Part shown: in pieces, positions 1 through 64,000 of the stretch
Position numbering within the stretch: the first letter of the stretch is position 1
How the letters are laid out: each line of letters begins with the position of its first letter
NCBI GenBank assembly: GCA_014729995.1
Contig: WJIZ01000041.1
Coordinates: forward strand, 10,584 to 74,583
Direction: 5' to 3'
DNA from: Candidatus Woesearchaeota archaeon
Lineage (GTDB): Archaea > Nanobdellota > Nanobdellia > Woesearchaeales > WJIZ01
DNA length: 64,000 nt
The notes under the pieces: generated by a model
Databases searched by the model: none
The model's input: the letters and a program-made list of their open reading frames with translations, nothing else
What the model was told of the DNA's origin: nothing
Made by a program: the position numbers and the translations under genes

Positions 1-588
1 ACACTGGAAATACGCCCCCAGTTAAGGGCAAGGGTAAAGGATCGCGATAAGATCCAGGAAGCTTTGCTCGAGTTTGACGATTACCTCCTGGTTAAAGAGC
101 CGAGCATCTATGATCCAGATTATGGGGAATATGAGAATGCTGCAAAAACAGCACTGTTCATGCACGCCTGGATAGAAGAAAAAAGCGAGGAATCCCTTTT
201 GGAAGAATACAATATCAGGCCAGGCGAGATAAAATCCAAGCTGGACATAGCAGACTGGCTTATATACTGCATGGAAGAAATAGTAAGAATCCTCCAGTTC
301 AGGCAGCTAAGTCCGGAATTAAGAAAATTAAGGGCCAGAATTAAAAACGGTGTAAAAGAGGAGCTTCTTCCTTTGCTTAAGTTCAGGGGCATAGGCAGGG
401 CAAGGGCGAGAAAGCTGTTTAGGAACAGCATAAGGGATGTTAAGGCAGTAAAGGAATCAGACCTGATGAAATTGTCGCAGATTTTAGGCAAAAATATAGC
501 CATAAGCATAAAGAAGCAGTTAGGCCAGGAAGTAAAAGAGATAAAGCAAAATAAAAGAAAAGGCCAGATTAGTCTGAGAGATTATTAA
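1..588 (+). CDS. hel308: Hel308/Ski2-like DNA helicase, C-terminal ratchet and helix-hairpin-helix domains (5' truncated by window edge)
   Basis: Frame 1 is open from nt 1. The motifs AAKTALFMHAWIEE..YNIRPGE and the HhH LKFRGIGRARARKLF match Hel308 domains 4-5. Confidence 0.6.
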   Translation, partial: TLEIRPQLRARVKDRDKIQEALLEFDDYLLVKEPSIYDPDYGEYENAAKTALFMHAWIEEKSEESLLEEYNIRPGEIKSKLDIADWLIYCMEEIVRILQFRQLSPELRKLRARIKNGVKEELLPLLKFRGIGRARARKLFRNSIRDVKAVKESDLMKLSQILGKNIAISIKKQLGQEVKEIKQNKRKGQISLRDY

Positions 589-602
589 AACAGTGGTTCG
601 GA

Positions 603-1094
603 ATGAATAATTTGCTCATAGCAGTAATGTACCAAAACAGGAAATCATTGGATGCTGCTATCAATATTCTGGAACAGCATTTTGGCCCAATAAAAGCCAA
701 ATCCAAGGAATACAACTTCAACTTCACAAATTACTACGAAAAAGAATTCGGAAAATCCCTTAAAAAAACCATCCTAATCTTTGAAAAAACAATAGAAAAA
801 TCAGATTTGCCTGAAATAAGGGAAAAGACAGGGGAAATCGAACAGCAGTTAAGCATGCACAGCAAAAGGACAGTAAACATAGACCCTGGCAGTATATCCG
901 GCAGTGAGTTGGTTTTGGCAACAAAAAAAGCAAAGCCGTGGAAAGAACATCTGGGAAAAGGCATCTATGCTCACAAAATTTTAGAGTTTAAATACGGAAA
1001 TATAACTGCCTTTAAAAACACATTTGCAGATTACAAGACAAAACAGAACATAGATTTCTTTAGGAAAGTAATAAATACAGCCAACAATTCTTAA
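603..1094 (+). CDS. DUF4416-family protein (unknown function)
   Basis: 163 aa. The motifs FGPI..S..Y.F..T.YY..EFG and VNIDPG..S...LVLAT.K are as in DUF4416. Confidence 0.45.
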   Translation: MNNLLIAVMYQNRKSLDAAINILEQHFGPIKAKSKEYNFNFTNYYEKEFGKSLKKTILIFEKTIEKSDLPEIREKTGEIEQQLSMHSKRTVNIDPGSISGSELVLATKKAKPWKEHLGKGIYAHKILEFKYGNITAFKNTFADYKTKQNIDFFRKVINTANNS

Positions 1095-1101
1095 TCCTAA
1101 A

Positions 1102-1207
1102 GCCCCTGTAGTATAGTGGATACTTGCAAAAGCCAAAACAGAATACCAGGTTGCGGTCCTGGAGGCCCGGGTTCGATAGCTAAAAGCCGAAAGTCCCGGC
1201 AGGGGCA
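1102..1207 (+). tRNA. intron-containing tRNA, probably tRNA-Arg(GCG), with predicted introns in the D-region and T-loop
   Basis: Acceptor GCCCCTG/CAGGGGC. The anticodon arm CCAGG-TTGCGGT-CCTGG is a perfect match. The T-stem CCGGG/CCCGG has a 23-nt loop (TTCGA..T plus a 16-nt insert). ATAC is duplicated around a ~21-nt insert after the D-arm. Confidence 0.55.
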
Positions 1208-1267
1208 TTTCTAAGCTTTATATCAGATTTTTCTAATCCAAAAATAAATAGCGGGCTTTCTTAGGAA

Positions 1268-1801
1268 TTATCTCAGTCCTGTAATCTTTATATCTGCCTT
1301 ACTCTCAACATATCTCCAGTCATCATAAACAGCATACCCGGAAAGCAGCTCTCCTTCCTTCTTTCCTGTAAATTTGCCCTCTGCCACTAATTTTCCGTCC
1401 AGATAAATCCTCTGGTTCTTTTCCTGCCTGTTAAAATTATAAATTACCTTGTGCGGCTTGCCGTCAATTAAATCCACCTCTTCAGAGCTTATCAAAGGCA
1501 GCCCTGCCTTGATCTTCCTTTCATTAACATCATAAGCTACCTTCAGGCCGGGAATCACTTCAGAATCAAGCCAGAGCAATAGGTCAGCAGTCTTATTATT
1601 CACTTTAAAGCTTGCAGCCGGGAAATTCAGCTCAAAAACAACCCCCGCTTTTTCAGTATTTGGGAAATCTGCTGACCTCGGGAAATAAATCACAACCCTC
1701 TCTTCCTTTACCGACAATCCGGTAATGCTGCTATCTATATATTGAAAAGCCAGGAAAACAGTAGCCACAACAACAATTCCAATCAGATATTTCTTAATCA
1801 T
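1268..1801 (-). CDS. hypothetical membrane-anchored/secreted protein
   Basis: N-terminal TM/signal segment. Its stop overlaps the start of the upstream gene (ATGA). Confidence 0.45.
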   Translation of the reverse strand: MIKKYLIGIVVVATVFLAFQYIDSSITGLSVKEERVVIYFPRSADFPNTEKAGVVFELNFPAASFKVNNKTADLLLWLDSEVIPGLKVAYDVNERKIKAGLPLISSEEVDLIDGKPHKVIYNFNRQEKNQRIYLDGKLVAEGKFTGKKEGELLSGYAVYDDWRYVESKADIKITGLR

Positions 1802-2355
1802 CTTCTAAAGAGCATCTTCTTTTTTCCTGAATAAAGCCCCATTGCCGACATCTGCTCATACTGCTCCCTTTCCAGGCAGAGATAAGTTATGATAAAACTG
1901 TACTTTTCCTTGAAATCATTGGCAACCTGCTTAATTCTGCTGGAATCTATATTCCTGCCTATTAATAAAATGTTCGCTTTTTTCTCCTCTTCCTTTCCAT
2001 AAAGGATGACCTGCTCAATATTGCCTATTTTACTTACAGCCCCCACGAAGCTGTCAATAATCCTTTTTCCCTGTTTCAGGAAAGTCTCAAGAAAAGAAAT
2101 ATTCTCATTGTTTGCACACTGGTACAGCCTAAACTTCCTTATCCTTATCTCTCTTATTATGTCCAGATTGGCAAGCTTTCTCACAATCCTGAAAGTGCTG
2201 GCAATAGGGACTGAAGCTTTCTTCGATATTTCCTGCAGGTAAAACTGCCTCTCCTTATTTACCAAAAACAACCGAATAATTCTCAGAATCTTGCTATCGA
2301 ATAAATTTTCCAGCAGCTGGCTGTTATTCTCCATTACCTCCTTTTCCAAAATCAT
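1798..2355 (-). CDS. winged-helix transcriptional-regulator-like protein
   Basis: N-terminal wHTH-like segment (ILRIIRLFLVNKERQFYLQEISKKASVPIASTFRIVRKL). Co-operonic with 1268..1801. Confidence 0.4.
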   Translation of the reverse strand: MILEKEVMENNSQLLENLFDSKILRIIRLFLVNKERQFYLQEISKKASVPIASTFRIVRKLANLDIIREIRIRKFRLYQCANNENISFLETFLKQGKRIIDSFVGAVSKIGNIEQVILYGKEEEKKANILLIGRNIDSSRIKQVANDFKEKYSFIITYLCLEREQYEQMSAMGLYSGKKKMLFRR

Positions 2356-2432
2356 ACATATTTAAAGTTTTCCATTTTTGAAAACAATTTCCATAAATGA
2401 AAAAATAAAGAAAAATTCAGATTAGTAAAGAA

Positions 2433-2510
2433 TAGCCCCGCCAGGATTCCCACATCAGAACCTTCGGTTCCGATACCTCCGAAATAAGCTTTCTCGCTTT
2501 GCTCGAAAGA
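2433..2510 (-). repeat. degenerate duplicate of the 3' half of the adjacent tRNA, with a 23-nt perfect direct repeat (aaagaatagccccgccaggattc at 2427-2449 and 2507-2529)
   Basis: The second copy of GAATCCTGGCGGGGCTATT lies 80 nt downstream of the tRNA 3' end. The upstream part resembles the 3' exon (ATTTCGG..ACCGAAGG) but lacks the 5' T-stem strand. Confidence 0.6.
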
Positions 2511-2511
2511 A

Positions 2512-2632
2512 TAGCCCCGCCAGGATTCGAACCTGGGTCCTCGGTCGTTTTCGGCAATAGCCACCAAAAACCGAAATGATTGGCCTGAAGAGCTTAATAG
2601 CTCATTTCGATTGACCGCTACACCACGGGGCT
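2512..2632 (-). tRNA. intron-containing tRNA (about 121 nt), possibly tRNA-Gln(UUG), with two predicted introns
   Basis: On the minus strand: acceptor AGCCCCG/CGGGGCT, D-arm GTG-TAGCGGTCAAT..CAT with a TCAAT duplication around a 31-nt insert, anticodon stem TCGGT/ACCGA around TTTTGG plus a 17-nt insert, T-arm CCAGG-TTCGAAT-CCTGG. Confidence 0.55.
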
Positions 2633-2666
2633 GAGGAGTATTCAGAAATCTGCTTTATATATAAAA

Positions 2667-3401
2667 CTATTCTTTCCAAAGCTTCAGCGCTTCCTCCTCT
2701 ATAAAATGCATTTTTCCCGGCATTACAATGCAATAAGGGGGGCTGCCAAGATCATGCCTGCCCAGCTCGCCAAGAGCAGCAGCCCTAATTACCCTATCGC
2801 TGCTGCCTATGCAGGCGCATCCGACAGCAGCAGCATCCTTGGAAATTCCGTTTCTGATAAGATATTCTGCTCCCTCATTTATGCTCATAAATTTTTTGCT
2901 TTTGGGGTCTAAATCCAATAAAAACAAAGTATGCAGCCCATTCTTTGAATTCATTTCATAAACTTCAACAGGCGCCCTGACATCCTTATTATGGAAAGGA
3001 ATGGAAGTAATCTTACCATACTTATATACTTCCAGCCCAATCTCACCAATAGCGGAAATGATGGAAGCATTGTGTATCATTTCCACTTTCACTCCCCTAT
3101 CTTTCGCCCGAAGATACAAGTCAATATGTGTTGTAGCGCACATAGGGTCTCCTATGACCATAAAAGCAACATTTTTTCCCTTGGCCTTCTCAATCATTTC
3201 ATCGCTTCCTTTCTCCACAAATTCTCTGTCAGCTATATTATGCTCTTTACCAGTCAATTTCTCTAAATCAATAGCATTGCACTGCAGCTTAGAAGTATAA
3301 TTTTCAAAATAAATAAATTCACATTTTTTTAAGGCTTCAAGGCCTCTAAGGCTGATATCTTTCTCATCAGCCAGCCCAAGCCCTATCATAAATAAGGCCA
3401 T
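2667..3401 (-). CDS. dph5: diphthine synthase (EF-2 diphthamide biosynthesis methyltransferase)
   Basis: MALFMIGLGL.DEKDI.LRGLEA, VAFMVIGDP and the tetrapyrrole-methylase fold. Archaeal/eukaryal marker. Confidence 0.9.
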   Translation of the reverse strand: MALFMIGLGLADEKDISLRGLEALKKCEFIYFENYTSKLQCNAIDLEKLTGKEHNIADREFVEKGSDEMIEKAKGKNVAFMVIGDPMCATTHIDLYLRAKDRGVKVEMIHNASIISAIGEIGLEVYKYGKITSIPFHNKDVRAPVEVYEMNSKNGLHTLFLLDLDPKSKKFMSINEGAEYLIRNGISKDAAAVGCACIGSSDRVIRAAALGELGRHDLGSPPYCIVMPGKMHFIEEEALKLWKE

Positions 3402-3573
3402 TTTAAGGAAAGAATCACACCATTTTATTTAAACCTAACTGAACAGGTTATCGTGCATAAATTCAAATATAGCTCAGCTTAAATAGAAACCTTTATATAT
3501 AAGTTAATCTAAATAAAATAACATTAGAACTTTTGGTTTTGGGGTTACTTTGGTCAAATAACCTTTATTCAAT

Positions 3574-3661
3574 CGTTTTTTTGGCGAAAAACGTTTTATA
3601 TGTTGTTTTTTTGGCGATAAACAACAAATAAACCCTAAATATCTGTTGGCGACCAGATAAA
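3574..3661. promoter_or_regulatory. three palindromic sites, each centred on TTGGCGA, 100-190 nt upstream of ftsZ
   Basis: CGTTTTT-TTGGCGAA-AAACG, GTTGTTT-TTTTGGCGAT-AAACAAC and ATCTG-TTGGCGAC-CAGAT. Confidence 0.45.
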
Positions 3662-3760
3662 TAAGCTGTTTCTAGAAGAAGTAATAAGCAATCTACTATT
3701 TAAAGATTGTTATTTTGGAGAATATATAATAAAGAATATACAAAAAACGGGGGAAACAAA

Positions 3761-4834
3761 ATGGATTTTATCGTTGAAAGCGCCTTAAAGAAATCGAATG
3801 AGCAGCAAGACACCAAAGCATCACCAAGGCAGGCCTGCATAAAGGTTTTCGGCTCTGGCGGGGCTGGCAATAATATGGTAGGATGGCTCTACCAGAAGGG
3901 CGTGAAAGGTGCTGAAATTATTGCCACAAATACAGACCAGCAGCATTTGAATATGATAGATGCTGACAGGAAGTTCCTTATAGGTCAGGATATCACCCGC
4001 GGTCTGGGCTGCGGCGGCTTTCCGGAAAAGGGCTACGAAGCAGCACAGGAAAGCATGCAGGAAATCAAGGAATGCCTGAAAGGGTCTGATATGGTGTTTG
4101 TCTGTGCAGGAATGGGCGGCGGCACAGGAACAGGCTCTGCTCCGGTAATAGCACAGGCAGCAAAAGATACAGGCGCTATAGTCATCGGCACAGTAACCAT
4201 GCCCTTTAACATAGAGAGGGCAAGGGTAGACAAGGCAGAATTCGGGCTTCATAAGCTCAGGCAGGTCGCAGACACCGTAATAGTTATTGATAATAACAAG
4301 CTTGTCAAGATAGCTGGCGATTTGCCCATAAAGCAGGCATTTGCCGTGGCAAACGAGCTCATTTCAACAATGCTAAAGGGCATAGTAGAAACAATAGCAG
4401 TTCCTTCATTGGTTAATTTAGATTATGCGGATGTAAAGGCAATAATGACCAACGGCGGCGTAGCCGCAATAGGAGTGGGAGCATCAGATACCAATAACAA
4501 AGTAGATGAAGCAGTAAAAGGCGCGTTATCAAACCCACTTCTGGATATAAGCTATAAGGGAGCTACAGGCGCATTGATACACATCTGCGGAGGCCCCGAT
4601 ATGACATTAGAGGAGATTAACAGGGCAGGCGAGCTGATAACAGACAGCCTGGACGATGAAGCAAACGTCATATGGGGAGCCAGGGTTGACGAGGAAATGA
4701 AAGGCAGGCTGACTGTCATGACAATTATTACAGGGGTAAAAAGCCCGTGGATACTTGGGAAAAGAAAAGAGGCCGAGCCTTCCCCTGAGATGGAGGAGCT
4801 CACAGAAGAGCTCGGGATACAGATAGTAAGATGA
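3761..4834 (+). CDS. ftsZ: cell division GTPase FtsZ
   Basis: Tubulin/FtsZ signature GGGTGTG, NTD..L and the T7 loop. GGGGG RBS 8 nt upstream of the ATG at 3761. The track ORF begins earlier at 3707. Confidence 0.9.
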   Translation: MDFIVESALKKSNEQQDTKASPRQACIKVFGSGGAGNNMVGWLYQKGVKGAEIIATNTDQQHLNMIDADRKFLIGQDITRGLGCGGFPEKGYEAAQESMQEIKECLKGSDMVFVCAGMGGGTGTGSAPVIAQAAKDTGAIVIGTVTMPFNIERARVDKAEFGLHKLRQVADTVIVIDNNKLVKIAGDLPIKQAFAVANELISTMLKGIVETIAVPSLVNLDYADVKAIMTNGGVAAIGVGASDTNNKVDEAVKGALSNPLLDISYKGATGALIHICGGPDMTLEEINRAGELITDSLDDEANVIWGARVDEEMKGRLTVMTIITGVKSPWILGKRKEAEPSPEMEELTEELGIQIVR

Positions 4835-4850
4835 TTTTCACATCTTCTAC

Positions 4851-4965
4851 GGCCTTCCTGACCCCCAACAAGTTTTCGGAAGGCCTATTTTTATTTTTCT
4901 TATTTCTCTCGCCTTCCTAAACCACCCCCAACAAGTTTTCGGAAGGCGATTTTTTATTTTTTTAC
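4851..4965 (+). terminator. tandem pair of near-identical hairpins (GGCCTTCC..GGAAGGCC and CGCCTTCC..GGAAGGCG), each followed by a T-run
   Basis: 8-bp GC stems with a conserved loop CCCCCAACAAGTTTTC, then T5-T7. They lie between convergent ftsZ and the nitroreductase gene. Confidence 0.5.
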
Positions 4966-5019
4966 TCAATCATTCGATAAGATTACAAATAAGTTAGACA
5001 CATACATTAAGAATACCTC

Positions 5020-5667
5020 TCACTTTTTCTGATTTTCTTTGCCCAGAATCTTATCAGCAACCTTCTTTATTGCATCGCCTGCTTGCTTTGTGGTCTTCAT
5101 CACATTCTCAGAATAATAGCCATATCCCGGAAGCTTCCTGGCGCCCCACCATTTCTCAATGTAAAGCACTGTCTTGATCCAGGGCTTTCTCTGCTTCTTG
5201 GGCTTTTCATCGGGAAACCCTATCGGAAGGATAGCATGTACGTCGACCTGCTCAGGCAGCCCCAAAACACCCCTTAACCTGTCTTCTTCAAAAGCGCCCA
5301 CCCAGCAGCTTCCTAATCCAAGGCTCTCCGCTGCTATTATCATGCTCATGGTGCAGGCCGCGGTATTCTGGATAGTGTATAATTTTTCCCCCCTTGTGCC
5401 GTAATACCTTTTCTGGTGCTCAGGCTCAGCAACAACAGCAATAACACAGGGCGCTTGAGAAATCCATTTTTGGTTGAAGCATGCCGTGGAAATTGCATCA
5501 ATGTTGTTTTTTTCCCTGACAACTATAAATTTTACATTGAAGATATTGCCTGCTGTGGGCGCATTCAGCGCAGCATTGACAATATTGACAATATTATCCC
5601 AGGGCACTTTTTTATCTTTAAATTTCCTTACAGATCTTCTGTTCAAAATAAAATCCATCGTGTGCAT
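5020..5667 (-). CDS. nitroreductase-family flavoprotein
   Basis: N-terminal LNRRSVRKF and the nitroreductase fold. Conserved C/W in SCWVGAF. Confidence 0.8.
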   Translation of the reverse strand: MHTMDFILNRRSVRKFKDKKVPWDNIVNIVNAALNAPTAGNIFNVKFIVVREKNNIDAISTACFNQKWISQAPCVIAVVAEPEHQKRYYGTRGEKLYTIQNTAACTMSMIIAAESLGLGSCWVGAFEEDRLRGVLGLPEQVDVHAILPIGFPDEKPKKQRKPWIKTVLYIEKWWGARKLPGYGYYSENVMKTTKQAGDAIKKVADKILGKENQKK

Positions 5668-5707
5668 AGTAAAGCATTTATATTATTACTCCTATTTAAG
5701 TTTTTGT

Positions 5708-7459
5708 ATGCAGTACAGCGATTTAGTTGGTGTTTATAATTCCCTTAGCTCCACCTCTAAAAGGCTGGAAAAAACCAGGATATTATCAGAGCTTTTGAAA
5801 AATTTAAAACCCGATGAAGTCACCAGCGTAATTCTTCTGCTTCAGGGAAGGATCTTTCCCTCCTGGGACGAAACAAAGCTTGGGATAGCCTCTAAATTGG
5901 TTGTAAAGGCAATCAGCAAGGCTACTGGCATTTCTCCGGCAAAGATAGGGCAGGACTGGAAAAAAACAGGCGATTTGGGCAAAACAGCGCAGAACATGGT
6001 AAAAAAGAAAACCCAATCAACACTCACAACTAACCAGCTTACAGTGGATAAGGTTTTCAAAAACCTAAAGAAACTGGCAGGCTTGGAAGGGATTGGCTCA
6101 ATAGACAGGAAAATCCAGCTCATAGCAGAGCTGCTGACATCTGCACAGCCGGAAAGCGCAAGGTACATAGTAAGGACACTGCTGCAGGATTTGAGAGTCG
6201 GAGTAGGCGAGGGCAGCTTAAGGGATGCCATAGTCTGGGCTTTTTTTTCAAAGCAGTGTGCAATAGGCATCAATGACGCTGAGCTTGAGATAGGAAATCG
6301 GGAAGAATACAATAAGCATGTCGGCGCAGTGCAGCAGGCCTACGACATCACTAATGATTTTGCCGTTGTGGCAGAGATAGCAAAGAAATCAGGCCTGGAA
6401 GGATTGTTGAACCAGGAGCTTTTAGTCGGAAAGCCCGTAAAAGTGATGCTCGCTTTGAAGGCCAATGATGCTGAAGAGGCGCTTGAAAGGGTGGGCATTC
6501 CTGCAGAAGCAGAATACAAGTTAGATGGATTCAGAATCCAGGTTCATAAAGACAAAAAATGCATAAGGCTCTTTACCCGCAGATTAGAGGATGTTTCAGC
6601 GCAATTTCCAGACATAGTAAAATATGTCAGGGAGCATATCAAGGGAAATTCATTTATTATTGATTCAGAAGCAGTAGGCTATTCCCCAAAAACAGGGAAG
6701 TATCTCCCGTTCCAGAGCATCTCCCAAAGAATAAAGCGCAAATACAACATAGAGGACATGGCACGGAAATTTCCCGTGGAGCTGAACATATTTGATATAT
6801 TATATTACGAAAAAAAGAATCTTCTGAAAGAGCCCTTCAGCAGCAGGAGAAAATTGCTGGAAAAAATTGTTCACGGGAAAGAGAAGCAGATAGTCCTGGT
6901 AAGGAAGCTGATAACAAAAGACCCGAAAGAAGTAAGGAAGTTCTTTAATGAATCCGTAAAAGCAGGCAACGAGGGATTAATGCTGAAAAACCTCAACTCC
7001 CCCTATAAGCCAGGCGCAAGGGTGGGCCACATGGTCAAGCTCAAAGCAACAATGGAAAACCTCGACTTAGTCATAATCGGGGCAGAATGGGGGGAAGGCA
7101 AAAGGGCAGAATGGCTTTCATCTTACAGGCTGGCGTGCAGGAACGAGGAAGGAAAATTGCTTCAAATCGGCAAGGTCTCCACAGGCCTGAAAGAAAAGGA
7201 AGAGCAGGGATTGACTTTCCGCAAGATGACCTCTTTGCTGAATCCCCTCGTTATTTCAGCAAAAGGCAGGGAAGTAAAGGTAAGGCCGGAAATCATAGTG
7301 GAAATAGCTTATGAGGAAATACAAAAGTCTCCGACTTATTCATCCGGTTTTGCGCTGAGGTTTCCGAGGATAATAAGATTAAGGACAGAAGAAAGAAGCG
7401 CCGAAGACATAACTGATTTGGATTATATCGAAGAGATCTACTACAGCCAAAAGAAATAA
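5708..7459 (+). CDS. lig: ATP-dependent DNA ligase
   Basis: Adenylation motif EYKLDGFRIQVHKD (KxDG), a conserved OB domain, and the archaeal N-terminus MQYSDLV. The start was chosen at 5708 rather than the track start 5474, which overlaps the antisense gene. Confidence 0.9.
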   Translation: MQYSDLVGVYNSLSSTSKRLEKTRILSELLKNLKPDEVTSVILLLQGRIFPSWDETKLGIASKLVVKAISKATGISPAKIGQDWKKTGDLGKTAQNMVKKKTQSTLTTNQLTVDKVFKNLKKLAGLEGIGSIDRKIQLIAELLTSAQPESARYIVRTLLQDLRVGVGEGSLRDAIVWAFFSKQCAIGINDAELEIGNREEYNKHVGAVQQAYDITNDFAVVAEIAKKSGLEGLLNQELLVGKPVKVMLALKANDAEEALERVGIPAEAEYKLDGFRIQVHKDKKCIRLFTRRLEDVSAQFPDIVKYVREHIKGNSFIIDSEAVGYSPKTGKYLPFQSISQRIKRKYNIEDMARKFPVELNIFDILYYEKKNLLKEPFSSRRKLLEKIVHGKEKQIVLVRKLITKDPKEVRKFFNESVKAGNEGLMLKNLNSPYKPGARVGHMVKLKATMENLDLVIIGAEWGEGKRAEWLSSYRLACRNEEGKLLQIGKVSTGLKEKEEQGLTFRKMTSLLNPLVISAKGREVKVRPEIIVEIAYEEIQKSPTYSSGFALRFPRIIRLRTEERSAEDITDLDYIEEIYYSQKK

Positions 7460-7484
7460 ATAAAGATAAAATTCACGATATAAA

Positions 7485-7835
7485 ATGGAAGAAAAAAGGC
7501 AGGATTTCAGCCAGCATTTCATCCAGCTGGTTATCGGCCTGCAGTCAACAGCATGGATGGCAATGGGCAAGCAGATGAATCCGCAAACAGGAAAACAGGA
7601 AGTTAACCTTGATCTGGCAAGAGACAGCATAGACACGTTGCTCATGCTCAGGGAGAAGACAAAAGGCAACCTGACCGAGACAGAAAAAGGCATTCTAGAA
7701 AATGCAATGCAGGATCTGGAGCTGAATTTTATTGAAACAAGCAAAAAGGAAGGGAAGCCAAAAGTGAAAAAACAAACAGAAGAAAAAGACAGCAAGAGAT
7801 ATGAAGCAGAAAAAAAGAAAACCGGCAAACAATAA
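7485..7835 (+). CDS. DUF1844-family small protein
   Basis: The pattern NP.TGK.E.NL.LA...ID.L.ML..KTKGNLT is as in DUF1844. Confidence 0.45.
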   Translation: MEEKRQDFSQHFIQLVIGLQSTAWMAMGKQMNPQTGKQEVNLDLARDSIDTLLMLREKTKGNLTETEKGILENAMQDLELNFIETSKKEGKPKVKKQTEEKDSKRYEAEKKKTGKQ

Positions 7836-7978
7836 CATTTTTAAATGCCCTGTAACTCCTAAAGTACATTAAATCGCATATTCGAGAGATGCGCTGGTAG
7901 CAATACTCGCGTATACTGGAGAACTTTATTTTTTACTTGTTCTCCTAATCAATTAAAAACAACTGAGGTAAGTATAAA

Positions 7979-8434
7979 ATGGCAAGAATGCACTCAGGGG
8001 CAAAGGGAAAGTCAGCTTCAAAAAAGCCGCATGATAAGACAGCTTACTCATGGCTGAGCTATAAGCCGAAAGAAGTTGAGCTATTGGTAATAAAGATGGC
8101 AAAGGAGGGCAAATCACCATCCCAGATAGGCCTCACTCTAAGGGATGCTTATGGTATTCCGGACATAAGAAAGCTTCTGAAAAAAAAGATATCATCTGTC
8201 TTGAAAAGCAAAAAGCTTCTTGCAGAGCTTCCCGAAGACCTGCTGAGCCTGATTAAAAAGGACGTTGCTATAAACAAGCACCTTGAGTCAAACAAGCAGG
8301 ATAAGGCTGCATTAAGAGGGAAACAGCTTACTGAATCGAAGATTAAGAGGCTTGCTAAATATTACAAAAAAACCGGAAGGCTGCCTGAAGACTGGAAATA
8401 CAATCCAAAGCAGGCAAAAATGTTCGTAGAATAA
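7979..8434 (+). CDS. rps15: 30S ribosomal protein S15 (archaeal uS15/S13e type)
   Basis: MARMHS..KGKS.S N-terminus and the S15 C-terminal domain. Strong SD upstream. Confidence 0.85.
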   Translation: MARMHSGAKGKSASKKPHDKTAYSWLSYKPKEVELLVIKMAKEGKSPSQIGLTLRDAYGIPDIRKLLKKKISSVLKSKKLLAELPEDLLSLIKKDVAINKHLESNKQDKAALRGKQLTESKIKRLAKYYKKTGRLPEDWKYNPKQAKMFVE

Positions 8435-8468
8435 GTTTTTATATAGTTCCTCATTTTAGTTAATCTTA

Positions 8469-9461
8469 ATGGAAAAATTTGATGTAGTTATAGTCGGCGC
8501 AGGCCCCGCAGGCCTGAAAGCAGCAGAAGTTCTTGCAAAAAATAAGAAAAAAGTCATAGTTCTTGAAAAAAACAAAGTAATAGGTCCCAAGGTATGTGCT
8601 GCAGGCATAACAGAGAAAGACCTGAAATACATACCAAAAAGGCTTATTGAAAGATTTTTTAATTCCTTCCTGGTAAACAACAAGCTCAGAATAAAATACA
8701 ATTTATTTACAATAGAAAGGGAAAAACTGGGCAGGTATCAGCTCAGGCAGGCAAGACAATCAGGCGCAAAAATTCTTAAAGATACTTTTGTTAGGGAAAT
8801 CTCGCAAAAATATGTAGAAACAAGCAAAGGCAGATTTTATTTTAATTATCTTATAGGGGCTGATGGCAGCAATTCGAAAGTGAGAAGTTTTCTGAAATTA
8901 AAATCTGAAGTGTGCTGCCTTGCGATACAGTATAAGATAAATAAAGTGGAAAAAGACATTAAGGTCTTTTTTGATCCTGCGCAGTATTCTTTATGGTACT
9001 TGTGGGTATTCCCGCACAAGGACTATACATATATAGGAGTAGGAGCTTCGATAGGCATGCATATCCATCTGAGAAAGAAATTAGACAGCTTCATGCAGGA
9101 AGAAAACTACAGTGCATCAGACTTTGAAGCTGCATTGATAAATGTCGATTACAGGGGCTATAAGTTCAATAATATTTATCTTGTTGGCGATGCAGCAGGA
9201 TTTGCCAATCCTCTAACCGGCGAAGGAATTTACCAGGCTCTAGTCAGCGGAGAAGAAATAGCAAAAAAGATACTTATTCCAGAATATCATAGCAGAAAAT
9301 TAACAAAAATCATAGCTACAAACAAAAAGCTAAGCAATATAATCGGTTTATTCAAAAATCAACCAAGACTTTTTAAACTTATCTACATGCTCATTTCTAA
9401 ACTAAAAAAGTCTAAGCTCTTACAGAGACATGCAATCGATTTTTTACAATATGAAAAATAA
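8469..9461 (+). CDS. FAD-dependent oxidoreductase, geranylgeranyl reductase family
   Basis: N-terminal FAD fold DVVIVGAGPAG..AA. Overall GGR-like, though shorter than canonical. Confidence 0.7.
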   Translation: MEKFDVVIVGAGPAGLKAAEVLAKNKKKVIVLEKNKVIGPKVCAAGITEKDLKYIPKRLIERFFNSFLVNNKLRIKYNLFTIEREKLGRYQLRQARQSGAKILKDTFVREISQKYVETSKGRFYFNYLIGADGSNSKVRSFLKLKSEVCCLAIQYKINKVEKDIKVFFDPAQYSLWYLWVFPHKDYTYIGVGASIGMHIHLRKKLDSFMQEENYSASDFEAALINVDYRGYKFNNIYLVGDAAGFANPLTGEGIYQALVSGEEIAKKILIPEYHSRKLTKIIATNKKLSNIIGLFKNQPRLFKLIYMLISKLKKSKLLQRHAIDFLQYEK

Positions 9462-10458
9462 AGAATTAAGCGAATGCTGGAATATCTTGCCGAAAGTTTC
9501 TAGAAGCTTCTCTTTATGCATAAAACTACTGCCTCATCCCTTGGATGATCGGATGATGCTTTCTTATCTTATCTTCCGGATTGTGGATACAATAGAGGAT
9601 TCTGAAATAAAAAAACAGCAAAAAAAAAGATTATTTGATCTTTTTCTGGATACTCTCTCGCAGCCCCGCTTTCTTTCATATCAGTCAAAGAAATGCAGCT
9701 CTGCGCTTCTTCAGAATCTCACCTATTCATACGAGGAGATACTATTAAGAAATCTTGATGCAGTATTAAAAGTATATTTTGCCACTCCCGAAAAAGAGAG
9801 AACCTCAATCCTCAGGAGGGCAAAAGAAATGGCTGAAGGAATGTATAAATTCCAGACAAAAACGATCAATACCTTTGATGAACAGAATGAATACTGCTAT
9901 TATGCCGCGGGTCTTGTCGGATATTTATTTAACGACTTATTCTTTTATAATAACATACTCAGCAAAAAGCAAGCAGGCCGCCTGATAGAGCATGCTAAAA
10001 GATATGGATTAGCATTGCAGAAAGTGAATATAATAAGGGATATCGTAAACGATGCTCCAGATAGAAAATATTGGCCGATAAAACTGCTCAAAAAGTATAA
10101 TTTGGATTATAAAAGCCTTCTTCTCACAAAAAACAGGAAGAAAGCAGTAAATGTCCTTAATGAAATGATTAAGGATGCCTTGCCTTTCTTGGACAGCGGC
10201 ATTGATTATGTTAAGGCTTTGCCCAGAAATGCCTTGAAAGTCAGGGTTTTTTGTCTTATCCCTTTATTTATGGCAGTACAGAACTTTGTCAAATGTATTA
10301 ACAACAGGAATGTCTTTGAAAAAAAAGTAAAGCTTACCAGGCCTTCGGTGGCTGCAATAGTAAGAAAATCCTATCTCTGTGGGTATTCAAATTTCCTTTT
10401 GGATAAATGGTATAATAAAAATATGAAGAAAGCTAGGGCATCATTTGCTCCTGCTTAA
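9451..10458 (+). CDS. squalene/phytoene synthase family (head-to-head prenyl condensing enzyme)
   Basis: SRSF motif, YCYYAAGLVG, and NIIRDIVNDAPDRKYWP. Confidence 0.75.
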   Translation: MKNKELSECWNILPKVSRSFSLCIKLLPHPLDDRMMLSYLIFRIVDTIEDSEIKKQQKKRLFDLFLDTLSQPRFLSYQSKKCSSALLQNLTYSYEEILLRNLDAVLKVYFATPEKERTSILRRAKEMAEGMYKFQTKTINTFDEQNEYCYYAAGLVGYLFNDLFFYNNILSKKQAGRLIEHAKRYGLALQKVNIIRDIVNDAPDRKYWPIKLLKKYNLDYKSLLLTKNRKKAVNVLNEMIKDALPFLDSGIDYVKALPRNALKVRVFCLIPLFMAVQNFVKCINNRNVFEKKVKLTRPSVAAIVRKSYLCGYSNFLLDKWYNKNMKKARASFAPA

Positions 10459-11520
10459 CATAAAATCCGCAAAGCCATAAAAGAATTCAAGCGCTTTCTT
10501 GTTGATCTTCGCATCTTTCAGTTCTCTTTTTCCCTTTTCTATTTTTTTCTTTGCCAAATTCTGCACATACTCCAGCGCTCCTGTTTCTTCCATAGCTTTA
10601 ACAACCTTGTCAATCTGTTCTGAAGAAGCATCCTCCTTTCCCAAGACTTTTTTTATCTCTTCTTGCTGCTCCTCACCAGAATTCTCCAGCGCCTTTATTA
10701 TCAGCAAAGTTCTTTTCCCTTTCCTTATATCCTCGCCATACTTATTTTTATGCTCTTTATTAACAGATAATATATCATCCTGCAGTTGAAAAGCAGATGC
10801 TGCTGATTTCGCATATGAGCTAAGTGCTTTAAGCTCCTTTCCTCTAGCATTTCCTAACTTTGCTCCAATCATAATAGAGCTCAAAAAAAGCTCTCCGGTC
10901 TTTTTCCAGCTCATGCTCATGTAGTCTTTTTCATTTATGTCCCTTCTCTCGAAATAATTGTCCATGATCTGGCCCTCATTCACAATCATATAGCATTCAT
11001 TGTAAATTTCCAGCGCTTCCTTAACGCAGCTCTCTCGGAATTCTGAATCAAGGATACATTCGCAGCCCATGGTGAACAGGATATTGCCGCCGCATATTGC
11101 ATTAGCAACAGCAAACCTGGAAGACTCTTTGCTGAATAATGCTCCTTCATACTGCATTTCCCTGTTTTTATCAATGAAATAGTCTCTGAATTTCTTATGC
11201 ATTGTCGGGCTATCCCTCCTATATTCATCTTCATCCATGACATCATCATGAACTAATGTAGCACTATGCAAAAATTCAACACACAAACCTGCCTTTTTTA
11301 TTCTTCCATCAATTTTTCCGGTAACAGCAAAATATCCCATAATCAAGGCAATTGGCCTGAGCCTTTTCCCGCCGCATAGGACATAATCCTTCATATATGA
11401 ATAGCTTAATCTAATGAATTCATCAGAGCAATTTTTGATTCTACCATCTAAATAAAGATTTAATTCACTGTCAACAATTTTTCTGTATTTTTCCAGCACA
11501 GATTTAAATGACATTTTCAA
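10441..11520 (-). CDS. idsA: polyprenyl (geranylgeranyl) diphosphate synthase
   Basis: GGKRLRP, first DDxxD in LVHDDVMDEDEYRR, second in LQDDILS. Confidence 0.8.
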   Translation of the reverse strand: MKMSFKSVLEKYRKIVDSELNLYLDGRIKNCSDEFIRLSYSYMKDYVLCGGKRLRPIALIMGYFAVTGKIDGRIKKAGLCVEFLHSATLVHDDVMDEDEYRRDSPTMHKKFRDYFIDKNREMQYEGALFSKESSRFAVANAICGGNILFTMGCECILDSEFRESCVKEALEIYNECYMIVNEGQIMDNYFERRDINEKDYMSMSWKKTGELFLSSIMIGAKLGNARGKELKALSSYAKSAASAFQLQDDILSVNKEHKNKYGEDIRKGKRTLLIIKALENSGEEQQEEIKKVLGKEDASSEQIDKVVKAMEETGALEYVQNLAKKKIEKGKRELKDAKINKKALEFFYGFADFMLSRSK

Positions 11521-13135
11521 TACGTTGGACTACTTTGCTGATTATTCTGTCAGGAGTGCTTGCTCCTGCCGTTATACCAATATTTTCCTTGTCAAAAAAC
11601 CATTCGCTCCTTATCTCTTTTTCTGTTTCTATATGCCTTGTTTCGCAGTACTGCGAGCATGTCTCTTTTAGTCTTTTGGTATTGGAGCTTATCTTGCCTC
11701 CTATCACAATCATTATGTGGCTCTTCTTTGCCAGGGCTATAGCACTCTCCTGCCGGTTCTTTGTTGCTGCACAAATAGTATCGATTACTCTAATATCCTT
11801 CCCCCTTTTTTTCAAGGCATTAGAAATTTCACTGAATTTCTCAACAGAGCGAGTAGTCTGAGATACAACAGTTGAGCATTCTAAATCCTGTTTGTCAATA
11901 TTTTGTATATCACTGATTATACTGTAATTATGAAGATTTCCCGCTATTCCCTTGACCTCAGTGTGCTCTTCATCTCCAAAAATCAATATCTTTCTGCCTT
12001 TCTTTTCCTCTTTCTTGGTAATTTCATGCACTTTCTTCACAAGGGGGCAGGTAAGGTCGATAACTTTAAGGCCTTTACTCTTGATATCCTGTATCCTGCT
12101 GTCTTTTATCCCGTGTGCAGTTATGACAATTATGCCTTTGTCAATGCCCCTGTAAGCATCTATCATGCTGACCCCTTGCTCCTCAAGCTCTTTGACAACA
12201 GTGGGATTGTTGATCAGATTGCCCAGAACATAAACTCCTTTAGTCTTATCGAGCTTATTTATTTCATCAATCGCTCTCTTGACCCCAAAACAAAATCCCA
12301 TCTCATGGGCAAGCTCAATTTTTTTATTCAAAGTTGAAGACAGATAAGCTTTGGGATATTTCTGCTTTGCTTTTTCATAAATTTCTTCTGCCTTTTCCTC
12401 TTCTAAAAACAAGCCAAAAACCGAGCTCCCGCTTCCCGTCAATAGAGAATCCGGGCCAAGTTCTTTTCTAATCTTTTCCAAACCGGAATATTTGCTGGAG
12501 CTACTAAATTCAAAATCATTATGCAGATACTGTAAATCATAATCCTTTATGAATTTTTCAGAACTGTTGCTTTTTCCAGTCTTAGAATAATCAAGCGCTG
12601 AATAAGCTTCTTTTGTGCTCACATGAATGCCCGGATAAACCAAAACAGCATAGTGCTTCTCCAAGTCCTTTAGCTTCTCTACTTTCTCTCCCCTGCCTTT
12701 CCCTATGCATGTCCCCCCCAATATATGAAAAGGGACGTCCATGCCTATCTCTTTTCCCAGGCTGGCAAGCTTTTTCTTTGGCAGTTTCAGGCCCCAGAGA
12801 ACATTCAGCCCCTTAAGCACAGCTGCAGCATTGGAACTTCCTCCTGAAAGCCCCGCACCAACAGGAATATTCTTTTTGAGCTTTATCTCAACACCTTTTT
12901 CAACATTGAATTTCGCCTTCAGCAAGGAAGCAGCACGGTAAGCAATATTATCCTCATTCTCTAATTCCCTTGCACTGCATTCAAGCTTAATCCTGTCTGA
13001 ATCCAGCCTAACCAATTCAATCTCATCAAATAGGCTTATCTGCTGGAAAACAGTCTCTATATCATGGAATCCGTCATCCCGCTTTCCCAGTATATCCAGT
13101 GTAAGATTGATTTTAGCGTAGCTTTTAAGTTTCAT
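11504..13135 (-). CDS. ispEH: fused IspE-IspH: 4-diphosphocytidyl-2-C-methyl-D-erythritol kinase fused to 4-hydroxy-3-methylbut-2-enyl diphosphate reductase
   Basis: N-terminal GHMP kinase (KINLTLDILGKRDDGFHDIETVF, PVGAGLSGGSSNAAAV, GSGSSVFGLF). C-terminal LytB/IspH (GFCFGVKRAI, TCPLV, VVSQTT, ICAATKNRQ with the three cluster Cys). Confidence 0.85.
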   Translation of the reverse strand: MKLKSYAKINLTLDILGKRDDGFHDIETVFQQISLFDEIELVRLDSDRIKLECSARELENEDNIAYRAASLLKAKFNVEKGVEIKLKKNIPVGAGLSGGSSNAAAVLKGLNVLWGLKLPKKKLASLGKEIGMDVPFHILGGTCIGKGRGEKVEKLKDLEKHYAVLVYPGIHVSTKEAYSALDYSKTGKSNSSEKFIKDYDLQYLHNDFEFSSSSKYSGLEKIRKELGPDSLLTGSGSSVFGLFLEEEKAEEIYEKAKQKYPKAYLSSTLNKKIELAHEMGFCFGVKRAIDEINKLDKTKGVYVLGNLINNPTVVKELEEQGVSMIDAYRGIDKGIIVITAHGIKDSRIQDIKSKGLKVIDLTCPLVKKVHEITKKEEKKGRKILIFGDEEHTEVKGIAGNLHNYSIISDIQNIDKQDLECSTVVSQTTRSVEKFSEISNALKKRGKDIRVIDTICAATKNRQESAIALAKKSHIMIVIGGKISSNTKRLKETCSQYCETRHIETEKEIRSEWFFDKENIGITAGASTPDRIISKVVQRIENVI

Positions 13136-13184
13136 CCGGAAGAGATATTATAGAATCCTTTTTAATTTTTATTAAAAAGAAAAA

Positions 13185-13373
13185 TTATTTCTTCACATTA
13201 GCTGCCTTTGGTCCCCTATCGCCCTGCTCAACATCAAATTCAACTTCATCATTATCATCCAGTGTAACGCCCTCTGGAAGGGCTGTCTGGTGGACAAAGT
13301 ATTCCTTTCCGTCTTCGCCGGCTATGAAGCCAAAACCCTTCATTCTGTTGAAGAATTTTACATTGCCTTTCAT
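13185..13373 (-). CDS. csp: cold-shock protein (CspA family, OB fold)
   Basis: KGNVKFFN..KGFGFI and the RNP motif FVHQTAL. Confidence 0.8.
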   Translation of the reverse strand: MKGNVKFFNRMKGFGFIAGEDGKEYFVHQTALPEGVTLDDNDEVEFDVEQGDRGPKAANVKK

Positions 13374-13463
13374 TTATTTTGCCTCCTGTAATTTTTATCA
13401 GAACTAGTTTACTTAACAGTTACTGATTATAGGGGGATGATATGCTGCCATATATAAATTCTC

Positions 13464-14630
13464 CTATTTTTTATTCAGGCTGACAACACAAAAGCACTGC
13501 ATTCCAAGCCCCTTGCCAAATGCGGAAAGGCCCTCCCCTGTTGTCGCGGTTACCCCTATATTCTCTTCGGAAATATCCAAGATCCCGGCAAGGCTTTCCT
13601 TTATCTTGTCCTCAATAGGCAGTATCCTGGGCCTGCTCCCCTCCAGCATTATCCCTATATTCCCTATAGAATATCCTCTCTCTTTCATTATTTTCAATAT
13701 TACTTTCAAATATTCCCTGCTGTCCTTAATCCCCTTTTCGCACATATCATCTGCATAATGCGAGACGCTTTTCTCACCCAGCCCCTGTGCAACAGCGTTG
13801 AACAATGCATGCAATATAACATCTCCGTCGGAATTGGCTTTGAAGCCTTTCTCGCCTTCAACAGCAAAGCCGCCAAGCGTCAGCTTCTTGTCTTTATCCT
13901 CCTCCTTTACAAACCTGTGGCTGTCTGAGCCGAATCCAATCCTCGAATTCTTGAGCAGTTTATTCGCGAATTCCAAATCATTAGGCAGCGTTATCTTGAT
14001 ATTTTCATAAGGGCATTCAATCATCTTGACCTTTTTACCCAGCCTTTCAACAAGTGAAGTGTCATCCGTACCAATATACTCTTCAGAAAAAGCCTTCTTA
14101 AAAGCCCTGATTGCAGTCCCATACCTTATCGTCTGCGGGGTCTGTACCTGCCACAATTTCTTCCTGTCGATTGTTCGAATAACAAACCCTTTCTCATCAA
14201 CTTCCTTGACAGTATCCCTTGCCTTAAAACCGACAACAGCTGCCTCGTATTTCTTAGCAGCTTCGATTGAGTCAATTATAGTTTTCTCGTCAATAAATGG
14301 GTTTACCCCATTATGAATAACAACGATGTCATCAGCCTTAGCATCTTCCATGGAAATCAGCCCATTATAAACAGAATTCTGCCTTTTCTCCCCTCCCAGA
14401 ACAACTTTTTCCACCTTATTCAATTGATATTTCTTCTTTAAAGCAGCTGTCTCATCTTTATCCTCCTGCCTGGCAACAAGTACGATTTTGTCTATAGCGC
14501 CCGTATCATTAAACACCTTTATTGTGCGGGCCAACACCGGCTCCTCATCCAATAAAAGAAATATTTTGTTCACCTCAGAATTCATCCTCTTGCCGATTCC
14601 GGCTGCAGTTATTAAGGCATAGTTAGTCAT
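13464..14630 (-). CDS. ispDF: bifunctional IspD/IspF: MEP cytidylyltransferase fused to MEcPP synthase
   Basis: N-terminal ITAAGIGKRM (IspD). C-terminal RIGFGSDSHRF..GHSDGDV (IspF). Confidence 0.85.
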   Translation of the reverse strand: MTNYALITAAGIGKRMNSEVNKIFLLLDEEPVLARTIKVFNDTGAIDKIVLVARQEDKDETAALKKKYQLNKVEKVVLGGEKRQNSVYNGLISMEDAKADDIVVIHNGVNPFIDEKTIIDSIEAAKKYEAAVVGFKARDTVKEVDEKGFVIRTIDRKKLWQVQTPQTIRYGTAIRAFKKAFSEEYIGTDDTSLVERLGKKVKMIECPYENIKITLPNDLEFANKLLKNSRIGFGSDSHRFVKEEDKDKKLTLGGFAVEGEKGFKANSDGDVILHALFNAVAQGLGEKSVSHYADDMCEKGIKDSREYLKVILKIMKERGYSIGNIGIMLEGSRPRILPIEDKIKESLAGILDISEENIGVTATTGEGLSAFGKGLGMQCFCVVSLNKK

Positions 14631-14862
14631 TTTTACCTTCTACCATCTTTTTTATTGCTTCCTCTACTTTAGCGCTCATATTGAAGCCATGATTTCTGCA
14701 AAATTTTCTAAACTTACTTGCAACACCTTTATCCAAGGTGAAATTAAGCCTTTCTTTTGTTCTTATCCTTCCTGTTTTTTCAAACTCTACCAGGGCATCC
14801 AGCATATCTTTATCCTGTTTTGCCACTCTGTCTGCAATTCTCATAAACCTACTTGATGACAT
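14623..14862 (-). CDS. ribbon-helix-helix (CopG-like) small protein, putative antitoxin partner of Doc
   Basis: 79 aa. RHH-like LNFTLDKGVASKFRKFCRNHGFNMSAKVEEAI. Overlaps the doc stop by 14 nt. Confidence 0.4.
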   Translation of the reverse strand: MSSSRFMRIADRVAKQDKDMLDALVEFEKTGRIRTKERLNFTLDKGVASKFRKFCRNHGFNMSAKVEEAIKKMVEGKND

Positions 14863-15193
14863 TTTTTATTTTCTCTTCTATTCTTTTTATGCTTTTTATT
14901 CTGTTTGTAGCAATATCAGCAACTAGCTTAACTACTTTATCTTTGTAAGCTTCATACCCTTCATATTCAATATAAGACTTAATCAACAATGCAGTTGTTC
15001 TTTTATTGCCGTCCTCGAAAACATGATCTAAATTTATAGCCCTGACCGCATAGGCTAATGCCTTAATCCAATTTTCTGTTCTTCTGGCGTAACTCAATGC
15101 AAAATCCAGGCTTTGCTCATTCCTAAAGCAAGTGTGCTCTTTAATTTTCTGGTTTAATGCAAAAATGTCTTTCTTTGTAAGGGTAAATTTCAT
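14849..15193 (-). CDS. doc: Doc (death-on-curing) / Fic-domain toxin
   Basis: Fic/Doc motif HVFEDGNKRTTALL. 114 aa. Confidence 0.7.
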   Translation of the reverse strand: MKFTLTKKDIFALNQKIKEHTCFRNEQSLDFALSYARRTENWIKALAYAVRAINLDHVFEDGNKRTTALLIKSYIEYEGYEAYKDKVVKLVADIATNRIKSIKRIEEKIKNVIK

Positions 15194-15221
15194 TTAAGTG
15201 TGTATAAATGTGTATTGATAT

Positions 15222-16352
15222 TTAAATTTTTCCTATATCCTTGACTTTTACTTTTCTGTTAATTTCCAATATCTCATCCAGCCCAGGATTTTTAATAATT
15301 TTATGTTCATCCATCGCTTCTTTAACCAATCTGGGAATATCCATAAATCCTATCTTGCCTTCCAGAAAGGCGCCGACAGCTATCTCATTTGCAGCATTCA
15401 TCACAGCAGGCATGCTCCCTCCCGTCTTGCCTGCAGAATAAGCATAAGAAAGACAGGGAAAACGAGATAAATCAGGCTTGGAAAAATTCAACTCACCTAC
15501 TTCAACCAGATCTAAACTCTTCAGATTATTAGATAAACGAAAAGGATGCGACAAAGCATATTGTATCGGAATCTTCATGTCAGGCCAGCCAAGCTGCGCT
15601 TTAACAGAAGTATCCTTAAACTCAACAAGTGAATGTATTATCGACTGAGGATGTATGACAACATCAATATTATCATAAGCAACACCAAAAAGATAGTGCG
15701 CCTCAATCACTTCAAGGCCCTTATTCATCAAACTAGCAGAGTCAATAGTTATCTTAGCCCCCATATTCCAGTTAGGGTGCTTAAGTGCATCAGCAGCTTT
15801 TAAGTTATTTATCTCCTCAATGCTTTTGTCCCTGAAAGCACCGCCTGAGCATGTAATAATCAATTTTTTAACATCCTCTTTCCTTTCTCCGTTCAGGCAT
15901 TGGAATATTGCACTATGTTCAGAATCAATAGGCTTCAGCTCTGCATTATTCTTCTCAACCAGCTCCATAACTATATCTCCTGCTGTTACTAAAGTCTCTT
16001 TATTCGCCAAAGCAATATTCTTCTTTGCCTTGATAGCTTCAACAGTCGGCTTTACTCCAATGCTTCCAACGAGAGAATTCAGAATAGTATCCGTGCTTTC
16101 CAGCTTAGCCAGTTTAATCAATCCATCCATGCCCGAATAAACAGGAATATCTAATGATACAGAATCAGCTTTATCTTTATCATAAACGCAGGCTGCTTCC
16201 GGCTTAAATTCCCCTATTTGTTTTTTTAATAAGGAAATATTGGAATTGCAAGCCAGTCCTTTAACCTTAAACTCAGAAGGATTATTTCTAATAACTTCCA
16301 GCGCCTGCGTTCCTATGCTTCCGGTGCTGCCTAAAATTGAAATATTCTTCAT
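15222..16352 (-). CDS. dxr: 1-deoxy-D-xylulose 5-phosphate reductoisomerase
   Basis: ILGSTGSIGTQALEV and the conserved C-terminal domain. Confidence 0.9.
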   Translation of the reverse strand: MKNISILGSTGSIGTQALEVIRNNPSEFKVKGLACNSNISLLKKQIGEFKPEAACVYDKDKADSVSLDIPVYSGMDGLIKLAKLESTDTILNSLVGSIGVKPTVEAIKAKKNIALANKETLVTAGDIVMELVEKNNAELKPIDSEHSAIFQCLNGERKEDVKKLIITCSGGAFRDKSIEEINNLKAADALKHPNWNMGAKITIDSASLMNKGLEVIEAHYLFGVAYDNIDVVIHPQSIIHSLVEFKDTSVKAQLGWPDMKIPIQYALSHPFRLSNNLKSLDLVEVGELNFSKPDLSRFPCLSYAYSAGKTGGSMPAVMNAANEIAVGAFLEGKIGFMDIPRLVKEAMDEHKIIKNPGLDEILEINRKVKVKDIGKI

Positions 16353-17386
16353 TTCATAATCTCCTTCAAAACCCTATCAACAACCTTATCCTTCCCAATC
16401 TTTCCTTTCTTCTCCCTATCAATATAGAGCAAAGCCCCATCCTTCCCCCCAACAACTCCAATATCAGATTCCTTAGCCTCTCCGGGCCCGTTAACAGCGC
16501 AGCCCATGACAGCAACTTTAACAGCTTTCTTAACATTGGCAGTTTTTCTTTCAATCTCCTCACATATAGAGGCAACGTCAATGTTAGACCTTGCGCAGGT
16601 CGGGCACGCAGTAACTTTAACTCCTCCTTGCCGCAAATCAAGGGCCTCTAAGATTTTCCAGCCCGCTTTTACTTCCTCTACAGGATCGCCGGAAAGCGAA
16701 ACCCGGATAGTATTCCCAATTCCCTCTTCAAGCAGGATTCCAATTCCAACAGCATTTTTGATTGTTCCGGTATAAACGCTTCCCGCTTCAGTAACTCCCA
16801 GATGCAGGGGATAGCTAAACCTTTTAGCAAAAATCCTGTTTGCCTCTATCATCTTATGCACATCACTTGCCTTTAGAGAAACAATAATATCAAAGAAATC
16901 ATTATCTTCTAATATCCTGATGTGGCGCGAAGCACTTTCCACCATGGCGCTGGCGGTTAACCCCAATTTTGCCTCAATATCCTTTTCAAGGCTTCCTAAA
17001 TTAACCCCTATGCGAATTGGAATCCTCCTTTCTTTGCAGGCCTTGGCAACTTCTTTTATCTTTTCCCTGCTCCCAATATTCCCTGGATTTATCCTTAACT
17101 TATCAGCATGCATGGCAGCTTCCAAGGCTATCCTGTAATCAAAATGCACATCTGCAGCCAGGGGGATATTTATCCCTTTCTTAATCTCCTTTAACGCTTT
17201 GGCGCTCTCCATATCCGGGGCCGAAACCCTTACAAGCTCGCATCCTGCTTTCTCAAGAGAACGAATCTGCCTTACAGTCGCTCCGGTATCCTTAGTATCT
17301 GTGTTTGTCATGCTCTGTACACTAATGGGAGCATTTCCCCCAATATGCATACTGCCAACTTTGATTTTTTTTGTTTTCATAGGCAA
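16349..17386 (-). CDS. ispG: HMBPP synthase IspG/GcpE
   Basis: GGNAPISVQSMTNT, CPTCAR, and MGCAVNGPGE. Confidence 0.9.
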   Translation of the reverse strand: MPMKTKKIKVGSMHIGGNAPISVQSMTNTDTKDTGATVRQIRSLEKAGCELVRVSAPDMESAKALKEIKKGINIPLAADVHFDYRIALEAAMHADKLRINPGNIGSREKIKEVAKACKERRIPIRIGVNLGSLEKDIEAKLGLTASAMVESASRHIRILEDNDFFDIIVSLKASDVHKMIEANRIFAKRFSYPLHLGVTEAGSVYTGTIKNAVGIGILLEEGIGNTIRVSLSGDPVEEVKAGWKILEALDLRQGGVKVTACPTCARSNIDVASICEEIERKTANVKKAVKVAVMGCAVNGPGEAKESDIGVVGGKDGALLYIDREKKGKIGKDKVVDRVLKEIMK

Positions 17387-17391
17387 GCTTT

Positions 17392-19257
17392 TTACCCAAC
17401 CATCTCCATTATCTTCCTCTTTATGCTTTCCTTATCCAGCCCGGCATCTTTTCTTAGCAGCTCAACATCGCCGTGCTCTATAAACCTATCCGGAATGCCC
17501 ATTCTCTCAACAGGCACATTAATGTGGTTATCCTGCAGAAGCTCAAGTACAGCTGAGCCAAACCCGGCCATAAGGGCATTTTCCTCGATAGTAAGCACTT
17601 TGCCGCATCTCCCGGCCTGCTCAATTATTCTTTTCTTGTCAAGCGGCTTGGCAAATCTCGCATTGACAACGCAGCAGTCAATCTTGTCCAGTTCCCCTGC
17701 AGCTTCCAGCGCAGTTGTAACCAGGGGGCCTATGCAGATAACAGCGATATCCTTTCCTTTCCTCAGAATCTTTGCCTTTCCACTCTTCACAGGCTTTGGA
17801 TTTTCATAAATCTTTCTTCCTTCTGCGCATCCCCTGGGATACCTTATGGCAGCAGGCCCCTCAAGTCCAGCAGCAGTCTTCAGCATCCTTCCCAGCTCAT
17901 TCTCGTCCTTTGGAGCCATAACAGTAAGATTAGGAATATTCCTCAAGAAAGAGATATCAAAAGCGCCATGATGGGTAGCGCCGTCCTCCCCGACCAATCC
18001 TGCCCTGTCAACAGCAAACACTACAGGAAGGTTCTGCAGGCATACATCATGTATTACCTGGTCATAGGCTCGCTGCAGGAAAGTTGAATATACAGCTACT
18101 ACAGGTTTGAAGCCCTGTGCAGCTAATCCCGCAGCAAAAGTTACTGCATGCTGCTCAGCAATTCCCACATCAAAAAAACGGTTAGGAAATCTTTCGGCAA
18201 ACTTATCAAGCCCTGTGCCTGTTGACATGGCCGCGGTTATAGCCACGAGCTTATCATCCTTAGCAGCCAGCCTGACAAGCATCCTGGAAAATGCCTCAGT
18301 ATAGCTTATCGCGCCCGCACACTTTATCTTCTCGCCATTAGCGACATTGAAGCTGCCGATGCCGTGGAACTTTGTTTTCTGTTCTTCAGCATATTGGTAG
18401 CCTTTTCCTTTTTTTGTACGCACGTGCAGCAATACAGGCCCCTTTATATTCTTGATATTATTAAGCGACTGTATCAGTTTCCCTATATCATGGCCGTCTA
18501 TAGGCCCGTAATACTTGAATCCGAGCTGCTTAAAAAGCATTCCCGGGCTGAATACCGCTCTCAAGGTGTCTTCAAATCCCAATGCTTTCTCTGCTGCCTG
18601 CTCACCCAGGGGAAAGCCTTTAAGTATATTCTCGAACCTTTTCCTTGTTTCATTGTATCTTGGGTTGGCAATCAGCTCACGCACATAATTGGAAAGCCCG
18701 CCGACATTCCTGCTGATGCTCATATCATTATCATTCAGGATAACAATAATGTTGCTCTTCAGATGCCCCGCATTATTCAATCCCTCAAAAGCCTCTCCTC
18801 CTGTAAGCGCGCCGTCTCCGATTACCGCAACAGCCTTATAATCCTCCCCCTTTAAATCGCGCGCCTTTGCAATTCCCAGTGCAGCGGAAATCGATGTTGA
18901 GCTGTGGCCTGTTCCGAAAGCATCATGCTCGCTCTCATCAATTCTTGGAAATCCTGATATTCCTTTATGCTGCCTCAATGTCTTAAATTTTCCTTTCCTT
19001 CCTGTCAGCAGCTTATGCGCATAACTCTGATGCCCTACATCCCACACTATCTTATCCTTAGGAGAATCAAATACATAATGCAGGGCGATTGCAAGCTCAA
19101 CCGCCCCAAGGCTTGGTGCAAGATGCCCCCCGTTTTTGGAAACAACATTGATTATCTCATGCCTTATTTCCCTGGCCAGCATGCCAAGCTGCTGCTTATT
19201 CAGCACCCTTAAGTCTGAGGGCTGCTTAACCATGCCTAAAAAATTAGTCTTCATCAT
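17392..19257 (-). CDS. dxs: 1-deoxy-D-xylulose-5-phosphate synthase
   Basis: GGHLAPSLGAVELAIALHYVFDSP.DKIVWDVGHQSYAHKLLTGR with TPP and transketolase domains. Confidence 0.9.
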   Translation of the reverse strand: MMKTNFLGMVKQPSDLRVLNKQQLGMLAREIRHEIINVVSKNGGHLAPSLGAVELAIALHYVFDSPKDKIVWDVGHQSYAHKLLTGRKGKFKTLRQHKGISGFPRIDESEHDAFGTGHSSTSISAALGIAKARDLKGEDYKAVAVIGDGALTGGEAFEGLNNAGHLKSNIIVILNDNDMSISRNVGGLSNYVRELIANPRYNETRKRFENILKGFPLGEQAAEKALGFEDTLRAVFSPGMLFKQLGFKYYGPIDGHDIGKLIQSLNNIKNIKGPVLLHVRTKKGKGYQYAEEQKTKFHGIGSFNVANGEKIKCAGAISYTEAFSRMLVRLAAKDDKLVAITAAMSTGTGLDKFAERFPNRFFDVGIAEQHAVTFAAGLAAQGFKPVVAVYSTFLQRAYDQVIHDVCLQNLPVVFAVDRAGLVGEDGATHHGAFDISFLRNIPNLTVMAPKDENELGRMLKTAAGLEGPAAIRYPRGCAEGRKIYENPKPVKSGKAKILRKGKDIAVICIGPLVTTALEAAGELDKIDCCVVNARFAKPLDKKRIIEQAGRCGKVLTIEENALMAGFGSAVLELLQDNHINVPVERMGIPDRFIEHGDVELLRKDAGLDKESIKRKIMEMVG

Positions 19258-19296
19258 ACACCCCGTACAGCCAGATTGGAATATCTTTTATAAATC

Positions 19297-20004
19297 TTGC
19301 CTTCGAAAACAAAAATCATTTTAAATCATTATATCTATACTTTAGATATGGATGAAATAGATGAGAAAATAGAAGAGCAGCCTGAGCCATGGTGGAAAGG
19401 CCCTATTACATACATTTTAGCAGTATTGCTGATATTGATGCTTGTTGTCTGGTATTTTCCCAGCCAGGCAGTGAAAATTGATCCGGAGCCGGCATACATA
19501 CCTGCAATAGGTGAAGTAATGCCAAAAAACCTTTCACCAGACACAGCTGCTGTCTACTCAAGAAGAGATTATTTGAAGCTGATCAAGCCGAACAATCCAG
19601 CAATTAAGCAGACTGCAGATAAAATAGTGGCAAAAGCCTGCAATTCTAACAAGCTATGCCATGCCAAGGCAATCTATTATTTCATACAGCGGAACTTCAA
19701 CTATGTTTCAGATCCAGCCGAATTTGAATATGTTAAGTCAGCAGAGGAATCTTTATTAACACAGGCCGGTGACTGCGATGATGCAGCTGTCCTGGCTTCA
19801 AATCTTCTGCAGGCAGTAGGAATAAGGACAAGATTCATATTCATCCCCGGGCATGTTTATATACAGGCATATCTGCCCGAAGCGCCCAAGCGGTATAAAA
19901 CAGAAAACAACAACTATGTAAGCATGGATCTTACATGCAACAATTGCGCTTTCGGGGAATTGCCTTTCAATAGCTATACAGCCAGCAAACAGGTTATTGG
20001 CTAG
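19297..20004 (+). CDS. transglutaminase-like domain membrane protein
   Basis: TM segment followed by GDCDD papain-like/transglutaminase core. Confidence 0.55.
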   Translation: MPSKTKIILNHYIYTLDMDEIDEKIEEQPEPWWKGPITYILAVLLILMLVVWYFPSQAVKIDPEPAYIPAIGEVMPKNLSPDTAAVYSRRDYLKLIKPNNPAIKQTADKIVAKACNSNKLCHAKAIYYFIQRNFNYVSDPAEFEYVKSAEESLLTQAGDCDDAAVLASNLLQAVGIRTRFIFIPGHVYIQAYLPEAPKRYKTENNNYVSMDLTCNNCAFGELPFNSYTASKQVIG

Positions 20005-20025
20005 CTATGATATTGTCTGCCAATT

Positions 20026-21090
20026 TCAATACTTTGTGATTTTAATTTCCCCGTTCTTTATCGTCATGCAGATTTCCTGGTCTTCTTTTATCCTGGCAAG
20101 CTTGCTGGCAACTTCCGGCAGCAGTATCCTGTTTCCCCTCAGGTCAACATTTGTAATAACATCCTGGCCCTCCCCGACATTAATATCTTTCATTATGTCA
20201 ACTGCTTCCTTGCCCTTTAGCTTATCCATCCTTTCGCGGGTTTTATCCGCAAGGTATTTTGCTATCTTGTCAGCAACATCAATTTCTGTCGCTTCTATGA
20301 TTCCCTGCAGTCCGGGAGACACGTTTATTTCAATAACAACAGGCCCCTTGACGTCTTCCAGCATATCCACAGCGCATATGTCAGCTCCTACTGATTTGGC
20401 AGCTGCAACAGCAATCTTCTTAGCATAAGCATCAGGCAGGTATGCCTCTCCCCTGCCTCCCGCGTGTATGTTTGCTCTTTTTTCCCCCAGCTCTGCCTTT
20501 CTTTTCATCCCTGCTATAACCTTATCCCCCACGACTATCAGCCTTATGTCCACCCCGCCTGTTTCGACATATTCCTGTATAAGAAAAGGCTGCCTCAGCC
20601 TGTCCAGGGCATCCAGAATAGATGAAGCGGATGCAAAGCTGTCTGCAAACATAACCCCCTTTCCCTGGGTGCCGTGCGGGAATTTCATTATGATGGGATA
20701 GTTTGCTTTTTTCAGTATATTCCTGGCTGCAGTGATTGTTGACGTAATATAAGTTGTAGGCATAGGGATCCTGTTTTTCTGTATATCCAGCTGTGTATAG
20801 ATTTTATCATGGGCTATGCTGAAAGCCACGGGCTTTATCGGCATATATGCAGTGTCATAAAGACCTGAAGTAATCGTCCTAAGGAGCTGCTCATACCTGT
20901 GGGAGCCTTTAGCATATATGCAGTCATATTGCCCCATATCTTTTCCCTCGTACAATACTTTCATGCGCTGAGCCAGGCTGACTTCGATCTTCCTGAGGTC
21001 TAGCATGTCGACATGGCCGAAATAATTCTTCATTGCTTTCGCTAGCATTGCCGAGCTCTTGCTTCCTAGGGATATTATTGCAGCTTTCAT
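20026..21090 (-). CDS. RimK-family ATP-grasp ligase (alpha-L-glutamate ligase-like) with C-terminal extension
   Basis: ATP-grasp motifs (PIIMKFPHGTQGKGV, EYVE.GG.DIRLIVVGDKV, HAGG). Stop overlaps the next gene. Confidence 0.75.
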   Translation of the reverse strand: MKAAIISLGSKSSAMLAKAMKNYFGHVDMLDLRKIEVSLAQRMKVLYEGKDMGQYDCIYAKGSHRYEQLLRTITSGLYDTAYMPIKPVAFSIAHDKIYTQLDIQKNRIPMPTTYITSTITAARNILKKANYPIIMKFPHGTQGKGVMFADSFASASSILDALDRLRQPFLIQEYVETGGVDIRLIVVGDKVIAGMKRKAELGEKRANIHAGGRGEAYLPDAYAKKIAVAAAKSVGADICAVDMLEDVKGPVVIEINVSPGLQGIIEATEIDVADKIAKYLADKTRERMDKLKGKEAVDIMKDINVGEGQDVITNVDLRGNRILLPEVASKLARIKEDQEICMTIKNGEIKITKY

Positions 21091-21491
21091 TCTTTCGAAG
21101 GGTCAATCAAGAACCCTTTTTTTAATATATTTTGCCCTATAAGCGCCTCATACTTCATGTGCGTCCTCTCTGCCAGGGTAAACTCCGCTTTCAGCCTTTT
21201 CATGGATATCTTAATTTCACACTCGATCACCGGCCTTATCTTGTTTCCATGCGCTGACTTGACCATTCTGCTTCTTATAATAGGCCCAAGATGAAGTTTA
21301 GATGCTAAATTCAAGTCAATCGAGCTTTTTGTTGCCCCTGTGTCGATCCTCGCCTTTATCTTCTTTTGTTTTTTCTTTCCGCAAATTGTTATATATTCTG
21401 TCAGGCCGATGATGTTTTTATCCTTCAATTTAGCAAAAGAATGGGTTTTTTGTTTATAAAGATTGTGAAATGATTTGGATTTCAAAAGCAA
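21087..21491 (-). CDS. RimK-associated retropepsin-like aspartic protease (formerly 'ATP-dependent zinc protease' family)
   Basis: 134 aa. ARIDTGATKSSID aspartyl-protease-like motif. Conserved pairing with RimK. Confidence 0.6.
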   Translation of the reverse strand: MLLKSKSFHNLYKQKTHSFAKLKDKNIIGLTEYITICGKKKQKKIKARIDTGATKSSIDLNLASKLHLGPIIRSRMVKSAHGNKIRPVIECEIKISMKRLKAEFTLAERTHMKYEALIGQNILKKGFLIDPSKE

Positions 21492-21523
21492 ATATTATAA
21501 AACTTTAGGAATTAGCTTTTTTC

Positions 21524-22192
21524 ATGCACATTGATAAAATCAAAAACTATATGCCCGAAAGATTATTTAAAATACTCTCAAAAGACATCACCGAATTAAG
21601 GCCCGCTCAGGAAAAAGCAATAGAAAATGGCCTTTTTGAGAATAAAAATCTGCTCATATGCACACCTACTGCTTCGGGCAAGACATTGATAGCAGAGCTG
21701 GCCTCAGTAAAGAATATCCTGGAAAACAGGGGGAAGGCCGTCTATGTTGTGCCTTTAAGGGCATTGGCAAATGAAAAATATAGGGAATTCAAAAAAAAAT
21801 ACGGAAAGCTGTTCAGGATAGCACTTTCCAGCGGAGACATAGATTCAGCGGATTCCTACCTTATTGACTATGATTTTATCTTTACTACTTCTGAAAAGCT
21901 TGATTCGCTGATAAGGCACCACAGCCCGTGGCTCAAATATGTAAAGACTGTCATAATTGATGAAATCCATTTGCTGAACGATCCCGGCCGCGGACCGACG
22001 TTAGAAATACTGATAACCATCTTGAGAAAACTGCTGCCCACTATGCAGCTTATAGCGCTCTCTGCCACCATAGGCAATCCCGAAGAATTGGCAGAATGGC
22101 TGGAAGCAGCTCTTGTTCTGGATGGGTGGAGGCCTGTAAAGCTGGAAGAAGGCGTATACCTTAATGGCCGGATAGAATTCCATGAAAGATAG
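21524..22192 (+). CDS. Hel308/Ski2-like helicase N-terminal RecA domain 1 only (truncated or split gene)
   Basis: PTASGKTLIAE (Walker A), DEIHLL (DExH) and SATIGNPEELAEWL. The frame ends at RIEFHER-stop after ~222 aa. The next gene is an unrelated DedA. Confidence 0.65.
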   Translation: MHIDKIKNYMPERLFKILSKDITELRPAQEKAIENGLFENKNLLICTPTASGKTLIAELASVKNILENRGKAVYVVPLRALANEKYREFKKKYGKLFRIALSSGDIDSADSYLIDYDFIFTTSEKLDSLIRHHSPWLKYVKTVIIDEIHLLNDPGRGPTLEILITILRKLLPTMQLIALSATIGNPEELAEWLEAALVLDGWRPVKLEEGVYLNGRIEFHER

Positions 22193-22227
22193 GAAAAAAT
22201 TATATATTACCAGATAAAAAAAGCTTT

Positions 22228-23124
22228 ATGTCCAAGGAATCCCGCAGGAAAAAGAAGGATTTCAATGCCTACAGGAAATACATACAGGAAGATATAAGAA
22301 AGCTAGTCTATAACTACAGGGATTTTCCTTTTTCATGGAAAAAAGACGAAAGCAGGATAGCTGACAAGGCAAGTGTGGAGGACGTTTCAGATACAGACGC
22401 AGAAGAGTTCATGATGCGCTTCTTTGGCCTGCACGTGCAAAAGTCAAAGCTCGGCAAGCTCCTGAAAATAATAATTTTTGCAACTATAATCTTCTACGTA
22501 TATAATAACTGGAACATAGTCCAAAGCCAGTTCACGATAATAATCGACAGCGTGCCTTTTATTAAAGATACAGTTAATTTCCTGATGGATGCATTAAATG
22601 CCAAGGCGCTTATCGGTATATTCCTCCTGTCTTTTTTTGTGAACCTTTTCTTCATCAGCTTCCCGGATGAGATTTATTTTGTCACATATTTGCTTGCAGG
22701 CCACGATCCTCTTATCTTAATACCTGTGATAACCGCAGGCGGCCTGTTGGGGCTGACAGTAGACTACATAATAGGAAAGTTTTTGGGAAGGGGAATATTA
22801 AAGAAATTAATGAAAGAAAAGTATTACAAGTATAAGTTCGCTTCAGACAAGTGGGGCGGCCCTTTGCTCTTTTTGGGAACTCTTGTTCCCTCACCCGTCC
22901 AGTGGTTTTCAGTAGCTCTTGGCTCTTTTAATTACGGCTACATAAGGTTTATATTCTTCTGCACTATAGGAAAACTGTCCAAGTATACAGGCATATTCTA
23001 CGGCATGAACTATTACACAACAACAGTCGACCCATTCATTAACCAGGCCATAAAGCCTACCTTAGAAAACATAAGGCAGTGCCTTAACGAGACAAATACA
23101 TCAGTTACATTTCTATCTGAGTAA
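22228..23124 (+). CDS. DedA/VTT-domain (SNARE-associated) membrane protein
   Basis: GHDPLILIPVITAGGLLGLTVDYIIGKFLGRGILKKL and multiple TM segments. Confidence 0.75.
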   Translation: MSKESRRKKKDFNAYRKYIQEDIRKLVYNYRDFPFSWKKDESRIADKASVEDVSDTDAEEFMMRFFGLHVQKSKLGKLLKIIIFATIIFYVYNNWNIVQSQFTIIIDSVPFIKDTVNFLMDALNAKALIGIFLLSFFVNLFFISFPDEIYFVTYLLAGHDPLILIPVITAGGLLGLTVDYIIGKFLGRGILKKLMKEKYYKYKFASDKWGGPLLFLGTLVPSPVQWFSVALGSFNYGYIRFIFFCTIGKLSKYTGIFYGMNYYTTTVDPFINQAIKPTLENIRQCLNETNTSVTFLSE

Positions 23125-23131
23125 AAAAAAA

Positions 23132-23761
23132 TCAAAAAATTCCTGTATTCATCGCTCCAAGCATCCCTGCCCCGGCAAAAACAGTTGCCATTGCTGCCAG
23201 CACTGCGAGGATAATTCCAACAATTATCATCGGAAGAAGCACTGCCAGAACAGCCTTTCCAGTTGTAAAGGCATTCACCTTTCTAACAATAATTATCAAA
23301 ACCACAATGCTCCAGATTCCTGCTGCAAAATTTATCAGCCAGCCAACTACCGGAATTATATTCAGTATGCTCAGCCATCCAAGTATCGACCCAAAAGCAA
23401 CCGGCGCAAATAGCTGCATATAGCCGGCTTTGCCTGAGAATATCTTAACAAACAAAAACACTATCCCTACCCCTATAAATGCTCCTATTATGCTGCCTAT
23501 GGGCGCACTTATTATAGAAGCAGCGCTTGCACTCCTGGCGATGCCCTGCATCATGCCCGGCAGCACACTTGAAACAGCGCTTGAAAAAATATAATTTGCT
23601 ATCCCGCTCAACAGGCCGCCTATAGCCAATATCAGCAGGCCCATCTTCCAAGCTTCAGTGTCTTTAGAAACCTCACTAATAGCCTTCTCATTTAATTTAA
23701 CAATCTCTATTGCCTTTTTCAAAGAACTTTGAAAGTCCATGTAAATCACCCCACGCATCAA
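23132..23761 (-). CDS. Yip1-like multi-pass membrane protein
   Basis: Cytoplasmic N-terminus followed by ~5 Gly/Ala-rich TM helices. Confidence 0.45.
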   Translation of the reverse strand: MMRGVIYMDFQSSLKKAIEIVKLNEKAISEVSKDTEAWKMGLLILAIGGLLSGIANYIFSSAVSSVLPGMMQGIARSASAASIISAPIGSIIGAFIGVGIVFLFVKIFSGKAGYMQLFAPVAFGSILGWLSILNIIPVVGWLINFAAGIWSIVVLIIIVRKVNAFTTGKAVLAVLLPMIIVGIILAVLAAMATVFAGAGMLGAMNTGIF

Positions 23762-23794
23762 ATAGGGGGCAAATGTATATAAATTTTTGCTTTT

Positions 23795-24988
23795 TTAGTC
23801 CCCCAATCCCAGACTTTTAATTATTTCATCTCTATCGAAGCTTTTTATATCATTGTAGTCCTGTCCTGTGCCCATGTAAAGCACAGGCTTCTTCGTGACA
23901 TAGCTGACAGAAATCGAAGCCCCTCCCTTTTCGTCTATGTCTGCCTTGGAAAGTATTATTCCGTCAAAGCCTATTGCATCGTTAAACTTAACAGCCTGCT
24001 CAATGCAGTCATTCCCGGTTATCGCTTCGCCCACAAAAATCTTCAAGTCGGGCTTAGCAACCCTTACTATCTTCTTCATCTCATCAATAAGGTTGGCGTT
24101 TGAATGGAGCCTGCCCGCGGTGTCTATGAGTACAGCATCAACACTCCTCGAACCTGCGTACTTGACAGCGTCAAAAGCAACAGCAGCAGGGTCAGAGCCG
24201 TAGTCGTGCTTAATCAGCTTCACTCCCAGGTTATCCGCGTGTATCTGCAGCTGGTCTATTGCAGCCGCTCTAAACGTGTCTGAGGCAGCCATGACCACTT
24301 TTTTATTTCTTGACAGGAGCATCTTGGCAAATTTTGCAATGGTGGTTGTCTTGCCTGAGCCGTTAACTCCAACAAAGCAGATTACATAAGGCTTCTTGTT
24401 TCTCATCCTCTCAAATATGTCTATGTTTTGTGAAGCAAGAATATCTTCTATGCTTTTCTTGAGCGACACTATTATGGTATCTTTGATTTTATTTTTTTTA
24501 ATGGGCTTGTCCACAATACCATCTTTAAGGTCTTGCTTAATCTTTTCAATCACTTCCATAGCCACGTTATTTTCCAGCAGCGCGATTTCCAGCTCAAAAA
24601 ACATCTCGTCAAATTTTTGCCTTTTTATTTTTCTGGTGGATACTTTTTCCTTTATCCTATCAAAAAATCCTTGTTTTGCAGTCTCTTCTTCCCAACTTTC
24701 ACTTTTTTCCTTTTCTGTTTGCTCCTCCCTCTCAGCTGGCTTCTCTTCTTTTTGTATCTCTGGCCATATTTTCCTGCTTTCCAAAGCTTCCTCTTCAGAA
24801 TTCACTTCCCTGTCCTGCTTTTTCTTAATCCATTTTTTAAAAAATCCTTCCTTTTCAGGCTCTTTCTCTTCCTGGGGTTCTTTCTTCACTGTATCTTCCT
24901 CTATTAGTATCTCTTCCCCTTTCTCTTCAACATCCCTGCTGAAAGCAGCAATTCCTTTTTTTAGCTTTTCTTTTAAGAATTTGAACAT
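23795..24988 (-). CDS. ftsY: signal recognition particle receptor FtsY
   Basis: SRP GTPase: VGVNGSGKTTT, DTAGR, plus an acidic/basic N-terminal domain. Confidence 0.9.
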   Translation of the reverse strand: MFKFLKEKLKKGIAAFSRDVEEKGEEILIEEDTVKKEPQEEKEPEKEGFFKKWIKKKQDREVNSEEEALESRKIWPEIQKEEKPAEREEQTEKEKSESWEEETAKQGFFDRIKEKVSTRKIKRQKFDEMFFELEIALLENNVAMEVIEKIKQDLKDGIVDKPIKKNKIKDTIIVSLKKSIEDILASQNIDIFERMRNKKPYVICFVGVNGSGKTTTIAKFAKMLLSRNKKVVMAASDTFRAAAIDQLQIHADNLGVKLIKHDYGSDPAAVAFDAVKYAGSRSVDAVLIDTAGRLHSNANLIDEMKKIVRVAKPDLKIFVGEAITGNDCIEQAVKFNDAIGFDGIILSKADIDEKGGASISVSYVTKKPVLYMGTGQDYNDIKSFDRDEIIKSLGLGD

Positions 24989-24989
24989 T

Positions 24990-25397
24990 TTAAGCCTTTG
25001 CTGCAGAACTCAATTCTTCTTCCAGCCCGGAAGCCCTGTTGGCCAGTTCCTTGATTTTTTCATCAATCTGGCTTCTTATGTGTTCCATTTCTTCCTTTTG
25101 CTTCTCTATCAGTTCTTTTGTAGCATCAATTGGCTTGTTCACGACGGTGCCCGTGCCCACATTTACCAGCAGATTATCGCTTTTTTTCAAAGCAGCTTTG
25201 CCGAATATGCCGTTGTTTAAAGGAAACAATATCTCGTCTCCTTCATTAAGCTCCTTGTATTCATCCAGGCTTTGCAGTGTAGCCATTATATCGGCCATCT
25301 GCTGCTCACTGGACTGAAGCTGCTGCTGCAGCTGCTGGATTTTTTGGCTTATCATCTGGTATTCCATGTATTTTTTCTGCAGCTCTTCCTGTTTCAT
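24990..25397 (-). CDS. pfdA: prefoldin alpha subunit
   Basis: Coiled coils flanking two beta-hairpin segments. Archaeal/eukaryal chaperone. Confidence 0.75.
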   Translation of the reverse strand: MKQEELQKKYMEYQMISQKIQQLQQQLQSSEQQMADIMATLQSLDEYKELNEGDEILFPLNNGIFGKAALKKSDNLLVNVGTGTVVNKPIDATKELIEKQKEEMEHIRSQIDEKIKELANRASGLEEELSSAAKA

Positions 25398-26359
25398 TCT
25401 ATCTTTATGCCTTCCTTCTTGCCTTCGACTATCACTCCCATCGGGGAGCCTTCGAATATACAGTCTATTAACTCTGCCAGAAATTTAGATAAAGAGACAG
25501 CTTTTATTTTTTCTGTTATCTTTTCCTTTGGCAGTTCTATGGTGTCAGTAATGATTATTTCCTTTATGTCTTTGTTTCCTAATTTTTCCACAGCATCTTT
25601 GGAAAATAGTGCGTGCGTAGCGCAGATGTAGACATCCTTAGCGCCCCTCTTAGCCAATTCTGAAGCAGCGTTCGATATCGTTCCTGCTGTATCTATTATG
25701 TCATCTATGAGTATAGCTGTCTTTCCCTTGACCTCGCCTATGAGGTTCATGATTTCCGATTTGCCGTGTTCTGTTCTTCTCTTGTCAATTATTGCCATGT
25801 CCACACCGAGCAATTCTGCAAAGCGCCTTGCTCTCTTGGCTCCGCCTACGTCAGGAGAGACGATTATAGCATTTTTCAGCTTTTTCTCGATGATGGGCCT
25901 TGCTAGGATAGGCATAGCCCCGAGATTATCTACAGGAATGTTAAAGAAACCCTGTATCTGGTCCACATGAAGGTCAAATGTCACCACTCTGTTTACGCCT
26001 GCAGACTCCAGCAGGTTAGCTGCCAGTTTCGCGGTTATGGGCTCCCTGCTTGTAGATTTTCTATCCTGCCTTGCATAGCCGAAATAAGGGATGACTGCTG
26101 TTATTTCCTTTGCAGACGCCCTTTTTAACGCATCTACTGTTATCAATAATTCCATCAGGCTGTCATTCACCGGCGGGGAAGTGGACTGTATAACAAACAC
26201 ATGAGACCCCCTTACGGACTTATTAATCCTGATGTATGTTTCGCCGTCATTGAAGCTTTTTACATTTATGGGGGTTAATTCTTCATTTAAGTGGGTAGCA
26301 ACCTTTTCTCCGAGTTTTTTGCTGGCAGTTCCCACCAGTAAGGTAAGGTGTCTCTTCAT
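25394..26359 (-). CDS. prs: ribose-phosphate pyrophosphokinase
   Basis: PRPP synthetase motifs DLH..Q..GFF and the PRPP-binding loop DDIIDTAGT. Confidence 0.9.
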   Translation of the reverse strand: MKRHLTLLVGTASKKLGEKVATHLNEELTPINVKSFNDGETYIRINKSVRGSHVFVIQSTSPPVNDSLMELLITVDALKRASAKEITAVIPYFGYARQDRKSTSREPITAKLAANLLESAGVNRVVTFDLHVDQIQGFFNIPVDNLGAMPILARPIIEKKLKNAIIVSPDVGGAKRARRFAELLGVDMAIIDKRRTEHGKSEIMNLIGEVKGKTAILIDDIIDTAGTISNAASELAKRGAKDVYICATHALFSKDAVEKLGNKDIKEIIITDTIELPKEKITEKIKAVSLSKFLAELIDCIFEGSPMGVIVEGKKEGIKIE

Positions 26360-26395
26360 ATTTTTAAAGAATAAAAAGTGATTTATATAATTTTC

Positions 26396-27172
26396 TTAAG
26401 TATTGCCTAATTCCCTGTTAATTTCTATTCCCTGCTTCAGCATTATCTCAATCTCACCGAACTGCTGGTGCTGCTCAATATCTATTTTTCTCTGGTTAGT
26501 TAGGTGCAGCAGAGGTATAAAAGTGTATATCTTATCCTCTTTCAGGTCAGAGCCGACTAATCCTGAAAACGTAAGCCTTTTCTTTGAATTAGCATTGAAG
26601 AAGCCCCTTATCTTGGTGTATATCTCCCTGATTATCTCTGTAATGTCCTTCTTTTTGGCAGGCAGCGTCACGTCCATTGCAGGCATGTTTCTCAATACTC
26701 TCCTGTGCTTCACTTCCAGCGCCTTTTCCAGCGCATTGACCAGGTCATAGACCGATACTTTCCTTTTTCTCGGCTGTGGCGTTCTTGGTATTAATTCATT
26801 GTCTATATGCTCTGCCGAAGAGTATTCTTCATCCATATCTTCAAGCAAGTCATCCATTTCATCTTCTGCGGATGAGAATAAGCTGTCAAGGTTAGCTATA
26901 TCTTCAGTAAGCCATTTGGTGGATTTAATCTTAAGGAGCAGGGCAGCAGCCAGCAGTACCTTCCCGCTCACCCTGAAATCATGCTCTTTTAGCGATTTTA
27001 TCATCTCTATATACTTTTGGGTAAGCAGTGACACATCTACGTTCCAGGGATCCATCTGTTCAGAATTTATAAGGTCGTATATTATAGACTGCCATGTAAT
27101 CTGGTTCTTGTCAAGGATTATGTCCAGCACTTGCTCATGCCCTTCTTTTCCTGCCATCGTAAAACTATTCAT
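26396..27172 (-). CDS. scpA: segregation and condensation protein A (kleisin)
   Basis: MDPWNVDVSLLTQKYIEMIK and the C-terminal winged helix. Confidence 0.75.
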   Translation of the reverse strand: MNSFTMAGKEGHEQVLDIILDKNQITWQSIIYDLINSEQMDPWNVDVSLLTQKYIEMIKSLKEHDFRVSGKVLLAAALLLKIKSTKWLTEDIANLDSLFSSAEDEMDDLLEDMDEEYSSAEHIDNELIPRTPQPRKRKVSVYDLVNALEKALEVKHRRVLRNMPAMDVTLPAKKKDITEIIREIYTKIRGFFNANSKKRLTFSGLVGSDLKEDKIYTFIPLLHLTNQRKIDIEQHQQFGEIEIMLKQGIEINRELGNT

Positions 27173-27269
27173 CCGTTTGTATATAAAACTAATGGTCAGC
27201 TTAGCAGGGTATTCTTCAAAACCCGGCTTTTAGTTAAATTTTTAAATCTGGTATAAATACGAAAATCAC

Positions 27270-27361
27270 GGGCCCGTAGTTCAGTGGCTACGGCTTTTGT
27301 CGCTATAAAGAACGTCTCCCTTACAAGGAGAAGGTCACCGGTTCAAGTCCGGTCGGGCCCA
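27270..27361 (+). tRNA. tRNA-Val(UAC) with an ~19-nt intron in the D-loop
   Basis: GGGCCCG/CGGGCCC acceptor. Anticodon arm TCTCC-CTTACAA-GGAGA. T-arm ACCGG-TTCAAGT-CCGGT. D-stem GTTC..GAAC separated by an oversized loop. Confidence 0.7.
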
Positions 27362-27366
27362 TTCTT

Positions 27367-27489
27367 GCGCCAGTTGTCCAGTGGTTAAGATACGGCCTTG
27401 CCACGCGCTAAGATTTCCTGCGGAAATCCGCTGGCTTTGCGCTAGCGCGCAAAGAGGCTGTGACCCGAGTTCGAATCTCGGCTGGCGCA
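27367..27489 (+). tRNA. tRNA-Gly(GCC) with a ~51-nt structured intron after position 37
   Basis: GCGCCAG/CTGGCGC acceptor. Anticodon stem CGGCC/GGCTG, loop TTGCCA + intron. The intron holds nested palindromes (CGCGCTAG..CTAGCGCG and GATTTCC..GGAAATC). T-arm CCGAG-TTCGAAT-CTCGG. Confidence 0.65.
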
Positions 27490-27540
27490 TACTTTTTTAA
27501 CAAATTTTATAAAGCACTTTCTTTTCTCAGTCCCTAATTT

Positions 27541-27660
27541 GGCCCCATAGCTCAGTCTGGTTAGAGCGCCGGTCTTATATGGCCACGTTCTAAGCATCTG
27601 GCTCGAAGAGAGCCGGAGGTCCGGAGTTCAAAATCATCGATGAAAGTCTCCGTGGGGCCA
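27541..27660 (+). tRNA. tRNA with two introns (anticodon-loop ~31 nt and T-loop ~14 nt). Anticodon reads UAU (Ile) if the first intron is canonical, so identity is uncertain.
   Basis: GGCCCCA/TGGGGCC acceptor. D-arm GCTC-AGTCTGGTTA-GAGC. Anticodon stem CCGGT/GCCGG. T-stem CGGAG/CTCCG enclosing a 21-nt loop TTCAAA[..]T. Confidence 0.6.
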
Positions 27661-27669
27661 TTTCTTATT

Positions 27670-27879
27670 ATGGTATCAAAAGAATTCTTAAAAGATGAGA
27701 TAAATAAGATTGAAAACACGTTTAGGCAGAAAGCAGAAGAAAAGCCCTACCTGATACATAAGGAAAAGAAATTCTACAAAGAGGCAAAAAGCATCTTGGA
27801 GAAAGATGCGGATATTAGCTCAGGCTATGTGAAAAACTGGCTAAGGGGCTATAGGAAAAGAAAATTTAGTAAGCTTTAA
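27670..27879 (+). CDS. hypothetical small basic protein
   Basis: Track ORF 27640..27879 overlaps the tRNA 3' end, so an internal ATG at 27670 was preferred. No recognisable domain. Confidence 0.25.
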   Translation: MVSKEFLKDEINKIENTFRQKAEEKPYLIHKEKKFYKEAKSILEKDADISSGYVKNWLRGYRKRKFSKL

Positions 27880-27905
27880 AAATCCACTAAATTCTCTAAC
27901 TCTAA

Positions 27906-27980
27906 GCTCCCATGGTGTAGTCCGGCCAATCATTCCGGCTTTTCGAGCCGAAGACGTGGGTTCAAATCCCGCTGGGAGCA
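27906..27980 (+). tRNA. tRNA-Glu(UUC), intron-less
   Basis: GCTCCCA/TGGGAGC acceptor. D-arm TGGTGTAGTCCGGCCAATCAT typical of archaeal Glu/Gln. Anticodon loop TTTTCGA. T-arm GTGGG-TTCAAAT-CCCGC. Confidence 0.65.
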
Positions 27981-28027
27981 TATTTTTTTTCCTAAACTTT
28001 TTATAAGACAATATATTTTCCGTTCTT

Positions 28028-28150
28028 ATGAAATGCCCGTACTGCAACCATGAGGCTGATATCCAGCAACTCACATCAGAATGTTCAGGAGAAGGCGACG
28101 AGAATGAAATATTATGCTATTGTAAGAATTGCAATAAGAGACTAGGCTAG
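28028..28150 (+). CDS. 40-aa C4 zinc-ribbon protein
   Basis: MKCPYCNHEAD..CYCKNCNKRLG. Two CxxC pairs. Not in the ORF track (<60 aa). Confidence 0.35.
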   Translation: MKCPYCNHEADIQQLTSECSGEGDENEILCYCKNCNKRLG

Positions 28151-29235
28151 TCATTTCTCCATTTTCTGCTGATAAACTTCCTGTTAACATCATGCAAAGC
28201 AACTATAAACAGGCTTTCGCTCCAGCCAAGAGGAGTATTCTCATTATATTTTTTTGAATTGGAAAAATACAGCTCGGGCATCCCCCTATAAGTATCGACA
28301 TCGATAGCTTTCCCGATAAATTCTCTGGCTTTTTTCTTGTTTCCCAATCTCTCGTAGATTATGGCAAGCCAGCTCAGCCCAAATGTCCATTCAGCCTCTT
28401 CGCTGAATCCGTCAGGGTTTTTATTGTAATAATGGTCATTCTTGTATCTTATGATTCCCTTGCTTCTTAACAGGAGATATTCAACATTCTTCAGGATTTC
28501 ATCTCTTTGTTTCTTGGTAACAATGTTATAGGGCCATATCAATGATAGCAAAGCCAAATCCACGAACTTGGTTTTTGACTCTCTCGGAAGCAAATGCCTT
28601 AATGTCACCTCCCCCTTTTTTACCAGCTCAGGATTGACATTTATCTTGTCCAGGTTGGTTACAGCTTTCAGCCCTGCAACGCATGCCCCCACCGAGGACA
28701 CATGCACCTCTTCGTTCTCCTCCCACATCCCTGAGTCTGAATCATGCCAGTATTCAACACTTTCCAGGTATTTTACAAGCTTATTTGCTATGCGGATATG
28801 CTCTTCAGAATTGAGGATGCTTCTTCCATGGTGGTGCTCTAATTCGCCTATCCTGAAAAGGATAGCCCCTATGCTGTCATTCTGCTTATTGCCCCATTCC
28901 TCCCAGAATTCATCGAAAGTTTCCGGATGGAAACGCGCATGGATATACTCATGGCGGTGCTGCGGCTTATGGCGTATGGCATAATCGATTTTATACTCAT
29001 GCTTTAGGAATATGTTCAATAATGCATTATAAGTTTTCTCTACAGTATCCCAGTCATTGATAATCTCGAATGCCAGGCATTCATAAAAATTGTCCCTTAG
29101 CCAGGATTTGTCATAACCTGTATTTACTTTCTTGCTGGATGCAGCAAAAAGCCCTGATTTGTATTGGAGCCCTTTAAGGATCTTAATGTGCTGTTTTATC
29201 AGCTTTTTATACGTGAGCTTTGGCTTTTTTGCCAT
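28147..29235 (-). CDS. glycoside hydrolase family 15 (glucoamylase/glucodextranase/trehalase-like) protein
   Basis: GLFAASS..GYDKSWLRD and the (alpha/alpha)6-barrel conserved acidic residues. Confidence 0.7.
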   Translation of the reverse strand: MAKKPKLTYKKLIKQHIKILKGLQYKSGLFAASSKKVNTGYDKSWLRDNFYECLAFEIINDWDTVEKTYNALLNIFLKHEYKIDYAIRHKPQHRHEYIHARFHPETFDEFWEEWGNKQNDSIGAILFRIGELEHHHGRSILNSEEHIRIANKLVKYLESVEYWHDSDSGMWEENEEVHVSSVGACVAGLKAVTNLDKINVNPELVKKGEVTLRHLLPRESKTKFVDLALLSLIWPYNIVTKKQRDEILKNVEYLLLRSKGIIRYKNDHYYNKNPDGFSEEAEWTFGLSWLAIIYERLGNKKKAREFIGKAIDVDTYRGMPELYFSNSKKYNENTPLGWSESLFIVALHDVNRKFISRKWRND

Positions 29236-29367
29236 TTTGCAAATTACTCAGAATAAAGTTAATAAATTTTACTAATTAACTTAAAACCCGGATAAAAAAT
29301 TTCATCCTTTCAAAGCACTTTTTCCAACAGATAACTTATTAAATAGGAAAGCCCCGCTTTTTGGCAT

Positions 29368-29622
29368 ATGAACCATATAACTCTAATTGGCCTGGCAGCA
29401 GCTGCCCTGACAACCCTAGCTTTCTTGCCGCAGGCAATAAGGGTTTGGAAATTGAGGGAAACAAGGGATTTGGCGCTCAGCACCTTTATGATGTTTACAG
29501 TTGGCGTTTTCTTATGGCTTGTGTACGGCCTATTAAGGAATGATCTGCCTGTTATAATGGCAAATCTCATCACGTTTATTCTTGCCGCAACCATCCTGGG
29601 GTTTAAGTTTAAGTACGGTTGA
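29368..29622 (+). CDS. SemiSWEET / PQ-loop sugar transporter (3-TM)
   Basis: 84 aa, three TM helices, PQ motif LPQAIRVWK. Divergently adjacent to the GH15 gene. Confidence 0.7.
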   Translation: MNHITLIGLAAAALTTLAFLPQAIRVWKLRETRDLALSTFMMFTVGVFLWLVYGLLRNDLPVIMANLITFILAATILGFKFKYG

Positions 29623-29712
29623 TGCGATAGTTTTTTAAAACAGCCTTGTTTCTCCATTTAAACAAAACTATTGGGAGGTAAAGTAATCCGCGTAACTGCA
29701 GGAGAAGCAACA

Positions 29713-29814
29713 CATGAAAAGAAGTTCAAGGCGCTGGAAAAAGAAGCGCCAGATGCGCTGGAAATGGCAGCGTAAAAGGATGAAAAAGGAAAAAAGAAAG
29801 AGAGCTAAGAAGTA
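29713..29814 (+). CDS. rpl41e: 50S ribosomal protein L41e (33 aa, extremely basic)
   Basis: MKRSSRRWKKKRQMRWKWQRKRMKKEKRKRAKK resembles archaeal/eukaryal L41e (MRAKWKKKRMRRLKRKRRK..). Not in the ORF track. Confidence 0.5.
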
Positions 29815-29862
29815 AAATTCTGAATTCTAATTTTTTCAATTCATTTAAAACTCAAGTAAATA

Positions 29863-31902
29863 TCAATTAGGATTATCGCTGTAATCTACCCCTCTCAGTT
29901 TTTGACTTGCAGATACAAAATCACTAAGCCTGTAATGATTGCCTTTAGATGTTGCAATCTCGATATCTCGCTGTGAAGCGTCATTAATAATATTTCTAAC
30001 CTCATCTAAAGTCATTCCTGAAGACAAGTTGGCTATATCTTCAATACTATAAAACTCCATTCCCATATAGAGAAATACACTGTTAGGTTCTGCATTTCTC
30101 TTTCTCCCATCAAATTCTTCTGATTTCAAAGCCTTTGCAATCTCCCCTAAAAATGCACGCTCTACAAAATAACATGGAGAGTCTTTTTTAGACATATTGA
30201 TTATAAATGGTTTAAGTGTATTTTCTGTGCTGTTTTGACTGAATATTTCGTGGTACTTCTCAATATAGTTTGCTATGGGTTCAAATCCCTCATAAGAATT
30301 AAATAGGTCATATAACGGCACCATACCGATGGCAGCATCTTGCAGGCTAGTTATTTCGCTGCCTGTTACAACATTGCAGTCTTCAGGCACATTCACTCCC
30401 TCATTGTTCATAATATACCTAGCCCCGCCAAGACTGTAAGCGCAATGCGCGGCAAATTCAGCGGCAGTATAAACCTTCTGCGGATGAAGAGGCTTGCTTC
30501 TGCTTTCTCTCTCTAGTCGCTCCGCTGCCAATTTTTCTAATATTTTGTTCCTCTCTAAAAAGAAATTACCTATTTCGCTTCCTCTTGTTGTTGAGGTATC
30601 TGCTAAATGAAGCGCCACAGCCTCTTCAACAGCCAACTGGGTTCTATTGCAATAATCTTGGGGTTTTGTGCTTGATGTAACATTAAGCATTGGGTTTCTT
30701 TCATACAATACTATCTTTCTATCTTTGGGCAAATATAATGCAGGAGTAGAGCTTTCATTAACACCATCTATACTGATATTAACATCCCTTGAAATAGCTC
30801 CAGTGTCTAAAGCAGCAAGTTCCGAAACTATTTTTCTAGCAGCAGTAAGTCCCCTTTTTCTCATTTCTTTGATTGTGTTCACTTTTTTATTCTGCTCAAC
30901 GTAATTCTTTATACTATATAGATTGTGCTCTACCAGCTCTTGAAGCTCCTTATATCCTGGATGGTCATCGCTTAACCTGCCCCTATCAAGAAGAATCGCT
31001 TTATGCAATTCATCAGCATGCAACACAATCACTGTCTTGCTGGCTATTGCCATGCCGAATTTAGCTAAATCCGTAAATGCAAGCGGATCTCCGTATCTCC
31101 TGCCATGCACATATATGTTTATTCCTCTTTCTCCGTCAGGAACTTTCCGATCCATCACATATATCCATCCATTCACATTTCCCATATGATTCCCGATGCC
31201 TTCGATTTTAAACTTATTTTTCGAATCAAATCTTCTGGGCAAAACCTCTTCATTGTTAATATAAACTTTGAAGTCGGGCAAAAGCGGAAGTTCCATTCTT
31301 ATTGTCTGAGCAAGTTTTTTTAGATTAATCCAATCAGGATTCTGGAACCTTTTGTTGTGCATTTTAATAGTGGTGCCATGAGCCTCCGGATCACAATCAT
31401 GTTCTATAACTTTTAGTTCCACACCAACTTGAATATCCCCCTCGAATTTTTCCATAACCACTGTCTCAAGGCCGTCTCTTTTGGTTTTCATCTCATAGCT
31501 TTCAGCTAGTTTTTTCAAGACTAAGGTAGCTGTTCCATGGCCGCCTAACCTTCTTCTCCCTTTCGGGGAATATGGCTTGGATTTAATTATACTATCTCCA
31601 AGTCGGTAAAAATCTTGCAATCCATTATCTTTGCTCATGCCCACACCATCATCAGAATTAATAAAAAGACCTTTTTCAGGAATTGTTATAATATCAACTC
31701 TGGTTGCATCAGCATTGTAAGAATTCGAAATTTGTTCTATTACAGCACCTATATCATTGCTCTGAACTTTTTGGGCTGTACTTTCCGCCAGGTCCCTACC
31801 ATAATACCTTTTTATCCCCCCAACTGCTCTTTGACTTGGCGTATTTTTAGAATTAGCTCCTTTTTGTTTTCTCTCACCCTCCTTCATCTTAAATACTTTC
31901 AA
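29863..31902 (-). CDS. orphan GHKL-superfamily ATPase with MutL/MORC-like N-terminal domain (679 aa), function unknown
   Basis: Bergerat-fold motifs: N-box IEQISNSYNADATRVDI (cf. MutL LVENSLDAGAT.I.I), G1 SDDGVGMS, G2 GGHGTATL, GTTIKMHNKRFQNP. The C-terminal ~380 aa have no recognisable domain and lack MutL endonuclease motifs. Confidence 0.6.
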   Translation of the reverse strand: MKVFKMKEGERKQKGANSKNTPSQRAVGGIKRYYGRDLAESTAQKVQSNDIGAVIEQISNSYNADATRVDIITIPEKGLFINSDDGVGMSKDNGLQDFYRLGDSIIKSKPYSPKGRRRLGGHGTATLVLKKLAESYEMKTKRDGLETVVMEKFEGDIQVGVELKVIEHDCDPEAHGTTIKMHNKRFQNPDWINLKKLAQTIRMELPLLPDFKVYINNEEVLPRRFDSKNKFKIEGIGNHMGNVNGWIYVMDRKVPDGERGINIYVHGRRYGDPLAFTDLAKFGMAIASKTVIVLHADELHKAILLDRGRLSDDHPGYKELQELVEHNLYSIKNYVEQNKKVNTIKEMRKRGLTAARKIVSELAALDTGAISRDVNISIDGVNESSTPALYLPKDRKIVLYERNPMLNVTSSTKPQDYCNRTQLAVEEAVALHLADTSTTRGSEIGNFFLERNKILEKLAAERLERESRSKPLHPQKVYTAAEFAAHCAYSLGGARYIMNNEGVNVPEDCNVVTGSEITSLQDAAIGMVPLYDLFNSYEGFEPIANYIEKYHEIFSQNSTENTLKPFIINMSKKDSPCYFVERAFLGEIAKALKSEEFDGRKRNAEPNSVFLYMGMEFYSIEDIANLSSGMTLDEVRNIINDASQRDIEIATSKGNHYRLSDFVSASQKLRGVDYSDNPN

Positions 31903-32126
31903 ATTAGCTCTTAATTTTTAAATATATATCCATTTGAAAATAAGGTTCGGAATATATATAAAATATAATTCATATAAGATTTATATTAAACTAAGTTTTT
32001 TCTTTGTAAATCTAATTCTAAACCCTAACACAAAATATTTAAACAATGAAATCTACATATTCATTAAAGGAAATAAAATCGCCTGTTTTTTATTATTTTT
32101 TTCTATATATTTCAGAAGCAAAAGCT

Positions 32127-32136
32127 TTATAAATAC
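32127..32136 (+). promoter_or_regulatory. archaeal TATA box (TTTATAAATA, preceded by the purine-rich BRE-like AAAGC) for the rRNA operon
   Basis: Lies in the AT-rich leader ~150 nt upstream of the 16S 5' end. Followed by a perfect 10-bp palindrome GTACTTGATA-cagc-TATCAAGTAC at 32222-32248. Confidence 0.4.
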
Positions 32137-32287
32137 AATAAATTTCCAAAAATGCTATCGCCCCCAATTTTGTTTTAGATATACCAATTCTAAAAAACAC
32201 AAACAAATAGGCGATTTAATGCGTACTTGATACAGCTATCAAGTACAGGAAGGAAACAATCCCGACAATTTTAATTGCGACTATTAA

Positions 32288-33795
<1,508 letters not shown>

Positions 33796-34004
33796 TTATT
33801 TTCATAAGCATCATAGGAGATACCCATGGGCTTGAGCGAACTTCGAGCTTTGCTCGAGGGCTTGTAAGCTTTGCTTACAAAAGCAAAACTCATATGGGTT
33901 GATAAGGGCGAAGCCCTTATCGCAGGATCACATCCTTTCCTTTTTAATGCAAAAGGAATTGTTTCCTTCATTTTTCATATTTGATGAGCATTTCGGCCTT
34001 TCAA

Positions 34005-34102
34005 GGGCCCGTAGCTCAATGGTATTTCAAGTTATGCTTGAAACATGAAAGAGCGTCGCCCTTGCAAGGCGGAGGTTTCGGGTTCAAATCCCGACGGGTC
34101 CA
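34005..34102 (+). tRNA. tRNA-Ala(UGC) in the 16S-23S spacer, with a ~26-nt insert in the D-loop
   Basis: GGGCCCG/CGGGTCC acceptor. D-stem GCTC..GAGC around a 33-nt loop. Anticodon arm TCGCC-CTTGCAA-GGCGG. T-arm TCGGG-TTCAAAT-CCCGA. Confidence 0.7.
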
Positions 34103-34279
34103 TATGCCTATGCAACATTTTACAAAATGTTGCATATTTGCTTCAGCCCAAATTGGCATATATCATATTCATTTTATCATAAATCATCGTCAATGCATAT
34201 TGGCGATGGTTCGGACGAGACGCCTTCTTTCCTGGGAGGTAGAATATCTATTCATGTTGATGAGGCCATGCATTAAAGT

Positions 34280-37230
<2,951 letters not shown>

Positions 37231-37397
37231 TAACTTAAATGCATGGCCTTTTCTTTTTTATTCTTTGGGTTAATAAGATATTTTAGATTGTGGTTATAGC
37301 TTCAGCTCTATTCTGTCAAACATGCTTTCGCAGCAGGTTAAGTAACCTGGTATTTCATTTCCAAAACCCTTAAAAACGATTCCATTTTCTTTTTTTT

Positions 37398-37937
37398 ATG
37401 CAATTAAAGGAGAAACTTGCAGCATTGCAAAAAAGCAAAATATTTCTCGATTGGAAAAAGAAGAATAAGGATTCTTACCTTGCGCACATATTCAGGATGT
37501 TCGACGAGGCAAACAAAGGAATATGGCAGTTCGGCTATTATAATCCTGACGACACAATAACTACCTTCGTAGTTGAAAAGGAAAAAGTCAAGGAGGTGCC
37601 GGAGCAGGAGATTTTCAGGAAAGGCAGGCACAGGCTTCCCCCTTTAGCAATTGGGAAAATAAAACTCAGCTTTGAGGAATCTCTTAAGGCAGCAAAGGAG
37701 CTTCAGGAAAAAAAATATCCTAAGCACCCGATAATGAAAGAAATAGCAATCCTGCAGAAGCTGGAAAATGACCAGATTTACAACATAACCTTTGTAACTC
37801 AGACTTTAGGCACCATAAACATACATTTAGATACTGAAACAGGAGAAATCAAGTCGGATAAGTTTACTTCATTAATGGACATAGCCAAATTCGAAAAGGG
37901 CGGGAAAGATAAAAAAGATACGGAATATATCGGCTGA
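37398..37937 (+). CDS. hypothetical protein
   Basis: 179 aa, no recognised motif. Confidence 0.35.
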   Translation: MQLKEKLAALQKSKIFLDWKKKNKDSYLAHIFRMFDEANKGIWQFGYYNPDDTITTFVVEKEKVKEVPEQEIFRKGRHRLPPLAIGKIKLSFEESLKAAKELQEKKYPKHPIMKEIAILQKLENDQIYNITFVTQTLGTINIHLDTETGEIKSDKFTSLMDIAKFEKGGKDKKDTEYIG

Positions 37938-38042
37938 GTTGTATATTTTAAAGAAAAGATTAATTTAAAAATAAGCAGCCATTCACAAAAAAGGGGATAA
38001 AAAATAGTTCAGCTAAAGATACAGCGGATTTCTGATGTCACA

Positions 38043-38435
38043 TTGCCATGCTACGCGCATGAGGGCGATGCAGGCATGGACTTATATTCGTCAGTTGATC
38101 ATATTCTTAAGCCGGGGGAAAGGAAATTGGTTCCTACAGGCATCAGGATAGCGGTGCCTTCTGGATACGAGGCTCAGGTCAGGCCGAAATCCGGTTTGGC
38201 TTTAAAGCACGGCATATCTATAGTTAATACTCCCGGCACAATAGATTGCCAGTATAGGGGTGAGGTCGGAGTGATATTGATAAATCTTGGAAAGGAAGAT
38301 TTTGTTGTACGAAAGAACAGCAAGATAGCGCAGTTGGTTATAAACAAGGTCGAACAGGCAGAGATAGATGAAGTGAATATGCTTGACAAAACAGCCAGGG
38401 GAGAAGGGGGGTTTGGCAGTACTGGTCTCGAGTGA
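38043..38435 (+). CDS. dut: dUTP diphosphatase (dUTPase)
   Basis: [36 protein letters not shown]. The only in-frame start after the upstream TAA is TTG at 38043. The conserved N-terminal strand ([10 protein letters not shown]) is encoded upstream of it without an ATG/GTG/TTG. Confidence 0.8.
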
Positions 38436-38775
38436 TTATAAAACTTTATAAGCAAGCATGTTTGGAAAAATCAAGATGGGAAATATAAGCTACAATACTT
38501 TGGTTAAAAATAAGAGATTAGGTGATTTTTTAGATAAGGATTTGGGGGTGGAAAATAATGAAAAACAGGAGGATGAAGTACTTTAGTCTTGATAAGATAC
38601 CTTACCTATATGATATCGATGACGAATTGCTTCCTTTCAACGGACAGATGTCTTTAGATCCTGAACTTAAGATTGCAGGTTAGTTCTTAAGCTTGTTATT
38701 TTTTTTGTCTCGAATACCCAGATATAGAAAATATCAGAAAAATTTATAAATAATTTTTTATTATTAGGTAGTAAA

Positions 38776-39192
38776 ATGAATTTTAAGATATCGCCCAGGA
38801 CATTTAATAAAAAAGCAGACATCAGCTTGGGAGCGATTATACTGGTAATAATAATAGTTGTATTCCTGGGATGGCTTATCAACGAAGGCTCGAAAGACTG
38901 CAGGGCAGACGCAGACTGCGAAAAAACCCAGTATTGCGGCGCGGACTTTGCGTGCCATGACCATAAGGTCATAAGAGAAGAAAAAGCTTCCCCCTTAATC
39001 GCCAATAATGCAGCATGGGTAATCGGCCTTTCCCTGATAATAGCAGCCTTGATTTTCAAATGGGACTCAATCTTCCATTGGGCCAGGAAAGATAAAAAAA
39101 ATAAATCCAAAAACAAAGAAGAATATATTGACCTGAGCAAAAGCCATAAAGCAGAAGAGAAAGGGTTATATGAAAAAGAACTGGAAAAATAA
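38776..39192 (+). CDS. hypothetical membrane protein with Cys-rich extracytoplasmic loop
   Basis: Two TM helices. Loop CRADADCEKTQYCGADFACHDH. Confidence 0.4.
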   Translation: MNFKISPRTFNKKADISLGAIILVIIIVVFLGWLINEGSKDCRADADCEKTQYCGADFACHDHKVIREEKASPLIANNAAWVIGLSLIIAALIFKWDSIFHWARKDKKNKSKNKEEYIDLSKSHKAEEKGLYEKELEK

Positions 39193-39231
39193 ACACAAGA
39201 TTAATAAACTATTTCTTCCAATTTACTTTTC

Positions 39232-39852
39232 ATGAAAAACTTATTTATTGTTTTCGATGGGATGGACGGCTGCGGCAAGTCCACGCAGGTATCCTTGCTC
39301 CATGATTATCTTTTCAGGAAAGATAAGAGAATCAGGATACTCACTACAAGGGAGCCTACTTTCGGAAGGTACGGAATAAGGATAAGGGATATGCTGTCCA
39401 AACACAAGAACCCTTACTCAGACGCAGAGGTACTCACAGAGCTCTATGTTAAGGACAGGCAGGACCACGTAGACAACCTGATACTTCCTTTTTTAAGAAA
39501 GGATACAGGCAATATCTCTATGGTTTTATGCGACCGCTATTATTATTCGACAATTGCTTATCAGCATGCCCAGGGCATTCCGCTGAACAAGCTGATAACG
39601 ATGAATAAAAAATTTCCCAGGCCCGATCTCGCAATAATCCTAGACCTTAACCCCGAGACTGCCATGCACAGGATAACAAGGGAAAGGGCGGTGGAGAAAT
39701 TTGAAAAATTGGAATTCATGAATGAGCTGAGGAAAAATTTCCATTCTCTAAAAGATCTTCTTGACGATAATATAAAGATAATTGATACCTCGGGAAGCGA
39801 GGAAGAGACGTTTGCTAAGATAAAGAGAAGGATTAACCGGCTTTTAGCCTAA
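39232..39852 (+). CDS. tmk: thymidylate kinase
   Basis: P-loop FIVFDGMDGCGKSTQ, the LID region, and DRYYYST. Confidence 0.85.
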   Translation: MKNLFIVFDGMDGCGKSTQVSLLHDYLFRKDKRIRILTTREPTFGRYGIRIRDMLSKHKNPYSDAEVLTELYVKDRQDHVDNLILPFLRKDTGNISMVLCDRYYYSTIAYQHAQGIPLNKLITMNKKFPRPDLAIILDLNPETAMHRITRERAVEKFEKLEFMNELRKNFHSLKDLLDDNIKIIDTSGSEEETFAKIKRRINRLLA

Positions 39853-39891
39853 GCGCAAGTATTAAAAATATTCCATAGTTTTCTGTTTTGG

Positions 39892-40449
39892 GTGATAATT
39901 ATGCCAGAGACAGAAGAAAATCTAAAGTCAGCATTTGCCGGTGAGAGCCAGGCAAGAAACAAATATGATTTCTTTGCAAAGGTAGCAAGGAAAGAAGGCT
40001 ATCATTATATAGGGAAGCTCTTTGAAGAAACAGCTTTGAACGAAAAGCAGCATGCAAAAGATGAATTCAAGCTGCTGAACGGGATAGGGGACACAAAAGC
40101 CAACTTAAAAGAGGCAATATCAGGCGAGCATCATGAGACAACTGCGATGTACCCTGATTTTGCGAAACAAGCCAGGGAAGAAGGCAACATAGAAGCAGCC
40201 AACAAGTTCAGGATGATAGCAAAGGTAGAGGCAGAGCACGAAGCGCGCTATAAAAAACTCCTTGAGATGGTAGAGAAAGGAACAGTCTTTAAAAGGCAAA
40301 GGCCTGTCAGGTGGAAGTGCTCAAAATGCGGCTATATTCATACAGGGAAAGAGCCGCCGCAGAAATGTCCTTCCTGCAGGCATCCGAGAGAATATTTCGA
40401 GCCGGAATGCATGTGCTTTCAGGAGAGCTGCGAGATCTGCAATTTTTAG
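39892..40449 (+). CDS. rbr: rubrerythrin
   Basis: Ferritin-like diiron four-helix bundle (E..H pairs) plus a C-terminal rubredoxin-like CSKCGY..CPSC domain. Confidence 0.85.
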   Translation: MIIMPETEENLKSAFAGESQARNKYDFFAKVARKEGYHYIGKLFEETALNEKQHAKDEFKLLNGIGDTKANLKEAISGEHHETTAMYPDFAKQAREEGNIEAANKFRMIAKVEAEHEARYKKLLEMVEKGTVFKRQRPVRWKCSKCGYIHTGKEPPQKCPSCRHPREYFEPECMCFQESCEICNF

Positions 40450-41612
40450 AGAAATATATTAAAGAAGTATCCGAGCAGGATTATCTGTGGCACTGTAATT
40501 ACAGGCAGCCAAATAGCTGATTTCTTGCCGATATTGCTCCAGATTAGCCCTATCTCTGTATAATCTGTGGCCACGCCGGCCATTAAAAAAACAAAGCTGT
40601 TTCCAAAAGCCCTTGTCTGGTTGAATATCTCAAACGCTAAAACACTGCTTCCCTCTGAACATACCTCTATTATCGTAGCGAATATTAATGTAATTGCCAA
40701 TCCCAGCAATGTTGGGCCCATATACTGCATAAAGAAATCCTGCGGAACAAAAGCCCTTGCAAATGCTGCTATTATCATTCCAAGCAGTATCCACCACACA
40801 ACCATTTTTGCCAGTGCCCAGCTTCCTTTCATTATTCCCAGGAAATCTTCATACTTGAGCCTGAAATTCTTATATCTTTTCCTGAAATCCTCTCTAATGG
40901 AAAAATTCCTGTCAACCCGGACAGTATTCGGATTCTGCTCTATAAGCTTTTTTCTGTCAAGTATCCTGAAGATAAATCCTGTTATTATCGCTATCACGAT
41001 CGCAGACACTATCAGATATAATGCCTTCACCCCAAAAAAGCCGAACAATAGTATTGTTATGGGAAGGTTTGCCCACGGCGAAGCTAACAGGAAAGCAACA
41101 ACAGAAGCAACAGAAGCCCCTTTCTTATATAGTTGTATAGCTATAGCCAATATTCCGTGCGAGCATGCACTCATCAGGAATCCGAAAATCACAGCATAAA
41201 AAATACCTCTTTTTCGGTGTGTGGCCAGGAATTTAGAGATATATTCTCTCGGAACAAAATGATCTATTACTCCTCCAAGAATGAGGCCAAGAAGTATCGC
41301 CCACCATATCAGCTTAAAATAGTCTGCAAATGCATTATACAGAGGGTTCATGGCAGGTATAAGATAGCTGACAATCAGCAGGGCAATCGTGATTAACCCG
41401 ACCACATACAGCCTTTCTTTATACCATGGCCTGTGCCCTCCCTTAACCTGGCAGCTTATACAGTGCGCTATATTATGCTCATGCTCATATTTTTCGATGC
41501 AGCGCTGGCTGCAGAAAGAATGGCCGTGCGCTTTTATCGTGCCTTTCATGCCGCAGACTGGGTCTGTTTTTTCTCCTTTCTTGTTGTCCATCAGAAAGCA
41601 ATAATATTTCAA
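40446..41612 (-). CDS. UPF0718/COG0701-family permease with N-terminal YHS/TRASH metal-binding domain
   Basis: N-terminal DPVCGMKGTIKAHGHSFCSQRC (YHS). Two-repeat 8-10 TM permease body. Confidence 0.65.
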   Translation of the reverse strand: MKYYCFLMDNKKGEKTDPVCGMKGTIKAHGHSFCSQRCIEKYEHEHNIAHCISCQVKGGHRPWYKERLYVVGLITIALLIVSYLIPAMNPLYNAFADYFKLIWWAILLGLILGGVIDHFVPREYISKFLATHRKRGIFYAVIFGFLMSACSHGILAIAIQLYKKGASVASVVAFLLASPWANLPITILLFGFFGVKALYLIVSAIVIAIITGFIFRILDRKKLIEQNPNTVRVDRNFSIREDFRKRYKNFRLKYEDFLGIMKGSWALAKMVVWWILLGMIIAAFARAFVPQDFFMQYMGPTLLGLAITLIFATIIEVCSEGSSVLAFEIFNQTRAFGNSFVFLMAGVATDYTEIGLIWSNIGKKSAIWLPVITVPQIILLGYFFNIFL

Positions 41613-41658
41613 CTTATATAAGAATTCCTATTATAAAATATAAAAAATAAAAATGAAA

Positions 41659-41874
41659 TTACCTTCCGCAGCCGCAGGAACTTATTCCGCAATTCCCGCC
41701 ACAATCAAAATTACAGGTATCTGCTCCGCAGCTTGGCTCTGGAGCGCCACAAACAGAACTTTCCTTTTCTTCCCCGCTCTCTATCACTTCTGTCTCAAGA
41801 TTCGCTGAAGCAAACAGCCCTCCTAAGACCAATACCAAGGCTATCGAAAGCCCAATCCATATTCTTTTGTCCAT
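41659..41874 (-). CDS. secreted/membrane-anchored cysteine-rich peptide (8 Cys in the C-terminal 30 aa)
   Basis: Signal/TM segment LSIALVLVLGGLFASA, then ..SVCGAPEPSCGADTCNFDCGGNCGISSCGCGR. Confidence 0.4.
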   Translation of the reverse strand: MDKRIWIGLSIALVLVLGGLFASANLETEVIESGEEKESSVCGAPEPSCGADTCNFDCGGNCGISSCGCGR

Positions 41875-41992
41875 CTTAGCACCTCACATGCTGATAAATC
41901 ATAGAAAGAGTAACATCTACAAATAATATTCCTGCAGAAATTAACGACCAAACTGTTTAATTACAGAAAATTCCTGTCCTAGATTGTTTAAT

Positions 41993-42520
41993 TCAGAATT
42001 TTTTCCTTAAATACACTTCGTTTGTCTTTCCCGCTGTTTTCCGCTTGACCACGTCCCTTTCTTCCAGTGATTTTAAGAGCAGCGATAATTTGGTCTTTGA
42101 TATTCCAGTCCTGAAGCGAAGCGTGCTCTGTTTTATCCCTTCCTGCTCCCTAACTGCTTTGAGGATATCCTGCTCCTCTTTAGAAAATCCTGACAGGTAA
42201 GCATTGAATTCATCCTTCTTGGAAGCTTTCTCTAATGCCGAACTAACCCTTGCCTGCTGTTCAGCCAGCAGTTTTTGGGTCTTATCAAACAGCAGGAGAT
42301 ATAATCCCAGAATAATCAATCCTGCTGATAATATGTATCCAACAATGTACAATCCAAGCGACCTCTCGTGCAGGCATGTCCCGTCTTCAAGGAAACATGA
42401 GCCCTTCTCCTGAACTAAATTTTTTATATATGCCTCTTCTCTCTGCTGTGCCAAATACACAAAAACAGCCAGTATCACCCCTATTATAATGACTATAGTG
42501 CCAATCTGTTTCTGGTTCAT
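41993..42520 (-). CDS. membrane-bound winged-helix (MarR-like) transcriptional regulator
   Basis: Two N-terminal TM helices flanking CFLEDGTC. C-terminal wHTH (ILKAVREQEGIKQSTLRFRTGISKTKLSLLLKSLEERDVV). Confidence 0.5.
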   Translation of the reverse strand: MNQKQIGTIVIIIGVILAVFVYLAQQREEAYIKNLVQEKGSCFLEDGTCLHERSLGLYIVGYILSAGLIILGLYLLLFDKTQKLLAEQQARVSSALEKASKKDEFNAYLSGFSKEEQDILKAVREQEGIKQSTLRFRTGISKTKLSLLLKSLEERDVVKRKTAGKTNEVYLRKKF

Positions 42521-42837
42521 TTGAAAGTAATATTAATGTAATATATTTAAATCTTTAGAATTGGAATATCGGCAGGGAAATCTGCCTTTGCCCACGATTC
42601 CAGAATTCACTATGCAGCACAACAAAAAAACAGATGAAACAATATTATTTTCATCAAAAGCAGTAATTTCCCTTTAATCTTTAAATTCTGCATAATGAGA
42701 CAAAGCAGGAAAAAATCCATACTTTTATAAAGCTGCAGCCAATCTTACTCCCTATTATTGAAATTGGATAAGAAAGAGCAGTATCTGATGATAATGACTT
42801 TTTCTTAAAAGGATTTTGATGAATGAGGTAAGTTAAT

Positions 42838-44091
42838 ATGAAATTCAGAAAATTAGGCATTATAGAGCCTATTGCAAAAGTGATAGATGAAAAGGGATTT
42901 GACGCTCCCACAGAGATACAGGAAAAGTCAATTCCTCTTGTGACTCAGGGGCGCGATATAATAGCAGGCTCTGCCACAGGCTCAGGCAAAACGCTGGCTT
43001 TTGCTGCAGGCATATTAAAGAATACGAATAATACAGGAAAGATACAGGCATTAGTCTTAACTCCCACAAGGGAGCTTGCGGAACAGGTAAGCAGGGAGCT
43101 TGAAAGGTTTTCAAAATACAAAAACCTGGCAACAACAACAGTTTACGGCGGTGTCTCAATAAATCCCCAGATACATAAGCTGCAGAAGACAGACATTGTT
43201 GTCGGGACTCCCGGAAGAATCCTGGATCATCTCGAAAGAAGAACCCTCGATTTAAGGCAGGTTAAGACATTGGTTCTTGATGAGGCCGATCGAATGCTGG
43301 ACATGGGCTTCATAGACGATGTCGAGAAAATAATCAGGAGCTGTTCCAGGGAAAGGCAGACATTGCTGTTTTCAGCTACCATATATCCTGAGATAGCAGG
43401 CCTGGCAAAGCGCTATATGAATAATCCGGTTAAGGTCAGCGCAGAGAAATACGTTGACCCTTCAAAGCTGAAACAGGTTTACTATGATATAAAGGACAAC
43501 TTAAAATTTTCCTTGCTTGTTCATCTCCTCAAACATGAACAGCAGGGATTGGTCATGGTTTTCAGCAATACGAGAAGGAATGTTGATTTTATAGCAAAAA
43601 ACCTAAAATTAAACGGAATTGACTCCCTGCCAATTCACGGTGGTTTTTCACAGGCTAAGAGAACCAACGTGATGAAGCATTTCCATTCAGGCAGGGCTTT
43701 CGTGCTTGTCTGCACAGATGTGGCAGCCCGCGGGCTTGATATCCCCCATGTCTCGCACATCTATAATTATGACATTCCAAAGGATGCTAAGGAATACGTG
43801 CATAGGATAGGCAGAACAGCCAGGGCAGGCAAAGAAGGCAAGGTGATAAATCTTCTTGCAGGCCGCGACCATGAGAATTTTGACCGCGTTCTGAGGGAAA
43901 ACAGGATAAAAATCGAAAAAGAAGAAATTCCGAGAATAGGAAAAGCAGTAATAAAGAGGACCGAAAGGAGAAGGCAGGGCAATCGGTTTGGGAGCAGGGG
44001 CTTTGGAAGAAAGAATTCAAGAAACAGGAATTTCAGCCGCAATAAAGGAACAAAGAATAGAAGAGACGGCGCATGGCCCAATATTAAGTAG
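42838..44091 (+). CDS. DEAD-box ATP-dependent RNA helicase with RG/K-rich tail
   Basis: Q-motif, AGSATGSGKTLAF, PTRELA, DEAD, SAT, HGG, HRIGRTAR. Confidence 0.9.
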   Translation: MKFRKLGIIEPIAKVIDEKGFDAPTEIQEKSIPLVTQGRDIIAGSATGSGKTLAFAAGILKNTNNTGKIQALVLTPTRELAEQVSRELERFSKYKNLATTTVYGGVSINPQIHKLQKTDIVVGTPGRILDHLERRTLDLRQVKTLVLDEADRMLDMGFIDDVEKIIRSCSRERQTLLFSATIYPEIAGLAKRYMNNPVKVSAEKYVDPSKLKQVYYDIKDNLKFSLLVHLLKHEQQGLVMVFSNTRRNVDFIAKNLKLNGIDSLPIHGGFSQAKRTNVMKHFHSGRAFVLVCTDVAARGLDIPHVSHIYNYDIPKDAKEYVHRIGRTARAGKEGKVINLLAGRDHENFDRVLRENRIKIEKEEIPRIGKAVIKRTERRRQGNRFGSRGFGRKNSRNRNFSRNKGTKNRRDGAWPNIK

Positions 44092-44317
44092 GTTTTCTTA
44101 TCCTTACAGACAGCATATGCAAGCCAAAGCCTGCAAGCAGGCCTATTACAGGAATTAAGAACGGAAAAACATAAGCGAGGATATTGCATCCGAAGAATTC
44201 ACACAAAACCGAGAATGCCGAATACACAAAAAAGCCTGTAATAATGCCTATCCCTAATCCTATGTAGCTTCCCGAAAGCCTGAATGGGTTCATGATTATA
44301 ACTATTCCGTGAGGCAC
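44084..44317 (-). CDS. small hydrophobic membrane protein
   Basis: 77 aa, two TM helices. Confidence 0.3.
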   Translation of the reverse strand: MPHGIVIIMNPFRLSGSYIGLGIGIITGFFVYSAFSVLCEFFGCNILAYVFPFLIPVIGLLAGFGLHMLSVRIRKPT

Positions 44318-44610
44318 AGCAGGATTGCCAGGTCCTCTTCCGCATTTAGGGAATGGGGAGCATCTCTCGGCATAAAAATAAACACACCTGGCTTCATCTC
44401 AATATCCTTATCATATAACTTAAATATCCCGGAACCTTTCAACACCTGCACAACCCCGTTCTTAGCGGATGTATGGGTGTCAATATCAGTTCCGGCTGTT
44501 AAGCACATCAAAGTATGGTTGTAATTCTCTCCCTTGGCAAGCACAGTGCTAAAAACGCCTTCTTTTGGGAATTGCATCAATTCATTCAGGTTTTTGCTGA
44601 AGCCTTCCAT
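44302..44610 (-). CDS. cupin-domain protein
   Basis: Cupin beta-barrel motifs (G..H.H....E..YVL.G). Confidence 0.6.
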   Translation of the reverse strand: MEGFSKNLNELMQFPKEGVFSTVLAKGENYNHTLMCLTAGTDIDTHTSAKNGVVQVLKGSGIFKLYDKDIEMKPGVFIFMPRDAPHSLNAEEDLAILLCLTE

Positions 44611-45456
44611 TTAAATCCACTCCTCAGATTTAACATCCCCATGGATTCCAACAATGATTGCCTTTATTGGAATCTTCCGCCCAGATTTTTCTAGTGCATT
44701 TTTGGCCAGCTGTAGCAATCCACTGCAGCAAGGAACTTCCATTATAGCAACAGTTAAAGTGTTGATTTTTGAGTCATCAATCAGCCTTGTTAATTTCTCC
44801 AGATAAACATCCTGGGCTTCATCAAGCTTTGGGCATGCAATTGCCAAGCTCCTGCCTTTTAGCAAGTCCTTATGAAAATCTCCGAGCGCATATGCAGTGC
44901 AGTCAGCAGCGAGCAGCAAGTCTTTTCCCTGGTAATACGGCGCATGTGTCGAGATGAGATGGAGCTGTACAGGCCATTGCCTTAGCTGTGAAGCCCGTTT
45001 CCCCTCTCCACTAATGGTTTCTCCTTCCCCGCTAAAATCCATTTCCTTAGAGCCGGGGCAGCCGCAAAATTTGTTTTTCATTTCCATTTTTCTGTCTTTC
45101 ATGGGGTTTTCCATTCCCTTCTCTTCCAAATATTCAAGCGCATCTTTCAGATACTCATCAGCACCATGCTCCCTCAAATGCTCCAAATGCGCTTTAATGA
45201 TATTCTCCCCTTTTGGGATGATGTTCTCTTTCATGACTTTTTTCTCATCATAAGGCTCTGCTTCCCTCTCTTCGGTCGTTATGGCGCCTTGCGGGCAGTG
45301 CCCTATGCAAGCCCCCAGCCCGTCACAAAATAAGTCGCTTATTAAACGCGCTTTTCCGTCTATCATTTGTAAAGCGCCTTCATGGCAGTTGGGTATGCAA
45401 AGAGCGCACCCATTGCACTTGTCTTCATTTATCTTCACAATCTTCCTCTTTGCCAT
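44611..45456 (-). CDS. 4Fe-4S dicluster ferredoxin-domain protein with Cys-containing C-terminal domain
   Basis: N-terminal CNGCALCIPNC...CDGLGACIGHCP. C-terminal AADCTAY..IACPKL..EVPCCSG. Confidence 0.55.
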   Translation of the reverse strand: MAKRKIVKINEDKCNGCALCIPNCHEGALQMIDGKARLISDLFCDGLGACIGHCPQGAITTEEREAEPYDEKKVMKENIIPKGENIIKAHLEHLREHGADEYLKDALEYLEEKGMENPMKDRKMEMKNKFCGCPGSKEMDFSGEGETISGEGKRASQLRQWPVQLHLISTHAPYYQGKDLLLAADCTAYALGDFHKDLLKGRSLAIACPKLDEAQDVYLEKLTRLIDDSKINTLTVAIMEVPCCSGLLQLAKNALEKSGRKIPIKAIIVGIHGDVKSEEWI

Positions 45457-45542
45457 CCAGATTCGTTTGTTTAAACATATAAAAACATATTCCCTATAAA
45501 TTATAAGAAAATTTTATATAAGCCGGGCTTGATAGTAGTCTC

Positions 45543-46292
45543 ATGGATGATAAGCAGTGGAACAGCTTGGCAGAAAATTATCATGAGGAAATAGTAAGCC
45601 CTTTCTTCCGTGATGTGGAAAATCCCCTATTTGCCGAGATACGCAGGATAAAGAACAGTAAGGATAAGAAAGCTGCTGAATTCGGCTGCGGTTTGCTGTA
45701 TCTGGGGAATCTTCTCTCAGGGTCTTTCAGGGCTGTCCATGCATCTGACTTCTCTGAAAATATGGTAAGGAAAGCAAGACAGAGGAATAAGCAGCTTAAG
45801 AACATTACAATAAAAAAAGAAGACCTTAGAAATATAAGCTATAAGGGCGAATTTGATGTTGCCATCTCATGCAACTCTATAATTATGCCCTCTTTCAGGG
45901 ATAATCTAAAGGCATTCTGCAACATTAACAATGCATTAAAGAAGAACGGCGTTTGCTTCCTTATACTCCCTTCAATGGAATCTGTATTGTACCACGGCAT
46001 GCTCCTGCTGCACAGCGAACTGATTGGTAAAGAAACAAAAAAAGCCAGGAAAAAGGCAAAAAGAAAATTTGAAAACAGCTGCTATGATTTCTTCCTTGGC
46101 CATTACCATGATGGCGACCAAACCCAGAAATTTTATTACCTGCATGAGATAGAATATATGCTGAAGAAAGCAGGGTTCAGGAAAATAGAAGTTAAAAAAG
46201 TAAAATATCCATGGGGAAAAGACATATCAGATTATGAAGACTTCCCCAAAGAAAAAAAGATGTGGGACTGGTTTGTCAGTGCACGGAAATAG
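45543..46292 (+). CDS. class I SAM-dependent methyltransferase
   Basis: Motif I EFGCGLLYLG and the Rossmann-fold pattern. Confidence 0.65.
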   Translation: MDDKQWNSLAENYHEEIVSPFFRDVENPLFAEIRRIKNSKDKKAAEFGCGLLYLGNLLSGSFRAVHASDFSENMVRKARQRNKQLKNITIKKEDLRNISYKGEFDVAISCNSIIMPSFRDNLKAFCNINNALKKNGVCFLILPSMESVLYHGMLLLHSELIGKETKKARKKAKRKFENSCYDFFLGHYHDGDQTQKFYYLHEIEYMLKKAGFRKIEVKKVKYPWGKDISDYEDFPKEKKMWDWFVSARK

Positions 46293-46857
46293 TCTCGTCT
46301 TCTATATGGCTGCAGTTTTGTGGGCAGTTTACCTGGTTTTTATTCTCATAATCTATATTCATGGGCAGAACAAGGTCTTTGGCAGATGTTATGACAATAT
46401 TCAGCTCAATCTCCTTTACTTTTGGGTTGCCTCTTAAATGGCAGTTGACTATGCCCTCCAGCCTCTTTAAGTCAGTGGCTGTAAAAAACAGGCATAAATT
46501 ATATTTTCCCGACGTAATCAATGCATTTATGAAAAAAGGGCAGTCTTTGAATTCTTTTATAATGGCGGTGGTATTTGTTGCATTAACGTCAACTTTAGCA
46601 AGCGACAAGTTCACAGTCCTGAAATTAACCCCGTTCACGCTGTAAAGTACTCCTTTTTCATGCAGCTTTCTGATCCTTGCGCCCACGCTTGGCTGGCTCA
46701 GCTTGACTTTTTTGGCTATCTCTTCCTGCGGTACATGGGGATTTTTCTGCAGCAGGGACAAGATAGTGTTATCCCTGTCATCCAGGCCGAGCTTCTCGTT
46801 TATCTGTATTTTCTTCTTGAAGTCTTTGATTTTTGTGTAAAACTGGTTTTTTGACAT
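46276..46857 (-). CDS. Lrp/AsnC-family-like transcriptional regulator with C-terminal extension
   Basis: HTH LSLLQKNPHVPQEEIAKKVKLSQPSVGARIRKLHEKGVL, then a RAM-like domain and CPQNC. Confidence 0.55.
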   Translation of the reverse strand: MSKNQFYTKIKDFKKKIQINEKLGLDDRDNTILSLLQKNPHVPQEEIAKKVKLSQPSVGARIRKLHEKGVLYSVNGVNFRTVNLSLAKVDVNATNTTAIIKEFKDCPFFINALITSGKYNLCLFFTATDLKRLEGIVNCHLRGNPKVKEIELNIVITSAKDLVLPMNIDYENKNQVNCPQNCSHIEDETISVH

Positions 46858-46977
46858 TTTATTATAATTATTTTAGCATTCTTTATAAAAATTTCTTTTT
46901 GTTTAATCCAAAATCGGGTATTTTACTTATATTTTATAGTAGGTACTTTTATATATTCATTACACCGTTTTAGAAAC

Positions 46978-47175
46978 ATGCAGATAACAAAAGATACCTT
47001 GATAGGAGATTTGGTAAAACAAAAGCCGGAATCTGTAAATGTTCTGATGAAGCACGGAATGCACTGTATAGGCTGTTCTGTTGCCACATGGGAAACTCTG
47101 GAGCAGGCCTGCCAAAGCCACGGCATTTCTGTCAATAATCTGGTCGGGGATCTTAAAGAGGTGAAAAAGAAATGA
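46978..47175 (+). CDS. DUF1858 (hybrid-cluster-protein-associated redox disulfide) domain protein
   Basis: 65 aa with the TIGDLV...P..V.VL.KHGMHCIGC pattern. Confidence 0.65.
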   Translation: MQITKDTLIGDLVKQKPESVNVLMKHGMHCIGCSVATWETLEQACQSHGISVNNLVGDLKEVKKK

Positions 47176-47291
47176 GATGCGGAAACAGCTGCGAGGTTTA
47201 TTCCAGGATCGTCGGCTACTTCAGGCCGGTGCAGAACTGGAACATAGGCAAGAAAGAAGAGTTTAAAGACAGGAATGAATTCAGCATTTAA
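47172..47291 (+). CDS. 39-aa ORF resembling the C-terminal glycyl-radical domain of anaerobic ribonucleotide reductase NrdD
   Basis: MRCGNSCEVYSRIVGYFRPVQNWNIGKKEEFKDRNEFSI. Compare NrdD C-termini RV.GY......WN.GK.EE...R with the radical Gly in VGY. ATGA overlap with DUF1858. Not in the ORF track. Confidence 0.45.
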   Translation: MRCGNSCEVYSRIVGYFRPVQNWNIGKKEEFKDRNEFSI

Positions 47292-47451
47292 GCCTGCAAT
47301 GGGCTCTTTATCTTATTCAGTATATTGAAATTTTTCAGAAAATAGCAGCATGCTAAAGAAAATGGCCAGATGATAGCCTCTAAGAGATGGCCCTCCATCT
47401 TAGGGCTATTTTCTGGCCTTCTACTTTAAATAATTTTTGGAGGTGATAAGC

Positions 47452-47487
47452 ATGGGCGAAGGAGGATGCGGCGGCTGTAGCTGCTAA
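47452..47487 (+). CDS. 11-aa cysteine-rich micro-ORF (MGEGGCGGCSC) with strong SD
   Basis: GGAGGTGAT lies 6 nt upstream of the ATG. Preceded by an imperfect long hairpin at 47364-47418. Confidence 0.3.
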   Translation: MGEGGCGGCSC

Positions 47488-47593
47488 GCAGAAAAATGGG
47501 TGATTTCCCCCTCATTTCACATATTCATTATAGTAATTCATTGTAAATCCATTAAGAAAGTCAGATTTTCTGGAATTACAGAAGGAGGCAAAA

Positions 47594-47827
47594 ATGAAAA
47601 AAGTAAAAATATATTCGACGCCAACCTGCCCATGGTGCAGGAAAGCAAAATCTTACCTCGAGGATAAAGGGGTGGAATTTGAAGATGTGGACGTATCAAG
47701 AGACCATGAGGCGCAGCATGAGATGGTCGAGAAAAGCGGCCAGATGGGAGTTCCAGTCTTGGATATAAAGGGCAGGATTATTGTCGGATTTGATCAGAAT
47801 GCTATAGAGCAGGCTTTAGCAGTATAA
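47594..47827 (+). CDS. glutaredoxin-like protein (NrdH/YruB type)
   Basis: YSTPTCPWCRKAK..GVPVLDI..IVGFD. Confidence 0.8.
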   Translation: MKKVKIYSTPTCPWCRKAKSYLEDKGVEFEDVDVSRDHEAQHEMVEKSGQMGVPVLDIKGRIIVGFDQNAIEQALAV

Positions 47828-47844
47828 GGTAGGAGGCGGTTCAA

Positions 47845-47958
47845 ATGGAAAACTATTGTAGTGAGTGCGGTGAAAGGCTGCAGAGAAATGAGGCAGGGTC
47901 GTTATTCTATTGTGTGAAATGCAGTCAACAGCACGGCCGGAGAAACGTTTTGCAATAA
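47845..47958 (+). CDS. 37-aa zinc-ribbon protein
   Basis: MENYCSECGERL....FYCVKCSQQHG. AGGAGG SD upstream. Not in the ORF track. Confidence 0.35.
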   Translation: MENYCSECGERLQRNEAGSLFYCVKCSQQHGRRNVLQ

Positions 47959-47973
47959 ATTTTGGGGTGAAAA

Positions 47974-48537
47974 ATGGTAAGCATAAACGACAAAGCGCCG
48001 GATTTTACAGAAGACGCGTTTGCTGGCGGGAAAATAAAAAAGGTAAGTTTATCGGACTATAGCGGGGAGTGGGTGATACTATTTTTTTATCCTGCTGATT
48101 TTACATTTGTCTGCCCGACAGAGCTGGGCGAACTGGCAGCCAGCTATGAAAAATTTAAGAAGCTCGGTGCTGAAATAATAAGCGTATCGACAGATACAGC
48201 ATTTGTACACAAGGCATGGCACGATAATTCCGATACCATAAGGAAGATTAAGTTTCCCATGCTTGCGGATCCTGCAAGAAGGGTCTGCAGCTCATATCAC
48301 ACCCTGATTCAGGATGAGGGATTATCGTTAAGGGCAACCTTCTTCATAAATCCTAATGGCAATATTAAGGCTTTCGAGTTCCACGATAACAATATAGGCA
48401 GGAGCATAGGAGAAACATTAAGAAAGCTTGAGGCAGCTAAATTCACTGAGGAAAATAAGGGGCAGGTGTGCCCCATGAACTGGAAGCCGGGCGCGGAAAC
48501 TCTTAAACCAGGCCTGGATTTAGTGGGAAAGATATGA
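47974..48537 (+). CDS. ahpC: peroxiredoxin (typical 2-Cys, AhpC/Prx1 family)
   Basis: FFYPADFTFVCPTEL peroxidatic Cys, and the resolving Cys near the C-terminus (GQVCP). Confidence 0.85.
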   Translation: MVSINDKAPDFTEDAFAGGKIKKVSLSDYSGEWVILFFYPADFTFVCPTELGELAASYEKFKKLGAEIISVSTDTAFVHKAWHDNSDTIRKIKFPMLADPARRVCSSYHTLIQDEGLSLRATFFINPNGNIKAFEFHDNNIGRSIGETLRKLEAAKFTEENKGQVCPMNWKPGAETLKPGLDLVGKI

Positions 48538-48558
48538 AAGATATAAAATCAGGAGGCA

Positions 48559-49086
48559 ATGAAAATGGTAATGAACGAGAAAGTCGAAAAGCTGATGAAC
48601 GAGCAGATTAATGCAGAACTGTATTCTGCATACCTTTACCAGTCAATGGCCGCATATTTCGAATCGGTCAATTTAACAGGGTTTGCCAGATGGATGGAAG
48701 TGCAGGCATTGGAAGAGATGACCCATGCACAGAAATTCTACAGGCATATTAACGAAAGGGCAGGCAGGGTCTTGCTTAAGGCAATGGAAGCTCCCCCTGT
48801 AGGATGGAACTCTCCTTTGCACATTTTTGAGGAATCCTACAAACATGAGCAGAAAGTCACAGCTTTGATAAATAATATCGTAAAAGTCTCAAATGAAGAA
48901 AAAGACTACGCTTCTCAAAGCCTGCTTCAGTGGTTCGTGGATGAGCAGGTGGAAGAAGAAGACAGCACAGACCAGATTGTCCAAAAGCTGAGGATGATCA
49001 AAGATAACCCGGGCGCTTTATACATGCTGGATAAGGAGCTTGGAGCAAGAACCTTCACTCCCCCAAAAGAAAAATCAAAAGAGTAG
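48559..49086 (+). CDS. ftn: ferritin (non-haem, Ftn-like)
   Basis: Diiron ferroxidase-site E/H pattern (ELYSAYLYQSMAAYF...EEMTHAQKF..). Confidence 0.75.
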   Translation: MKMVMNEKVEKLMNEQINAELYSAYLYQSMAAYFESVNLTGFARWMEVQALEEMTHAQKFYRHINERAGRVLLKAMEAPPVGWNSPLHIFEESYKHEQKVTALINNIVKVSNEEKDYASQSLLQWFVDEQVEEEDSTDQIVQKLRMIKDNPGALYMLDKELGARTFTPPKEKSKE

Positions 49087-49163
49087 CTTATTTCCGGCCG
49101 ATGCATTTCAATATCATTTTTTAAACCGATACATTAATAACTGAGGCTATCTTATTTCCCGCT

Positions 49164-49784
49164 ATGGAAAAAACAGTGATACCTGCTCTAATAGCCAAAA
49201 CACAGCGGGAGCTAAACCAAAGAATAAATGCTGTAAAAGATTTTGCAGGGTTGTTGCAGCTGGATTTTATGGACAGCAAGTTTGTTCCTAACTCAAGCCT
49301 CGACTTTGACCTGAATCTGCCTGAATTAAGGTATGAAGCTCACTTAATGGTTGAAGATCCAAAAAAGTATATAGACAAGTATCTAGATAAGATTGAGATA
49401 TTTTTAATCCATTTCGAATCTGTTTCAGCTCCGGGTGAAATGATTAATTATGTAAAAGGCAAAGGTAAAAAAGCAGGCCTTGTAATAAATCCAGAAACAA
49501 CCGTTGAAAAAATCCGGCCTTATCTGGATGAAATAGGCCAGGTTTTGGTCATGACAGTAAATCCCGGATTCTATGGAAGCAGGTTTCTTCCGGAAACTCT
49601 GGAAAAAGTAAAAGAACTTAGGAGGATGAAGCAGGGGATAAACATAGAAGTTGACGGCGGCATAACAGACAAGACAATAAAGCAGGCTGCCGATGCCGGC
49701 GCTAACTTGCTTGTTTCGGGCTCTTTTATATTCAGGGCGGGCAATCCGGGGAAAGCCTTTGAAAGGCTAAAAAGGTTAATATGA
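49164..49784 (+). CDS. rpe: ribulose-phosphate 3-epimerase
   Basis: DFMDSKFVPN, H.M, VMTVNPGF.G..F, and DGGI. Confidence 0.8.
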   Translation: MEKTVIPALIAKTQRELNQRINAVKDFAGLLQLDFMDSKFVPNSSLDFDLNLPELRYEAHLMVEDPKKYIDKYLDKIEIFLIHFESVSAPGEMINYVKGKGKKAGLVINPETTVEKIRPYLDEIGQVLVMTVNPGFYGSRFLPETLEKVKELRRMKQGINIEVDGGITDKTIKQAADAGANLLVSGSFIFRAGNPGKAFERLKRLI

Positions 49785-49797
49785 TAAGGCGATATAA

Positions 49798-50160
49798 TTG
49801 TTGAGGGAAATTCTTTTTGTATTAATTATTGGTGTATTTGTTGCGGGCTGTGCCCAACAATCGGGTGATACTTCTCTGCAGGAAGCGGAATCCTTGCCGG
49901 GATCAGAAACACAGGATGGAAATTCTTTAATAACAGCAGAAGAGTTCTCCGAACACGACAATGAAGGCGACTGCTGGATAGTCTATGAAGGCAAAGTATA
50001 TGATATATCAGGGTCAGCAGACCACCCAAACATGATGGAAACATTCTGGAAACATTGCGGCAAAACTTCAGGATTTGAGCAGGGAGCAAAAAGCAGGCAC
50101 AGTGGAAGCAGCCAATCCCGCCTGGAAAGGTTTGGAGATTATGTGGGGGATATTGAATGA
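49798..50160 (+). CDS. cytochrome b5-like haem/steroid-binding-domain lipoprotein
   Basis: Lipobox LIIGVFVAGC. Cyt-b5 fold pattern HDNEGDCWIVYEGKVYDIS. Confidence 0.55.
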   Translation: MLREILFVLIIGVFVAGCAQQSGDTSLQEAESLPGSETQDGNSLITAEEFSEHDNEGDCWIVYEGKVYDISGSADHPNMMETFWKHCGKTSGFEQGAKSRHSGSSQSRLERFGDYVGDIE

Positions 50161-50473
50161 GATTTAATCTTGTTTTAATTTCTTATACAAATTTTTATGT
50201 CTCACAAGAAATAGAGATAAATGTTTAGAGAAAATGATCAGCTTCTTAGTTTACCAATTATGCTTCAATAAAAAGCAAAACATATAGTATTGGTAACTGT
50301 TCTTCTATAGGCGTCTCTAAAAAAATTTCCTTTACATTATAACATAAAATAGATTTTAACTAATATTTAATAACAATTTAATTTATATATCTTAAACCTA
50401 CTTATTTTTTATAACAAAATTTCAAAACAAAGGTTTATATACAATGAAAACATACTGGAATTAAGGGTGAATT

Positions 50474-51505
50474 ATGGGGAGCAATGCCTTTAGAAAAATT
50501 TTTGTAATAGTAGCAATAGTAATTATAGGGATAATCCTTGTTATAGCATTCAGACCGGGAAGCAGCCCCTTAACTGCATCTGAAGATACAGATAGATATA
50601 AATCCAAATCTGGTAATTCCCAATCTGGTAAAATAAAAACAACACCAGAAGGAACAAAATACTTGGTTCATCCCGACAAGCTCATAGGGGGCGGCCCGCC
50701 AAAAAACGGCATACCAAGCATTGATAGCCCTGAATTTGTATCAGTACAGGAAGCAGATGAATGGCTTGCAGACGACGAGGAAGTCCTTGCGCTGGAATAT
50801 AAAGGGGAAAGGAGAGTCTATCCGCTGCAGATTATGGTCTGGCACGAAATCGTAAATGATAATGTACAAGGCAGCCCTGTTCTTATCACATACTGCCCAC
50901 TTTGCGCTACAGGAATTGCATTTGAAAGAACTATAGGCGGAGAAGAAGTAGAATTCGGAACTTCAGGAAAGCTATATAACTCAAATCTGGTCATGTACGA
51001 CCGAAAGACAGATTCTTATTGGACACAGATAGGCGGCAGGGCTATAGTGGGGGAATTAGCAGGAATGGAACTTGCCAATATTCCCATCAGCACAGTGAAA
51101 TGGGGCAATTGGAAACAATCACATCCGGATTCAAAAGTCCTTAGCAGGGACACAGGGCATATCAGAAACTACGGCGCAGATCCCTACGGGAATTACTACA
51201 ATACAGATGATGTATTGTTTCCCTTAGAGAACGAGGATGAGGATAATACCGCCCATCCAAAAGTCATTGTCTTTGGGATTGAGATAAACAACCAGTCCAA
51301 AGCCTATCCTGAAGCAGAGCTGAACAGGTTAAGGACAATAGAAGATATACTGGGAGGAGCCCCTATAACACTGAAAAAAGACAGCGACGGCATCATCTCA
51401 GCAAAAAACAGCAACACAGGCAAAAACATCCCTTTCGAAAGAAGTTTTTGGTTCGCATGGCATGCTTTCCATCCGGACACAGAGATTTACAGAGCGAAAT
51501 CGTAA
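50474..51505 (+). CDS. DUF3179-domain membrane-anchored protein
   Basis: N-terminal TM. The DUF3179 core has (PKNGIPSIDSPEF, V.A.EY.GE.RVYPL.I...HEIVND). A CPLC pair is present. Confidence 0.5.
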   Translation: MGSNAFRKIFVIVAIVIIGIILVIAFRPGSSPLTASEDTDRYKSKSGNSQSGKIKTTPEGTKYLVHPDKLIGGGPPKNGIPSIDSPEFVSVQEADEWLADDEEVLALEYKGERRVYPLQIMVWHEIVNDNVQGSPVLITYCPLCATGIAFERTIGGEEVEFGTSGKLYNSNLVMYDRKTDSYWTQIGGRAIVGELAGMELANIPISTVKWGNWKQSHPDSKVLSRDTGHIRNYGADPYGNYYNTDDVLFPLENEDEDNTAHPKVIVFGIEINNQSKAYPEAELNRLRTIEDILGGAPITLKKDSDGIISAKNSNTGKNIPFERSFWFAWHAFHPDTEIYRAKS

Positions 51506-51623
51506 TTCAGCATGCAATTTGGGGGTACTTAACATGTCAAAAAAAAATCTTAGTCTTATTTTACTCGACAGGGAGAGCACGTAGCAAGGCTGGCCGCTAA
51601 ATTAAAAAAAATGAGGTAACAAA

Positions 51624-52190
51624 ATGAAAAAAACAATAATATTCCTAATAACTATCTTAGTAATCATCAGCGCATGCACTACTCAAACACAACAGGAAAA
51701 TAACGGGGATAATGAGATGGTGGAAAATCAGGAAGACGAGATGAGTGGGCCGAGCGATGTGGATAAAGACATGAATAAACAAATGAATGAAGATAAAAAT
51801 TATCAGGATAACTCGCCAAACTACCATGGCAACATCTTAGCAGGCACAACCTCTCCTTATATAGAATTTAATAAAGCAGACTATGAAAAAGCAAAGCAGC
51901 AAAACAAGATAATAATGCTGTATTTCTACGCAACATGGTGCCCTATATGCGAAGAAGAGCAAGAGTATGTACATGCAGCTTTCAGTGAGCTTAGCCTGGA
52001 TAATGTTGTTGGCTTCAGGGTAAATTACAATGACGGCGAAACAGACGATATAGAAAGGGAACTAGCTAAAAAATACGGCATAGCATACCAGCACACAAAA
52101 GTCATCATAAAAGAAGGGGAGCAGGTTCTTAAAGCCCCTGACAGCTGGCAAAAAGAGCGTTATTTAGAGGAAATCAGGAGGGTGGAATAA
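51624..52190 (+). CDS. thioredoxin-fold lipoprotein (extracytoplasmic thiol-disulfide oxidoreductase)
   Basis: Lipobox IISAC. WCPIC active site. Confidence 0.7.
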   Translation: MKKTIIFLITILVIISACTTQTQQENNGDNEMVENQEDEMSGPSDVDKDMNKQMNEDKNYQDNSPNYHGNILAGTTSPYIEFNKADYEKAKQQNKIIMLYFYATWCPICEEEQEYVHAAFSELSLDNVVGFRVNYNDGETDDIERELAKKYGIAYQHTKVIIKEGEQVLKAPDSWQKERYLEEIRRVE

Positions 52191-52191
52191 A

Positions 52192-53025
52192 ATGGCAGGC
52201 AGGTGGCAGATATTTACAAGCAGCATTTTTTTTGTTTTGGGTTTTTCAGTGATATTTTCATTATTGGGAGTCCTGCTCCAGACAGTGCTCTCTAACATCG
52301 GATATTCAGTCCAGATATGGCTGGGCAGGATAGGTGGGGCAATTATAATCTTATTTGGCCTCTATATCCTCGGCTTGTTAAGGCCTAAATTCCTGGAAAA
52401 AGAGCATAAATTCTCAGTAAAAAAGAAATTCAGGTCTCGCTACACAACAAGCTTTGTCTTTGGAGCAGCCTTTGCAGTAGGCTGGACCCCCTGCGTTACC
52501 GCTGCTTTGGGAGCTATTCTTGCATTGGCCACAACCAAGCCGTCCAGTGCATTCGTTTTGTTGATGACCTATACTCTTGGTCTGGGATTGCCTTTTTTAT
52601 TGGTAGGCCTGTTCACAGACCAGGCTCAAAAATTCGTAAACAGGAACAGCAGCTGGATTTCATGGGTTCAGAAAATATTCGGTGTTATCCTTGTAATAAT
52701 AGGCATCTTGATATTCACCAACCAATTGAGCAGGGTGGCTAACTTTGAGTTCGCTGTAAACGCATTAGCAAATCTTGATATAGCAAGCGTGGGCGGAGCA
52801 GATATAAGCGGCCTCAGCTTAGTAAGCTTTGGGGTGGCTTTCCTTGCAGGCCTCGTTTCTTTCTTAAGCCCGTGCGTCCTGCCTATAATACCCGGCTTCC
52901 TGTCTTACCTTGCAGCGTCAGGGTCAGGTGAAGATAAAAAAGAACACAATGGTGAAAACAAAAGGGGAAAATCAGGAGAAAAACAGGAAAACAAAGAAAG
53001 CGGAGAAGAACAAAAAGGAAAATGA
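52192..53025 (+). CDS. ccdA: CcdA/DsbD-family transmembrane thiol-disulfide electron shuttle, with E/K-rich C-terminal tail
   Basis: Six TM helices with conserved Cys in TM1 (the track shows G, so position uncertain) and TM4 (SPCVLPIIPG). Stop overlaps the next gene. Confidence 0.7.
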   Translation: MAGRWQIFTSSIFFVLGFSVIFSLLGVLLQTVLSNIGYSVQIWLGRIGGAIIILFGLYILGLLRPKFLEKEHKFSVKKKFRSRYTTSFVFGAAFAVGWTPCVTAALGAILALATTKPSSAFVLLMTYTLGLGLPFLLVGLFTDQAQKFVNRNSSWISWVQKIFGVILVIIGILIFTNQLSRVANFEFAVNALANLDIASVGGADISGLSLVSFGVAFLAGLVSFLSPCVLPIIPGFLSYLAASGSGEDKKEHNGENKRGKSGEKQENKESGEEQKGK

Positions 53026-54173
53026 AAACCAGAAACATAGTCCTGATTGTTGCATTGATTGTCATAGCTGGAGTTATATTCTGGCTGGAGAGCCAGCAAA
53101 CAAGAATAACAGGGCCTTCTCCCGAATCAGACATAATCGCTGAGAATCTTACTAGGGAGCAGCAGAACAATGTATCGGGTCAGGAGCAAACAGCGCAATT
53201 CGACTATCCTACTCAACAGGATCTTCAAAGGATAGAGCAAAAATCACAAAAATATGACAGGGCAAAGGAGCTTGTTGATCCCGGAAAATTCATAAACACA
53301 GAGCCATTCAATATATCCTCCTTGATAGGAAAGCAAATTGTCTTAGTTGATTTCTGGACCTACAGCTGCATAAACTGCCAGAGAACTTTGCCTTACCTTA
53401 ATGCATGGCATGAAAAATACTCAGATAAGGGGCTTACCATAATAGGGGTCCACACCCCCGAGTTCAAGTTCGAGGAAAACTTTAACAATGTGAAAAACGC
53501 AGTAGAAAGGTTCAATATAGCTTATCCTGTAGTGCAGGACAACGAGTACAAGACCTGGCGCGCATACAACAACCGCTACTGGCCGAGAAAATACCTCATT
53601 GATGTCGACGGTTTCATAATATATGACCATATAGGTGAAGGCGCTTACGAAGAGACAGAGCTGAAGATACAGGAGCTTCTTAAGGAAAGAAAAGAGGTCC
53701 TTGGCATTGGTGAAGAAGTGCCTGAAGGAACAGCAGATGTAGACGCGGACGGCCCAAGTTTTGGCAGGATAAACTCGCCCGAGATATATTTCGGCTATAA
53801 AAGGGGCAAAGAGCAGATAGGAAACAGGCAGGGCTACCAGCCGGATGAAATCGTAAATTATGCCATAACACAGGCGCCAAAAGCAAACAAATTTTATCTG
53901 GAAGGGGAATGGAAAAACAACCCGGAGAATATGGAATTAGTCAGCGAAAAAGGCTCCTTGATCTTCAAATACAATGCAAAGAATGTCAACTTGGTTGCCG
54001 GCTCAGGTTCCCCTGCCGAACTGACAGTTGTCCTCGACGGAATTGAGAAAGAAACAATAACAGTGCAGGAAGAAACTCTCTACGAACTGATCGAAGGAGA
54101 TGATTATGGGGAGCACGTCTTAGGAATAAACTTTAACCAAGGCATAAAAATCTACACTTTTACTTTCGGCTAG
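53022..54173 (+). CDS. membrane-anchored redoxin (TlpA/ResA-like) with extra C-terminal domain
   Basis: N-terminal TM. LVDFWTYSCINCQ CxxC. Redoxin fold (IIGVHTPEF..). Confidence 0.7.
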   Translation: MKTRNIVLIVALIVIAGVIFWLESQQTRITGPSPESDIIAENLTREQQNNVSGQEQTAQFDYPTQQDLQRIEQKSQKYDRAKELVDPGKFINTEPFNISSLIGKQIVLVDFWTYSCINCQRTLPYLNAWHEKYSDKGLTIIGVHTPEFKFEENFNNVKNAVERFNIAYPVVQDNEYKTWRAYNNRYWPRKYLIDVDGFIIYDHIGEGAYEETELKIQELLKERKEVLGIGEEVPEGTADVDADGPSFGRINSPEIYFGYKRGKEQIGNRQGYQPDEIVNYAITQAPKANKFYLEGEWKNNPENMELVSEKGSLIFKYNAKNVNLVAGSGSPAELTVVLDGIEKETITVQEETLYELIEGDDYGEHVLGINFNQGIKIYTFTFG

Positions 54174-54192
54174 AGCAAAGGAGGCAATTAAA

Positions 54193-54585
54193 ATGGACAA
54201 GGTGCAGCACTTTGAAATTCCTGCAAAAGACATGAAAAGGGCTGAAAAGTTCTACAGAGATGTCTTTGGCTGGAAAATACAGGATGTATCGATAGGAGAC
54301 ATGAAATACAGCATGGCGCATACGGCAGAAACTGATAAGAAGGGAATGACAAAGGAAACAAACGTGATAAATGGCGCAATAATGGAAAAGGACAGTTCAA
54401 TAGCCGGCCCGGTTGTGGTCATAACTGTCGGCTCGATAAACAGGGCAGTTGAGAAGGTAAGGGATAAAGGGGGCTCTGTAGTAATCCCCAAGAACAAGGT
54501 CGAAAACATGGGGATGTATGCAAGAGTCAAAGACACTGAAGGAAACATAATCGGCCTCTGGGAAAATATAAGGAATGCAGGCTGA
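54193..54585 (+). CDS. VOC/glyoxalase-family protein
   Basis: [19 protein letters not shown] and a beta-alpha-beta-beta-beta module. Confidence 0.6.
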
Positions 54586-54608
54586 TAGCAGCTATATCGG
54601 GATCTGCC

Positions 54609-55676
54609 ATGAAACGCCTTTTATTTGTTGTGAATACCCTGCTGCCTGCAGGGGTTAGGATTTTATTTATTTTAGTAATCATACTCTTATTGGCGGTTAG
54701 CTGCACTTACCAATCACAAGGCGAGGAAAAAATGGAAAAAACAGAAAAAACCCAAACAGCCACTTTTGCAGGAGGATGCTTCTGGTGCATAGAAGCTGCT
54801 TTTGAAGAAGTTTCAGGAGTCATAGAAGCAACATCAGGCTACACAGGAGGGCATGAGGAAGCTCTTGCATACGAGGAAGTGTCTAAGGGAACAACAGGCC
54901 ACTATGAGGCAGTCCAGGTTAGGTATGACTCTTCCAAGGTCAGCTATAAAGAACTTCTCGGAATATTCTGGAAGCAGATAAACCCGACAGATGCTGCAGG
55001 CCAGTTTGGGGACAGGGGCCAGCAGTACAGGACAGCAGTATTTTACCACAACCAAACACAAAAAAAGCTTGCTGAGAGCTCAAAAGAAGAAGTGCAGGCC
55101 AAATTCGATAGTCCGGTTGTAACTGAAATCTTGCCACTCAAAAAATTTTATCCCGCAGAAGAGCATCACCAGGACTATTACAAAAAGCACTCTATAAAGT
55201 ACAATCTCTACAAGAAGGCTTCAGGCCGCGAGCAATATATCCGGCAAACCTGGTCGGAAGATGATCCATTAGGCAAGCTTACTCCATTGCAGAGGAAAGT
55301 AACCCAGGAAGGCTCTACAGAGAAGCCTTTTAATAACGAATACTGGAACAACACAAAAGAAGGGATCTATGTTGATATAGTTTCCGGAGAGCCTTTATTC
55401 AGCTCTGGGGACAAGTTCAAGTCAGGCACAGGCTGGCCCAGCTTCACCAAGCCATTAGAGCCGGAAAACATCATAGAAAAACAGGACAACAGCCATTTCA
55501 TGCAGAGGACAGAAGTGAAAAGCAAAAATGCGGATTCACACCTTGGCCATGTTTTCAGCGACGGCCCTCAGCCAACGGGAAAAAGGTACTGCATAAACTC
55601 GGCAGCATTAAGGTTTATTCCCAGGGAAGACCTTGAAAAAGAAGGCTACGCAGAATACATCAGCCTGTTCGATTAA
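54609..55676 (+). CDS. msrAB: membrane-anchored bifunctional peptide methionine sulfoxide reductase MsrA-MsrB
   Basis: N-terminal TM. MsrA GGCFWC and YHQ.Y. MsrB GTGWPSF, HLGHVF.DGP, RYCINS. Confidence 0.85.
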
Positions 55677-55858
55677 TCGAAATCATTATAAACATCTAAA
55701 TCTTACCATGCATATAGTGTTCTTTGCCTGGGGTGTTGGAATGAAAGTTAAGTATAAGAGATACAATCGGATATTAGCAGGAGATTTTTACGATTTTAAT
55801 ATCACGGATATAGAATTAGAATATACAAGAATCTTCTTAGGGGAAGCCAAAACGTAAA

Positions 55859-56578
55859 ATGGAAAAAACACTCGAGATTACTGGAATAAGAGACGAAACA
55901 CATGATGTAAAGACTTTCAGGCTGAAGTCGGATGAAAAGATTGGCTTTATTCCCGGACAGTATGCGTTATTTTCATTCGCTGATAAAGAAGATTTTGAAA
56001 ATGAGGCAAGGCCTTTTACTTTTGCCAATTCTCCCACAGTTAAAGATTATATAGAGATAACTGTGAAGAAGATGGGAAAATTCACATCTGCTCTGCACTC
56101 TTCCCGGAAAGGGGACAAGCTGAAGCTTAGCGGCCCGGGTGGAGAGAGCCTTAATTTTGACGAGAATATAAAGGATGATGTTGTCTTCATTGCCGGCGGC
56201 TCCGGAATCACTCCCTTTATGTCATCATTAAGGTATGCAGCCGCTAAGGGGCTCGCCAATAACTTCACTCTTTTGTTCAGCAACCGTGCAAAAGATGATA
56301 TAATATACCATAAAGAACTGGGTGAAATGAACGAGAGGGGCAATATGAAAGTCGTACACACCCTGACTAAGAAAGCTCCGAAAGATTGGAATGGTGAGCA
56401 GGGCAGGATAAATGCAGATATGATAAAGAAGCACGTCGATAGTCCAAAAGGCAGGCTCTGGTATATCTGTGCTCCCCCTCCAATGGTGCATGCCATGGAG
56501 AAGATACTGAAGGACATGGACATTCCGGAAGAAAAATTAAAATTTGAGGACTGGCAGATAAAAGGAAAGCATGACTGA
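55859..56578 (+). CDS. FAD/NAD(P)H-binding oxidoreductase (ferredoxin-NADP reductase-like, no Fe-S domain)
   Basis: FAD motif RPFTFAN plus the beta-barrel. NAD motif FIAGGSGITPF, and CAPPPM. Confidence 0.7.
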   Translation: MEKTLEITGIRDETHDVKTFRLKSDEKIGFIPGQYALFSFADKEDFENEARPFTFANSPTVKDYIEITVKKMGKFTSALHSSRKGDKLKLSGPGGESLNFDENIKDDVVFIAGGSGITPFMSSLRYAAAKGLANNFTLLFSNRAKDDIIYHKELGEMNERGNMKVVHTLTKKAPKDWNGEQGRINADMIKKHVDSPKGRLWYICAPPPMVHAMEKILKDMDIPEEKLKFEDWQIKGKHD

Positions 56579-56587
56579 GGTGAAAAA

Positions 56588-56953
56588 ATGCCTGAAGAAA
56601 ACTGGTTTACGCAGATAAATAAGCCGAAAGATATGGATGATTTGCAGGATATCGAAAAAAAGCATCTTCCTGTAATCGAGTGTCCTGACACAGTAAAGAA
56701 AGCAGAGCCTTTTGAAGTTGCCATTAACACAGGGAAATTGCTTAAGCACCCCAACGAAAATACGCATTACATCCAGTGGGCTGAGCTCTTTGCGGATGAT
56801 CTCTTCATAAGCAAGGTAGACTTCATTCCCGTAATAGGCCATCCAAAAGTAACCCTTACCATCAGCCTTGATAAGAGCCGCACGCTTAAGGCAAGGGAAA
56901 GGTGCAATCTGCACGGAATCTGGGAATATTCCAAAGACATTAAGGTGGAATAA
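56588..56953 (+). CDS. sor: superoxide reductase (neelaredoxin / class II desulfoferrodoxin)
   Basis: EKKHLPVIE, H.NENTHYIQWAEL, and a C-terminal CNLHGIWE iron site. Confidence 0.8.
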   Translation: MPEENWFTQINKPKDMDDLQDIEKKHLPVIECPDTVKKAEPFEVAINTGKLLKHPNENTHYIQWAELFADDLFISKVDFIPVIGHPKVTLTISLDKSRTLKARERCNLHGIWEYSKDIKVE

Positions 56954-57199
56954 ATGGCGCTCGATCCCGGATTAGGAATAAAGCTGGTATATGTATTTGG
57001 CTGGACTAATATAATAACAGTCTTGCTGGTGCTTTTTTCCTGCAGGTGCACTCCCATAAGGCTGCCGGCAAAAATAAGGGAATCAGCATTCTACCGTTCA
57101 TTCTATAAGTACCACTGTTATTACTGGTGGATCTTTATAGCTTCTGTCATAGCACACGGAGCTGTAGCAGTGACAGTATTTGGCAATCCTTTCACATGA
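56954..57199 (+). CDS. small membrane protein
   Basis: 81 aa, two TM helices. Overlaps the neighbouring genes by 1-4 nt. Confidence 0.35.
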   Translation: MALDPGLGIKLVYVFGWTNIITVLLVLFSCRCTPIRLPAKIRESAFYRSFYKYHCYYWWIFIASVIAHGAVAVTVFGNPFT

Positions 57200-57312
57200 A
57201 AACGGAAGAACAGGTTCCCGGTGTTTGCGGCTCTAAGAGAAAAGAAAAAAATTTTTGTGAAGAGCCTGCAGCCAGCAGCGATAAGATGAAAAAATTCAGT
57301 TGTGAAAAATAA
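57196..57312 (+). CDS. possible 38-aa Cys-containing peptide
   Basis: ATGA overlap with the upstream gene. MKTEEQVPGVCGSKRKEKNFCEEPAASSDKMKKFSCEK. Ends just before the rubredoxin SD. Confidence 0.2.
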   Translation: MKTEEQVPGVCGSKRKEKNFCEEPAASSDKMKKFSCEK

Positions 57313-57324
57313 GGAGGTATGCAA

Positions 57325-57468
57325 ATGGCAAAAAAATTCTGGAAATGCAAGGTTTGCAGTGACATTCATTACGGCGAAGCAGGGCCTGAAATATGCCCTA
57401 CATGCCAGACAAAAAATGCTTACGGGGAATTGAGCAGGGATGACGCTAAGCAGGCAATGGAGGTATAA
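57325..57468 (+). CDS. rd: rubredoxin-like small protein (47 aa)
   Basis: WKCKVCSDIHYGEAGPEICPTCQ matches the rubrerythrin C-terminal/rubredoxin knuckles. AAGGAGG SD. Not in the ORF track. Confidence 0.55.
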   Translation: MAKKFWKCKVCSDIHYGEAGPEICPTCQTKNAYGELSRDDAKQAMEV

Positions 57469-57470
57469 AA

Positions 57471-57701
57471 ATGGCAGAAGTAAAAATATATTCCACACCA
57501 ACCTGCCCATGGTGTAAAAAGACAAAAGATTTCCTGAAGCAGAAGGGCGTTGATTTTAAGGACATAGATGTCTCTTCAGACGAAAAATCCAGGAATGAGA
57601 TGATTGATAAGTCAGGACAGATGGGCGTTCCTGTCTTGGACATCGACGGCAAGGTAATTGTCGGGTTTGACCAGAAAGCCATAGAATCTGCTTTATCATA
57701 A
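57471..57701 (+). CDS. glutaredoxin-like protein (NrdH/YruB type), paralog of 47594..47827
   Basis: YSTPTCPWCKKTK..GVPVLDI..IVGFD. About 70% identical to the first copy. Confidence 0.8.
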   Translation: MAEVKIYSTPTCPWCKKTKDFLKQKGVDFKDIDVSSDEKSRNEMIDKSGQMGVPVLDIDGKVIVGFDQKAIESALS

Positions 57702-57743
57702 GCTTTATATTATGAAGCAGTTTAGCTTAACATAGGTGATATT

Positions 57744-58034
57744 GTGGCCACTAAATCCATATCAAAATGCGTGCTCTGTGGCAGAAAGCGCTACGTAAAT
57801 GATATCCAGTTATGCAAGAGGTGCTCCGGAAAGAAAGAGAGCAGGGAATTATACAAGGAGAAATTTGAAGAGGAGCGCCTGCAGAAAGAGATGGAAGAGG
57901 AGCAGAGAAGAAAAGAGGCAGAGCAGACCAAGGAAGCATTAGAAGAGCAGCAGCCTGAAGAGGAGAAAGAAGAGGAAGAGAAGGAACAGGCAGGCAAAGA
58001 AGAAGAAAAAGCAGAGAAAAAGAAACAGGAATAA
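57744..58034 (+). CDS. zinc-ribbon protein with E/K-rich low-complexity tail
   Basis: GTG start. CVLCGRK....CKRCSG. Confidence 0.4.
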   Translation: MATKSISKCVLCGRKRYVNDIQLCKRCSGKKESRELYKEKFEEERLQKEMEEEQRRKEAEQTKEALEEQQPEEEKEEEEKEQAGKEEEKAEKKKQE

Positions 58035-58195
58035 TATCTTCTGCCAAAAATCAGAAAACCTTAAAAACCTGCAGAAATTTCCATTTTACAGCCCTGCTAG
58101 GGGCAGCCCTTTTTAATTTTCTTCGGTAATTATTGCTTTTTAGCAATTTTTTCCGCAAGCTTTATATACTGCCTTTCGTCTATTATTTTTTTAAG

Positions 58196-59116
58196 ATGGG
58201 TGGTAAATTCAAGGGAAGGGATATAATCTCTATAAGAGATCTTTCTAAGGCTGACTTATTGGCTATTCTGGATGCGGCAAAAAAGCTCGACCAGAAGCCA
58301 AAGCGTGATTTGATGGTGTCAAAAGTGCTCGCAACCCTGTTCTTTGAGCCTTCTACAAGAACAAGGCTGAGTTTTATGAGCGCTATGGAGCGGATGGGAG
58401 GAAAAGTGCTGGGATTTGAGAATACAGAGGTGACCAGCGTGAAAAAAGGGGAAACGCTCTGGGACACCATAAAGATGGTTGCACAGTATGCTGATGTGAT
58501 TGTACAGAGGCATCCTACTGAAGGCGCGGCAAGGCTTGCTGCCGAAGCATCCTCGGTCCCGGTAATAAATGCGGGGGACGGTGCAAACCAGCACCCTACG
58601 CAGACTCTGCTTGATCTCTATACAATCAGGAAAGAAAAGGCTAAGCTGGATAACCTGAACATAGCCTTCGTAGGGGATTTAAAATATGGGAGAACAGTGC
58701 ATTCTTTATGCATAGCATTAAGCCACTTCAGGACAAAACTGTACTTTATCGCCCCGGAAGCATTGCAGATGCCGAAGAGCTACCTCGGCGATCTCGATAA
58801 TAAGAAAATACCCTATATCGTTGAGCAAGACTTGATGAAAGTTGCTCCGGATCTTGACGTGATTTATATGACCCGTATCCAGAAGGAAAGGTTTCCTGAC
58901 CCGGTCGAGTATAATAAGCTGAAAGGCGTGTACAGAATAGATAAGTCCCTGCTTGGCCACACTAAAAAAGACGTAAGGATAATGCATCCCCTTCCGCGCG
59001 TAGACGAGATAAACACAGACCTTGACGATTTCCCTCAGGCAGCTTACTTCAGGCAGGCAGGCAACGGGATTCCGGTAAGGCAGGCAGTTATAGCACTTGT
59101 TTCGGGGATGATGTAA
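58196..59116 (+). CDS. pyrB: aspartate carbamoyltransferase catalytic subunit
   Basis: STRTR, HPTQ, HPLP. Start chosen at the internal ATG 58196 rather than the TTG at 58133. Confidence 0.9.
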   Translation: MGGKFKGRDIISIRDLSKADLLAILDAAKKLDQKPKRDLMVSKVLATLFFEPSTRTRLSFMSAMERMGGKVLGFENTEVTSVKKGETLWDTIKMVAQYADVIVQRHPTEGAARLAAEASSVPVINAGDGANQHPTQTLLDLYTIRKEKAKLDNLNIAFVGDLKYGRTVHSLCIALSHFRTKLYFIAPEALQMPKSYLGDLDNKKIPYIVEQDLMKVAPDLDVIYMTRIQKERFPDPVEYNKLKGVYRIDKSLLGHTKKDVRIMHPLPRVDEINTDLDDFPQAAYFRQAGNGIPVRQAVIALVSGMM

Positions 59117-59117
59117 G

Positions 59118-59585
59118 ATGGCAAAATACCAGGCTAAAAGGGAGATAAAGATACCCGCAATAAAGGACGGCACAGTCATAGACCACATTCCAAGCAGGAT
59201 CACCTTTAAAATCATGCGCTTGATTGACCCCCAGGAATATAACCACACGATTAATCTTGCCCTTAATCTCAACAGCAAAAAAATGGGAAAGAAAGGCATC
59301 ATTAAATTGAGCAGCAGGAAGCTCACCCAGGATGAGGTGAATAAGATTTCGATTCTTGCGCCCAACGCGACAGTCAGCATAATCAGGGATTATGCAGTGA
59401 AAAAAAAGATTGAGGTCAAAATACCCAGGCTGATAGAAAAGATAGTCAGGTGCTCAAATCCGAATTGCATAACAAATGCTGAGGATGTCAGAACAAGGTT
59501 CAGCCTTGTCAGTAAAGAGCCTTTCAGTATAAGGTGCAATTATTGCGAAAGGGCCATGAGCAGGGACGATATTAAGCTAAATTAA
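59118..59585 (+). CDS. pyrI: aspartate carbamoyltransferase regulatory subunit
   Basis: Allosteric domain plus C-terminal Zn domain CSNPNC...CNYCE. Confidence 0.85.
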   Translation: MAKYQAKREIKIPAIKDGTVIDHIPSRITFKIMRLIDPQEYNHTINLALNLNSKKMGKKGIIKLSSRKLTQDEVNKISILAPNATVSIIRDYAVKKKIEVKIPRLIEKIVRCSNPNCITNAEDVRTRFSLVSKEPFSIRCNYCERAMSRDDIKLN

Positions 59586-59586
59586 G

Positions 59587-60477
59587 ATGATGCTGCACAC
59601 AAAGCTGGGAAAAATAAAATTAAATTCTCCCCTTGTCTTAGCATCAGGAATTCTTGGCACTTCTGTTGAACTGATGCAGAGGGCTGCAGGCAATGGGGCA
59701 GGCGCTGTCACAACCAAGAGCATAGGCCCTGTTGAAAGAGACGGCCACCCTAATCCGACAACAGTTGAGATTGAAAAAGGGTTATATAATGCTGTAGGCC
59801 TGCCAACCCCCGGCTACCTCAACATGGACGATGAGTTTAAGCACTGGAAGAATATAACCGTTCCGCTGATAGCCTCAATCTACGGCTCATCGATAGAAGA
59901 TTATGTTAAGATTGCAAAATATATACAGAAATTCAGGCCTGCGATAATCGAATTAAATATTTCCTGTCCCAACAAGGAAGACGGCATGGCATTCGGCAGC
60001 TCAGCAGAATTGACAGCCAGGCTGGTCAAATCAGTAAAAGCTGCAACAAACATCCCGATAATGCCCAAGCTTACTGCAAACTGCAGCAATATAGTCGAGA
60101 TTGCAGTTGCTTCAGAACAGGCAGGGGCAGACTTTGTCAGCACCATAAACACCATCCTGAAAAAGATTGCTCACCCTGAACTGAAAGCCCCCTTGCTTGC
60201 TTATGGCAAAGGTGGGGTTTCCGGCCCGGCAATAAAAAAGATTGCCTTAAAAAAAGTAAAAGAAGTCAGGGCTGCAGTGGATTTGCCTGTTGTAGGAATC
60301 GGCGGCATAACCTATGGCAAAGACGCGATAGACATGCTCAAAGCAGGGGCAAGCGCAATTGGCATAGGCTCAGCAGTTTACTATCGCGGAATAGGCGCTT
60401 TTGACAAGATAAATAAAGAGATAGAAAAAATAATGAAAAAAAAAGCGTGGAAAAGCATTGGGGAGATAAAATCATAG
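59587..60477 (+). CDS. pyrD: dihydroorotate dehydrogenase (class 1B catalytic subunit)
   Basis: TIM-barrel FMN motifs (NISCPN, GGV.G, IGIGGI). Confidence 0.85.
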   Translation: MMLHTKLGKIKLNSPLVLASGILGTSVELMQRAAGNGAGAVTTKSIGPVERDGHPNPTTVEIEKGLYNAVGLPTPGYLNMDDEFKHWKNITVPLIASIYGSSIEDYVKIAKYIQKFRPAIIELNISCPNKEDGMAFGSSAELTARLVKSVKAATNIPIMPKLTANCSNIVEIAVASEQAGADFVSTINTILKKIAHPELKAPLLAYGKGGVSGPAIKKIALKKVKEVRAAVDLPVVGIGGITYGKDAIDMLKAGASAIGIGSAVYYRGIGAFDKINKEIEKIMKKKAWKSIGEIKS

Positions 60478-60490
60478 AAATCATCTGAAA

Positions 60491-61297
60491 ATGCACAAGG
60501 CATACAAGATAAAAGAAATAAAAAGAGAAAACCCAAAGACAGTCAGCATCATTTTAGGGGGGAAAATAAAAAACTATCACCCGGGACAGTTTATAATGCT
60601 CTGGATCCCGGGAATAGATGAGAAGCCCTTTGTCATAACATACCTTAATAAGGACAGCTTTGGCGTAACAATAGAGGAAAAAGGAAAGTTTACTAAAGCG
60701 GCAGCAAGCCTTAAAAAAGGGGATAAGGTCGGAATAAGGGGGCCGTATGGCAGTGGCTTTGATATAAAAGATAATTCGATTATAGTTGTAGGCGGCTTGG
60801 GTATGGCTCCTGCCATGAACTTAATAAAGGGGATAAAAAACTCATTGATAATACAGGGAGCAAAGACTAAAGAGATGCTTCTTTTTCATGAAGACCCCTC
60901 CCTTATTGCCGCAGTAAGGAAAAATAACAACAGGTTACATAAATGCACTGATGACGGCTCATTTGGAAAGCAATGCTTTACAACGCAATATCTCGAGAAA
61001 TTAATAAGCAAAGAAGCAAGGGTCGTCTATACCTGCGGGCCTGAAATCATGATACAGGGCATCTTTAATATATGTGAAAAGCATAATGTTGAATGCCAGG
61101 CTTCTTTGGAGAGGTTTATGAAGTGCGGCATAGGCATCTGCGGAAGCTGCGCCATAAATGATCGGCTTGTCTGCAAAGACGGCCCTGTATTCAGGTCTGA
61201 ACAGATAAGGAAGCTCACAGAATTCGGCAAATTCGCCAGAATGAAATCAGGAAGAAAAGTAAATATCGGGGAGTATTACAAATGGCGCCAAAAATGA
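60491..61297 (+). CDS. pyrK: dihydroorotate dehydrogenase electron-transfer subunit
   Basis: FNR-like fold and C-terminal 2Fe-2S CGIGICGSC. Confidence 0.8.
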   Translation: MHKAYKIKEIKRENPKTVSIILGGKIKNYHPGQFIMLWIPGIDEKPFVITYLNKDSFGVTIEEKGKFTKAAASLKKGDKVGIRGPYGSGFDIKDNSIIVVGGLGMAPAMNLIKGIKNSLIIQGAKTKEMLLFHEDPSLIAAVRKNNNRLHKCTDDGSFGKQCFTTQYLEKLISKEARVVYTCGPEIMIQGIFNICEKHNVECQASLERFMKCGIGICGSCAINDRLVCKDGPVFRSEQIRKLTEFGKFARMKSGRKVNIGEYYKWRQK

Positions 61298-62502
61298 CTT
61301 GCCTGGAAAGCGGTTTAGCTTTTGTAGGCGGAAAGATTGTGAAGAAGAACATCTGCATCTATAAGGGCAGGATTGCAGCGATAGCAGATTCGTGTGTTTC
61401 CGGAAAGAGAGGGATGGAAAAGATAGACTGCACAGGAAAGCTGATATTGCCTGGAATAATCGATTCTCACGTCCATTTCAGGGAGCCGGGCATGGCTCAA
61501 AAAGAGGATTTTTCAACAGGCAGCAAAGCGGCAGCAGCAGGAGGCATAACAACCGTGCTTGATATGCCAAACAACAGGCCACCGGTTCTTACAGTAAGGG
61601 AATTGGAAAAGAAAAGGAAGATAGCGAAAAAGAAATGCCTGGTCAATTACGGCTTCCACTTCGGCAGTTCTAAGGATAACATAAGGGAAATTAAGAAAGC
61701 CAAAAACACAGCTTCCACGAAAATATTTATGAACATTTCGACAGGCGATATGAAGATTGAAGATGAGAATCAGCTTGAAAATATCTTCAGGGCCTCGAAG
61801 GTGATAGCTGTTCATGCAGAAGGCAGTAAAGTAAAGCAGGCAGTAGAACTGGCTAAAAAAACAGGGAAAAGGCTTTACCTGTGCCATATCAGCTCTGAAA
61901 CGGAATTGAGGTATCTGAAGAGAAACAAGCCAAAAAATATTTTCATAGAAGCAACCCCTCACCACCTCTACTTAAAAAGCTCAAAAAGCCCGTTTTTGGA
62001 CGTAAAGCCACGTCTTAAGTCAGACAAAGACAAACAGGCGCTATGGAAAGCGGTCAGCATGGGTTTAATTGACACGATAGGCTCTGACCATGCCCCCCAT
62101 ACAATAAAAGAGAAAAAATCCAAAAATCCTCCTTCCGGCATGCCCGGCGAGGAAACCATGCTTCCTCTAATGCTCGATGCTGTCAACAGGAGGAAAATGG
62201 CTTTAAGGAAATTGGTGCAGCTTTGCTCTGAAAACCCCGCAAAAATATTCGGGATAAAGAACAAAGGCTGCATAAAAGAAGGGCACGATGCAGATCTTAC
62301 AGTCGTTGACATGCATCTAAAGAAGAAAGTGGATTCAGTTAGGTTTTTTACGAAATGCGGGTGGTCTGCTTTTAACAATAAACTATTAAAAGGCTGGCCC
62401 GTAATGACAATTGTAAACGGAAATATCGTGTTTGACAATGGAAAGATAAATTCAAAGATAAAAGGAAAGGAAGTTATATTTGCAGAAGCAGGTTCAAAAT
62501 GA
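61282..62502 (+). CDS. pyrC: dihydroorotase
   Basis: DSHVHFREPG, amidohydrolase metal ligands, DHAPH. Confidence 0.85.
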   Translation: MAPKMTCLESGLAFVGGKIVKKNICIYKGRIAAIADSCVSGKRGMEKIDCTGKLILPGIIDSHVHFREPGMAQKEDFSTGSKAAAAGGITTVLDMPNNRPPVLTVRELEKKRKIAKKKCLVNYGFHFGSSKDNIREIKKAKNTASTKIFMNISTGDMKIEDENQLENIFRASKVIAVHAEGSKVKQAVELAKKTGKRLYLCHISSETELRYLKRNKPKNIFIEATPHHLYLKSSKSPFLDVKPRLKSDKDKQALWKAVSMGLIDTIGSDHAPHTIKEKKSKNPPSGMPGEETMLPLMLDAVNRRKMALRKLVQLCSENPAKIFGIKNKGCIKEGHDADLTVVDMHLKKKVDSVRFFTKCGWSAFNNKLLKGWPVMTIVNGNIVFDNGKINSKIKGKEVIFAEAGSK

Positions 62503-63143
62503 CCAAACAGGAAATCGCAGAATCATTGCTGAAGATAAAGGCAGTAGACCTTGATGCAAAAAAGGGCTTTGTTTATGCTTCAGGAAGGAAAGGCCCTATC
62601 TACTGTGATAACCGGCTCATACTCTCTTACCCTGCAGAAAGGGACAAGATCATAGAGGGCTTTCTCTATACAATCAAGGAAAAGAACATTGTCTTTGACA
62701 TTGTAGCTGGAGTGGCAACAGGAGGGATAGCATGGGCGGCTATCCTTGCAGACAGGCTGAAAAAGCCCATGGTGTACATAAGGGCTGCTTCAAAGAATCA
62801 TGGAAAACAGAACCAAATCGAGGGCGAACTTGAAGAGGGAAAGCGCATCCTGATAATTGAAGATCTGGTCAATACAGGCAGCAGTTCAGTAGCAGCCTGC
62901 ATTGCCCTTAAGGAAGAAAGCTGCACAGTAGCAGCCTGCATTGCTGTTTTTAATTACAGCCTTAAAGATGCTGCAAAGCTGTTCACAAAAGAAAAAATTC
63001 CGCTGTATTCCCTCACAGATTTCAGCTCATTAATCAAGACAGCAGCAGATGCCAAATACATCAATGCAGAAGGCAAGAAAATACTGATGGAATGGCAGAA
63101 TAATCCGAAGGCCTGGAAACCTACCCTATCTGGTAAGGACTGA
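62499..63143 (+). CDS. pyrE: orotate phosphoribosyltransferase
   Basis: PRPP-binding loop LIIEDLVNTGSS. Confidence 0.85.
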   Translation: MTKQEIAESLLKIKAVDLDAKKGFVYASGRKGPIYCDNRLILSYPAERDKIIEGFLYTIKEKNIVFDIVAGVATGGIAWAAILADRLKKPMVYIRAASKNHGKQNQIEGELEEGKRILIIEDLVNTGSSSVAACIALKEESCTVAACIAVFNYSLKDAAKLFTKEKIPLYSLTDFSSLIKTAADAKYINAEGKKILMEWQNNPKAWKPTLSGKD

Positions 63144-63972
63144 CAGAATTTTTGGTTAAATCTTTTTCTAAGTCTTCTGTTGCAAATGCAATACCAATAA
63201 ACCTTTGGATGTATTTTTTATTATTCCGACAGGCATCTTCAAGGGCCTTTATGCCGTCTTCACTCGAAGTAAAATTTATCATTCGCCTTAAGAAAGAACC
63301 GAATTCCTGCAGCTCAAGCGGGCCGCCCATAGCGTCGGGGTTTGTCCAGCAGGATTTGCCTTTCTCGCCCATAACAGCAAAACCATAAACTAAACCATTG
63401 TGCCTGCTTCGGAATATGTTTTCAGTGATATAGACTTCAACTTCTTTGCATTCTTCATCTGTGTAAACTGATAATAATGGACAACTTCCGTCAATTATAT
63501 TACAATCCTCCTCCCCTCCAGAAAATAACATGCCTATATAGTCTTTACTGCCTGAAATCCACCTTACATCAGTAGAAAACAAAGGCGCAGCCCAGGATAT
63601 GGGGTTTCTAAAAAAACGCCTCTTATCTTCCCTGTATCTGAGGGCTTCTAATAACTCGGTGTTAATGTCAAACTCATGCCTTCCCTTTCCGCCATACCTT
63701 GCAATTTCAGATATCCCTCCGGCGGTGAAAGCTAATGGATATGTACTGGTTCCCCCTAAAGCAAGCAATAAGATTGCTCCGATTTCTCCTATAGTGGGCA
63801 GTATCCTATTTGCTATCTTGCCGTTCCTTTCCTCCTTAGCGGCAATTTTAAGAAGGTCATCTAAATCGCTTTTAACAACAACAGTATCCCTAAGAAGTTT
63901 CTCCCTCATAGTAGCCCTCTCAGTAATATTATGCCCAAGATAATATTTTTTGATAAAGCCTGCCACGCCCAT
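63121..63972 (-). CDS. hypothetical protein
   Basis: 283 aa, no recognised motif. Convergent with pyrE, overlapping by ~20 nt. Confidence 0.35.
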   Translation of the reverse strand: MGVAGFIKKYYLGHNITERATMREKLLRDTVVVKSDLDDLLKIAAKEERNGKIANRILPTIGEIGAILLLALGGTSTYPLAFTAGGISEIARYGGKGRHEFDINTELLEALRYREDKRRFFRNPISWAAPLFSTDVRWISGSKDYIGMLFSGGEEDCNIIDGSCPLLSVYTDEECKEVEVYITENIFRSRHNGLVYGFAVMGEKGKSCWTNPDAMGGPLELQEFGSFLRRMINFTSSEDGIKALEDACRNNKKYIQRFIGIAFATEDLEKDLTKNSVSPYQIG

Positions 63973-64000
63973 GCCAAAAGAAAAACCTATTAGATTTATA

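Follow-up and report, generated by a model that had tools for sequence, protein, structure and literature searches.

A stretch of 64,000 nucleotides of DNA (the window) very probably carries, as a true part of the chromosome of a Woesearchaeota (DPANN) archaeon, a functional bacterial-type MEP pathway with the history proposed below. The genes dxs, ispG, dxr, ispD-ispF and ispE-ispH occupy positions 11504-19257 of the minus strand (Table 1). Gene calls were made with NCBIfam equivalog models at their curated cut-offs and with Pfam, and all seven MEP enzyme domains scored above the equivalog cut-offs with the models matched end to end, bearing out the complete gene set that an earlier note had read at these positions. 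Dxs, predicted to condense pyruvate with glyceraldehyde-3-phosphate, contained the Pfam domains DXP_synthase_N, Transket_pyr and Transketolase_C and was 100% identical to a protein (P0121) labelled 'Candidatus Woesearchaeota archaeon'; the dxr and ispG genes overlap by 4 nt. From these sequence matches we infer the MEP enzyme activities and the identities of their products.

Table 1. Features of the MEP locus and its surroundings (positions in the window).
Feature	Position	Strand	Evidence or remark
Ribosomal protein S15 (S13e type)	7979..8434	+	PF08069 and PF00312; archaeal border of the MEP locus
Geranylgeranyl-reductase-family (GGR-like) flavoprotein, short form, 330 aa	8469..9461	+	TIGR02032, 155.4 bits (cut-off 158.8)
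Squalene-synthase-like (SQS_PSY) head-to-head prenyl condensing enzyme, 342 aa	9430..10458	+	PF00494, E 5e-40
trans-Polyprenyl diphosphate synthase, 359 aa	10441..11520	-	PF00348, E 5e-53
ispE-ispH fusion, 543 aa	11504..13135	-	TIGR00154, 245 bits (139); TIGR00216, 269 bits (188)
Cold-shock protein gene (csp; CSD, 62 aa), in the ispDF-ispEH gap	13185..13373	-	PF00313, 74 bits, E 9e-21
ispD-ispF fusion, 388 aa	13464..14630	-	TIGR00453 and TIGR00151
79-aa ORF, overlapping the doc end and the ispDF start	14623..14862	-	ORF call
Doc/Fic-family toxin gene, 114 aa, between dxr and ispDF	14849..15193	-	PF02661, 26.8 bits (cut-off 24)
dxr, DXP reductoisomerase, 376 aa	15222..16352	-	NF009114, 545 bits (461)
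ispG (gcpE), HMBPP synthase, short two-domain type, 345 aa	16349..17386	-	NF001540, 458 bits (345); PF04551, E 5e-143
dxs	17392..19257	-	TIGR00204, 849.5 bits (cut-off 466), model positions 3-615 of 616
A/T-rich TATA-like element, minus-strand ATTTATAAAA	19286..19295	-	Read directly from the sequence; about 30 nt 5' of the dxs start codon
Transglutaminase-core protein	19297..20004	+	PF01841; divergent from dxs; opposite border of the MEP locus
Archaeal 16S - tRNA - 23S rRNA operon	32287..37240	+	Rfam; marks host identity

Four of the MEP activities are predicted to reside in two fused proteins. In IspDF, the IspD half (residues 5-225) reached 212 bits against a cut-off of 181 and the IspF half (residues 230-386) 144 bits against 116. 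In IspEH, the CDP-ME kinase (approximately residues 1-268) is followed with virtually no linker by the HMBPP reductase (approximately 272-543). When 23 such fusions, 45-65% identical to the window protein, were aligned, the cluster cysteines C282, C363 and C455 and residues H341, H391 and E393 of the IspH part were invariant, as were K8, D133 and the glycine-rich loop of the IspE part. An AlphaFold2 model (pLDDT 91.7, pTM 0.87) matched IspH (3dnf/3f7t) and IspE (1uek) in Foldseek, and the protein was 100% identical to P0001 of Woesearchaeota. No description of an IspE-IspH fusion was found in the literature searched, and the MEP reviews searched name IspDF as the sole fusion. The IspH partners listed by Rao et al. 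2015 (PMC4746011) are RPS1, UbiA, CMP kinase, a helicase, fructose bisphosphatase as well as UDP/PNP phosphorylase, without IspE. Like the IspH-RpsA and IspH-UbiA proteins described there, the window protein has an intact IspH domain with its three cluster cysteines, but its partner is IspE, placed at the N-terminus; like IspDF, it joins non-consecutive steps of the pathway.

The earlier note took the MEP route to have been noted at most sporadically in metagenomic DPANN bins, whereas such clusters have been published for Woesearchaeota in several papers since 2018, with further ones in 2024-25. An early report is cited as Castelle & Banfield 2018; Castelle et al. 2021 (PMC8204110) then documented the pathway as widespread, with its genes together, across 52 Woesearchaeota genomes that form a monophyletic clade, and it was reported with fused ispD/F in subgroups F and J (Huang et al. 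2021, PMC8421398) and in MAGs from oxygen-deficient zones (PMC10936187). The window resembles these clusters in phylum label, in its complete, co-located, bacterial-type pathway and in the fused ispD/F, and a bacterial origin was inferred there as here, whereas the IspE-IspH fusion, the SQS-like and GGR-like neighbours and the embedded toxin and csp genes go unmentioned in those of the papers that could be read. Orders of Micrarchaeota, also DPANN, likewise have a complete bacterial MEP pathway (2025, PMC12892359), but those genomes retain the mevalonate pathway and lipid-synthesis genes, and their gains are reported to be separate events after the orders had diversified. A Micrarchaeia Dxr (P0364), 60% identical to that of the window, fell outside the clade of Woesearchaeota and bacterial-fusion Dxr in our neighbour-joining tree.

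The three prenyl-chain genes said in the earlier note to be joined to the operon were all present, but the SQS-like and GGR-like genes lie on the opposite strand, convergent with it. The polyprenyl synthase gene overlaps ispEH by 17 nt. Its product matched archaeal GGPP synthases best in the PDB (5jfq, 1wy0), has a DDVMD and a second Asp-rich motif, with Ala and no aromatic residue at position -5, and contains a 25-residue insertion limited to Woesearchaeota orthologues; as none of the NCBIfam equivalog cut-offs was reached and the aromatic residue at -5 is missing, the label 'GGPP synthase' was not established. The SQS-like protein scored 176 bits with TIGR01559, below the cut-off of 286.75, with T. 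cruzi and human squalene synthase as best PDB matches (E ~3e-33) and far weaker ones to CrtM and phytoene synthase; its homologues at 46-60% identity are from DPANN archaea, mostly Micrarchaeota, and the gene occupies the same position in the related locus L090. For the GGR-like protein the best PDB match was the Thermoplasma digeranylgeranylglycerophospholipid reductase 3oz2 (E 1.4e-14), and a 29% identical homologue adjoins S15 in L009. Because all three proteins fall below the equivalog cut-offs, their products are guesses. The polyprenyl diphosphate synthase, of archaeal type and with its translation coupled to that of ispEH, would elongate the C5 units, and the SQS-like enzyme and the GGR-family flavoprotein would probably yield a head-to-head isoprenoid of C30 type and saturate part of it.

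In Woesearchaeota the MEP pathway is reported to replace the mevalonate pathway, which is absent there (PMC8204110, PMC8421398), and among the 58 ORFs scanned outside the cluster in the 64-kb window none was found for a mevalonate enzyme, GGGPS, DGGGPS or UbiA, CarS or G1PDH. It may be, though we lean slightly against it, that the pathway, though real, serves something other than membrane lipids, the cell scavenging lipids from a host and directing MEP-derived IPP/DMAPP to squalene-type neutral isoprenoids, dolichol-like carriers, tRNA prenylation or similar ends, which is compatible with a functional MEP pathway. The operon has an SQS-like enzyme and a reductase as neighbours instead of GGGPS or DGGGPS, the lack of GGGPS, UbiA, CarS and G1PDH among the window's genes points the same way, MEP-bearing Woesearchaeota without GGGPS and DGGGPS were described by Huang et al. 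(PMC8421398), and a cis-prenyltransferase lies near the L093 cluster. Against this, UbiA prenyltransferase was found close to MEP genes in some genomes by Castelle et al. (PMC8204110), the window covers only 64 kb of the genome and the equivalog cut-off for squalene synthase was missed by the SQS-like protein.

Regarding origin, the nearest bacterial relatives differed by gene: dxs, ispG and ispD were most like those of Parcubacteria or Bacillota, and dxr, ispF and ispEH most like those of a lineage with hopanoid clusters that is labelled Spirochaetota. The bacterial hopanoid/MEP clusters with an IspEH fusion (L001-L003, 'Spirochaetota bacterium' from anaerobic digesters; L092, GCA_041753395.1; L087, GCA_054919795.1) share with the window that fusion (542-544 aa, 45-50% identity), Dxr (56-59%) and IspF (63%, measured on the stand-alone IspF of L001 and L092), and they contain a DUF116 gene, as do the archaeal relatives L004 and L093. 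They differ in gene order (SHC-dxs-polyprenyl synthase-IDI2-DUF116-dxr-ispF-ispEH-ispG), in an IspF unfused to IspD, and in distant Dxs (49-52%), IspG (40-42%) and polyprenyl synthase (24-28%); unlike them, the window lacks genes for DUF116, IDI2 and squalene-hopene cyclase. A compact Parcubacteria (CPR) operon (L011, JBDRPV010000052.1) likewise has all MEP genes together with IspDF fused, and its IspG (58%) and Dxs (56%) are closer, the latter placed with weak support (55% bootstrap) as sister to the archaeal Dxs, but its IspE and IspH are separate, each 41% identical to the window's, its IspF half is only 45% identical and its order is ispH-dxr-ispDF-ispE-ispG...dxs. In the Woesearchaeota papers, dxr and ispG were placed nearest to Firmicutes and ispDF nearest to Ca. 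Nealsonbacteria, whereas with the fusion as a marker the Spirochaetota-labelled lineage is closest for dxr, ispF and ispEH of the window.

Trees were built by neighbour-joining from simple distances, and many deep nodes had low bootstrap. All named archaeal Dxs grouped together with no named bacteria among them, the clade itself having a bootstrap of 15%, and of 88% with one extra sequence. The archaeal Dxr clade, of only four sequences, reached 95%, and its sister (60%) was the Dxr of bacteria with the IspEH fusion. We infer the following order of events: the operon would have been established once, by transfer from Bacteria, beside the S15 gene in an ancestor common to a Woesearchaeota clade and then passed on vertically, with toxin-antitoxin genes, csp, Fer4 and Dus inserted locally and at least one gene, ispG, swapped in place in one lineage. 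The 'single lateral acquisition' of the earlier note was overstated: one establishment of the operon in the clade fits the Dxs and Dxr trees and the shared gene order, but the nearest bacteria differ by gene and ispG has been replaced in one lineage.

A recent one-block transfer of the whole 10.8-kb cluster, prenyl-chain genes included, from a single bacterial donor such as a Firmicute is improbable. The operon is indeed compact and co-oriented with overlapping genes, the top named bacterial Dxs (57-59% identity) are from Bacillota (Desulfohalotomaculum, Pelotomaculum, Thermoanaerobacter, Peptococcaceae) and a Nitrospirota MAG, and Firmicutes were named for dxr and ispG (PMC8421398). However, IspG (58%) and Dxs (56%) are closer to the Parcubacteria operon than to the Spirochaetota-labelled lineage (41-42% and 51%), whereas Dxr (59%), IspF (63%) and IspEH (48%) are closest to the latter, whose IspEH are the only bacterial fusions found. 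IspG of the window is 75-80% identical to its L005 and L090 orthologues, but L091 has another xenologue in this slot (only 41% identical; range 39-41%). The prenyl-chain genes are archaeal and do not belong to a bacterial block, the SQS-like gene being from a DPANN family and the polyprenyl synthase archaeal-type and 24-28% identical to that of the bacterial cluster. Amelioration of composition and the 48-80% identity left between orthologues of the clade mark the transfer as old.

The host is a genuine DPANN archaeon (Woesearchaeota), and the archaeal context claimed by the earlier note was borne out. On the contig of the MEP cluster lie an archaeal SSU rRNA (32287-33793; RF01959, 1418 bits), a tRNA (34005-34102) and an archaeal LSU rRNA (34272-37240; RF02540, 2516 bits), together with informational genes and other markers (S15 with an S13e N-domain, a diphthine-synthase-type methylase, ATP-dependent DNA ligase, prefoldin); tRNA matches of intron length were also present in the window. 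Cluster proteins were 100% identical to NCBI entries of 'Candidatus Woesearchaeota archaeon' on an 89,332-bp contig. The order dxs-ispG-dxr-ispDF-ispEH was whole in L004, L090 and L091 and partial in L005, L008, L009 and L093, loci that cover only part of the cluster, all of these being from different samples; neighbouring genes included S15, aEF-2, S28e, L7Ae, NreA and aminoacyl-tRNA synthetases. The comparison with the flanks proposed in the earlier note revealed no break: tetranucleotide correlation with the remainder of the window was 0.92-0.97, and codon-usage correlation was 0.51-0.84 against 0.73 ± 0.09 (minimum 0.46) for 35 background genes, Dxr (r 0.51) and IspG (r 0.60) being the least typical. 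That assembly or binning fused a bacterial operon in silico with an archaeal contig is extremely unlikely, since, despite typically bacterial MEP genes and a G+C of dxs and ispG (0.44-0.47) somewhat above their neighbours, the S15-side junction recurs in independent assemblies from other samples (L004, L005, L007, L008, L009, L090, L093), a divergent transglutaminase-core gene (46% identical) adjoins dxs also in L004, the five-gene core of L091 sits between NreA/IleRS and AlaRS, tetranucleotide correlation is 0.92-0.97, codon usage stays within background and the Dxs homologues of Woesearchaeota and Nanoarchaeota, dozens in number, group by themselves. A chimeric assembly was rejected on the recurring gene order and archaeal neighbours in six related assemblies and the lack of a compositional break.

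The MEP genes are co-oriented, as expected for the compact one-strand operon described earlier, but not uninterrupted, with three extra ORFs (doc-type, 79-aa and csp) inside. The doc-type ORF scored 34.1 bits with TIGR01550, below the cut-off of 38.65, and contains HVFEDGNKR, consistent with the Doc motif HxFx(D/N)(A/G)NKR. The 79-aa ORF, with a below-threshold match to CcdA (E 0.041), is a candidate antitoxin. Neither the doc-type nor the cold-shock gene had a counterpart at the related MEP loci compared. The TATA-like element 5' of dxs may be an archaeal promoter. Strings like ATTTATAAAA are common at a genomic G+C content near 42%.

The open reading frames of the window were listed and then scanned against Pfam and NCBIfam, with the curated equivalog cut-offs of NCBI as the threshold; the genes of the operon and those converging on it are collected in the table below. 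All seven activities of the MEP pathway (KEGG M00096) scored above their NCBIfam equivalog cut-offs with the models matched end to end, and every MEP gene named in the earlier note was present, so that its claim of a complete pathway was borne out. Judged by family membership, the operon products would convert pyruvate and glyceraldehyde-3-phosphate into IPP and DMAPP through every step of the pathway. As IspH gives both IPP and DMAPP, an isomerase is not required. Four of the seven activities are carried by only two polypeptides, the fused IspDF and IspEH. Translational coupling is indicated by gene overlaps: ispG and dxr share 4 nt, and ispEH and the prenyl synthase gene share 17 nt. Since IspDF associates with IspE in some bacteria, a multi-enzyme assembly around IspDF and IspEH is plausible here by analogy.

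Coordinates of the MEP operon and of the genes converging on it, with the scores or features that support each assignment
Feature	Coordinates	Strand	Evidence
Geranylgeranyl-reductase-family gene (GGR-like)	8469-9461	plus	converges on operon
SQS_PSY-family gene (SQS-like)	9430-10458	plus	converges on operon; PF00494 138 bits
Polyprenyl diphosphate synthase	10441-11520	minus	PF00348 E 5e-53
ispE-ispH fusion	11504-13135	minus	TIGR00154 245 vs 139; TIGR00216 269 vs 188
Cold-shock-domain gene (CSD, 62 aa)	13185-13373	minus	PF00313 74 bits; KGFGFI motif
ispD-ispF fusion	13464-14630	minus	TIGR00453 212 vs 181; TIGR00151 144 vs 116
79-aa ORF	14623-14862	minus	overlaps end of Doc/Fic gene
Doc/Fic-type toxin gene	14849-15193	minus	between dxr and ispDF; HVFEDGNKR motif
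dxr	15222-16352	minus	NF009114 545 bits, cut-off 461
ispG	16349-17386	minus	NF001540 458 bits, cut-off 345
dxs	17392-19257	minus	TIGR00204 849.5 bits, cut-off 466

The gene list of the earlier note was right for the MEP genes but left out three small genes that lie within the operon. The first encodes a Doc/Fic protein (Pfam Fic 26.8 bits vs 24; TIGR01550 34.1 vs a cut-off of 38.65), whose motif we take to be the Doc-type HxFx(D/N)(A/G)NKR. The candidate antitoxin, the 79-aa ORF, lies downstream of the toxin gene and not upstream, and all its family matches were non-significant. The third, in the gap between ispDF and ispEH, is a cold-shock gene of bacterial type, a counterpart of which was not found at the related loci. 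In the related archaeal locus L004, an NTP_transf_2/MNT gene and a 161-aa ORF are inserted between ispDF and ispEH, a pair unlike that of the window. From these two pairs, small mobile modules seem to gather at the same operon junctions, and the tolerance of the operon for toxin-antitoxin and other small genes at fixed positions is a lead for follow-up.

The archaeal nature of the host, asserted previously, was confirmed on several grounds. Rfam models detected archaeal 16S (1418 bits) and 23S (2516 bits) rRNA at 32.3-37.2 kb of the window. The left flank encodes a Hel308-type helicase domain 4, a diphthine-synthase-type methylase, FtsZ, an ATP-dependent DNA ligase and S15 with an S13e N-domain, and the right flank SRP54/FtsY, prefoldin and PRPP synthetase. 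In addition, IspEH, Dxs and the SQS-like protein were 100% identical to NCBI proteins of 'Candidatus Woesearchaeota archaeon' from one 89,332-bp contig. Rfam tRNA hits of 98-123 nt were also detected at 27293-27660 and 34005-34102 (plus strand), the latter in the 16S-23S spacer; as these were mostly missed by ARAGORN under bacterial settings, they indicate intron-bearing archaeal tRNAs.

A chimeric bacterial/archaeal assembly was ruled out by composition, by codon usage and, decisively, by the recurrence of both junctions in independent assemblies from other samples. The tetranucleotide correlation with the rest of the window was 0.92-0.97 in 5-kb windows over the cluster, without a break, and the sole real dip corresponded to the rRNA operon. 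Codon usage of the MEP genes was likewise ordinary when compared to 35 background genes (r 0.51-0.84, against 0.73 +/- 0.09 with a minimum of 0.46 for the background genes themselves), and their GC3 fell inside the background range.

The arrangement of the operon is shared by related archaeal assemblies. In L004/L005/L007 (GCA_023140175.1), a transglutaminase-core gene borders the series dxs-ispG-(Fer4)-dxr-(Dus)-ispDF-(MNT pair)-ispEH-prenyl synthase-DUF116, with S15 further along, whereas L090 shows dxs-ispG-dxr-ispDF-ispEH-prenyl synthase, a convergent SQS-like gene and then S15. Locus L091 (GCA_043806015.1) has a tight five-gene core flanked by IleRS/NreA and AlaRS, and L093 (GCA_054040355.1) the order dxr...ispDF...ispEH-prenyl synthase-DUF116-S15-aEF2-NDK-S28e-L7Ae. 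S15 is also kept by L008 and L009, and in L009 it is adjoined by the GGR-like gene. The Woesearchaeota orthologues that conserve the order dxs-ispG-dxr-ispDF-ispEH and the S15 adjacency have diverged to 48-80% identity. In neighbour-joining trees on Kimura-corrected distances, which were used throughout and in which deep branching orders are tentative, the named archaeal Dxs sequences (83-sequence group) fell together with no named bacterium inside (bootstrap 15%, or 88% with one extra unnamed sequence) and the four archaeal Dxr formed a 95% clade. Gene order and trees are thus evidence that the clade gained the operon once and has since passed it on vertically.

A small cysteine-rich protein, DUF116, is encoded beside MEP clusters both in the Woesearchaeota relatives (L004, 12699-13052; L093, 12724-13146) and in fusion-bearing bacteria (L001, 7843-8337; L087, 4864-5352), with a further copy at locus L089 (63-389). 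The archaeal copies are 29-36% identical to those of L001, L087 and L092, and 29-41% when L089 is included. DUF116 may assist IspG/IspH as an accessory redox or metal protein. No DUF116 was detected in the window by tblastn, and a candidate ORF at 7485-7835 turned out to be DUF1844.

When 23 IspEH fusion proteins, 45-65% identical to that of the window, were aligned, the IspH cysteines of the [4Fe-4S] cluster (C282, C363 and C455) and residues H341, H391, E393 and T428 were invariant in all of them, as were K8, D133 and the glycine-rich loop G93-S100 of the IspE half, positions that we take to correspond to the catalytic residues of the E. coli enzymes. The AlphaFold2 model (pLDDT 91.7, pTM 0.87) has halves that superpose on solved structures of IspH (3dnf, 3f7t) and IspE (1uek). 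Thus, as judged from conservation and the predicted fold, the fusion is intact. Such fusions form around 26 clusters at 90% identity in the protein database and are present in public annotations, and a contig profile search of species representatives gave at least three archaeal loci among the matches listed. As for the literature, the fusion was not found in the accessible portions of the papers on MEP in Woesearchaeota and Micrarchaeota (PMC8204110, PMC8421398, PMC10936187, PMC12892359), IspE is absent among the IspH fusion partners surveyed in PMC4746011, the papers searched on MEP diversity name only IspDF, and a literature term search for an IspE-IspH fusion returned nothing. Therefore, this fusion may be undescribed in print.

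Regarding the origin of the genes, the nearest non-archaeal relatives were bacterial (Parcubacteria, Bacillota and a lineage labelled Spirochaetota), in agreement with the bacterial source proposed earlier. The same proposal held that the cluster arrived in a single lateral acquisition; one establishment in the clade is supported, as described, but the transfer of the whole cluster as one block from one donor appears over-simple, since the nearest bacteria differ gene by gene. An operon of Parcubacteria (L011, JBDRPV010000052.1), in which IspDF is also fused, was the closest comparator for IspG (58%) and for Dxs (56%, a weak sister with 55% bootstrap), and the best named Dxs matches in the large database came from Bacillota and a Nitrospirota MAG (57-59%). 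In contrast, the Spirochaetota-labelled lineage was nearest for Dxr (59%, a sister clade with 60% bootstrap, 93 other cluster representatives falling outside), for IspF (63%, vs 45% for Parcubacteria) and for IspEH. A single block is also at odds with locus L091, where the IspG (398 aa, 6512-7708) shares no more than 39-41% identity with that of the window type (345 aa) while its neighbours reach 48-66%, suggesting in-place replacement by a xenologue. Nor did the prenyl-chain genes arrive with a bacterial block, an option rejected on the taxonomy and identity of their homologues: DPANN archaea, chiefly Micrarchaeota, provide the relatives of the SQS-like protein (46-60% identity), and the prenyl synthase is of archaeal type. 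Both are thus genes of the host, to which the bacterial module was added.

Among the matches listed, the Spirochaetota-labelled lineage was the only bacterial group found with the IspE-IspH fusion. Its clusters (L001-L003, L087 and L092) are of hopanoid type, with the order SHC-dxs-prenyl synthase-IDI2-DUF116-dxr-ispF-ispEH-ispG. The IspEH fusions formed one clade against the sampled unfused bacterial IspH, with a bootstrap of 96% when the IspH half was used and 56% with the IspE half. Gene neighbourhood served to class P0012-P0025, fusion proteins from the middle of the tree. When IspE and IspH were concatenated and the Parcubacteria pair was taken as root, the bacterial fusions made up a 92% clade. 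A 99% node placed this clade among archaeal sequences, L009 and L093 lying outside, a nesting that depends on one outgroup, neighbour-joining and long basal branches. A transfer of MEP genes back from DPANN archaea to bacteria would fit this topology. Overall, a possible rather than a probable history is that a dxr-ispF-ispEH block marked by the rare fusion, often accompanied by DUF116, was exchanged between Woesearchaeota and the Spirochaetota-labelled hopanoid lineage. Whatever the direction, the archaeal operon would then be a mosaic from at least two bacterial sources, and not the block from one Firmicutes donor that the literature suggests.

The prenyl synthase carries the Asp-rich motifs DDVMD (D92, D93 and D96) and D248-D249, invariant in the alignment of polyprenyl synthases, and its best PDB matches were archaeal GGPP synthases (5jfq, 1wy0). 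A bulky aromatic residue at position -5 of the first Asp-rich motif reportedly limits the product to C20, according to the chain-length work of Ohnuma and Wang. This position is Ala in the window protein (FLHSATLVHDD) and Ser in its orthologues, and an insertion of 25 residues found in the alignment only in Woesearchaeota orthologues follows right after the motif, making the chain-length region unusual for a protein with archaeal GGPP synthases as its best structural relatives. The protein also scored below every NCBIfam equivalog cut-off (NF041003, 182.5 vs 500; NF040698, 192 vs 468). Consequently, the name GGPP synthase used in the earlier note was premature.

The SQS-like protein resembled squalene synthase more than it did CrtM, CrtB or HpnC/D, both by profile (TIGR01559 176.2 bits; HpnD 69, CrtB 49) and by PDB match (T. 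cruzi and human squalene synthases, E ~3e-33; CrtM, 3e-8). Its first Asp-rich motif, DTIED, aligns with that of squalene synthase, and the second is DIVND where the T. cruzi enzyme has DFYED, so departing from the canonical D(Y/F)xED. Given this altered motif and a TIGR01559 score below the equivalog cut-off (286.75), only the label squalene-synthase-like is used. The GGR-like protein reached 155.4 bits with TIGR02032 (cut-off 158.8) over model positions 1-291 of 297, and its best PDB match was 3oz2 (E 1.4e-14), with the stretch LVGDAAG...P(L/I)TG(E/G)GI aligned, although at 330 aa it is shorter than that reductase (397 aa). Together, the two proteins would probably condense prenyl chains head to head, as in squalene synthesis, and then partly saturate the product; from their families, the immediate output enzymes of the operon seem to belong to a squalene-type branch and not to archaeol synthesis. 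A scan of 58 ORFs outside the cluster in the 64-kb window detected no mevalonate-pathway gene, G1PDH, GGGPS, DGGGPS/UbiA or CarS.

Archaea are textbook mevalonate-pathway organisms, and isoprenoid supply underlies the 'lipid divide' that separates archaea from bacteria. An archaeal clade living on a bacterial MEP pathway is a natural experiment in which a core pathway was swapped across domains. The rarity suggested for this situation did not hold. Castelle et al. (2021; PMC8204110) cited Castelle & Banfield (2018) as the first report of MEP in the lineage, and Huang et al. (2021; PMC8421398) described it as confined to subgroups F and J, with ispD/F fused, as the sole route found in the phylum, the mevalonate pathway being absent and GGGPS and DGGGPS missing. 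An archaeal host, co-located genes and a fused ispD/F are common to those clusters and to the window. The pathway has also been reported in Woesearchaeota and Nanoarchaeota MAGs from oxygen-deficient zones (PMC10936187) and in three orders of Micrarchaeota (PMC12892359, 2025). The nearest Dxr outside Woesearchaeota in a representative library of 1.84 billion proteins (P0364, 60% identical to that of the window) came from 'Candidatus Micrarchaeia archaeon' MAGs with contigs of up to 278 kb, placing MEP genes in a second DPANN class, consistent with PMC12892359. The window is therefore a clean instance of a documented cross-domain pathway replacement and not a discovery, and its bearing on the lipid supply of DPANN symbionts has already been discussed in the literature for exactly this lineage. 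In the work of Huang et al. (2021), Firmicutes were the neighbours of dxr and ispG, and Ca. Nealsonbacteria those of ispDF (PMC8421398); the IspE-IspH fusion, as a discrete character with which to trace the partner lineage, speaks against Firmicutes where part of the operon is concerned. Minor new leads come from this tracer, from the mosaic origin of the operon, from its squalene-type output and from the insertions that occupy fixed junctions.

An A/T-rich, TATA-like string around 30 nt upstream of the dxs start would fit a possible archaeal promoter with a near-leaderless transcript. A scan for sigma-70 promoters and intrinsic terminators, which is not applicable to archaea, gave the same counts as shuffled sequence.

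Elsewhere in the window, oxidative-stress and redox genes are densely grouped at ~39.9-40.4 kb and 47.9-57.0 kb, including those for rubrerythrin, an AhpC-type peroxiredoxin, ferritin, a thioredoxin/DsbD-like trio, a fused MsrA-MsrB and desulfoferrodoxin. A cytochrome-b5-like protein (49798-50160) and an FNR-like FAD/NAD oxidoreductase (55859-56578) are also encoded. A protein of 679 aa (29863-31902, minus strand) has a GHKL-type HATPase_c_3 domain as its only Pfam match. Finally, a pyrimidine cluster on the plus strand (58133-63143) comprises pyrB, pyrI, pyrD, a pyrK-like gene, a dihydroorotase-like amidohydrolase and a phosphoribosyltransferase, in line with reports that Woesearchaeota with MEP genes have a higher biosynthetic capacity.

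Follow-up and report, generated by a model that had tools for sequence, protein, structure and literature searches.

IspDF, which occurs in a subset of organisms (e.g., Campylobacter jejuni; NCBIfam NF006899), is a natural fusion of two non-consecutive steps of the MEP pathway in one polypeptide, and in this respect it resembles the IspE-IspH fusion encoded by the gene described here as ispEH. The two differ in that IspDF combines cytidylyltransferase and cyclodiphosphate synthase domains, is found widely and has been characterised biochemically, IspE-IspH being restricted to one small clade and known from sequence. Likewise comparable are the IspH 'Rosetta stone' hybrids, in which IspH is joined to the product of a neighbouring gene; their published catalogue contains IspH-RPS1 (about 447 species), IspH-UbiA (about 47), CMP kinase-IspH and others, and IspE-IspH is not listed in it (Rao et al., 2015; PMC4746011). 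The IspH/S1 model NF000907 gave the best score for the IspH half studied here (298.7 bits), and ESM Atlas clusters of the hybrid type carry LYTB with S1 or Cytidylate_kin with LYTB; unlike in these hybrids, the partner here is IspE, which lies N-terminal to IspH without a linker. The monofunctional enzymes, IspE (E. coli 1OJ4/8QCC; T. thermophilus 1UEK) and IspH (A. aeolicus 3DNF; E. coli 3KE8/4H4C), each agree with the corresponding half in fold (TM 0.80-0.87 by target) and in catalytic residues, sequence identity to the halves being 30-38%. In contrast to these enzymes, the two halves are covalently joined here, the equivalent of His41 is Asn and the IspH part carries no initiator Met.

The MEP pathway has been published for the Woesearchaeota-type clade (Castelle et al., 2021, PMC8204110; Huang et al., 2021, PMC8421398), and Castelle and Banfield (2018) are cited for its gene cluster. 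The published cluster agrees with the present one in lineage, in the co-location of bacterial-type genes, in a fused ispD/F and in the absence of GGGPS, but an ispE-ispH fusion is unmentioned in the main texts of both 2021 papers and in the supplements searched, where those of Castelle et al. (2021) contain no LYTB or GHMP entries. A literature search for an IspE/IspH fusion returned nothing relevant, and two papers on MEP evolution mention IspDF as the only fusion. The architecture is rare, as the initial annotation had supposed: when all 1.84 billion cluster representatives were searched sequence by sequence, only two covered both IspE and IspH, and among 301 genomes sampled within the same order, 6 carried the fusion. 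Structural comparison with AFDB clusters, the ESM Atlas and the PDB gave no two-domain match, single halves alone being matched. AFDB entries named 'Multifunctional fusion protein' align over both halves only at rmsd >20 Å and most likely represent Cmk-IspH(-S1) fusions; the like-named ESM Atlas cluster has Cytidylate_kin and LYTB. The IspE-IspH fusion is thus apparently undescribed so far. Taken as a whole, the sequence comparisons favour, with a probability of about 80%, a predicted bifunctional MEP enzyme that would have originated once, in archaea, by loss of a stop and a start codon, and would later have been kept, lost or passed on.

Domain architecture and active-site residues

Within the window, i.e., the whole 64,000-nucleotide stretch of DNA analysed, the ORF listing places ispEH (P0001) at 11504..13135 on the minus strand as an uninterrupted frame of 543 aa (ATG 13133-13135, stop 11504-11506), and the plus strand across 11504-13135 contains many stops. 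No strand had been given for this gene before. Residues 1-271 (12323..13135, minus strand) form the IspE module, a CDP-ME kinase, and residues 272-543 (11507..12322, minus strand) the IspH module, an HMBPP reductase, as assigned by TIGR00154 and TIGR00216, respectively, by residue mapping and by fold; both halves are complete, and a linker is absent between residues 271 and 272. Pfam detected GHMP_kinases_N at 63-141, GHMP_kinases_C at 209-261 and LYTB at 273-540 (E 2.2e-86). All motifs quoted in the initial annotation were found in the translation (KINLTLD, DGFHDIETVF, PVGAGLSGGSSNAAAV, GSGSSVFGLF, GFCFGVKRAI, VVSQTT and ICAATKNRQ), and its reading of the gene as a single-polypeptide fusion of the non-consecutive steps 4 and 7 is borne out by the ORF together with Pfam and NCBIfam.

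The N-terminal domain is predicted to phosphorylate CDP-ME with ATP in step 4 of the MEP pathway. The TIGR00154 ispE match spans residues 2-260 with 244.8 bits against a cut-off of 138.7 (NCBIfam), and the AF2 model displays the two-domain fold of GHMP kinases (TM by target 0.85-0.87 and rmsd 2.2-2.8 against 1uek, 1oj4 and 8qc7). Mapping on E. coli 1oj4/8qcc located the key residues K8, N10, H24, the glycine-rich ATP loop P91-A104 (PVGAGLSGGSSNAA), D133 and the GSGS motif at 234-237, all of which are invariant in 26 fused homologues. K8 and D133 are the counterparts of E. coli K10 and D141, the catalytic Lys and Asp, and N10 and H24 those of the substrate-binding Asn12 and His26.

The C-terminal [4Fe-4S] domain would, as predicted, reduce HMBPP to IPP and DMAPP in step 7. 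Its TIGR00216 ispH match covers residues 272-541 with 269.1 bits against a cut-off of 187.85 (NCBIfam), the Pfam LYTB model is covered in full (1-267/267), and the AF2 model shows the trefoil three-domain IspH fold (TM by target 0.80-0.82 against 3ke8, 3f7t, 3szu and 3dnf). The Fe-S cysteines C282, C363 and C455 correspond to E. coli C12, C96 and C197, and all 149 aligned IspH domains have each of them. Mapping on 3dnf/4h4c and column counts over these 149 domains further identified H341, H391, E393, T427/T428, S483/S484/N485 and S526, so that the diphosphate-binding and proton-relay set of E. coli (H74, H124, E126, T167, S225/S226/N227 and S269) is matched throughout; these catalytic residues are invariant in the 26 fused homologues and the 149 IspH domains. 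The exception among conserved positions is Asn309, which replaces E. coli His41 (A. aeolicus His42) in a column that holds His in 145 of the 149 domains. E. coli His41 is substrate-binding and essential according to a review (PMC9745026), and the reductase half of ispEH could therefore be impaired or altered. That one half, most plausibly this one, is catalytically dead and serves a purely structural or regulatory role nevertheless appears improbable, because the three cluster cysteines and all other residues listed above are retained and the domain is the sole LYTB domain of a 97.9%-complete genome in which dxs, dxr, ispDF and ispG are intact. Moreover, P0019, with 68% identity across the IspH part, and P0004 have the same Asn and no further decay, and an Asn may still provide a hydrogen bond to the diphosphate.

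Operon and archaeal host

ispEH belongs to an operon ordered dxs-ispG-dxr-ispDF-csp-ispEH-GGPPS, which encodes the full pathway. Besides dxs (17392-19257), ispG (16349-17386) and dxr (15222-16352), all on the minus strand, it contains a second fusion, the 388-aa ispDF (13464..14630, minus strand; Pfam, NCBIfam), which had already been noticed from the sequence and for which Pfam confirmed IspD at residues 5-227 and YgbB at 230-385. Downstream, a polyprenyl (GGPP-type) diphosphate synthase gene (10441..11520, minus strand) has, in the ORF finder's call, a 17-nt overlap with the ispEH stop. A scan for sigma-70 promoters and terminators gave counts close to those of shuffled controls and is uninformative for an archaeal host.

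Every MEP gene is bacterial in type, and a bacterial-type csp and a Doc/Fic gene lie within the operon, as would be seen if the contig were a bacterial contaminant. This possibility is exceedingly remote, however: the same contig carries, inside the window and 19 kb from ispEH, archaeal 16S (32287-33793, plus strand) and 23S rRNA genes (34272-37240, plus strand), which identify the host as an archaeon, along with an archaeal/eukaryotic-type S13/S15 ribosomal protein, an ATP-dependent DNA ligase and long tRNA genes (98-123 nt, probably intron-bearing). Contamination of the genome is 0.31%, and the clade has already been described as possessing the MEP pathway (PMC8204110; PMC8421398). The host is a DPANN archaeon with a genome of 1.33 Mb, in which ispEH is the sole ispE and the sole ispH (one LYTB match and one IspE-type GHMP kinase, the other GHMP kinase being pantoate kinase). 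As these are the only copies of both activities and HMG-CoA reductase was not found in the 97.9%-complete genome, the GGPP synthase encoded directly downstream probably depends on ispEH for its supply.

Junction, origin and spread of the fusion

The junction (residues 266-280, ...Y-L-S-S-T-L-N-K|K-I-E-L-A-H-E-M-G; 12296..12340, minus strand) contains no linker, and Lys stands where unfused ispH genes carry Met. An A7 run at 12319-12325 lies inside the junction DNA and could in principle mask a frameshift: the junction carries AATAAAAAAATT, in which one extra A would create an in-frame TGA, and in most relatives ispE and ispH are separate, overlapping genes. A merging of two genes by such a homopolymer length error is very improbable all the same. 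Thirteen loci, assembled independently of one another in archaeal and bacterial genomes of JGI, NCBI and GTDB, show the same in-frame open junction with differing DNA, the residue register being identical in the 12 loci other than the present one and most of them lacking the homopolymer; the closest relative, the fragment P0019, also crosses the junction, and the expected IspH start position is a Lys with no start codon. It follows from the 13 assemblies that ispEH is not an assembly artefact, and the hidden sequencing error at about residues 265-280, named at the outset as what could undo the fusion, is contradicted by them. A further 25 full-length clusters are 45-65% identical to ispEH, and junction length is nearly invariant, with one indel among 26 sequences.

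Unfused genes point to how the fusion may have arisen. In 19 of 19 adjacent pairs examined that are not in the same frame, IspE ends in ..LTKTIx* and IspH starts with MKIxxA..GFCFGV, and an ATGA-type overlap between the two is frequent. The consensus of the fused junction, ..T-x-N-K|K/R-I-x-x-A.., is the expected product of losing the ispE stop and the ispH start, and in a relative of the same genus the junction AAT AAA AGA ATT equals AAT AAA TGA / ATG AGA ATT minus TG. Among unfused relatives the end of IspE differs by one or two residues, so that any exact mutation named for the junction is conjectural. Following this, we propose that a Woesearchaeota-type lineage inherited a bacterial (Bacillota-like) MEP operon with abutting, translationally coupled ispE and ispH, and that a small indel in the stop/start overlap, such as loss of TG from ATGA, may have erased the ispE stop and the ispH start, joining the two folds strand-to-strand without a linker. 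The fused gene would then have been maintained under purifying selection; one sub-lineage appears to have added an N-terminal HAD domain, some relatives would have lost the IspH half again, and a few bacteria would have received the gene as an accessory copy.

A single origin is likely, as all 29 of 29 fused IspH domains fall in one clade (95/97). In topology tests on IspE, a grouping of the fused halves alone was rejected (p-AU 0.014) and one of the fused halves together with four unfused IspEs was not (p-AU 0.145). In the unconstrained tree the IspE half of P0024, an archaeal fused protein, does not group with the fused clade, so that a second origin is the less likely alternative. The pairwise identities of the IspE and IspH halves co-vary (r = 0.81, 325 pairs), which is read as shared history. 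In relatives of the same family ispE is followed directly by the GGPPS gene, i.e., the IspH half is missing, which suggests that some relatives later lost it and kept the pathway. Outside the archaea, 4 of the 122 genomes that represent one bacterial order have the fused gene beside native ispE and ispH, and this has the appearance of export from an archaeon to bacteria. Transfer of the whole operon is only partly borne out by the sequence identities: the dxr of the bacterial operon shares 57-59% identity with the archaeal dxr, more than the native copy does (46-47%), whereas its ispG is not nearer to the archaeal ispG (40-42% vs 45-46% for the native copy).

Possible consequences of joining IspE to IspH

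CDP-MEP, the product of IspE, must pass IspF and IspG before IspH acts. Direct channelling from IspE to IspH, put forward in the initial annotation, is thus unlikely, the two steps being non-consecutive. The link that it drew to a minimal genome fits the small DPANN genome of the host but not the occurrence of the same fused gene in bacteria of 4.7-4.9 Mb with native ispE and ispH; co-regulation, also suggested there, is plausible, as is a fixed 1:1 stoichiometry, yet unfused neighbouring genes already provide co-regulation.

A further reading assumes a scaffold, in which rigid IspE-IspH would bind IspDF, and perhaps IspG, and at least four MEP activities would meet in one complex, with local channelling or protection of the oxygen-labile Fe-S enzyme as its effect. 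The AF2 model (mean pLDDT 91.7; junction pLDDT 95) agrees with it in presenting one compact body, pTM (0.87) being the sole measure of domain packing, with strand 263-268, a three-residue turn and strand 272-275 at the junction. In the same direction point the almost constant junction length (one indel in 26), Met279 beside the first cluster cysteine, a residue characteristic of the fused clade but seldom seen in unfused relatives, and the presence of IspDF in the same operon. Gabrielsen et al. reportedly described in 2004 an association of IspD, IspE and IspF for E. coli and Campylobacter IspDF, and Lherbet et al. are said to have found no channelling in Agrobacterium in 2006. Co-folding of IspDF with IspEH scored 0.00, controls being absent, a value that speaks neither for nor against docking. 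We regard the scaffold as unlikely given that the steps are not consecutive, that the IspH half was lost again in some lineages which kept the pathway and that elsewhere in the order other neighbouring genes have been fused (IspH with GGPPS, HD with IspE), which suggests opportunistic fusion of neighbours rather than a specific need to combine IspE and IspH. Slightly less probable still is an extended version, in which a co-evolved rigid module would nucleate MEP assembly with IspDF (four of seven steps on two polypeptides) and compaction would render the pathway portable from Bacillota-like bacteria to Woesearchaeota, where it was fused, and back to bacteria in an accessory hopanoid-linked isoprenoid cluster. 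Our preferred reading remains that of a bifunctional enzyme whose fusion probably reflects compaction of the operon and no new mechanism. If the fusion brings any gain, this most likely lies in the two domains being made in an obligatory 1:1 ratio and folding together into one compact unit, and the biological consequence of the fusion itself is likely modest.

The MEP pathway is an antibiotic target and a chassis for terpenoid production, with IspH as one of its Fe-S bottleneck enzymes, and natural fusions are read as 'Rosetta stones' that point to physical or functional coupling, besides providing templates for the engineering of pathways. A kinase-reductase fusion maintained over about 45% sequence divergence and two domains of life offers a natural test of whether tethering IspH to a pathway enzyme raises stability or flux. 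Furthermore, as one gene string displays loss of a stop and a start, reversals of the fusion, further fusions (HAD-IspE-IspH, IspH-GGPPS and HD-IspE) and apparent export from an archaeon to bacteria, the history of ispEH may serve as a clear example of multidomain enzymes arising by operon compaction in reduced genomes.

One reading frame encoding two complete catalytic domains

According to the ORF finder, ispEH is one minus-strand open reading frame, 11504..13135, with an ATG start and a product of 543 aa (P0001); the plus strand over the same interval is closed by many stops. All motifs quoted in the initial annotation are present in the translation. In Pfam, residues 63-141 match GHMP_kinases_N, residues 209-261 match GHMP_kinases_C and residues 273-540 match LYTB over its full length (E 2.2e-86), and the protein passes the NCBIfam equivalog models of both enzymes: TIGR00154 for ispE with 244.8 bits over residues 2-260 (cut-off 138.7) and TIGR00216 for ispH with 269.1 bits over residues 272-541 (cut-off 187.85). 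P0001 is a single frame holding two complete catalytic domains, for which bifunctional activity is predicted from the sequence.

The junction DNA of the window holds an A7 run, and junction DNA was therefore compared across 13 archaeal and bacterial loci, each assembled independently. In all 13 the junction is open in an identical register, and most lack a homopolymer (e.g., AAT AAA CGA ATC or AAC CCG CGG ATT). Moreover, when 5.8 billion proteins were searched by word index, 25 other full-length clusters shared the GHMP+LYTB architecture; these are 45-65% identical and 538-560 aa long except for two of 744-762 aa with an added HAD domain, and three contig-end fragments likewise span the IspE-IspH junction. 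The fusion is genuine: the proposal of a single IspE-IspH polypeptide was borne out by the two equivalog matches and by the open junction in the 13 loci.

Alignment to solved structures mapped K8, N10, H24, the P91-A104 loop, D133 and G234-S237 in the IspE half, and C282, C363, C455, H341, H391, E393, T427/T428, S483/S484/N485 and S526 in the IspH half. These residues are invariant or nearly so among 26 fused homologues and 149 IspH domains. The exception is Asn309 of P0001 at the position of E. coli His41, where 145 of the 149 IspH domains carry His; Asn is also found in P0019, the nearest relative, and in a further protein, P0004. In a review, His41 was described as both substrate-binding and essential (PMC9745026), and the substitution is a real caveat on the reductase half of P0001 specifically. 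Met279 (window 12299-12301), two residues ahead of the first cluster cysteine, is conserved in about 20 of the 26 fused proteins, the unfused relatives having mostly Ser, Ala, His or Tyr, and may simply mark the clade or reflect adaptation where the two domains meet.

The AlphaFold2 model of P0001, built from a 26-sequence alignment, reached a mean pLDDT of 91.7 and a pTM of 0.87, with a pLDDT of 95 at the junction, where the last IspE strand (263-268) passes through a three-residue turn into the first IspH strand (272-275). With a pTM of 0.87 for a pair of 270-residue domains, their placement relative to each other is probably fixed with confidence, and rigid packing is predicted. Compared with solved structures, the halves gave TM scores of 0.80-0.82 (IspH) and 0.85-0.87 (IspE). 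No entry covering both halves was found in the PDB, AFDB clusters or ESM Atlas.

Rarity and probable origin from adjoining genes

HMMER was run over every one of 1.84 billion 50%-identity representatives of approximately 15 billion proteins; only two representatives covered both halves, as compared to 6290 matches at E ≤ 1e-30, and any further IspE-IspH fusion with recognisable halves should have topped this ranking. Within the window's order, 301 genomes were sampled, 83 of them with MEP matches, and the fused frame was present in only six: the window's own, its congener G023, G009, G187, G096 and G041, the last in a HAD-IspE-IspH form. Among IspH hybrids catalogued in 2015, the partners are RPS1, UbiA, CMP kinase, helicase, FBPase and a phosphorylase, IspE being absent (PMC4746011), and no description of an IspE-IspH fusion was found in the literature searched. 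The architecture is unusual, as the initial annotation had supposed, and is a rare, apparently undescribed variant of the bifunctional MEP enzymes, a class already known. In database annotation, JGI assigns both functions to one fused member, whereas NCBI gives either one or the other.

Among the loci fetched, ispE followed directly by ispH was the commonest arrangement. The two genes abut, or overlap in different frames, at 19 loci, the overlap commonly being of the ATGA type. In four further loci (L011, L012, L116 and L117, from genomes G135, G216, G065 and G267, respectively) they share one frame split by one or two stop codons plus 0-7 sense codons, representing either the step before fusion or an interrupted fused gene. 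Unfused pairs have an IspE end ..F-V-x-L-T-K-T-I-x-stop and an IspH start M-K/R-I-x-x-A-K-x-x-G-F-C-F-G-V; the fused consensus is ..L-T-x-T-I-N-K|K/R-I-x-x-A-x-x-M-G-F-C, without linker or Met. The congener junction AAT AAA AGA ATT corresponds to AAT AAA TGA / ATG AGA ATT minus TG. Judging from these junctions, the fusion probably arose by loss of the stop/start overlap, which would have brought adjoining ispE and ispH into one frame; other small indels are possible.

The fused genes form a single clade. All 29 fused IspH domains grouped together in the maximum likelihood tree (ultrafast bootstrap 95, SH-aLRT 97), and 26 of 27 fused IspE halves fell in a clade with support of 100/98, which also takes in four unfused IspEs, that of G073 and those of three members of the window's own family. 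With groups named after the first tree was seen, holding the fused halves together with these four was not rejected (p-AU 0.145), while holding the fused halves alone together was (p-AU 0.014). In the three family members (G149, G276 and G219), the GGPP synthase gene comes straight after ispE, with an ATGA-type overlap, and a divergent ispH (35-36% identity) lies on a separate contig; in G073 the GGPP synthase gene does not follow, and ispH (44% identity) is again on a separate contig. The IspH half was therefore probably lost secondarily. The divergence of the two halves co-varies in the fused proteins (r = 0.81). Finally, 61 of 62 IspEs of the order, together with all fused ones, form one clade (88/91) adjoining Bacillota IspE, in agreement with the published Firmicutes origin (PMC8421398).

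Archaeal operon and bacterial clusters

In the window, ispEH belongs to a complete minus-strand MEP operon comprising dxs (17392-19257), ispG (16349-17386), dxr (15222-16352), ispDF (13464-14630), ispEH and a polyprenyl (GGPP-type) synthase gene (10441-11520). The IspDF fusion noted initially is real by Pfam. Between dxr and ispDF, the minus strand at 14623-15193 holds a Fic/Doc-family ORF of 114 aa, overlapped by one of 79 aa without Pfam match, and a bacterial-type cold-shock gene (13185-13373, minus strand; CSD, E 8.9e-21) separates ispDF from ispEH. On the opposite strand are genes for a protein of the squalene/phytoene-synthase family and for an FAD-dependent oxidoreductase. The contig also bears archaeal 16S (32287-33793) and 23S (34272-37240) rRNA, together with genes for an ATP-dependent DNA ligase and for an S13/S15 ribosomal protein of archaeal/eukaryotic type. 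tRNA genes cluster at 27270-27980, with another at 34005-34102; several are 98-123 nt long, introns being probable, and ARAGORN detected just two of them. One tRNA gene lies in the 16S-23S spacer.

The genome (1.33 Mb, 45 contigs, 97.9% complete, 0.31% contamination; NCBI lists relatives as Nanoarchaeota or Candidatus Woesearchaeota archaeon) has one LYTB domain and one IspE-type kinase, ispEH being the sole copy of each activity at this completeness. Its second GHMP kinase is a pantoate kinase within a CoA operon. Neither HMG-CoA reductase nor GGGP synthase (PcrB family) was found in this 97.9%-complete genome; the missing GGGP synthase was noted for this clade by Huang et al. 2021 (PMC8421398), and the MEP pathway of the clade is already published (PMC8204110; PMC8421398). 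The route to IPP, DMAPP and GGPP is bacterial, and the first committed ether-lipid enzyme of archaea is apparently absent.

Six fused proteins (P0016, P0017, P0022, P0023, P0025 and P0026) form a subclade nested within the otherwise archaeal fused clade, and P0016 and P0026 are named Spirochaetota by NCBI. In the P0025 genome (4.9 Mb), a fragment of bacterial 16S and the ribosomal protein bS6 were found but no eS28, and the fused gene lies on a 351-kb contig in a cluster dxs-GGPPS-IDI2-DUF116-dxr-ispF-ispEH-ispG beside squalene-hopene cyclase. Bacterial ispEH (L017 = G301:C25; possibly also L141) occurs in an accessory isoprenoid cluster with squalene-hopene cyclase, type-2 IDI and DUF116, plus a B12-radical-SAM gene in L141, in genomes that retain a second, native MEP gene set. 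The fused query matched 122 of 122 genomes of that bacterial order, and among the matches listed were separate native-type ispE (34-42% identity) and ispH (28-36%). The fused gene was additional to native copies in only four of the 122, which also hold second dxr and ispG copies. Three more contain a fused-type IspE; in two of these the locus ends ≤2 bases from the match, which suggests truncation at a contig end. The operon dxr is closer to archaeal dxr (57-59%) than is the native dxr (46-47%), whereas for ispG the operon copy is the more distant one (40-42% against 45-46% for the native). The simplest reading is that the already fused gene moved from the archaeal lineage into bacteria inside a mosaic cluster, a direction based on nesting in trees without an independent root.

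Functional meaning of the fusion

Substrate channelling had been suggested for the fused enzyme; direct channelling is unlikely, as the IspE and IspH steps are separated by those of IspF and IspG. A scaffold or metabolon role is possible but not probable. Other neighbour fusions occur in the same gene string of the order, namely IspH-GGPPS (at least three genomes), HD-IspE and HAD-IspE-IspH. An HD-domain-IspE fusion of 449 aa is encoded at L115:161-1507 (plus strand), and the triple fusion with a HAD-family hydrolase (744-768 aa), found at L010:1495-3798 (minus strand) and in P0021 and P0028, belongs to one sub-lineage of the fused clade. These fusions favour opportunistic joining of neighbours within a densely packed operon rather than any specific requirement to pair IspE with IspH.

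In other genomes of the archaeal order, IspH forms one frame with the polyprenyl diphosphate synthase encoded downstream, giving products of 553-660 aa, at L109:28-1923 (minus strand), L115:1501-3159 (plus strand) and L116:735-2714 (minus strand), and probably also in L129 and L131; no description of this fusion was found. The IspH-GGPPS fusion couples consecutive steps, IPP/DMAPP supply and chain elongation, and may be functionally more interesting than IspE-IspH.

What the first reader, a model, noticed from the sequence alone, without database searches (positions are those of the whole stretch)
29863..31902. Orphan 679-aa MutL/MORC-like GHKL ATPase with an uncharacterised C-terminal half, directly upstream of the rRNA operon
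The N-terminus has the complete Bergerat ATP-binding signature and resembles the MutL ATPase most closely (IEQISNSYNADATRVDI / SDDGVGMS / GGHGTA / GTTIKMHN). There is no MutS, and no MutL C-terminal endonuclease or dimerisation motifs. Single GHKL ATPases of this type are recurrent components of prokaryotic defence and DNA-gating systems. Here it stands alone between a tRNA and small-gene island and the rRNA promoter, a typical hotspot for accessory DNA.
Basis: partly seen in the sequence, partly recalled or inferred. Interest (0 to 1): 0.6.

Follow-up and report, generated by a model that had tools for sequence, protein, structure and literature searches.

The report
Solo MORC-like DNA-clamp ATPase, DPANN archaeon
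The gene is real and encodes an ATP-driven, probably DNA-binding clamp protein related to MORC, Hsp90 and MutL; it belongs to an undescribed family of tiny DPANN archaea that usually sits next to a bacterial-type sigma factor gene, but this copy has no such partner.

Summary
An intact open frame on the minus strand, 29863-31902, encodes 679 aa, or more likely 674 aa from the ATG at 31887. It carries all Bergerat ATP-binding motifs and is transcribed divergently from the 16S-tRNA-23S operon. The genome (98% complete) shows no MutS or MutL C-terminal domain.

It is not an orphan. About 100 protein clusters share it, and more than 50 share the full length. In the collections searched, all full-length members are in DPANN (Woesearchaeota-type) archaea.

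The predicted structure (pLDDT 89-94) has four parts:
- a GHKL ATPase plus S5 transducer, closest to MORC3 and MORC2 (Z 21);
- a long helix;
- a Wss1/SprT-like zincin fold without HExxH;
- three small helical modules, at least two of them excisionase-type winged helices.

A dimer model closes at both the ATPase and the dead-protease domain (0.54 against 0.01 for controls).

In 8-9 of 17 independent relatives' loci a sigma-70-like gene follows directly. This parallels MzaB and MzaA of the Mza anti-phage system. The window's genome has no sigma-like gene, and its copy lies in a well-supported partnerless clade.

The gene is accessory: about 3% of genomes in the phylum carry it, the congener lacks it, the slot is variable and GC3 is low. 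I read it as an ATP-gated DNA clamp for silencing or gene control. Defence remains possible.

This scan found the same family earlier in other genomes.

The parts
29863..31902 (-). Whole open frame, 679 aa from TTG 31902. The likely true start is ATG 31887 (674 aa). The stop codon is at 29863-29865.
   Evidence: the database copy P0002 is 674 aa and 100% identical
31243..31830 (-). GHKL (Bergerat) ATP-binding domain, residues about 25-220. It carries motif I E56/N60, motif II D84-G86-G88, motif III G120-G123 and motif IV G176-T177. The N-terminal strap, residues 24-39, lies in the predicted dimer interface.
   Evidence: Pfam HATPase_c_3. These residues are invariant or more than 90% conserved in 51 sequences. 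Fold match; interface.
30967..31242 (-). S5-fold transducer domain, residues about 221-312, with the nearly invariant N-G-R-R-x-G-D-P turn (R268, G271). R268 is the candidate gamma-phosphate sensor (inferred).
   Evidence: VIA-align covers residues 33-340 against MORC3 (Z 21.6), MORC2 (20.5), SMCHD1 (18.6), GRP94 (18.2) and MutL (16.8). Conservation.
30811..30960 (-). A single 50-residue helix (315-364) that links the ATPase module to the C-terminal half.
   Evidence: AF2 models, pLDDT 85-97
30502..30810 (-). Zincin-like alpha/beta domain (residues about 365-467) without metal ligands. It forms the second predicted dimer interface (residues 385-386 and 403-466).
   Evidence: Wss1 Z 7.8, YbeY 7.6, selecase 6.7, SPRTN 6.7, HtpG C-terminal domain 6.3. 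No HExxH in this region in any of the 51 members. Interface.
30295..30474 (-). First winged-helix module (residues 477-536), excisionase/MerR-like by my reading of the sequence pattern. It holds the only invariant residues of the C-terminal half, Y478 and G514.
   Evidence: secondary structure; invariants; weak Cox-regulator and excisionase PHROG hits in a few members
30124..30276 (-). Second small helical module (residues 543-593) with conserved P565 and, within the near clade, C577 and R582. Its fold is not assigned.
29896..30087 (-). C-terminal winged helix-turn-helix (residues 606-669).
   Evidence: VIA-align: ParB-type partition protein 3ez9 Z 5.9, TorI excisionase 4.9, small-terminase-like DNA-binding domains 4.8-5.2, pSK1 Par 4.5
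31915..31929 (-). TATA-like A/T box in the shared divergent intergenic region, 28-42 nt upstream of ATG 31887. Candidate archaeal promoter (inferred).
   Evidence: read directly from the sequence; no experimental or statistical test was made

Best explanation
The gene encodes a homodimeric, ATP-gated clamp of the MORC/Hsp90/MutL type. Two GHKL+S5 ATPase heads close on ATP binding. A catalytically dead zincin-like domain holds the dimer together at the other end, taking the place of the Hsp90 or MutL C-terminal dimerisation domain. Excisionase-type winged-helix modules at the C-terminus bind DNA. The protein has no nuclease, methylase or helicase part. The most likely action is therefore non-destructive: ATP-dependent trapping, bridging or compaction of DNA that shuts down, or otherwise controls, transcription of the bound DNA, as eukaryotic MORCs do. 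It is an accessory, laterally moving gene of DPANN archaea. In about half of the relatives it is translationally coupled to a sigma-70-like DNA-binding partner, but this copy belongs to a clade that works without one. Shown: the gene, the motifs, the fold assignments, the family, its distribution and the gene contexts. Predicted only: the dimer. Inferred: DNA binding, the clamp cycle and the biological role (silencing or gene control about 45%, anti-virus or anti-plasmid defence about 25-30%).
For: All ATP-binding motifs are intact and conserved over 51 sequences of 21-45% identity. The model is confident, at pLDDT 89.4 for the whole protein and 93.9 for the C-terminal half. Residues 33-340 match MORC3 and MORC2 at Z 21.6 and 20.5, ahead of MutL at 16.8. 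Residues 341-466 match many zincins, but no member has HExxH. The C-terminal winged helix matches partition, excisionase and terminase DNA-binding domains. The homodimer model of residues 21-470 scores 0.54 against a best control of 0.01; this mark was reached by 20 of 30 solved homodimers and 1 of 23 monomers. Its contacts lie both at the N-strap and ATP lid and at the zincin-like helices. No nuclease fold appears among the structural matches. The family shows purifying conservation along its whole length. A sigma-70-like gene lies directly downstream in 8-9 of 17 independent loci. The accessory status rests on four observations: the C-terminal module occurs in 12 of 401 genomes of the phylum and in full in 6; it is absent from the same-genus genome and 58 other relatives; the same eL41-16S slot holds an unrelated 366-aa gene in a family relative; and GC3 is 0.33 against a genome mean of 0.44, the 10th percentile.
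Against: There is no experiment on any member. DNA binding is inferred from weak fold matches (Z 4.5-6, below the tool's own level for confidence). The zincin-like assignment is also weak (Z below 8), although it is consistent over many zincins and over two aligners. The dimer is a prediction, and GHKL dimers are well represented among solved structures, so the N-terminal interface may be recalled rather than inferred. This genome lacks the family's usual sigma-like partner, so the solo copy could be a decaying remnant, though its frame and motifs are intact. No transcription data could be obtained. The ATPase module's nearest annotated relatives are defence proteins, which favours the rival role.
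Confidence: 0.55

Rival explanations
1. It is a minimal single-gene anti-virus or anti-plasmid defence protein. In this reading it is a stripped-down relative of the Mza (MzaA sigma + MzaB GHKL) or Tiamat systems that senses or blocks invading DNA.
For: Family members hit defence GHKL models: REase_II in 46 of 51, Tiamat TmtA in 24 of 51 (best 2.4e-8), MzaB in 16 of 51 and MADS mad1 in 15 of 51. The best NCBIfam hit for the window protein is the BbrUII/HgiDII restriction enzyme N-terminus. The GHKL + sigma-70 pairing of relatives mirrors MzaB + MzaA, and one partner's best hit is MzaA at 6.8e-49. Mza has been validated against phages (bioRxiv 10.1101/2022.06.16.496414). Tiamat also carries an inactive Wss1-like fold after its ATPase (bioRxiv 10.64898/2026.09.30.754977). 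The patchy distribution, variable slot and low GC3 fit this role. Long integrases and a type IIG restriction-modification gene lie near some copies.
Against: There is no effector: no nuclease, TIR, peptidase or helicase by Pfam or by fold. The window protein itself hits neither TmtA nor MzaB. No Z1 domain is found in the genome. Neighbours in the window and in most relatives' loci are housekeeping or unknown genes, not defence genes. All hits to defence models cover the ATPase head only.
Confidence: 0.27
2. It is an Hsp90-like protein chaperone or remodeller whose dead-protease domain holds protein clients. In relatives the client would be the sigma-like protein, giving an anti-sigma-like control.
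For: Foldseek ranks TRAP1 and Hsp90 first for the whole model. The zincin-like region also matches the HtpG C-terminal domain at Z 6.3. Pseudo-proteases often bind clients, as discussed for Tiamat. Castelle et al. 2021 found no anti-sigma factor for the sigma-70 homologues of DPANN (PMC8204110). Small GHKL anti-sigma kinases exist, and SpoIIAB was matched at Z 6.5.
Against: This genome has no sigma-like gene to act on. The C-terminus carries DNA-binding-type winged helices. The better-superposing matches are MORCs (rmsd 3.0-3.3 A), whereas Hsp90 full-length alignments have rmsd 12-22 A.
Confidence: 0.1
3. It is a divergent but ordinary MutL for mismatch repair, or a type II restriction enzyme of the BbrUII/HgiDII type.
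For: The profile of the family hits MutL N-terminal domains at 1e-10. There are weak NCBIfam MutL hits and a BbrUII/HgiDII hit of 47.9 bits.
Against: MutS_V and MutL_C are absent from the 98%-complete genome, with working controls. There is no MutL C-terminal or nuclease fold in a confident model. The BbrUII score is far below its cut-off of 550 and covers residues 52-221 only. No methyltransferase is adjacent. The gene is absent from nearly all relatives, unlike a repair gene.
Confidence: 0.03

Closest known systems
Eukaryotic MORC2/MORC3 and SMCHD1, and the prokaryotic MORC/paraMORC families (Iyer, Abhiman & Aravind 2008, PMC2292703)
   Same: A GHKL + S5 ATPase module (best structural matches, Z 18.6-21.6), a following long helix, a predicted ATP-head dimer, and sporadic, laterally mobile distribution in prokaryotes.
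   Different: There are no CW, chromo or SMC-hinge domains. The described paraMORCs sit in restriction-modification operons with helicases and nucleases or carry nuclease or TIR tails. This family has a dead zincin domain plus winged helices, and its recurrent partner is a sigma-70-like gene. Pfam's Morc6_S5 model hit 1 of 51 members weakly.
Tiamat (TmtA) anti-phage GHL ATPase (bioRxiv 10.64898/2026.09.30.754977)
   Same: An Hsp90-like ATPase + transducer followed by an inactive, Wss1-like metalloprotease fold that lacks HExxH. It is a single-gene system, and 'Tiamat-like' proteins swap the C-terminal effector.
   Different: There are no TPR-like repeats, no Fold B, no DUF3684 and no PD-(D/E)xK nuclease. 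The window protein is shorter and ends in winged helices. The PADLOC TmtA models miss the window protein and hit 24 of 51 relatives only weakly through the ATPase head.
MzaA-MzaB core of the mzaABCDE anti-phage system
   Same: In relatives, a GHKL ATPase gene lies adjacent to a sigma-70-family gene. MzaA is described as a sigma factor (PMC9523054).
   Different: The gene order is reversed (ATPase first). No Z1, nuclease (MzaD) or AIPR genes are present. The scores are far below the curated cut-offs. The window genome has no sigma-like gene at all.
Sigma-70 homologues of DPANN archaea (Castelle et al. 2021, PMC8204110)
   Same: The partners of this family in relatives are such sigma-70 homologues. 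I found sigma-like genes in 138 of 401 genomes of the phylum.
   Different: Only a subfamily with an extra N-terminal domain of about 130 aa is coupled to the ATPase. That paper reports no partner or regulator. The window copy is uncoupled.
MutL
   Same: The GHKL + S5 N-terminal module (Z 15.8-16.8).
   Different: There is no MutL C-terminal dimerisation or endonuclease domain, and no MutS in the genome.

Membership tests
MutL (mismatch repair) | N-terminal GHKL ATPase with S5 transducer | tested here: met
   Pfam HATPase_c_3; MutL N-terminal domains Z 15.8-16.8 over residues 42-339
MutL (mismatch repair) | MutL C-terminal dimerisation/endonuclease domain (Pfam MutL_C) | tested here: not met
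   No Pfam hit in the protein or in 51 relatives. No MutL_C anywhere in the genome, with positive controls. No such fold among the matches.
MutL (mismatch repair) | Cognate MutS in the genome | tested here: not met
   The MutS_V search of the 97.9%-complete genome was empty, while controls rang in 11 of 14 genomes.
MORC / paraMORC (Iyer et al. 2008) | GHKL + S5 module with intact ATP-binding motifs | tested here: met
MORC / paraMORC (Iyer et al. 2008) | MORC-specific S5 sequence signature | tested here: inconclusive
   Pfam Morc6_S5 hit 1 of 51 members at E 0.0049 and did not hit the window protein. The paper's own motif was not compared.
MORC / paraMORC (Iyer et al. 2008) | Operonic link to restriction-modification genes, SF2 helicases or nucleases | tested here: not met
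   None of these lie beside the window gene or beside 17 independent relatives, apart from one type IIG restriction-modification gene 6 kb away in L200.
Tiamat (TmtA) | Hsp90-like ATPase + transducer | tested here: met
Tiamat (TmtA) | Inactive Wss1-like metalloprotease fold after the ATPase | tested here: met
   Wss1 Z 7.8 and 7.1; no HExxH in this region in any of the 51 members. The Z-score is weak.
Tiamat (TmtA) | DUF3684 core (TPR-like repeats, Fold B) and C-terminal PD-(D/E)xK nuclease | tested here: not met
   No Pfam hit and no nuclease or TPR fold match
Tiamat (TmtA) | Match to PADLOC TmtA models | tested here: not met
   The window protein has no hit at E<=1. Relatives: 24 of 51 have weak hits.
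Mza system | Sigma-70-family MzaA gene next to the GHKL MzaB gene | tested here: not met
   The window has none in the locus or in the genome. The feature is met in 8-9 of 17 relatives' loci.
Mza system | Z1 (MzaC), nuclease (MzaD) and AIPR (MzaE) genes | tested here: inconclusive
   Z1 was not found in the genome. The AIPR search was uninformative because no control rang. None is seen in relatives' loci.
BbrUII/HgiDII type II restriction enzymes | Full-length match to NF050001 above its cut-off, with a nuclease half and a cognate methylase | tested here: not met
   47.9 bits against a cut-off of 550, over residues 52-221 only. No methylase is adjacent.

The most novel reading that the evidence does not exclude
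This family is an archaeal counterpart of MORC-type silencing: an ATP-gated DNA clamp that shuts down bound DNA without cutting it. It would also be the missing functional partner of the unexplained bacterial-type sigma-70 proteins of DPANN archaea. In that reading, partnerless copies such as this one show that the clamp can work alone through its own winged-helix modules.
Probability: 0.2. Interest if true: 0.75.

Novelty: new variant of a known kind. Interest (0 to 1): 0.5.

Why it matters
GHKL clamps of the MORC type silence transposons and viruses in plants and animals. Their prokaryotic relatives are known mostly as parts of restriction or defence systems that carry nucleases. This family has a full ATPase clamp and DNA-binding modules but no destructive part. 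It is confined, as far as seen, to the tiny DPANN archaea. In half of its members it is coupled to a bacterial-type sigma factor, whose role in cells without a bacterial RNA polymerase is an open question (PMC8204110). A partnerless copy such as this one is the simplest form to express and assay. It also shows that the ATPase is kept under selection without the sigma-like protein.

Tried and rejected
- Mismatch-repair MutL is rejected.
- A restriction enzyme is rejected: only the ATPase head matches, and there is no nuclease and no methylase.
- An active metalloprotease is rejected: no HExxH in the zincin-like region of any of the 51 members.
- A topoisomerase-like catalytic tyrosine was considered for the invariant Y478. 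I rejected it because there is no Toprim or other acidic catalytic domain, and the residue sits at the hydrophobic position that opens an excisionase-type helix-turn-helix. This is my reading of the pattern.
- An integrated element with att repeats was looked for. No flanking direct repeats were found. A 14-nt match to the tRNA-Glu T-arm lies inside the gene, not at its ends, and is probably chance.
- Integrase adjacency as proof of mobility is weakened. The short 272-276 aa recombinases beside three relatives are 33-39% identical to this genome's own Xer-like recombinase. Longer integrases occur near three other copies.
- A second copy in the genome was suspected. The integrase-linked GHKL ORF on contig 28 is an ordinary gyrase B.
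- Sequence search of solved structures with the C-terminal profile gave nothing significant.
- The ESM Atlas search of the C-terminal half gave no hit above chance level.
- Rfam found nothing in the flanking intergenic DNA.
- Viral contigs held only distant relatives of the ATPase head.
- No sequencing run was listed, so expression could not be checked.
- Profile comparison of the C-terminal half with the sigma-like partner showed no relation.
Full report
**Observation.** The window holds an uninterrupted frame on the minus strand from 31902 (TTG) to 29863, 679 codons. Pfam finds HATPase_c_3 at residues 52-177 (E 1.4e-9, above its cut-off) and nothing else. The public protein collection holds the same protein from the ATG six codons in (674 aa). 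An A/T box at 31915-31929 sits 28-42 nt upstream of that ATG and too close to the TTG. I therefore take 31887 as the start; this is my reading of the sequence, and it is untested.

The 16S rRNA begins at 32287 on the other strand, followed by a tRNA and the 23S. The gene is therefore divergent from the rRNA operon rather than upstream of it in the same direction. On its 3' side, 47 bp away and convergent, lies a 33-codon gene for ribosomal protein eL41 (29714-29815). A SemiSWEET transporter and a GH15 glycosidase follow, and the tRNA genes lie beyond those.

**Not MutL, not a restriction enzyme.** The genome is 1.33 Mb in 45 contigs and 97.9% complete. It has no MutS domain V and no MutL C-terminal domain, while both searches rang in 11 of 14 control genomes. 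NCBIfam's best hit is the N-terminus of the BbrUII/HgiDII restriction enzymes, at 47.9 bits against a cut-off of 550 and over residues 52-221 only. PADLOC gives only two 'REase_II' models over the same stretch. No methyltransferase or nuclease gene is nearby.

**The family.**
- A word-indexed search found only three full-length relatives, at 39-45% identity.
- An exhaustive HMMER scan of 1.84 billion representatives found 413 clusters at E<1e-3 and 104 at E<1e-30. More than 50 of these align over nearly the whole length at 21-34% identity.
- Conservation runs to the C-terminus.
- In the species-level genome collection, every hit that covers the full length lies in DPANN-type archaeal MAGs. These are named Woesearchaeota, or carry a doubtful Methanosarcinales label on co-assembly bins. 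Bacterial and viral hits share only residues of about 40-340.
- In an even sample of 401 good genomes of the window's phylum, the C-terminal module occurs in 12, and in full in 6.
- The same-genus genome and 58 other relatives lack the gene.
- In a same-family genome the slot between eL41 and the 16S holds an unrelated 366-aa gene.
- GC3 of the gene is 0.33. Its neighbours have 0.46-0.51 and the genome mean is 0.44, which puts the gene at the 10th percentile of long ORFs.

Together these mark an accessory, laterally moving gene. No att-like repeats flank it.

**Structure.** AlphaFold2 with the 51-sequence alignment gives pLDDT 89.4 for the whole protein and 93.9 for residues 310-679.
- *Residues 33-340.* An exhaustive structural comparison aligns this region to MORC3 (Z 21.6, rmsd 3.0 A), MORC2 (20.5), SMCHD1 (18.6), GRP94 (18.2) and MutL (16.8). 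This is a GHKL domain plus an S5 transducer. The motif residues E56, N60, D84, G86, G88, G120, G123 and T177 are invariant or nearly so, and so is R268 in the transducer.
- *Residues 315-364.* A single 50-residue helix follows the ATPase module.
- *Residues 341-466.* This region repeatedly matches small zincins: Wss1 7.8, YbeY 7.6, selecase 6.7 and SPRTN 6.7. It also matches the HtpG C-terminal domain at 6.3. These scores are below the tool's level for confidence. They agree with Foldseek's ranking (abylysin, jannalysin, IrrE/PprI) and with AlphaFold DB hits to ImmA/IrrE and SprT-like proteins. None of the 51 members has HExxH in this region, so the domain cannot be a metalloprotease.
- *The remainder.* Three small helical modules follow. 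The last (608-674) matches winged-helix DNA-binding domains of partition proteins, the TorI excisionase and small terminases (Z 4.5-5.9). The first carries the only invariant residues of the C-terminal half, Y478 and G514, in a pattern I read as an excisionase/MerR-type helix-turn-helix. A few members hit excisionase PHROGs.

**Dimer.** Two copies of residues 21-470 were folded against controls: score 0.54, best control 0.01. This mark was reached by 20 of 30 solved homodimers and 1 of 23 monomers, and my own alignment was used, so the counts hold only roughly. Contacts fall at the N-terminal strap and ATP lid (24-39, 91-103, 147-167) and, separately, at the zincin-like helices (403-466). That is the two-gate geometry of Hsp90, MutL and topoisomerase VI-B, with the dead protease domain in the place of the constitutive dimerisation domain. 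The first interface resembles many solved complexes and may be recalled rather than inferred. The second has no solved counterpart that I know of.

**Context in relatives.** I examined 17 independent loci that carry full-length members.
- In 8 of them (L098, L102, L106, L194, L195, L200, L201 and the contig of P0011), and probably a ninth (the contig of P0009), a gene of 340-430 aa starts at or inside the ATPase gene's stop. It carries sigma-70 regions 2 and 4 behind a conserved N-terminal domain of about 130 aa.
- NCBIfam reads these partners as FliA/WhiG- or RpoD-like, and one has MzaA as its best hit (6.8e-49). All are below the curated cut-offs.
- Sigma-like genes occur in 138 of 401 genomes of the phylum, but the N-terminally extended subfamily was seen in full only next to the ATPase.
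- Castelle et al. reported sigma-70 homologues in Woesearchaeota and found no regulator for them (PMC8204110).
- The window genome has no sigma-like gene by Pfam model, by single protein or by profile.
- In a maximum-likelihood tree the window protein groups with three other partnerless copies (support 100/100) inside an unresolved set that includes the coupled ones. The direction of change is not settled.
- Other neighbours are housekeeping or unknown genes.
- Short Xer-like recombinases abut three copies, but they resemble this genome's own recombinase. Longer integrases lie within 4 kb of three further copies.

**Comparison with known systems.** The module is that of the MORC/paraMORC radiation (PMC2292703). 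However, those families sit with helicases, methylases and nucleases or carry nuclease or TIR tails, and none of that is seen here. Tiamat, a single-gene anti-phage GHL ATPase, also has an inactive Wss1-like fold after its transducer, and variants swap its nuclease for other domains. The window protein lacks Tiamat's TPR-like core and nuclease and is missed by the TmtA models. Relatives hit TmtA, MzaB and MADS mad1 weakly through the ATPase head. The ATPase-sigma pairing of relatives parallels MzaB-MzaA of the validated mzaABCDE system, without Z1, nuclease or AIPR genes. The AIPR search was uninformative.

**Reading.** The gene, the motifs, the family, its distribution and the contexts are shown. 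The folds and the dimer are predicted. DNA binding and the role are inferred. The most economical mechanism is an ATP-gated dimeric clamp that binds DNA through its winged helices and, having no catalytic effector, acts by trapping or compacting DNA or by occluding transcription. Whether the target is foreign DNA (defence by silencing) or host genes (regulation) cannot be decided from the sequence. I put the non-destructive silencing or control reading at about 45% and classical defence at 25-30%. The remainder goes to a chaperone or anti-sigma-like role and to ordinary alternatives.

**Earlier notes of this scan.** After my own analysis I found that other agents had reported the ATPase-sigma pair, and one stand-alone copy, in other DPANN genomes. 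My results agree with theirs and were obtained independently on this window and on loci I fetched myself. No publication describing the family or the pairing turned up in six literature searches.

Noticed in passing
window 29714-29815 (+): A 33-codon, extremely basic ORF reads as ribosomal protein eL41. Its DNA is 82-86% identical in two family relatives, while neighbouring protein genes are 65-71% identical. It is too short for ordinary gene callers.
   Followed up: partly
window 27367-27489, 27541-27660 and 34005-34102 (+): Rfam calls tRNAs of 98-123 nt that ARAGORN misses. They are presumably intron-containing archaeal tRNAs, and one lies in the 16S-23S spacer.
   Followed up: no
window 32287-37240 (+): The rRNA operon is 16S-tRNA-23S, and Rfam called no 5S rRNA anywhere in the window.
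   Followed up: no
L006 642-1742 (G002:C56): In a same-family genome, the slot between eL41 and the 16S holds an unrelated 366-aa gene with no significant Pfam family, in the same orientation as the ATPase gene here. The slot beside the rRNA promoter seems to collect accessory genes.
   Followed up: partly
L098, L102, L106, L194, L195, L200, L201: In relatives, the sigma-70-like gene that overlaps the ATPase gene's stop has a conserved N-terminal domain of about 130 aa with no family assignment. Full-length matches to that subfamily were seen only next to the ATPase, although sigma-like genes occur in 138 of 401 genomes of the phylum.
   Followed up: partly
L197 6691-9864 (G120:C7): One full-length family member is followed, with overlapping stop and start, by a 1057-aa protein with no Pfam or NCBIfam hit instead of the sigma-like gene. 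It may be an alternative partner.
   Followed up: no
L189, L190, L192 (G313, G210, G233): More distant, longer relatives (697-810 aa) that share only part of the C-terminal module also have sigma-like genes adjacent or within about 3 kb.
   Followed up: no
L207 1752-5770 (G000:C28): The window's own genome carries a bacterial-type DNA gyrase B, 1.3 kb downstream of a Xer-like tyrosine recombinase with an AIR-synthase-like gene between them.
   Followed up: partly
L001 5487-9653: A 1388-aa PD-(D/E)xK helicase gene interrupted by an intein with a LAGLIDADG endonuclease, followed by a Fic gene, lies 1.6 kb from the closest relative of the window protein.
   Followed up: no
window 30276-30289 and 27957-27970: An exact 14-nt copy of the tRNA-Glu T-arm sequence lies inside the ATPase gene. 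I roughly estimate about 0.1 such matches by chance, and it lies inside the gene rather than at its ends, so it is probably chance.
   Followed up: no

Follow-up and report, generated by a model that had tools for sequence, protein, structure and literature searches.

A candidate spare glycyl-radical subunit for the two-piece class III ribonucleotide reductase of a woesearchaeote

A 39-codon gene (tail39) at the head of a thiol/peroxide island in a woesearchaeote genome may well be a real gene for a second small glycyl-radical subunit of the class III ribonucleotide reductase (RNR), an enzyme that this genome encodes in two pieces, and would then act as its spare in times of stress. Glycyl-radical enzymes are cleaved by oxygen at the radical glycine, and for pyruvate formate-lyase (PFL) the small protein GrcA provides the precedent of a spare part (PMC8683613, PMC12288474). 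According to reviews, the existence of spare parts beyond pyruvate formate-lyase is not known (PMC8683613; PMC13450708), and the second of these (June 2026) describes them only for formate lyases, other glycyl-radical enzymes being yet undetermined. A first-pass annotation of the 64,000-nt stretch of DNA analyzed here (the window) took a free-standing radical domain of NrdD to be undescribed, and this agrees with our literature searches, in which no description of a split class III RNR or of an NrdD spare part was found. For class III RNR, on which the DNA synthesis of strict anaerobes depends, the locus provides a concrete candidate that can be tested; if our reading is right, it would for the first time extend spare parts to a glycyl-radical enzyme other than pyruvate formate-lyase.

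Tail39 is coupled to a DUF1858 gene next to a thiol/peroxide island

The gene pair lies on the forward strand of the window. Its first member (46978–47175) encodes a 65-residue redox-disulfide protein that carries the C-x-x-C motif as CIGC and scores above the cut-offs of both Pfam DUF1858 (PF08984; E = 8.8e-21, 74 bits, cut-off 32) and the NCBIfam model TIGR03980, "hybrid cluster protein-associated redox disulfide domain" (91 bits, cut-off 45). The second member, tail39 (47172–47291), begins with an ATG that overlaps the TGA of the DUF1858 gene as ATGA, so the coupling of the two ORFs described in the first-pass annotation is present in the sequence. A Shine-Dalgarno (SD) box, GAGGTGA (47158–47164, forward strand), is located 7 nt upstream of this ATG, within the last DUF1858 codons (..KEVKKK). 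The window contains about nine strong SD motifs on both strands, two of which precede tail39 and the micro-ORF discussed below. Judging from a candidate TATA-like box in this AT-rich genome (46947–46957, forward strand; found by sequence inspection about 26 nt 5' of the DUF1858 ATG), the DUF1858 gene is possibly a leaderless first cistron.

Divergent from the pair is the gene of a 193-residue Lrp/AsnC-family regulator (46276–46857, reverse strand; Pfam HTH_24, 2.8e-13; HTH_AsnC, 3.1e-11; AsnC_trans_reg, 3.4e-4) that has a C-terminal tail with cysteine. On the other side, the bicistron heads an island of glutaredoxin, peroxiredoxin, ferritin and SOR genes. The first of these encodes a 77-residue glutaredoxin-like protein (47594–47827, forward strand; Pfam Glutaredoxin, 5.9e-21), and a Zn-ribbon ORF (47845–47958, from the ORF list), a peroxiredoxin (47974–48537; AhpC-TSA, 5.4e-41) and a ferritin-like ORF (48559–49086, from the ORF list) also belong to the island. 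Among public sequencing runs, two DNA runs from a hypersaline lake metagenome contain part of the region 46000–49000 (6–7% of sampled words), and no RNA run containing it was found.

Tail39 corresponds to the extreme C-terminus of NrdD

The similarity of the 39-mer to the extreme C-terminus of NrdD, first recognized by eye, is statistically significant: tail39 covers the last 37 positions of Pfam NRDD (PF13597; 526–562 of 562) with E = 7e-12 and 45.2 bits, against a gathering score of 26.2. Four NCBIfam NrdD equivalog models match it as well, each at its C-terminal end (TIGR02487 at positions 545–580 of 581, E = 1.4e-11), the whole-protein cut-offs of such models (TIGR02487/NF006358/NF006126) being out of reach for a 39-mer; NCBIfam has no dedicated model for a free tail, and only the ends of full-length NrdD models match. 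Residue 15 (codon 47214–47216), in SRIVGYFRPV followed by NWNIGKKEEFKDR, is the candidate for the radical glycine. Both the R-x-x-G-Y loop and the W-N-x-G-K-x-x-E-F-x-x-R helix motif are present (SRIVGYFRPVQNWNIGKKEEFKDR), and the motif region can be aligned column by column with NrdD tails, both fused and split, from 40 loci. Tail39 carries only the distal part of the Zn ribbon, with the candidate ligands C3 and C7 (CGNSC), while the proximal C-x2-H and one further cysteine form the end of the NrdD body ORF, an arrangement suggesting that the Zn site would be shared between the body and tail chains.

Neither tail39 nor any other protein of the genome matches Gly_radical (PF01228), and on sequence grounds tail39 is an analogue of GrcA/YfiD rather than a member of its family. 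No record of the exact tail39 sequence was found in public assemblies, and PHROGs contains no family for tail39 or for the phage-borne 48-mer mentioned below. A phmmer search against PDB sequences returned nothing at E up to 1, the solved NrdDs being too distant for a 39-residue query.

Tail39 shares its start position and the AAAGAGGTGA box with the main tail encoded elsewhere in the same genome, and 25 of 32 core residues are identical between the two. Compared with this paralogue, synonymous differences amount to 17 at 17.7 sites (pS 0.96) and non-synonymous ones to 11 at 78 (pN 0.14); compared with all known homologues, synonymous sites are saturated, pN is 0.10–0.15 and every motif residue is kept, although pairwise dN/dS at 39 codons cannot separate selection on tail39 from selection on its partner, and the same picture would result if a functional tail had recently been acquired from an unsampled donor. 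The DUF1858–tail39 arrangement was absent, by DNA search, from a same-genus genome and from four other genomes of the family, and the window copy is therefore lineage-specific.

The genome encodes its only NrdD in two pieces

The source genome, a 1.33-Mb woesearchaeote that is 98% complete, has a single nrdD operon, located on contig C16, and besides this one and tail39 there is no NRDD match in the genome; the window itself holds no nrdD body, as had been noted before. The C16 gene is in two pieces. A 673-residue body ends in ..KEVE-TAG and is followed immediately by ATG MACGKRCEVYSR.., the start of a separate tail gene (68 residues) that is preceded by an SD box of its own. The operon has nrdR upstream, and an nrdH-like gene and nrdG downstream of the split nrdD; a paralogue of the DUF1858 protein (37% identity) is encoded about 3.6 kb 3' of nrdG. 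The body comprises the ATP-cone, the barrel and the first half of the Zn ribbon, whereas the second half, the radical glycine loop and the C-terminal helix are found on the separately initiated tail of 40–70 residues. On the NCBIfam model NF006126 the body covers positions 3–650 and the tail positions 646–683. The main tail and tail39 begin at the same residue, tail39 being without the 30-residue C-terminal extension of the main tail.

Other RNR classes and other glycyl-radical enzymes were not found in this 98%-complete genome, and there is one copy of NrdG. With NrdD as the sole RNR and sole glycyl-radical enzyme found, the two-piece enzyme has to work. The first-pass annotation had raised the question of whether an nrdD elsewhere in the genome would prove complete or C-terminally truncated; both nrdD and nrdG are indeed located elsewhere, but the gene is neither one-piece nor tail-less. 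Because it is naturally split, the 39-mer is the paralogue of a genuine gene for a small subunit and not a unique excised domain. The idea that tail39 is the displaced 3' end of nrdD was rejected, since the genome's nrdD has its own tail elsewhere, and so was a remnant of an nrdD body 5' of tail39, as six-frame extension of the profile match over 47058–47282 gained about 1 bit and crossed two stops.

Split nrdD genes and additional tails in relatives

Roughly 50 of the 401 genomes searched in the order have a short-frame tail beside an nrdD body, and split nrdD also occurs at two bacterial loci; the splitting of nrdD is a lineage trait. Among 25 split loci, the reading frame of the tail with respect to that of the body is 0 in 5, +1 in 12 and +2 in 8 cases, with body–tail gaps of –38 to +52 nt. 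At about 20 of these 25 an SD box with a GAGGT core is located 5–9 nt 5' of the tail ATG; this AAAGAGGTG(A) box, the same as before tail39, makes up the last codons of the body ORF. The 68-residue main tail was the query in the homologue search; for the extended Zn-ribbon-plus-tail type (81 aa) only four small homologues were returned, and this subtype is either rare or was missed by the word index. The nrdD clusters here and in relatives are accompanied by a small ferredoxin and by a DUF1858 protein of the redox-disulfide type, the latter at loci L025, L027, L029, L031 and L034, and homologues of the Lrp regulator flank split nrdD in genomes G070 and G222.

More than 3 kb away from any nrdD body, extra tails are found in 10 genomes from several families. 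Most are located beside PerR, rubrerythrin, peroxiredoxin or SOR genes, or beside the same Lrp-type regulator as in the window. The contexts comprise a PerR–tail–rubrerythrin operon, one tail accompanied by peroxiredoxin and another by both rubrerythrin and SOR, as well as Lrp-flanked tails in the company of rubrerythrin, Grx and TrxR; homologues of the Lrp regulator (50–74% identity) adjoin free-standing NrdD tails in G078, G083, G178 and G056. The extra tail of G106, which has only 1.2–2.3 kb of flank on a 5.2-kb contig, neighbors a cysteine synthase gene and not stress genes. Every extra tail is closest to the NrdD type of its own genome: in G078 and G083, two NrdD paralogues are matched by type to two autonomous domains, and in G056 an unusual GYCTPV motif is common to the enzyme and the autonomous copy. 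Every autonomous copy keeps the radical glycine together with all motif residues around it. Prophage replication modules carry 48-residue NrdD tails as well.

A complex of residues 115–673 of the NrdD body with tail39 was modeled with a score of 0.79, a mark reached in a benchmark by 51 of 78 solved complexes and by 2 of 108 mismatched pairs; the best of three controls scored 0.00. The modeled tail39 is predicted to occupy the interface expected of the native tail, although the score may stem from one-piece NrdD structures on which the model was trained.

Discussion

We propose the following scheme for tail39 as a spare radical subunit. NrdG would put the radical on the glycine of a tail docked to the body, and oxygen would cut the peptide at the radical glycine, so that only the small subunit would be lost. 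The DUF1858–tail39 bicistron, presumably translated and induced under stress, would provide fresh tails to be exchanged on the intact body, which would be re-armed once anoxia returns. A wider proposal is put forward more tentatively, namely that in these DPANN archaea and some bacteria class III RNR might be a two-subunit enzyme with a consumable radical subunit, and that the bicistron might be an oxygen-damage repair kit of radical subunit and redox-disulfide helper, induced along with the oxidative-stress island through a cysteine-bearing Lrp-type switch, repeatedly evolved, matched to its paralogue and borrowed by phages. Body plus detachable radical peptide would then be a natural form of class III RNR, the substrate of 39–68 residues would provide a minimal system for studying radical installation by NrdG, and a cheap recovery of dNTP synthesis would be explained for tiny-genome anaerobes at oxic interfaces. 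The annotation of such split nrdD genes as broken genes or pseudogenes is probably wrong.

The closest functional parallels are the autonomous glycyl radical cofactors that act as spares for pyruvate formate-lyase, GrcA/YfiD of E. coli (InterPro IPR011140) and Y06I of phage T4. Like tail39, these are small, free-standing glycyl-radical domains with the large enzyme and its activase encoded elsewhere in the genome; the role proposed for tail39, replacement of the oxygen-cleaved part, has so far been proven only in the case of pyruvate formate-lyase, and phage-borne versions exist of both. The two are not homologous, however, since tail39 belongs to the NRDD profile and not to PF01228, and with 39 residues compared to about 127 in GrcA it is without the disordered N-terminal half. 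The target enzyme also differs in being already in two pieces, so the spare is a paralogue of the small subunit and has no retained strand to displace. The parallel to GrcA/YfiD drawn in the first-pass annotation holds insofar as tail39 is an intact, SD-led and conserved second copy and tails recur at stress loci in other genomes, but not in the sense of a module excised from a one-piece enzyme.

The enzyme itself belongs to the same family as the one-piece NrdDs of phage T4, E. coli and Thermotoga maritima with their NrdG. Body and tail together fill the full equivalog model, the RxxGY loop and the N-x-G-K-x-x-E-F-x-x-R motif are kept, and nrdG is adjacent. Unlike in these enzymes, the chain is interrupted inside the C-terminal Zn ribbon, and the radical glycine is found on a separate chain of 40–70 residues of which extra copies exist. 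Another split RNR is the class II enzyme of Pseudomonas aeruginosa, NrdJa/NrdJb (Crona et al. 2015, via PMC9669993). It likewise consists of two adjacent genes with the Zn-finger-containing C-terminal part on the second chain, but it is B12-dependent, has no glycyl radical and no consumable radical site, and NrdJb is large and folded. With Methanosarcina barkeri there is the common feature of an NrdH-like redoxin in an archaeal nrdD operon; in our genome the nrdH-like gene follows the tail, and in some relatives the two are fused. The M. barkeri NrdD, which is one-piece unlike the split NrdD here, reportedly works with an NrdH-like redoxin and a ferredoxin:disulfide reductase. To our knowledge, neither a role for DUF1858 nor an autonomous tail has been described for M. 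barkeri, and we know of no extra stress-linked copies of NrdJa/NrdJb.

Alternative explanations

Tail39 could be functional without serving repair, either by blocking the body or NrdG in times of stress, which would keep the RNR radical-free under oxygen, or as an alternative small-subunit isoform whose properties would differ for want of the 30-residue C-terminal extension. We consider this unlikely. The apparent oxidative-stress control would fit a device acting during rather than after oxygen exposure, tail39 is shorter than the main tail (39 versus 68 residues), and G262 and G309 have a main tail fused with an NrdH-like redoxin but a bare extra tail, which implies that the two forms are not fully equivalent. 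A mere blocker, however, would have no need of the radical glycine and flanking motifs that all autonomous copies keep, and tail39 is predicted to dock where the native tail is expected.

Somewhat less likely still is that tail39 is a non-functional leftover of a second split nrdD operon, ancestral or transferred, which lost its body and nrdG and of which this piece is intact only for being short and recent. In G070 a split nrdD operon adjoins the same neighborhood of Fer4-281aa, Lrp and DUF1858 genes as in the window, making the loss of a neighboring nrdD plausible; the lineage-specific occurrence of the arrangement and the finding of DNA runs only, two in number, are also in keeping with a leftover. 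Yet synonymous sites are saturated relative to every known homologue while pN stays low and the motif residues are all kept, and the start codon, SD box and ATGA coupling are all intact. Moreover, no trace of a body was found upstream, where profile extension over 47058–47171 gained about 1 bit and met two stops, and the occurrence of independent extra tails in nine further genomes speaks for selection on such copies.

The roughly 160-nt spacer 3' of tail39 contains an imperfect hairpin of about 24 bp (47364–47418, forward strand), followed by a GGAGGTGA box 5 nt 5' of the ATG of an 11-codon ORF, MGEGGCGGCSC (box and ORF, 47439–47487; ORF, 47452–47487; forward strand). Both elements reported in the first-pass annotation are present; the hairpin folds as described, and the 164-nt intergenic stretch has a minimum free energy of –50.8 kcal/mol (z = –2.9 against shuffled sequences). 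The hairpin is most simply read as a terminator or as a stabilizer of the transcript end. That the two elements form a cis-regulatory leader of the glutaredoxin/peroxiredoxin island, or that the ORF encodes a tiny thiol peptide, had been suggested earlier and is improbable in our view. The SD box is strong and of a kind rare within the window, the hairpin just upstream of the ORF is stable, and three of the 11 residues are cysteines at the head of a thiol-redox island. Comparative support is nevertheless lacking: the coding pattern of the micro-ORF, with two mismatches allowed, was absent from 40 related genomes, the spacer showed no DNA similarity in the five nearest genomes, Rfam yielded no family for the hairpin (the sole match was a chance hit to an lncRNA, E = 0.98), and 11 codons give no statistical handle. 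A repeat or mobile element was also considered for the hairpin and rejected, there being no second copy in the genome.

Finally, it is very improbable that NrdD is synthesized as a single chain, the TAG being read through here and the frame shifted in relatives, with the tail ORFs as by-products that are not translated on their own: our genome (G000) does have body and main tail in the same frame with a single TAG between them, but no PylS that would decode this TAG as pyrrolysine was found (best match 25 bits, cut-off 178), a read-through product ending in tail39 would have DUF1858 and not the NrdD body in front of it, and the three frame relations with gaps of varying sign, together with an ATG and GAGGTG box that are nearly always present, are the pattern of coupled cistrons.

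A free-standing NrdD tail in the window

Two ORFs overlap on the forward strand of the window: a 65-aa DUF1858/TIGR03980 redox-disulfide protein with a CIGC motif (46978-47175; Pfam E 8.8e-21, NCBIfam 91 bits) and a 39-codon ORF, here called tail39 (47172-47291). The TGA of the former and the ATG of the latter overlap as ATGA, as the first-pass annotation had described, and a GAGGTGA box lies 7 nt before the tail39 ATG. About nine strong Shine-Dalgarno (SD) motifs occur on the two strands of the 64-kb window, two of which precede tail39 and an 11-codon ORF. The annotation had also likened tail39 to the extreme C-terminus of the class III ribonucleotide reductase (RNR) NrdD, and profile searches bear this out: it corresponds to the final 37 positions of the Pfam NRDD profile (E 7e-12; 45.2 bits against a gathering score of 26.2), matches four NCBIfam NrdD equivalog models at their C-terminal ends, and contains the glycine loop SRIVGYFRPV followed by the motif WN-x-GK-x-x-EF-x-x-R. 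By profile and motif, tail39 belongs to the NrdD C-terminal domain family.

The NrdD of the genome is encoded in two pieces

The window was said to hold no nrdD body, and the only other NRDD match in the assembly (1.33 Mb, 98% complete) indeed lies on another contig, C16, in the operon order nrdR, nrdD, nrdH-like, nrdG. Whether this nrdD was truncated or complete had been left as a check; with nrdG in place in the operon, the gene turns out to be neither truncated nor in one piece. Instead (locus L001, 1120-3348), a 673-aa ORF, the body, ends in ..IPKEVE-TAG, and the next codon is the ATG of a 68-aa ORF, the main tail (MACGKRCEVYSRVVGYF..). On NCBIfam NF006126, the body aligns to positions 3-650 (1005 bits) and the main tail to positions 646-683, which together make up a whole NrdD by profile coverage. 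Because the C16 gene has its own tail, tail39 is not the displaced 3' end of a truncated nrdD, the case that the annotation had raised against its own reading. Pyrrolysine at the TAG is ruled out, the best PylS match in the genome scoring 25 bits against a cut-off of 178. The genome search returned no class I/II RNR barrel (PF02867), no glycyl-radical domain of the pyruvate formate-lyase (PFL) type (PF01228), and exactly one NrdG over its cut-off. The split NrdD is the sole route to deoxynucleotides found in the genome, which argues for a working enzyme.

Split nrdD genes across the order

We searched 401 genomes of the order Woesearchaeales with the 39-mer, ran a separate body search for large ORFs, and compared the two tables by hand. 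The 39-mer matched in 145 of the 401 genomes. In about 50, nrdD is split, a short open frame for the tail (38-170 aa) adjoining a tail-less body of 660-720 aa, and the other matched genomes have a one-piece NrdD of 700-900 aa (besides that of C16, the loci bearing on the split form are L004-L036, L064 and L065). Junctions were read at 25 split loci, of which two are bacterial, one from a Saganbacteria MAG and the other on a contig of 5.1 Mb. Relative to the body, the tail is in frame 0, +1 and +2 in 5, 12 and 8 loci, respectively; the two frames overlap by up to 38 nt or stand up to 52 nt apart, and the tail start is nearly always ATG. A box with a GAGGT core, typically AAAGAGGTGA, lies 5-9 nt before the tail start in about 20 of the 25 loci and is formed by the last body codons (..KEV..). 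On this sequence evidence, split nrdD genes have the layout of translationally coupled cistrons rather than of recoding sites, and the splitting is a property of the lineage and not an assembly error; genes of this kind are likely to be annotated, wrongly, as broken.

The window copy has the same AAAGAGGTGA box, here formed by the last codons of DUF1858 (..LKEVKKK), which suggests that the duplication carried the ribosome-binding site along with the tail gene. Tail39 (MRCGNSCEVYSRIVGYF..) also opens at the main tail's start position.

In two genomes the tail is fused to an NrdH-like redoxin (157-164 aa; L029 2678-3151 and L031 2665-3159), and both keep a bare extra tail, while body, tail and NrdH form a single 821-aa chain in another (L010). 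Judged from these fusions, the NrdD tail acts as a movable module.

As a separate observation, the body match falls into two blocks (query ~5-277 and 276-661), about 1 kb apart within one frame of 970-1160 aa, in several relatives (G218:C28, G350:C80, G344:C51, G130:C29, G094:C35, G127:C19 and G142:C8). The pattern resembles a large insertion, such as an intein, at a single conserved position.

Extra tails in stress-gene neighbourhoods and phages

In 10 genomes from several families, tails were found whose flanks hold no nrdD body; the flanks covered some 3 kb either way if the contig was long enough, and 1.2-2.3 kb for G106, where the contig has 5.2 kb. In G139, a PerR-like regulator (E 1e-27 to 1e-22 against NCBIfam PerR models, under the equivalog cut-offs) overlaps a 43-aa tail, which is followed by two rubrerythrins. 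A 42-aa tail comes first in a G262 block that also encodes a pentapeptide protein, a Zn-ribbon protein and a peroxiredoxin with 75% identity to that of the window; in G309, a thioredoxin-like membrane protein, a rubrerythrin-like protein and an SOR of the desulfoferrodoxin type surround the tail; and an 82-aa copy in G287 is near thioredoxin reductase. The G106 copy, which adjoins cysteine synthase, is the exception to the stress context. In G078, G083, G178 and G056, the Lrp-type regulator of the window has a homologue (50-73% identity) divergent from one or two proteins of 76-101 aa that contain an entire Zn ribbon together with the glycine loop. Two tandem proteins of this kind (81-101 aa), for which a large protein collection gave only four small homologues, stand beside the regulator in L037 (2849-3365), L038 (2792-3348) and L039 (2787-3373), with L075 and L076 as further loci, and in G078 they are followed by rubrerythrins, glutaredoxin and thioredoxin reductase.

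The extra tails are matched in sequence to the resident enzyme. G078 and G083, the two genomes with the tandem proteins whose nrdD loci were compared, each encode a pair of one-piece NrdD paralogues and a pair of autonomous domains, one per type (SRITGY.Q.. and SRVTGY.TPV..); the one enzyme and one autonomous domain of G056 have in common an unusual GYCTPV motif; and in G287, G139 and the window genome the extra tail pairs best with its own main tail. The strongest comparative case for selection of extra tails is that the resident tail has been duplicated, repeatedly and independently, into the vicinity of stress genes.

A conserved 48-aa NrdD tail gene (MAKCG..EIYSRVVGYFRPV..) also occurs within a phage or prophage replication module on bacterial, Victivallaceae-type contigs (L061 5001-5147; L062; L063; L066 4001-4147; L067 3280-3426). 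A Sak4-like annealing protein stands on one side of it and a phage SSB on the other; RusA, a DEAD helicase and a Prim-Pol are nearby. The gene parallels Y06I, the spare part for PFL of phage T4. In a related sample, a bacterial contig bears a split nrdD, and its tail, too, begins with MAKCG.

Two side observations concern the G262 locus (L028). The start of a large ATP-cone protein (1-1586, reverse strand), whose match to NrdD is confined to the first 100 residues and which may belong to another RNR class, adjoins the free tail, peroxiredoxin and Zn-ribbon genes. The window has a 37-aa double C-x2-C Zn-ribbon ORF between glutaredoxin and peroxiredoxin (47845-47958), and L028 a similar 42-aa ORF after peroxiredoxin; the pairing may be conserved.

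A proposed function for tail39

The radical-SAM activase NrdG generates a glycyl radical close to the C-terminus of NrdD. By adding to such a radical, oxygen cuts the backbone at that point (PMC12288474). Cleaved PFL regains activity through GrcA/YfiD, a small homologue of its C-terminus that becomes activated on the damaged enzyme (PMC8683613). With NrdD in two pieces, oxygen would destroy only the chain of 40-70 aa, and a second tail gene, expressed with oxidative-stress genes, would re-arm intact bodies at minimal cost. The C-x2-H..C of the body and the Cys residues of the tail may share one Zn ion as a putative docking clamp. That tail39 is such a spare part for NrdD has, in our judgement, an even chance of being right. 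GrcA/YfiD and Y06I would then be the closest analogues, although tail39, which has no PF01228 homology, is not a member of the GrcA/YfiD family.

Complex models of body residues 115-673 with tail39 gave a score of 0.79, with three runs in agreement, and the best of three controls gave 0.00. Among solved complexes, 51 of 78 reach this mark, as do 2 of 108 mismatched pairs, but the score may reflect the model's memory of one-piece NrdD structures. Nearly all of tail39 and the C-terminal 25 body residues are in contact. The models show that tail39 can be placed like a native C-terminus, which is placement and not binding. Tail39 might instead be a stress-time blocker or an alternative isoform, which we consider unlikely.

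The literature searched yielded neither a split class III RNR nor an NrdD spare part, in keeping with the earlier remark that no free-standing radical domain was known for NrdD. The split class II RNR NrdJa/NrdJb (PMC9669993) was the only split RNR found, and a June 2026 review of glycyl-radical enzymes knows spare parts only for formate lyases (PMC13450708).

Probable maintenance of tail39

Tail39 and the main tail are identical at 25 of 32 core residues. Over this 32-codon core they differ at 17 of 17.7 synonymous and 11 of 78 non-synonymous sites (pS 0.96, pN 0.14), and comparison with a same-genus main tail gives pS 0.99 and pN 0.10; being pairwise, these values do not assign the constraint to one branch, and recent transfer from an unsampled donor would give the same picture. 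Neutral decay over such a time should have cost motif residues or the reading frame, and neither has been lost. The ORF is probably a maintained, translated gene. The DUF1858-tail39 arrangement was absent from one same-genus and four same-family genomes searched, which have the main tail only; that tail39 is a relic of a lost neighbouring nrdD operon seems improbable given its intact motifs and frame. Synthesis of a one-piece NrdD by read-through, with the small ORFs irrelevant, goes against the coupled-cistron reading of the junctions and deserves hardly any credence.

Flanking elements and putative accessory genes

Downstream of tail39, the annotation had marked an imperfect hairpin (47364-47418, forward strand) and an SD-led 11-codon micro-ORF. 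Both are present, the hairpin being real on folding and unique in the genome, and the micro-ORF (47452-47487, forward strand) standing behind a GGAGGTGA box. No Rfam family resembles the hairpin, which is absent from the nearest relatives searched, and the coding pattern of the micro-ORF was not found in 40 related genomes. A leader-peptide system is quite improbable. The simplest reading of the hairpin is a transcript-end or processing element after the bicistron, and the micro-ORF is either a genuine lineage-specific peptide or chance.

A second DUF1858 (37% identical) lies on C16, about 3.6 kb downstream of nrdG. The block after nrdG (L081 246-3096) encodes a Cys-rich 77-aa protein, a flavin-reductase-like protein, dCMP deaminase, this DUF1858, a small (63-aa) ferredoxin and a DUF362-like Fe-S protein, and may be an electron supply or upkeep system of the RNR. 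A DUF1858-ferredoxin pair closes the nrdD-nrdG clusters of G262 and G309, a ferredoxin-like ORF adjoins DUF1858 in G222, and DUF1858 alone flanks nrdD in G139 and G070. DUF1858 is no chance neighbour; we infer that it assists the NrdD system as an accessory in the upkeep of thiol or Fe-S redox state. G070 also has the Fer4-281aa/Lrp/DUF1858 neighbourhood of the window, with a split nrdD next door.

The Lrp/AsnC-type regulator of the window (46276-46857, reverse strand) has a short Cys-containing C-terminal tail, C-x3-C or C-x2-C depending on the genome (homologues in L025, L034 and L037-L040). Since its homologues repeatedly adjoin free NrdD tails or nrdD, it may be a redox-sensing regulator of these genes.
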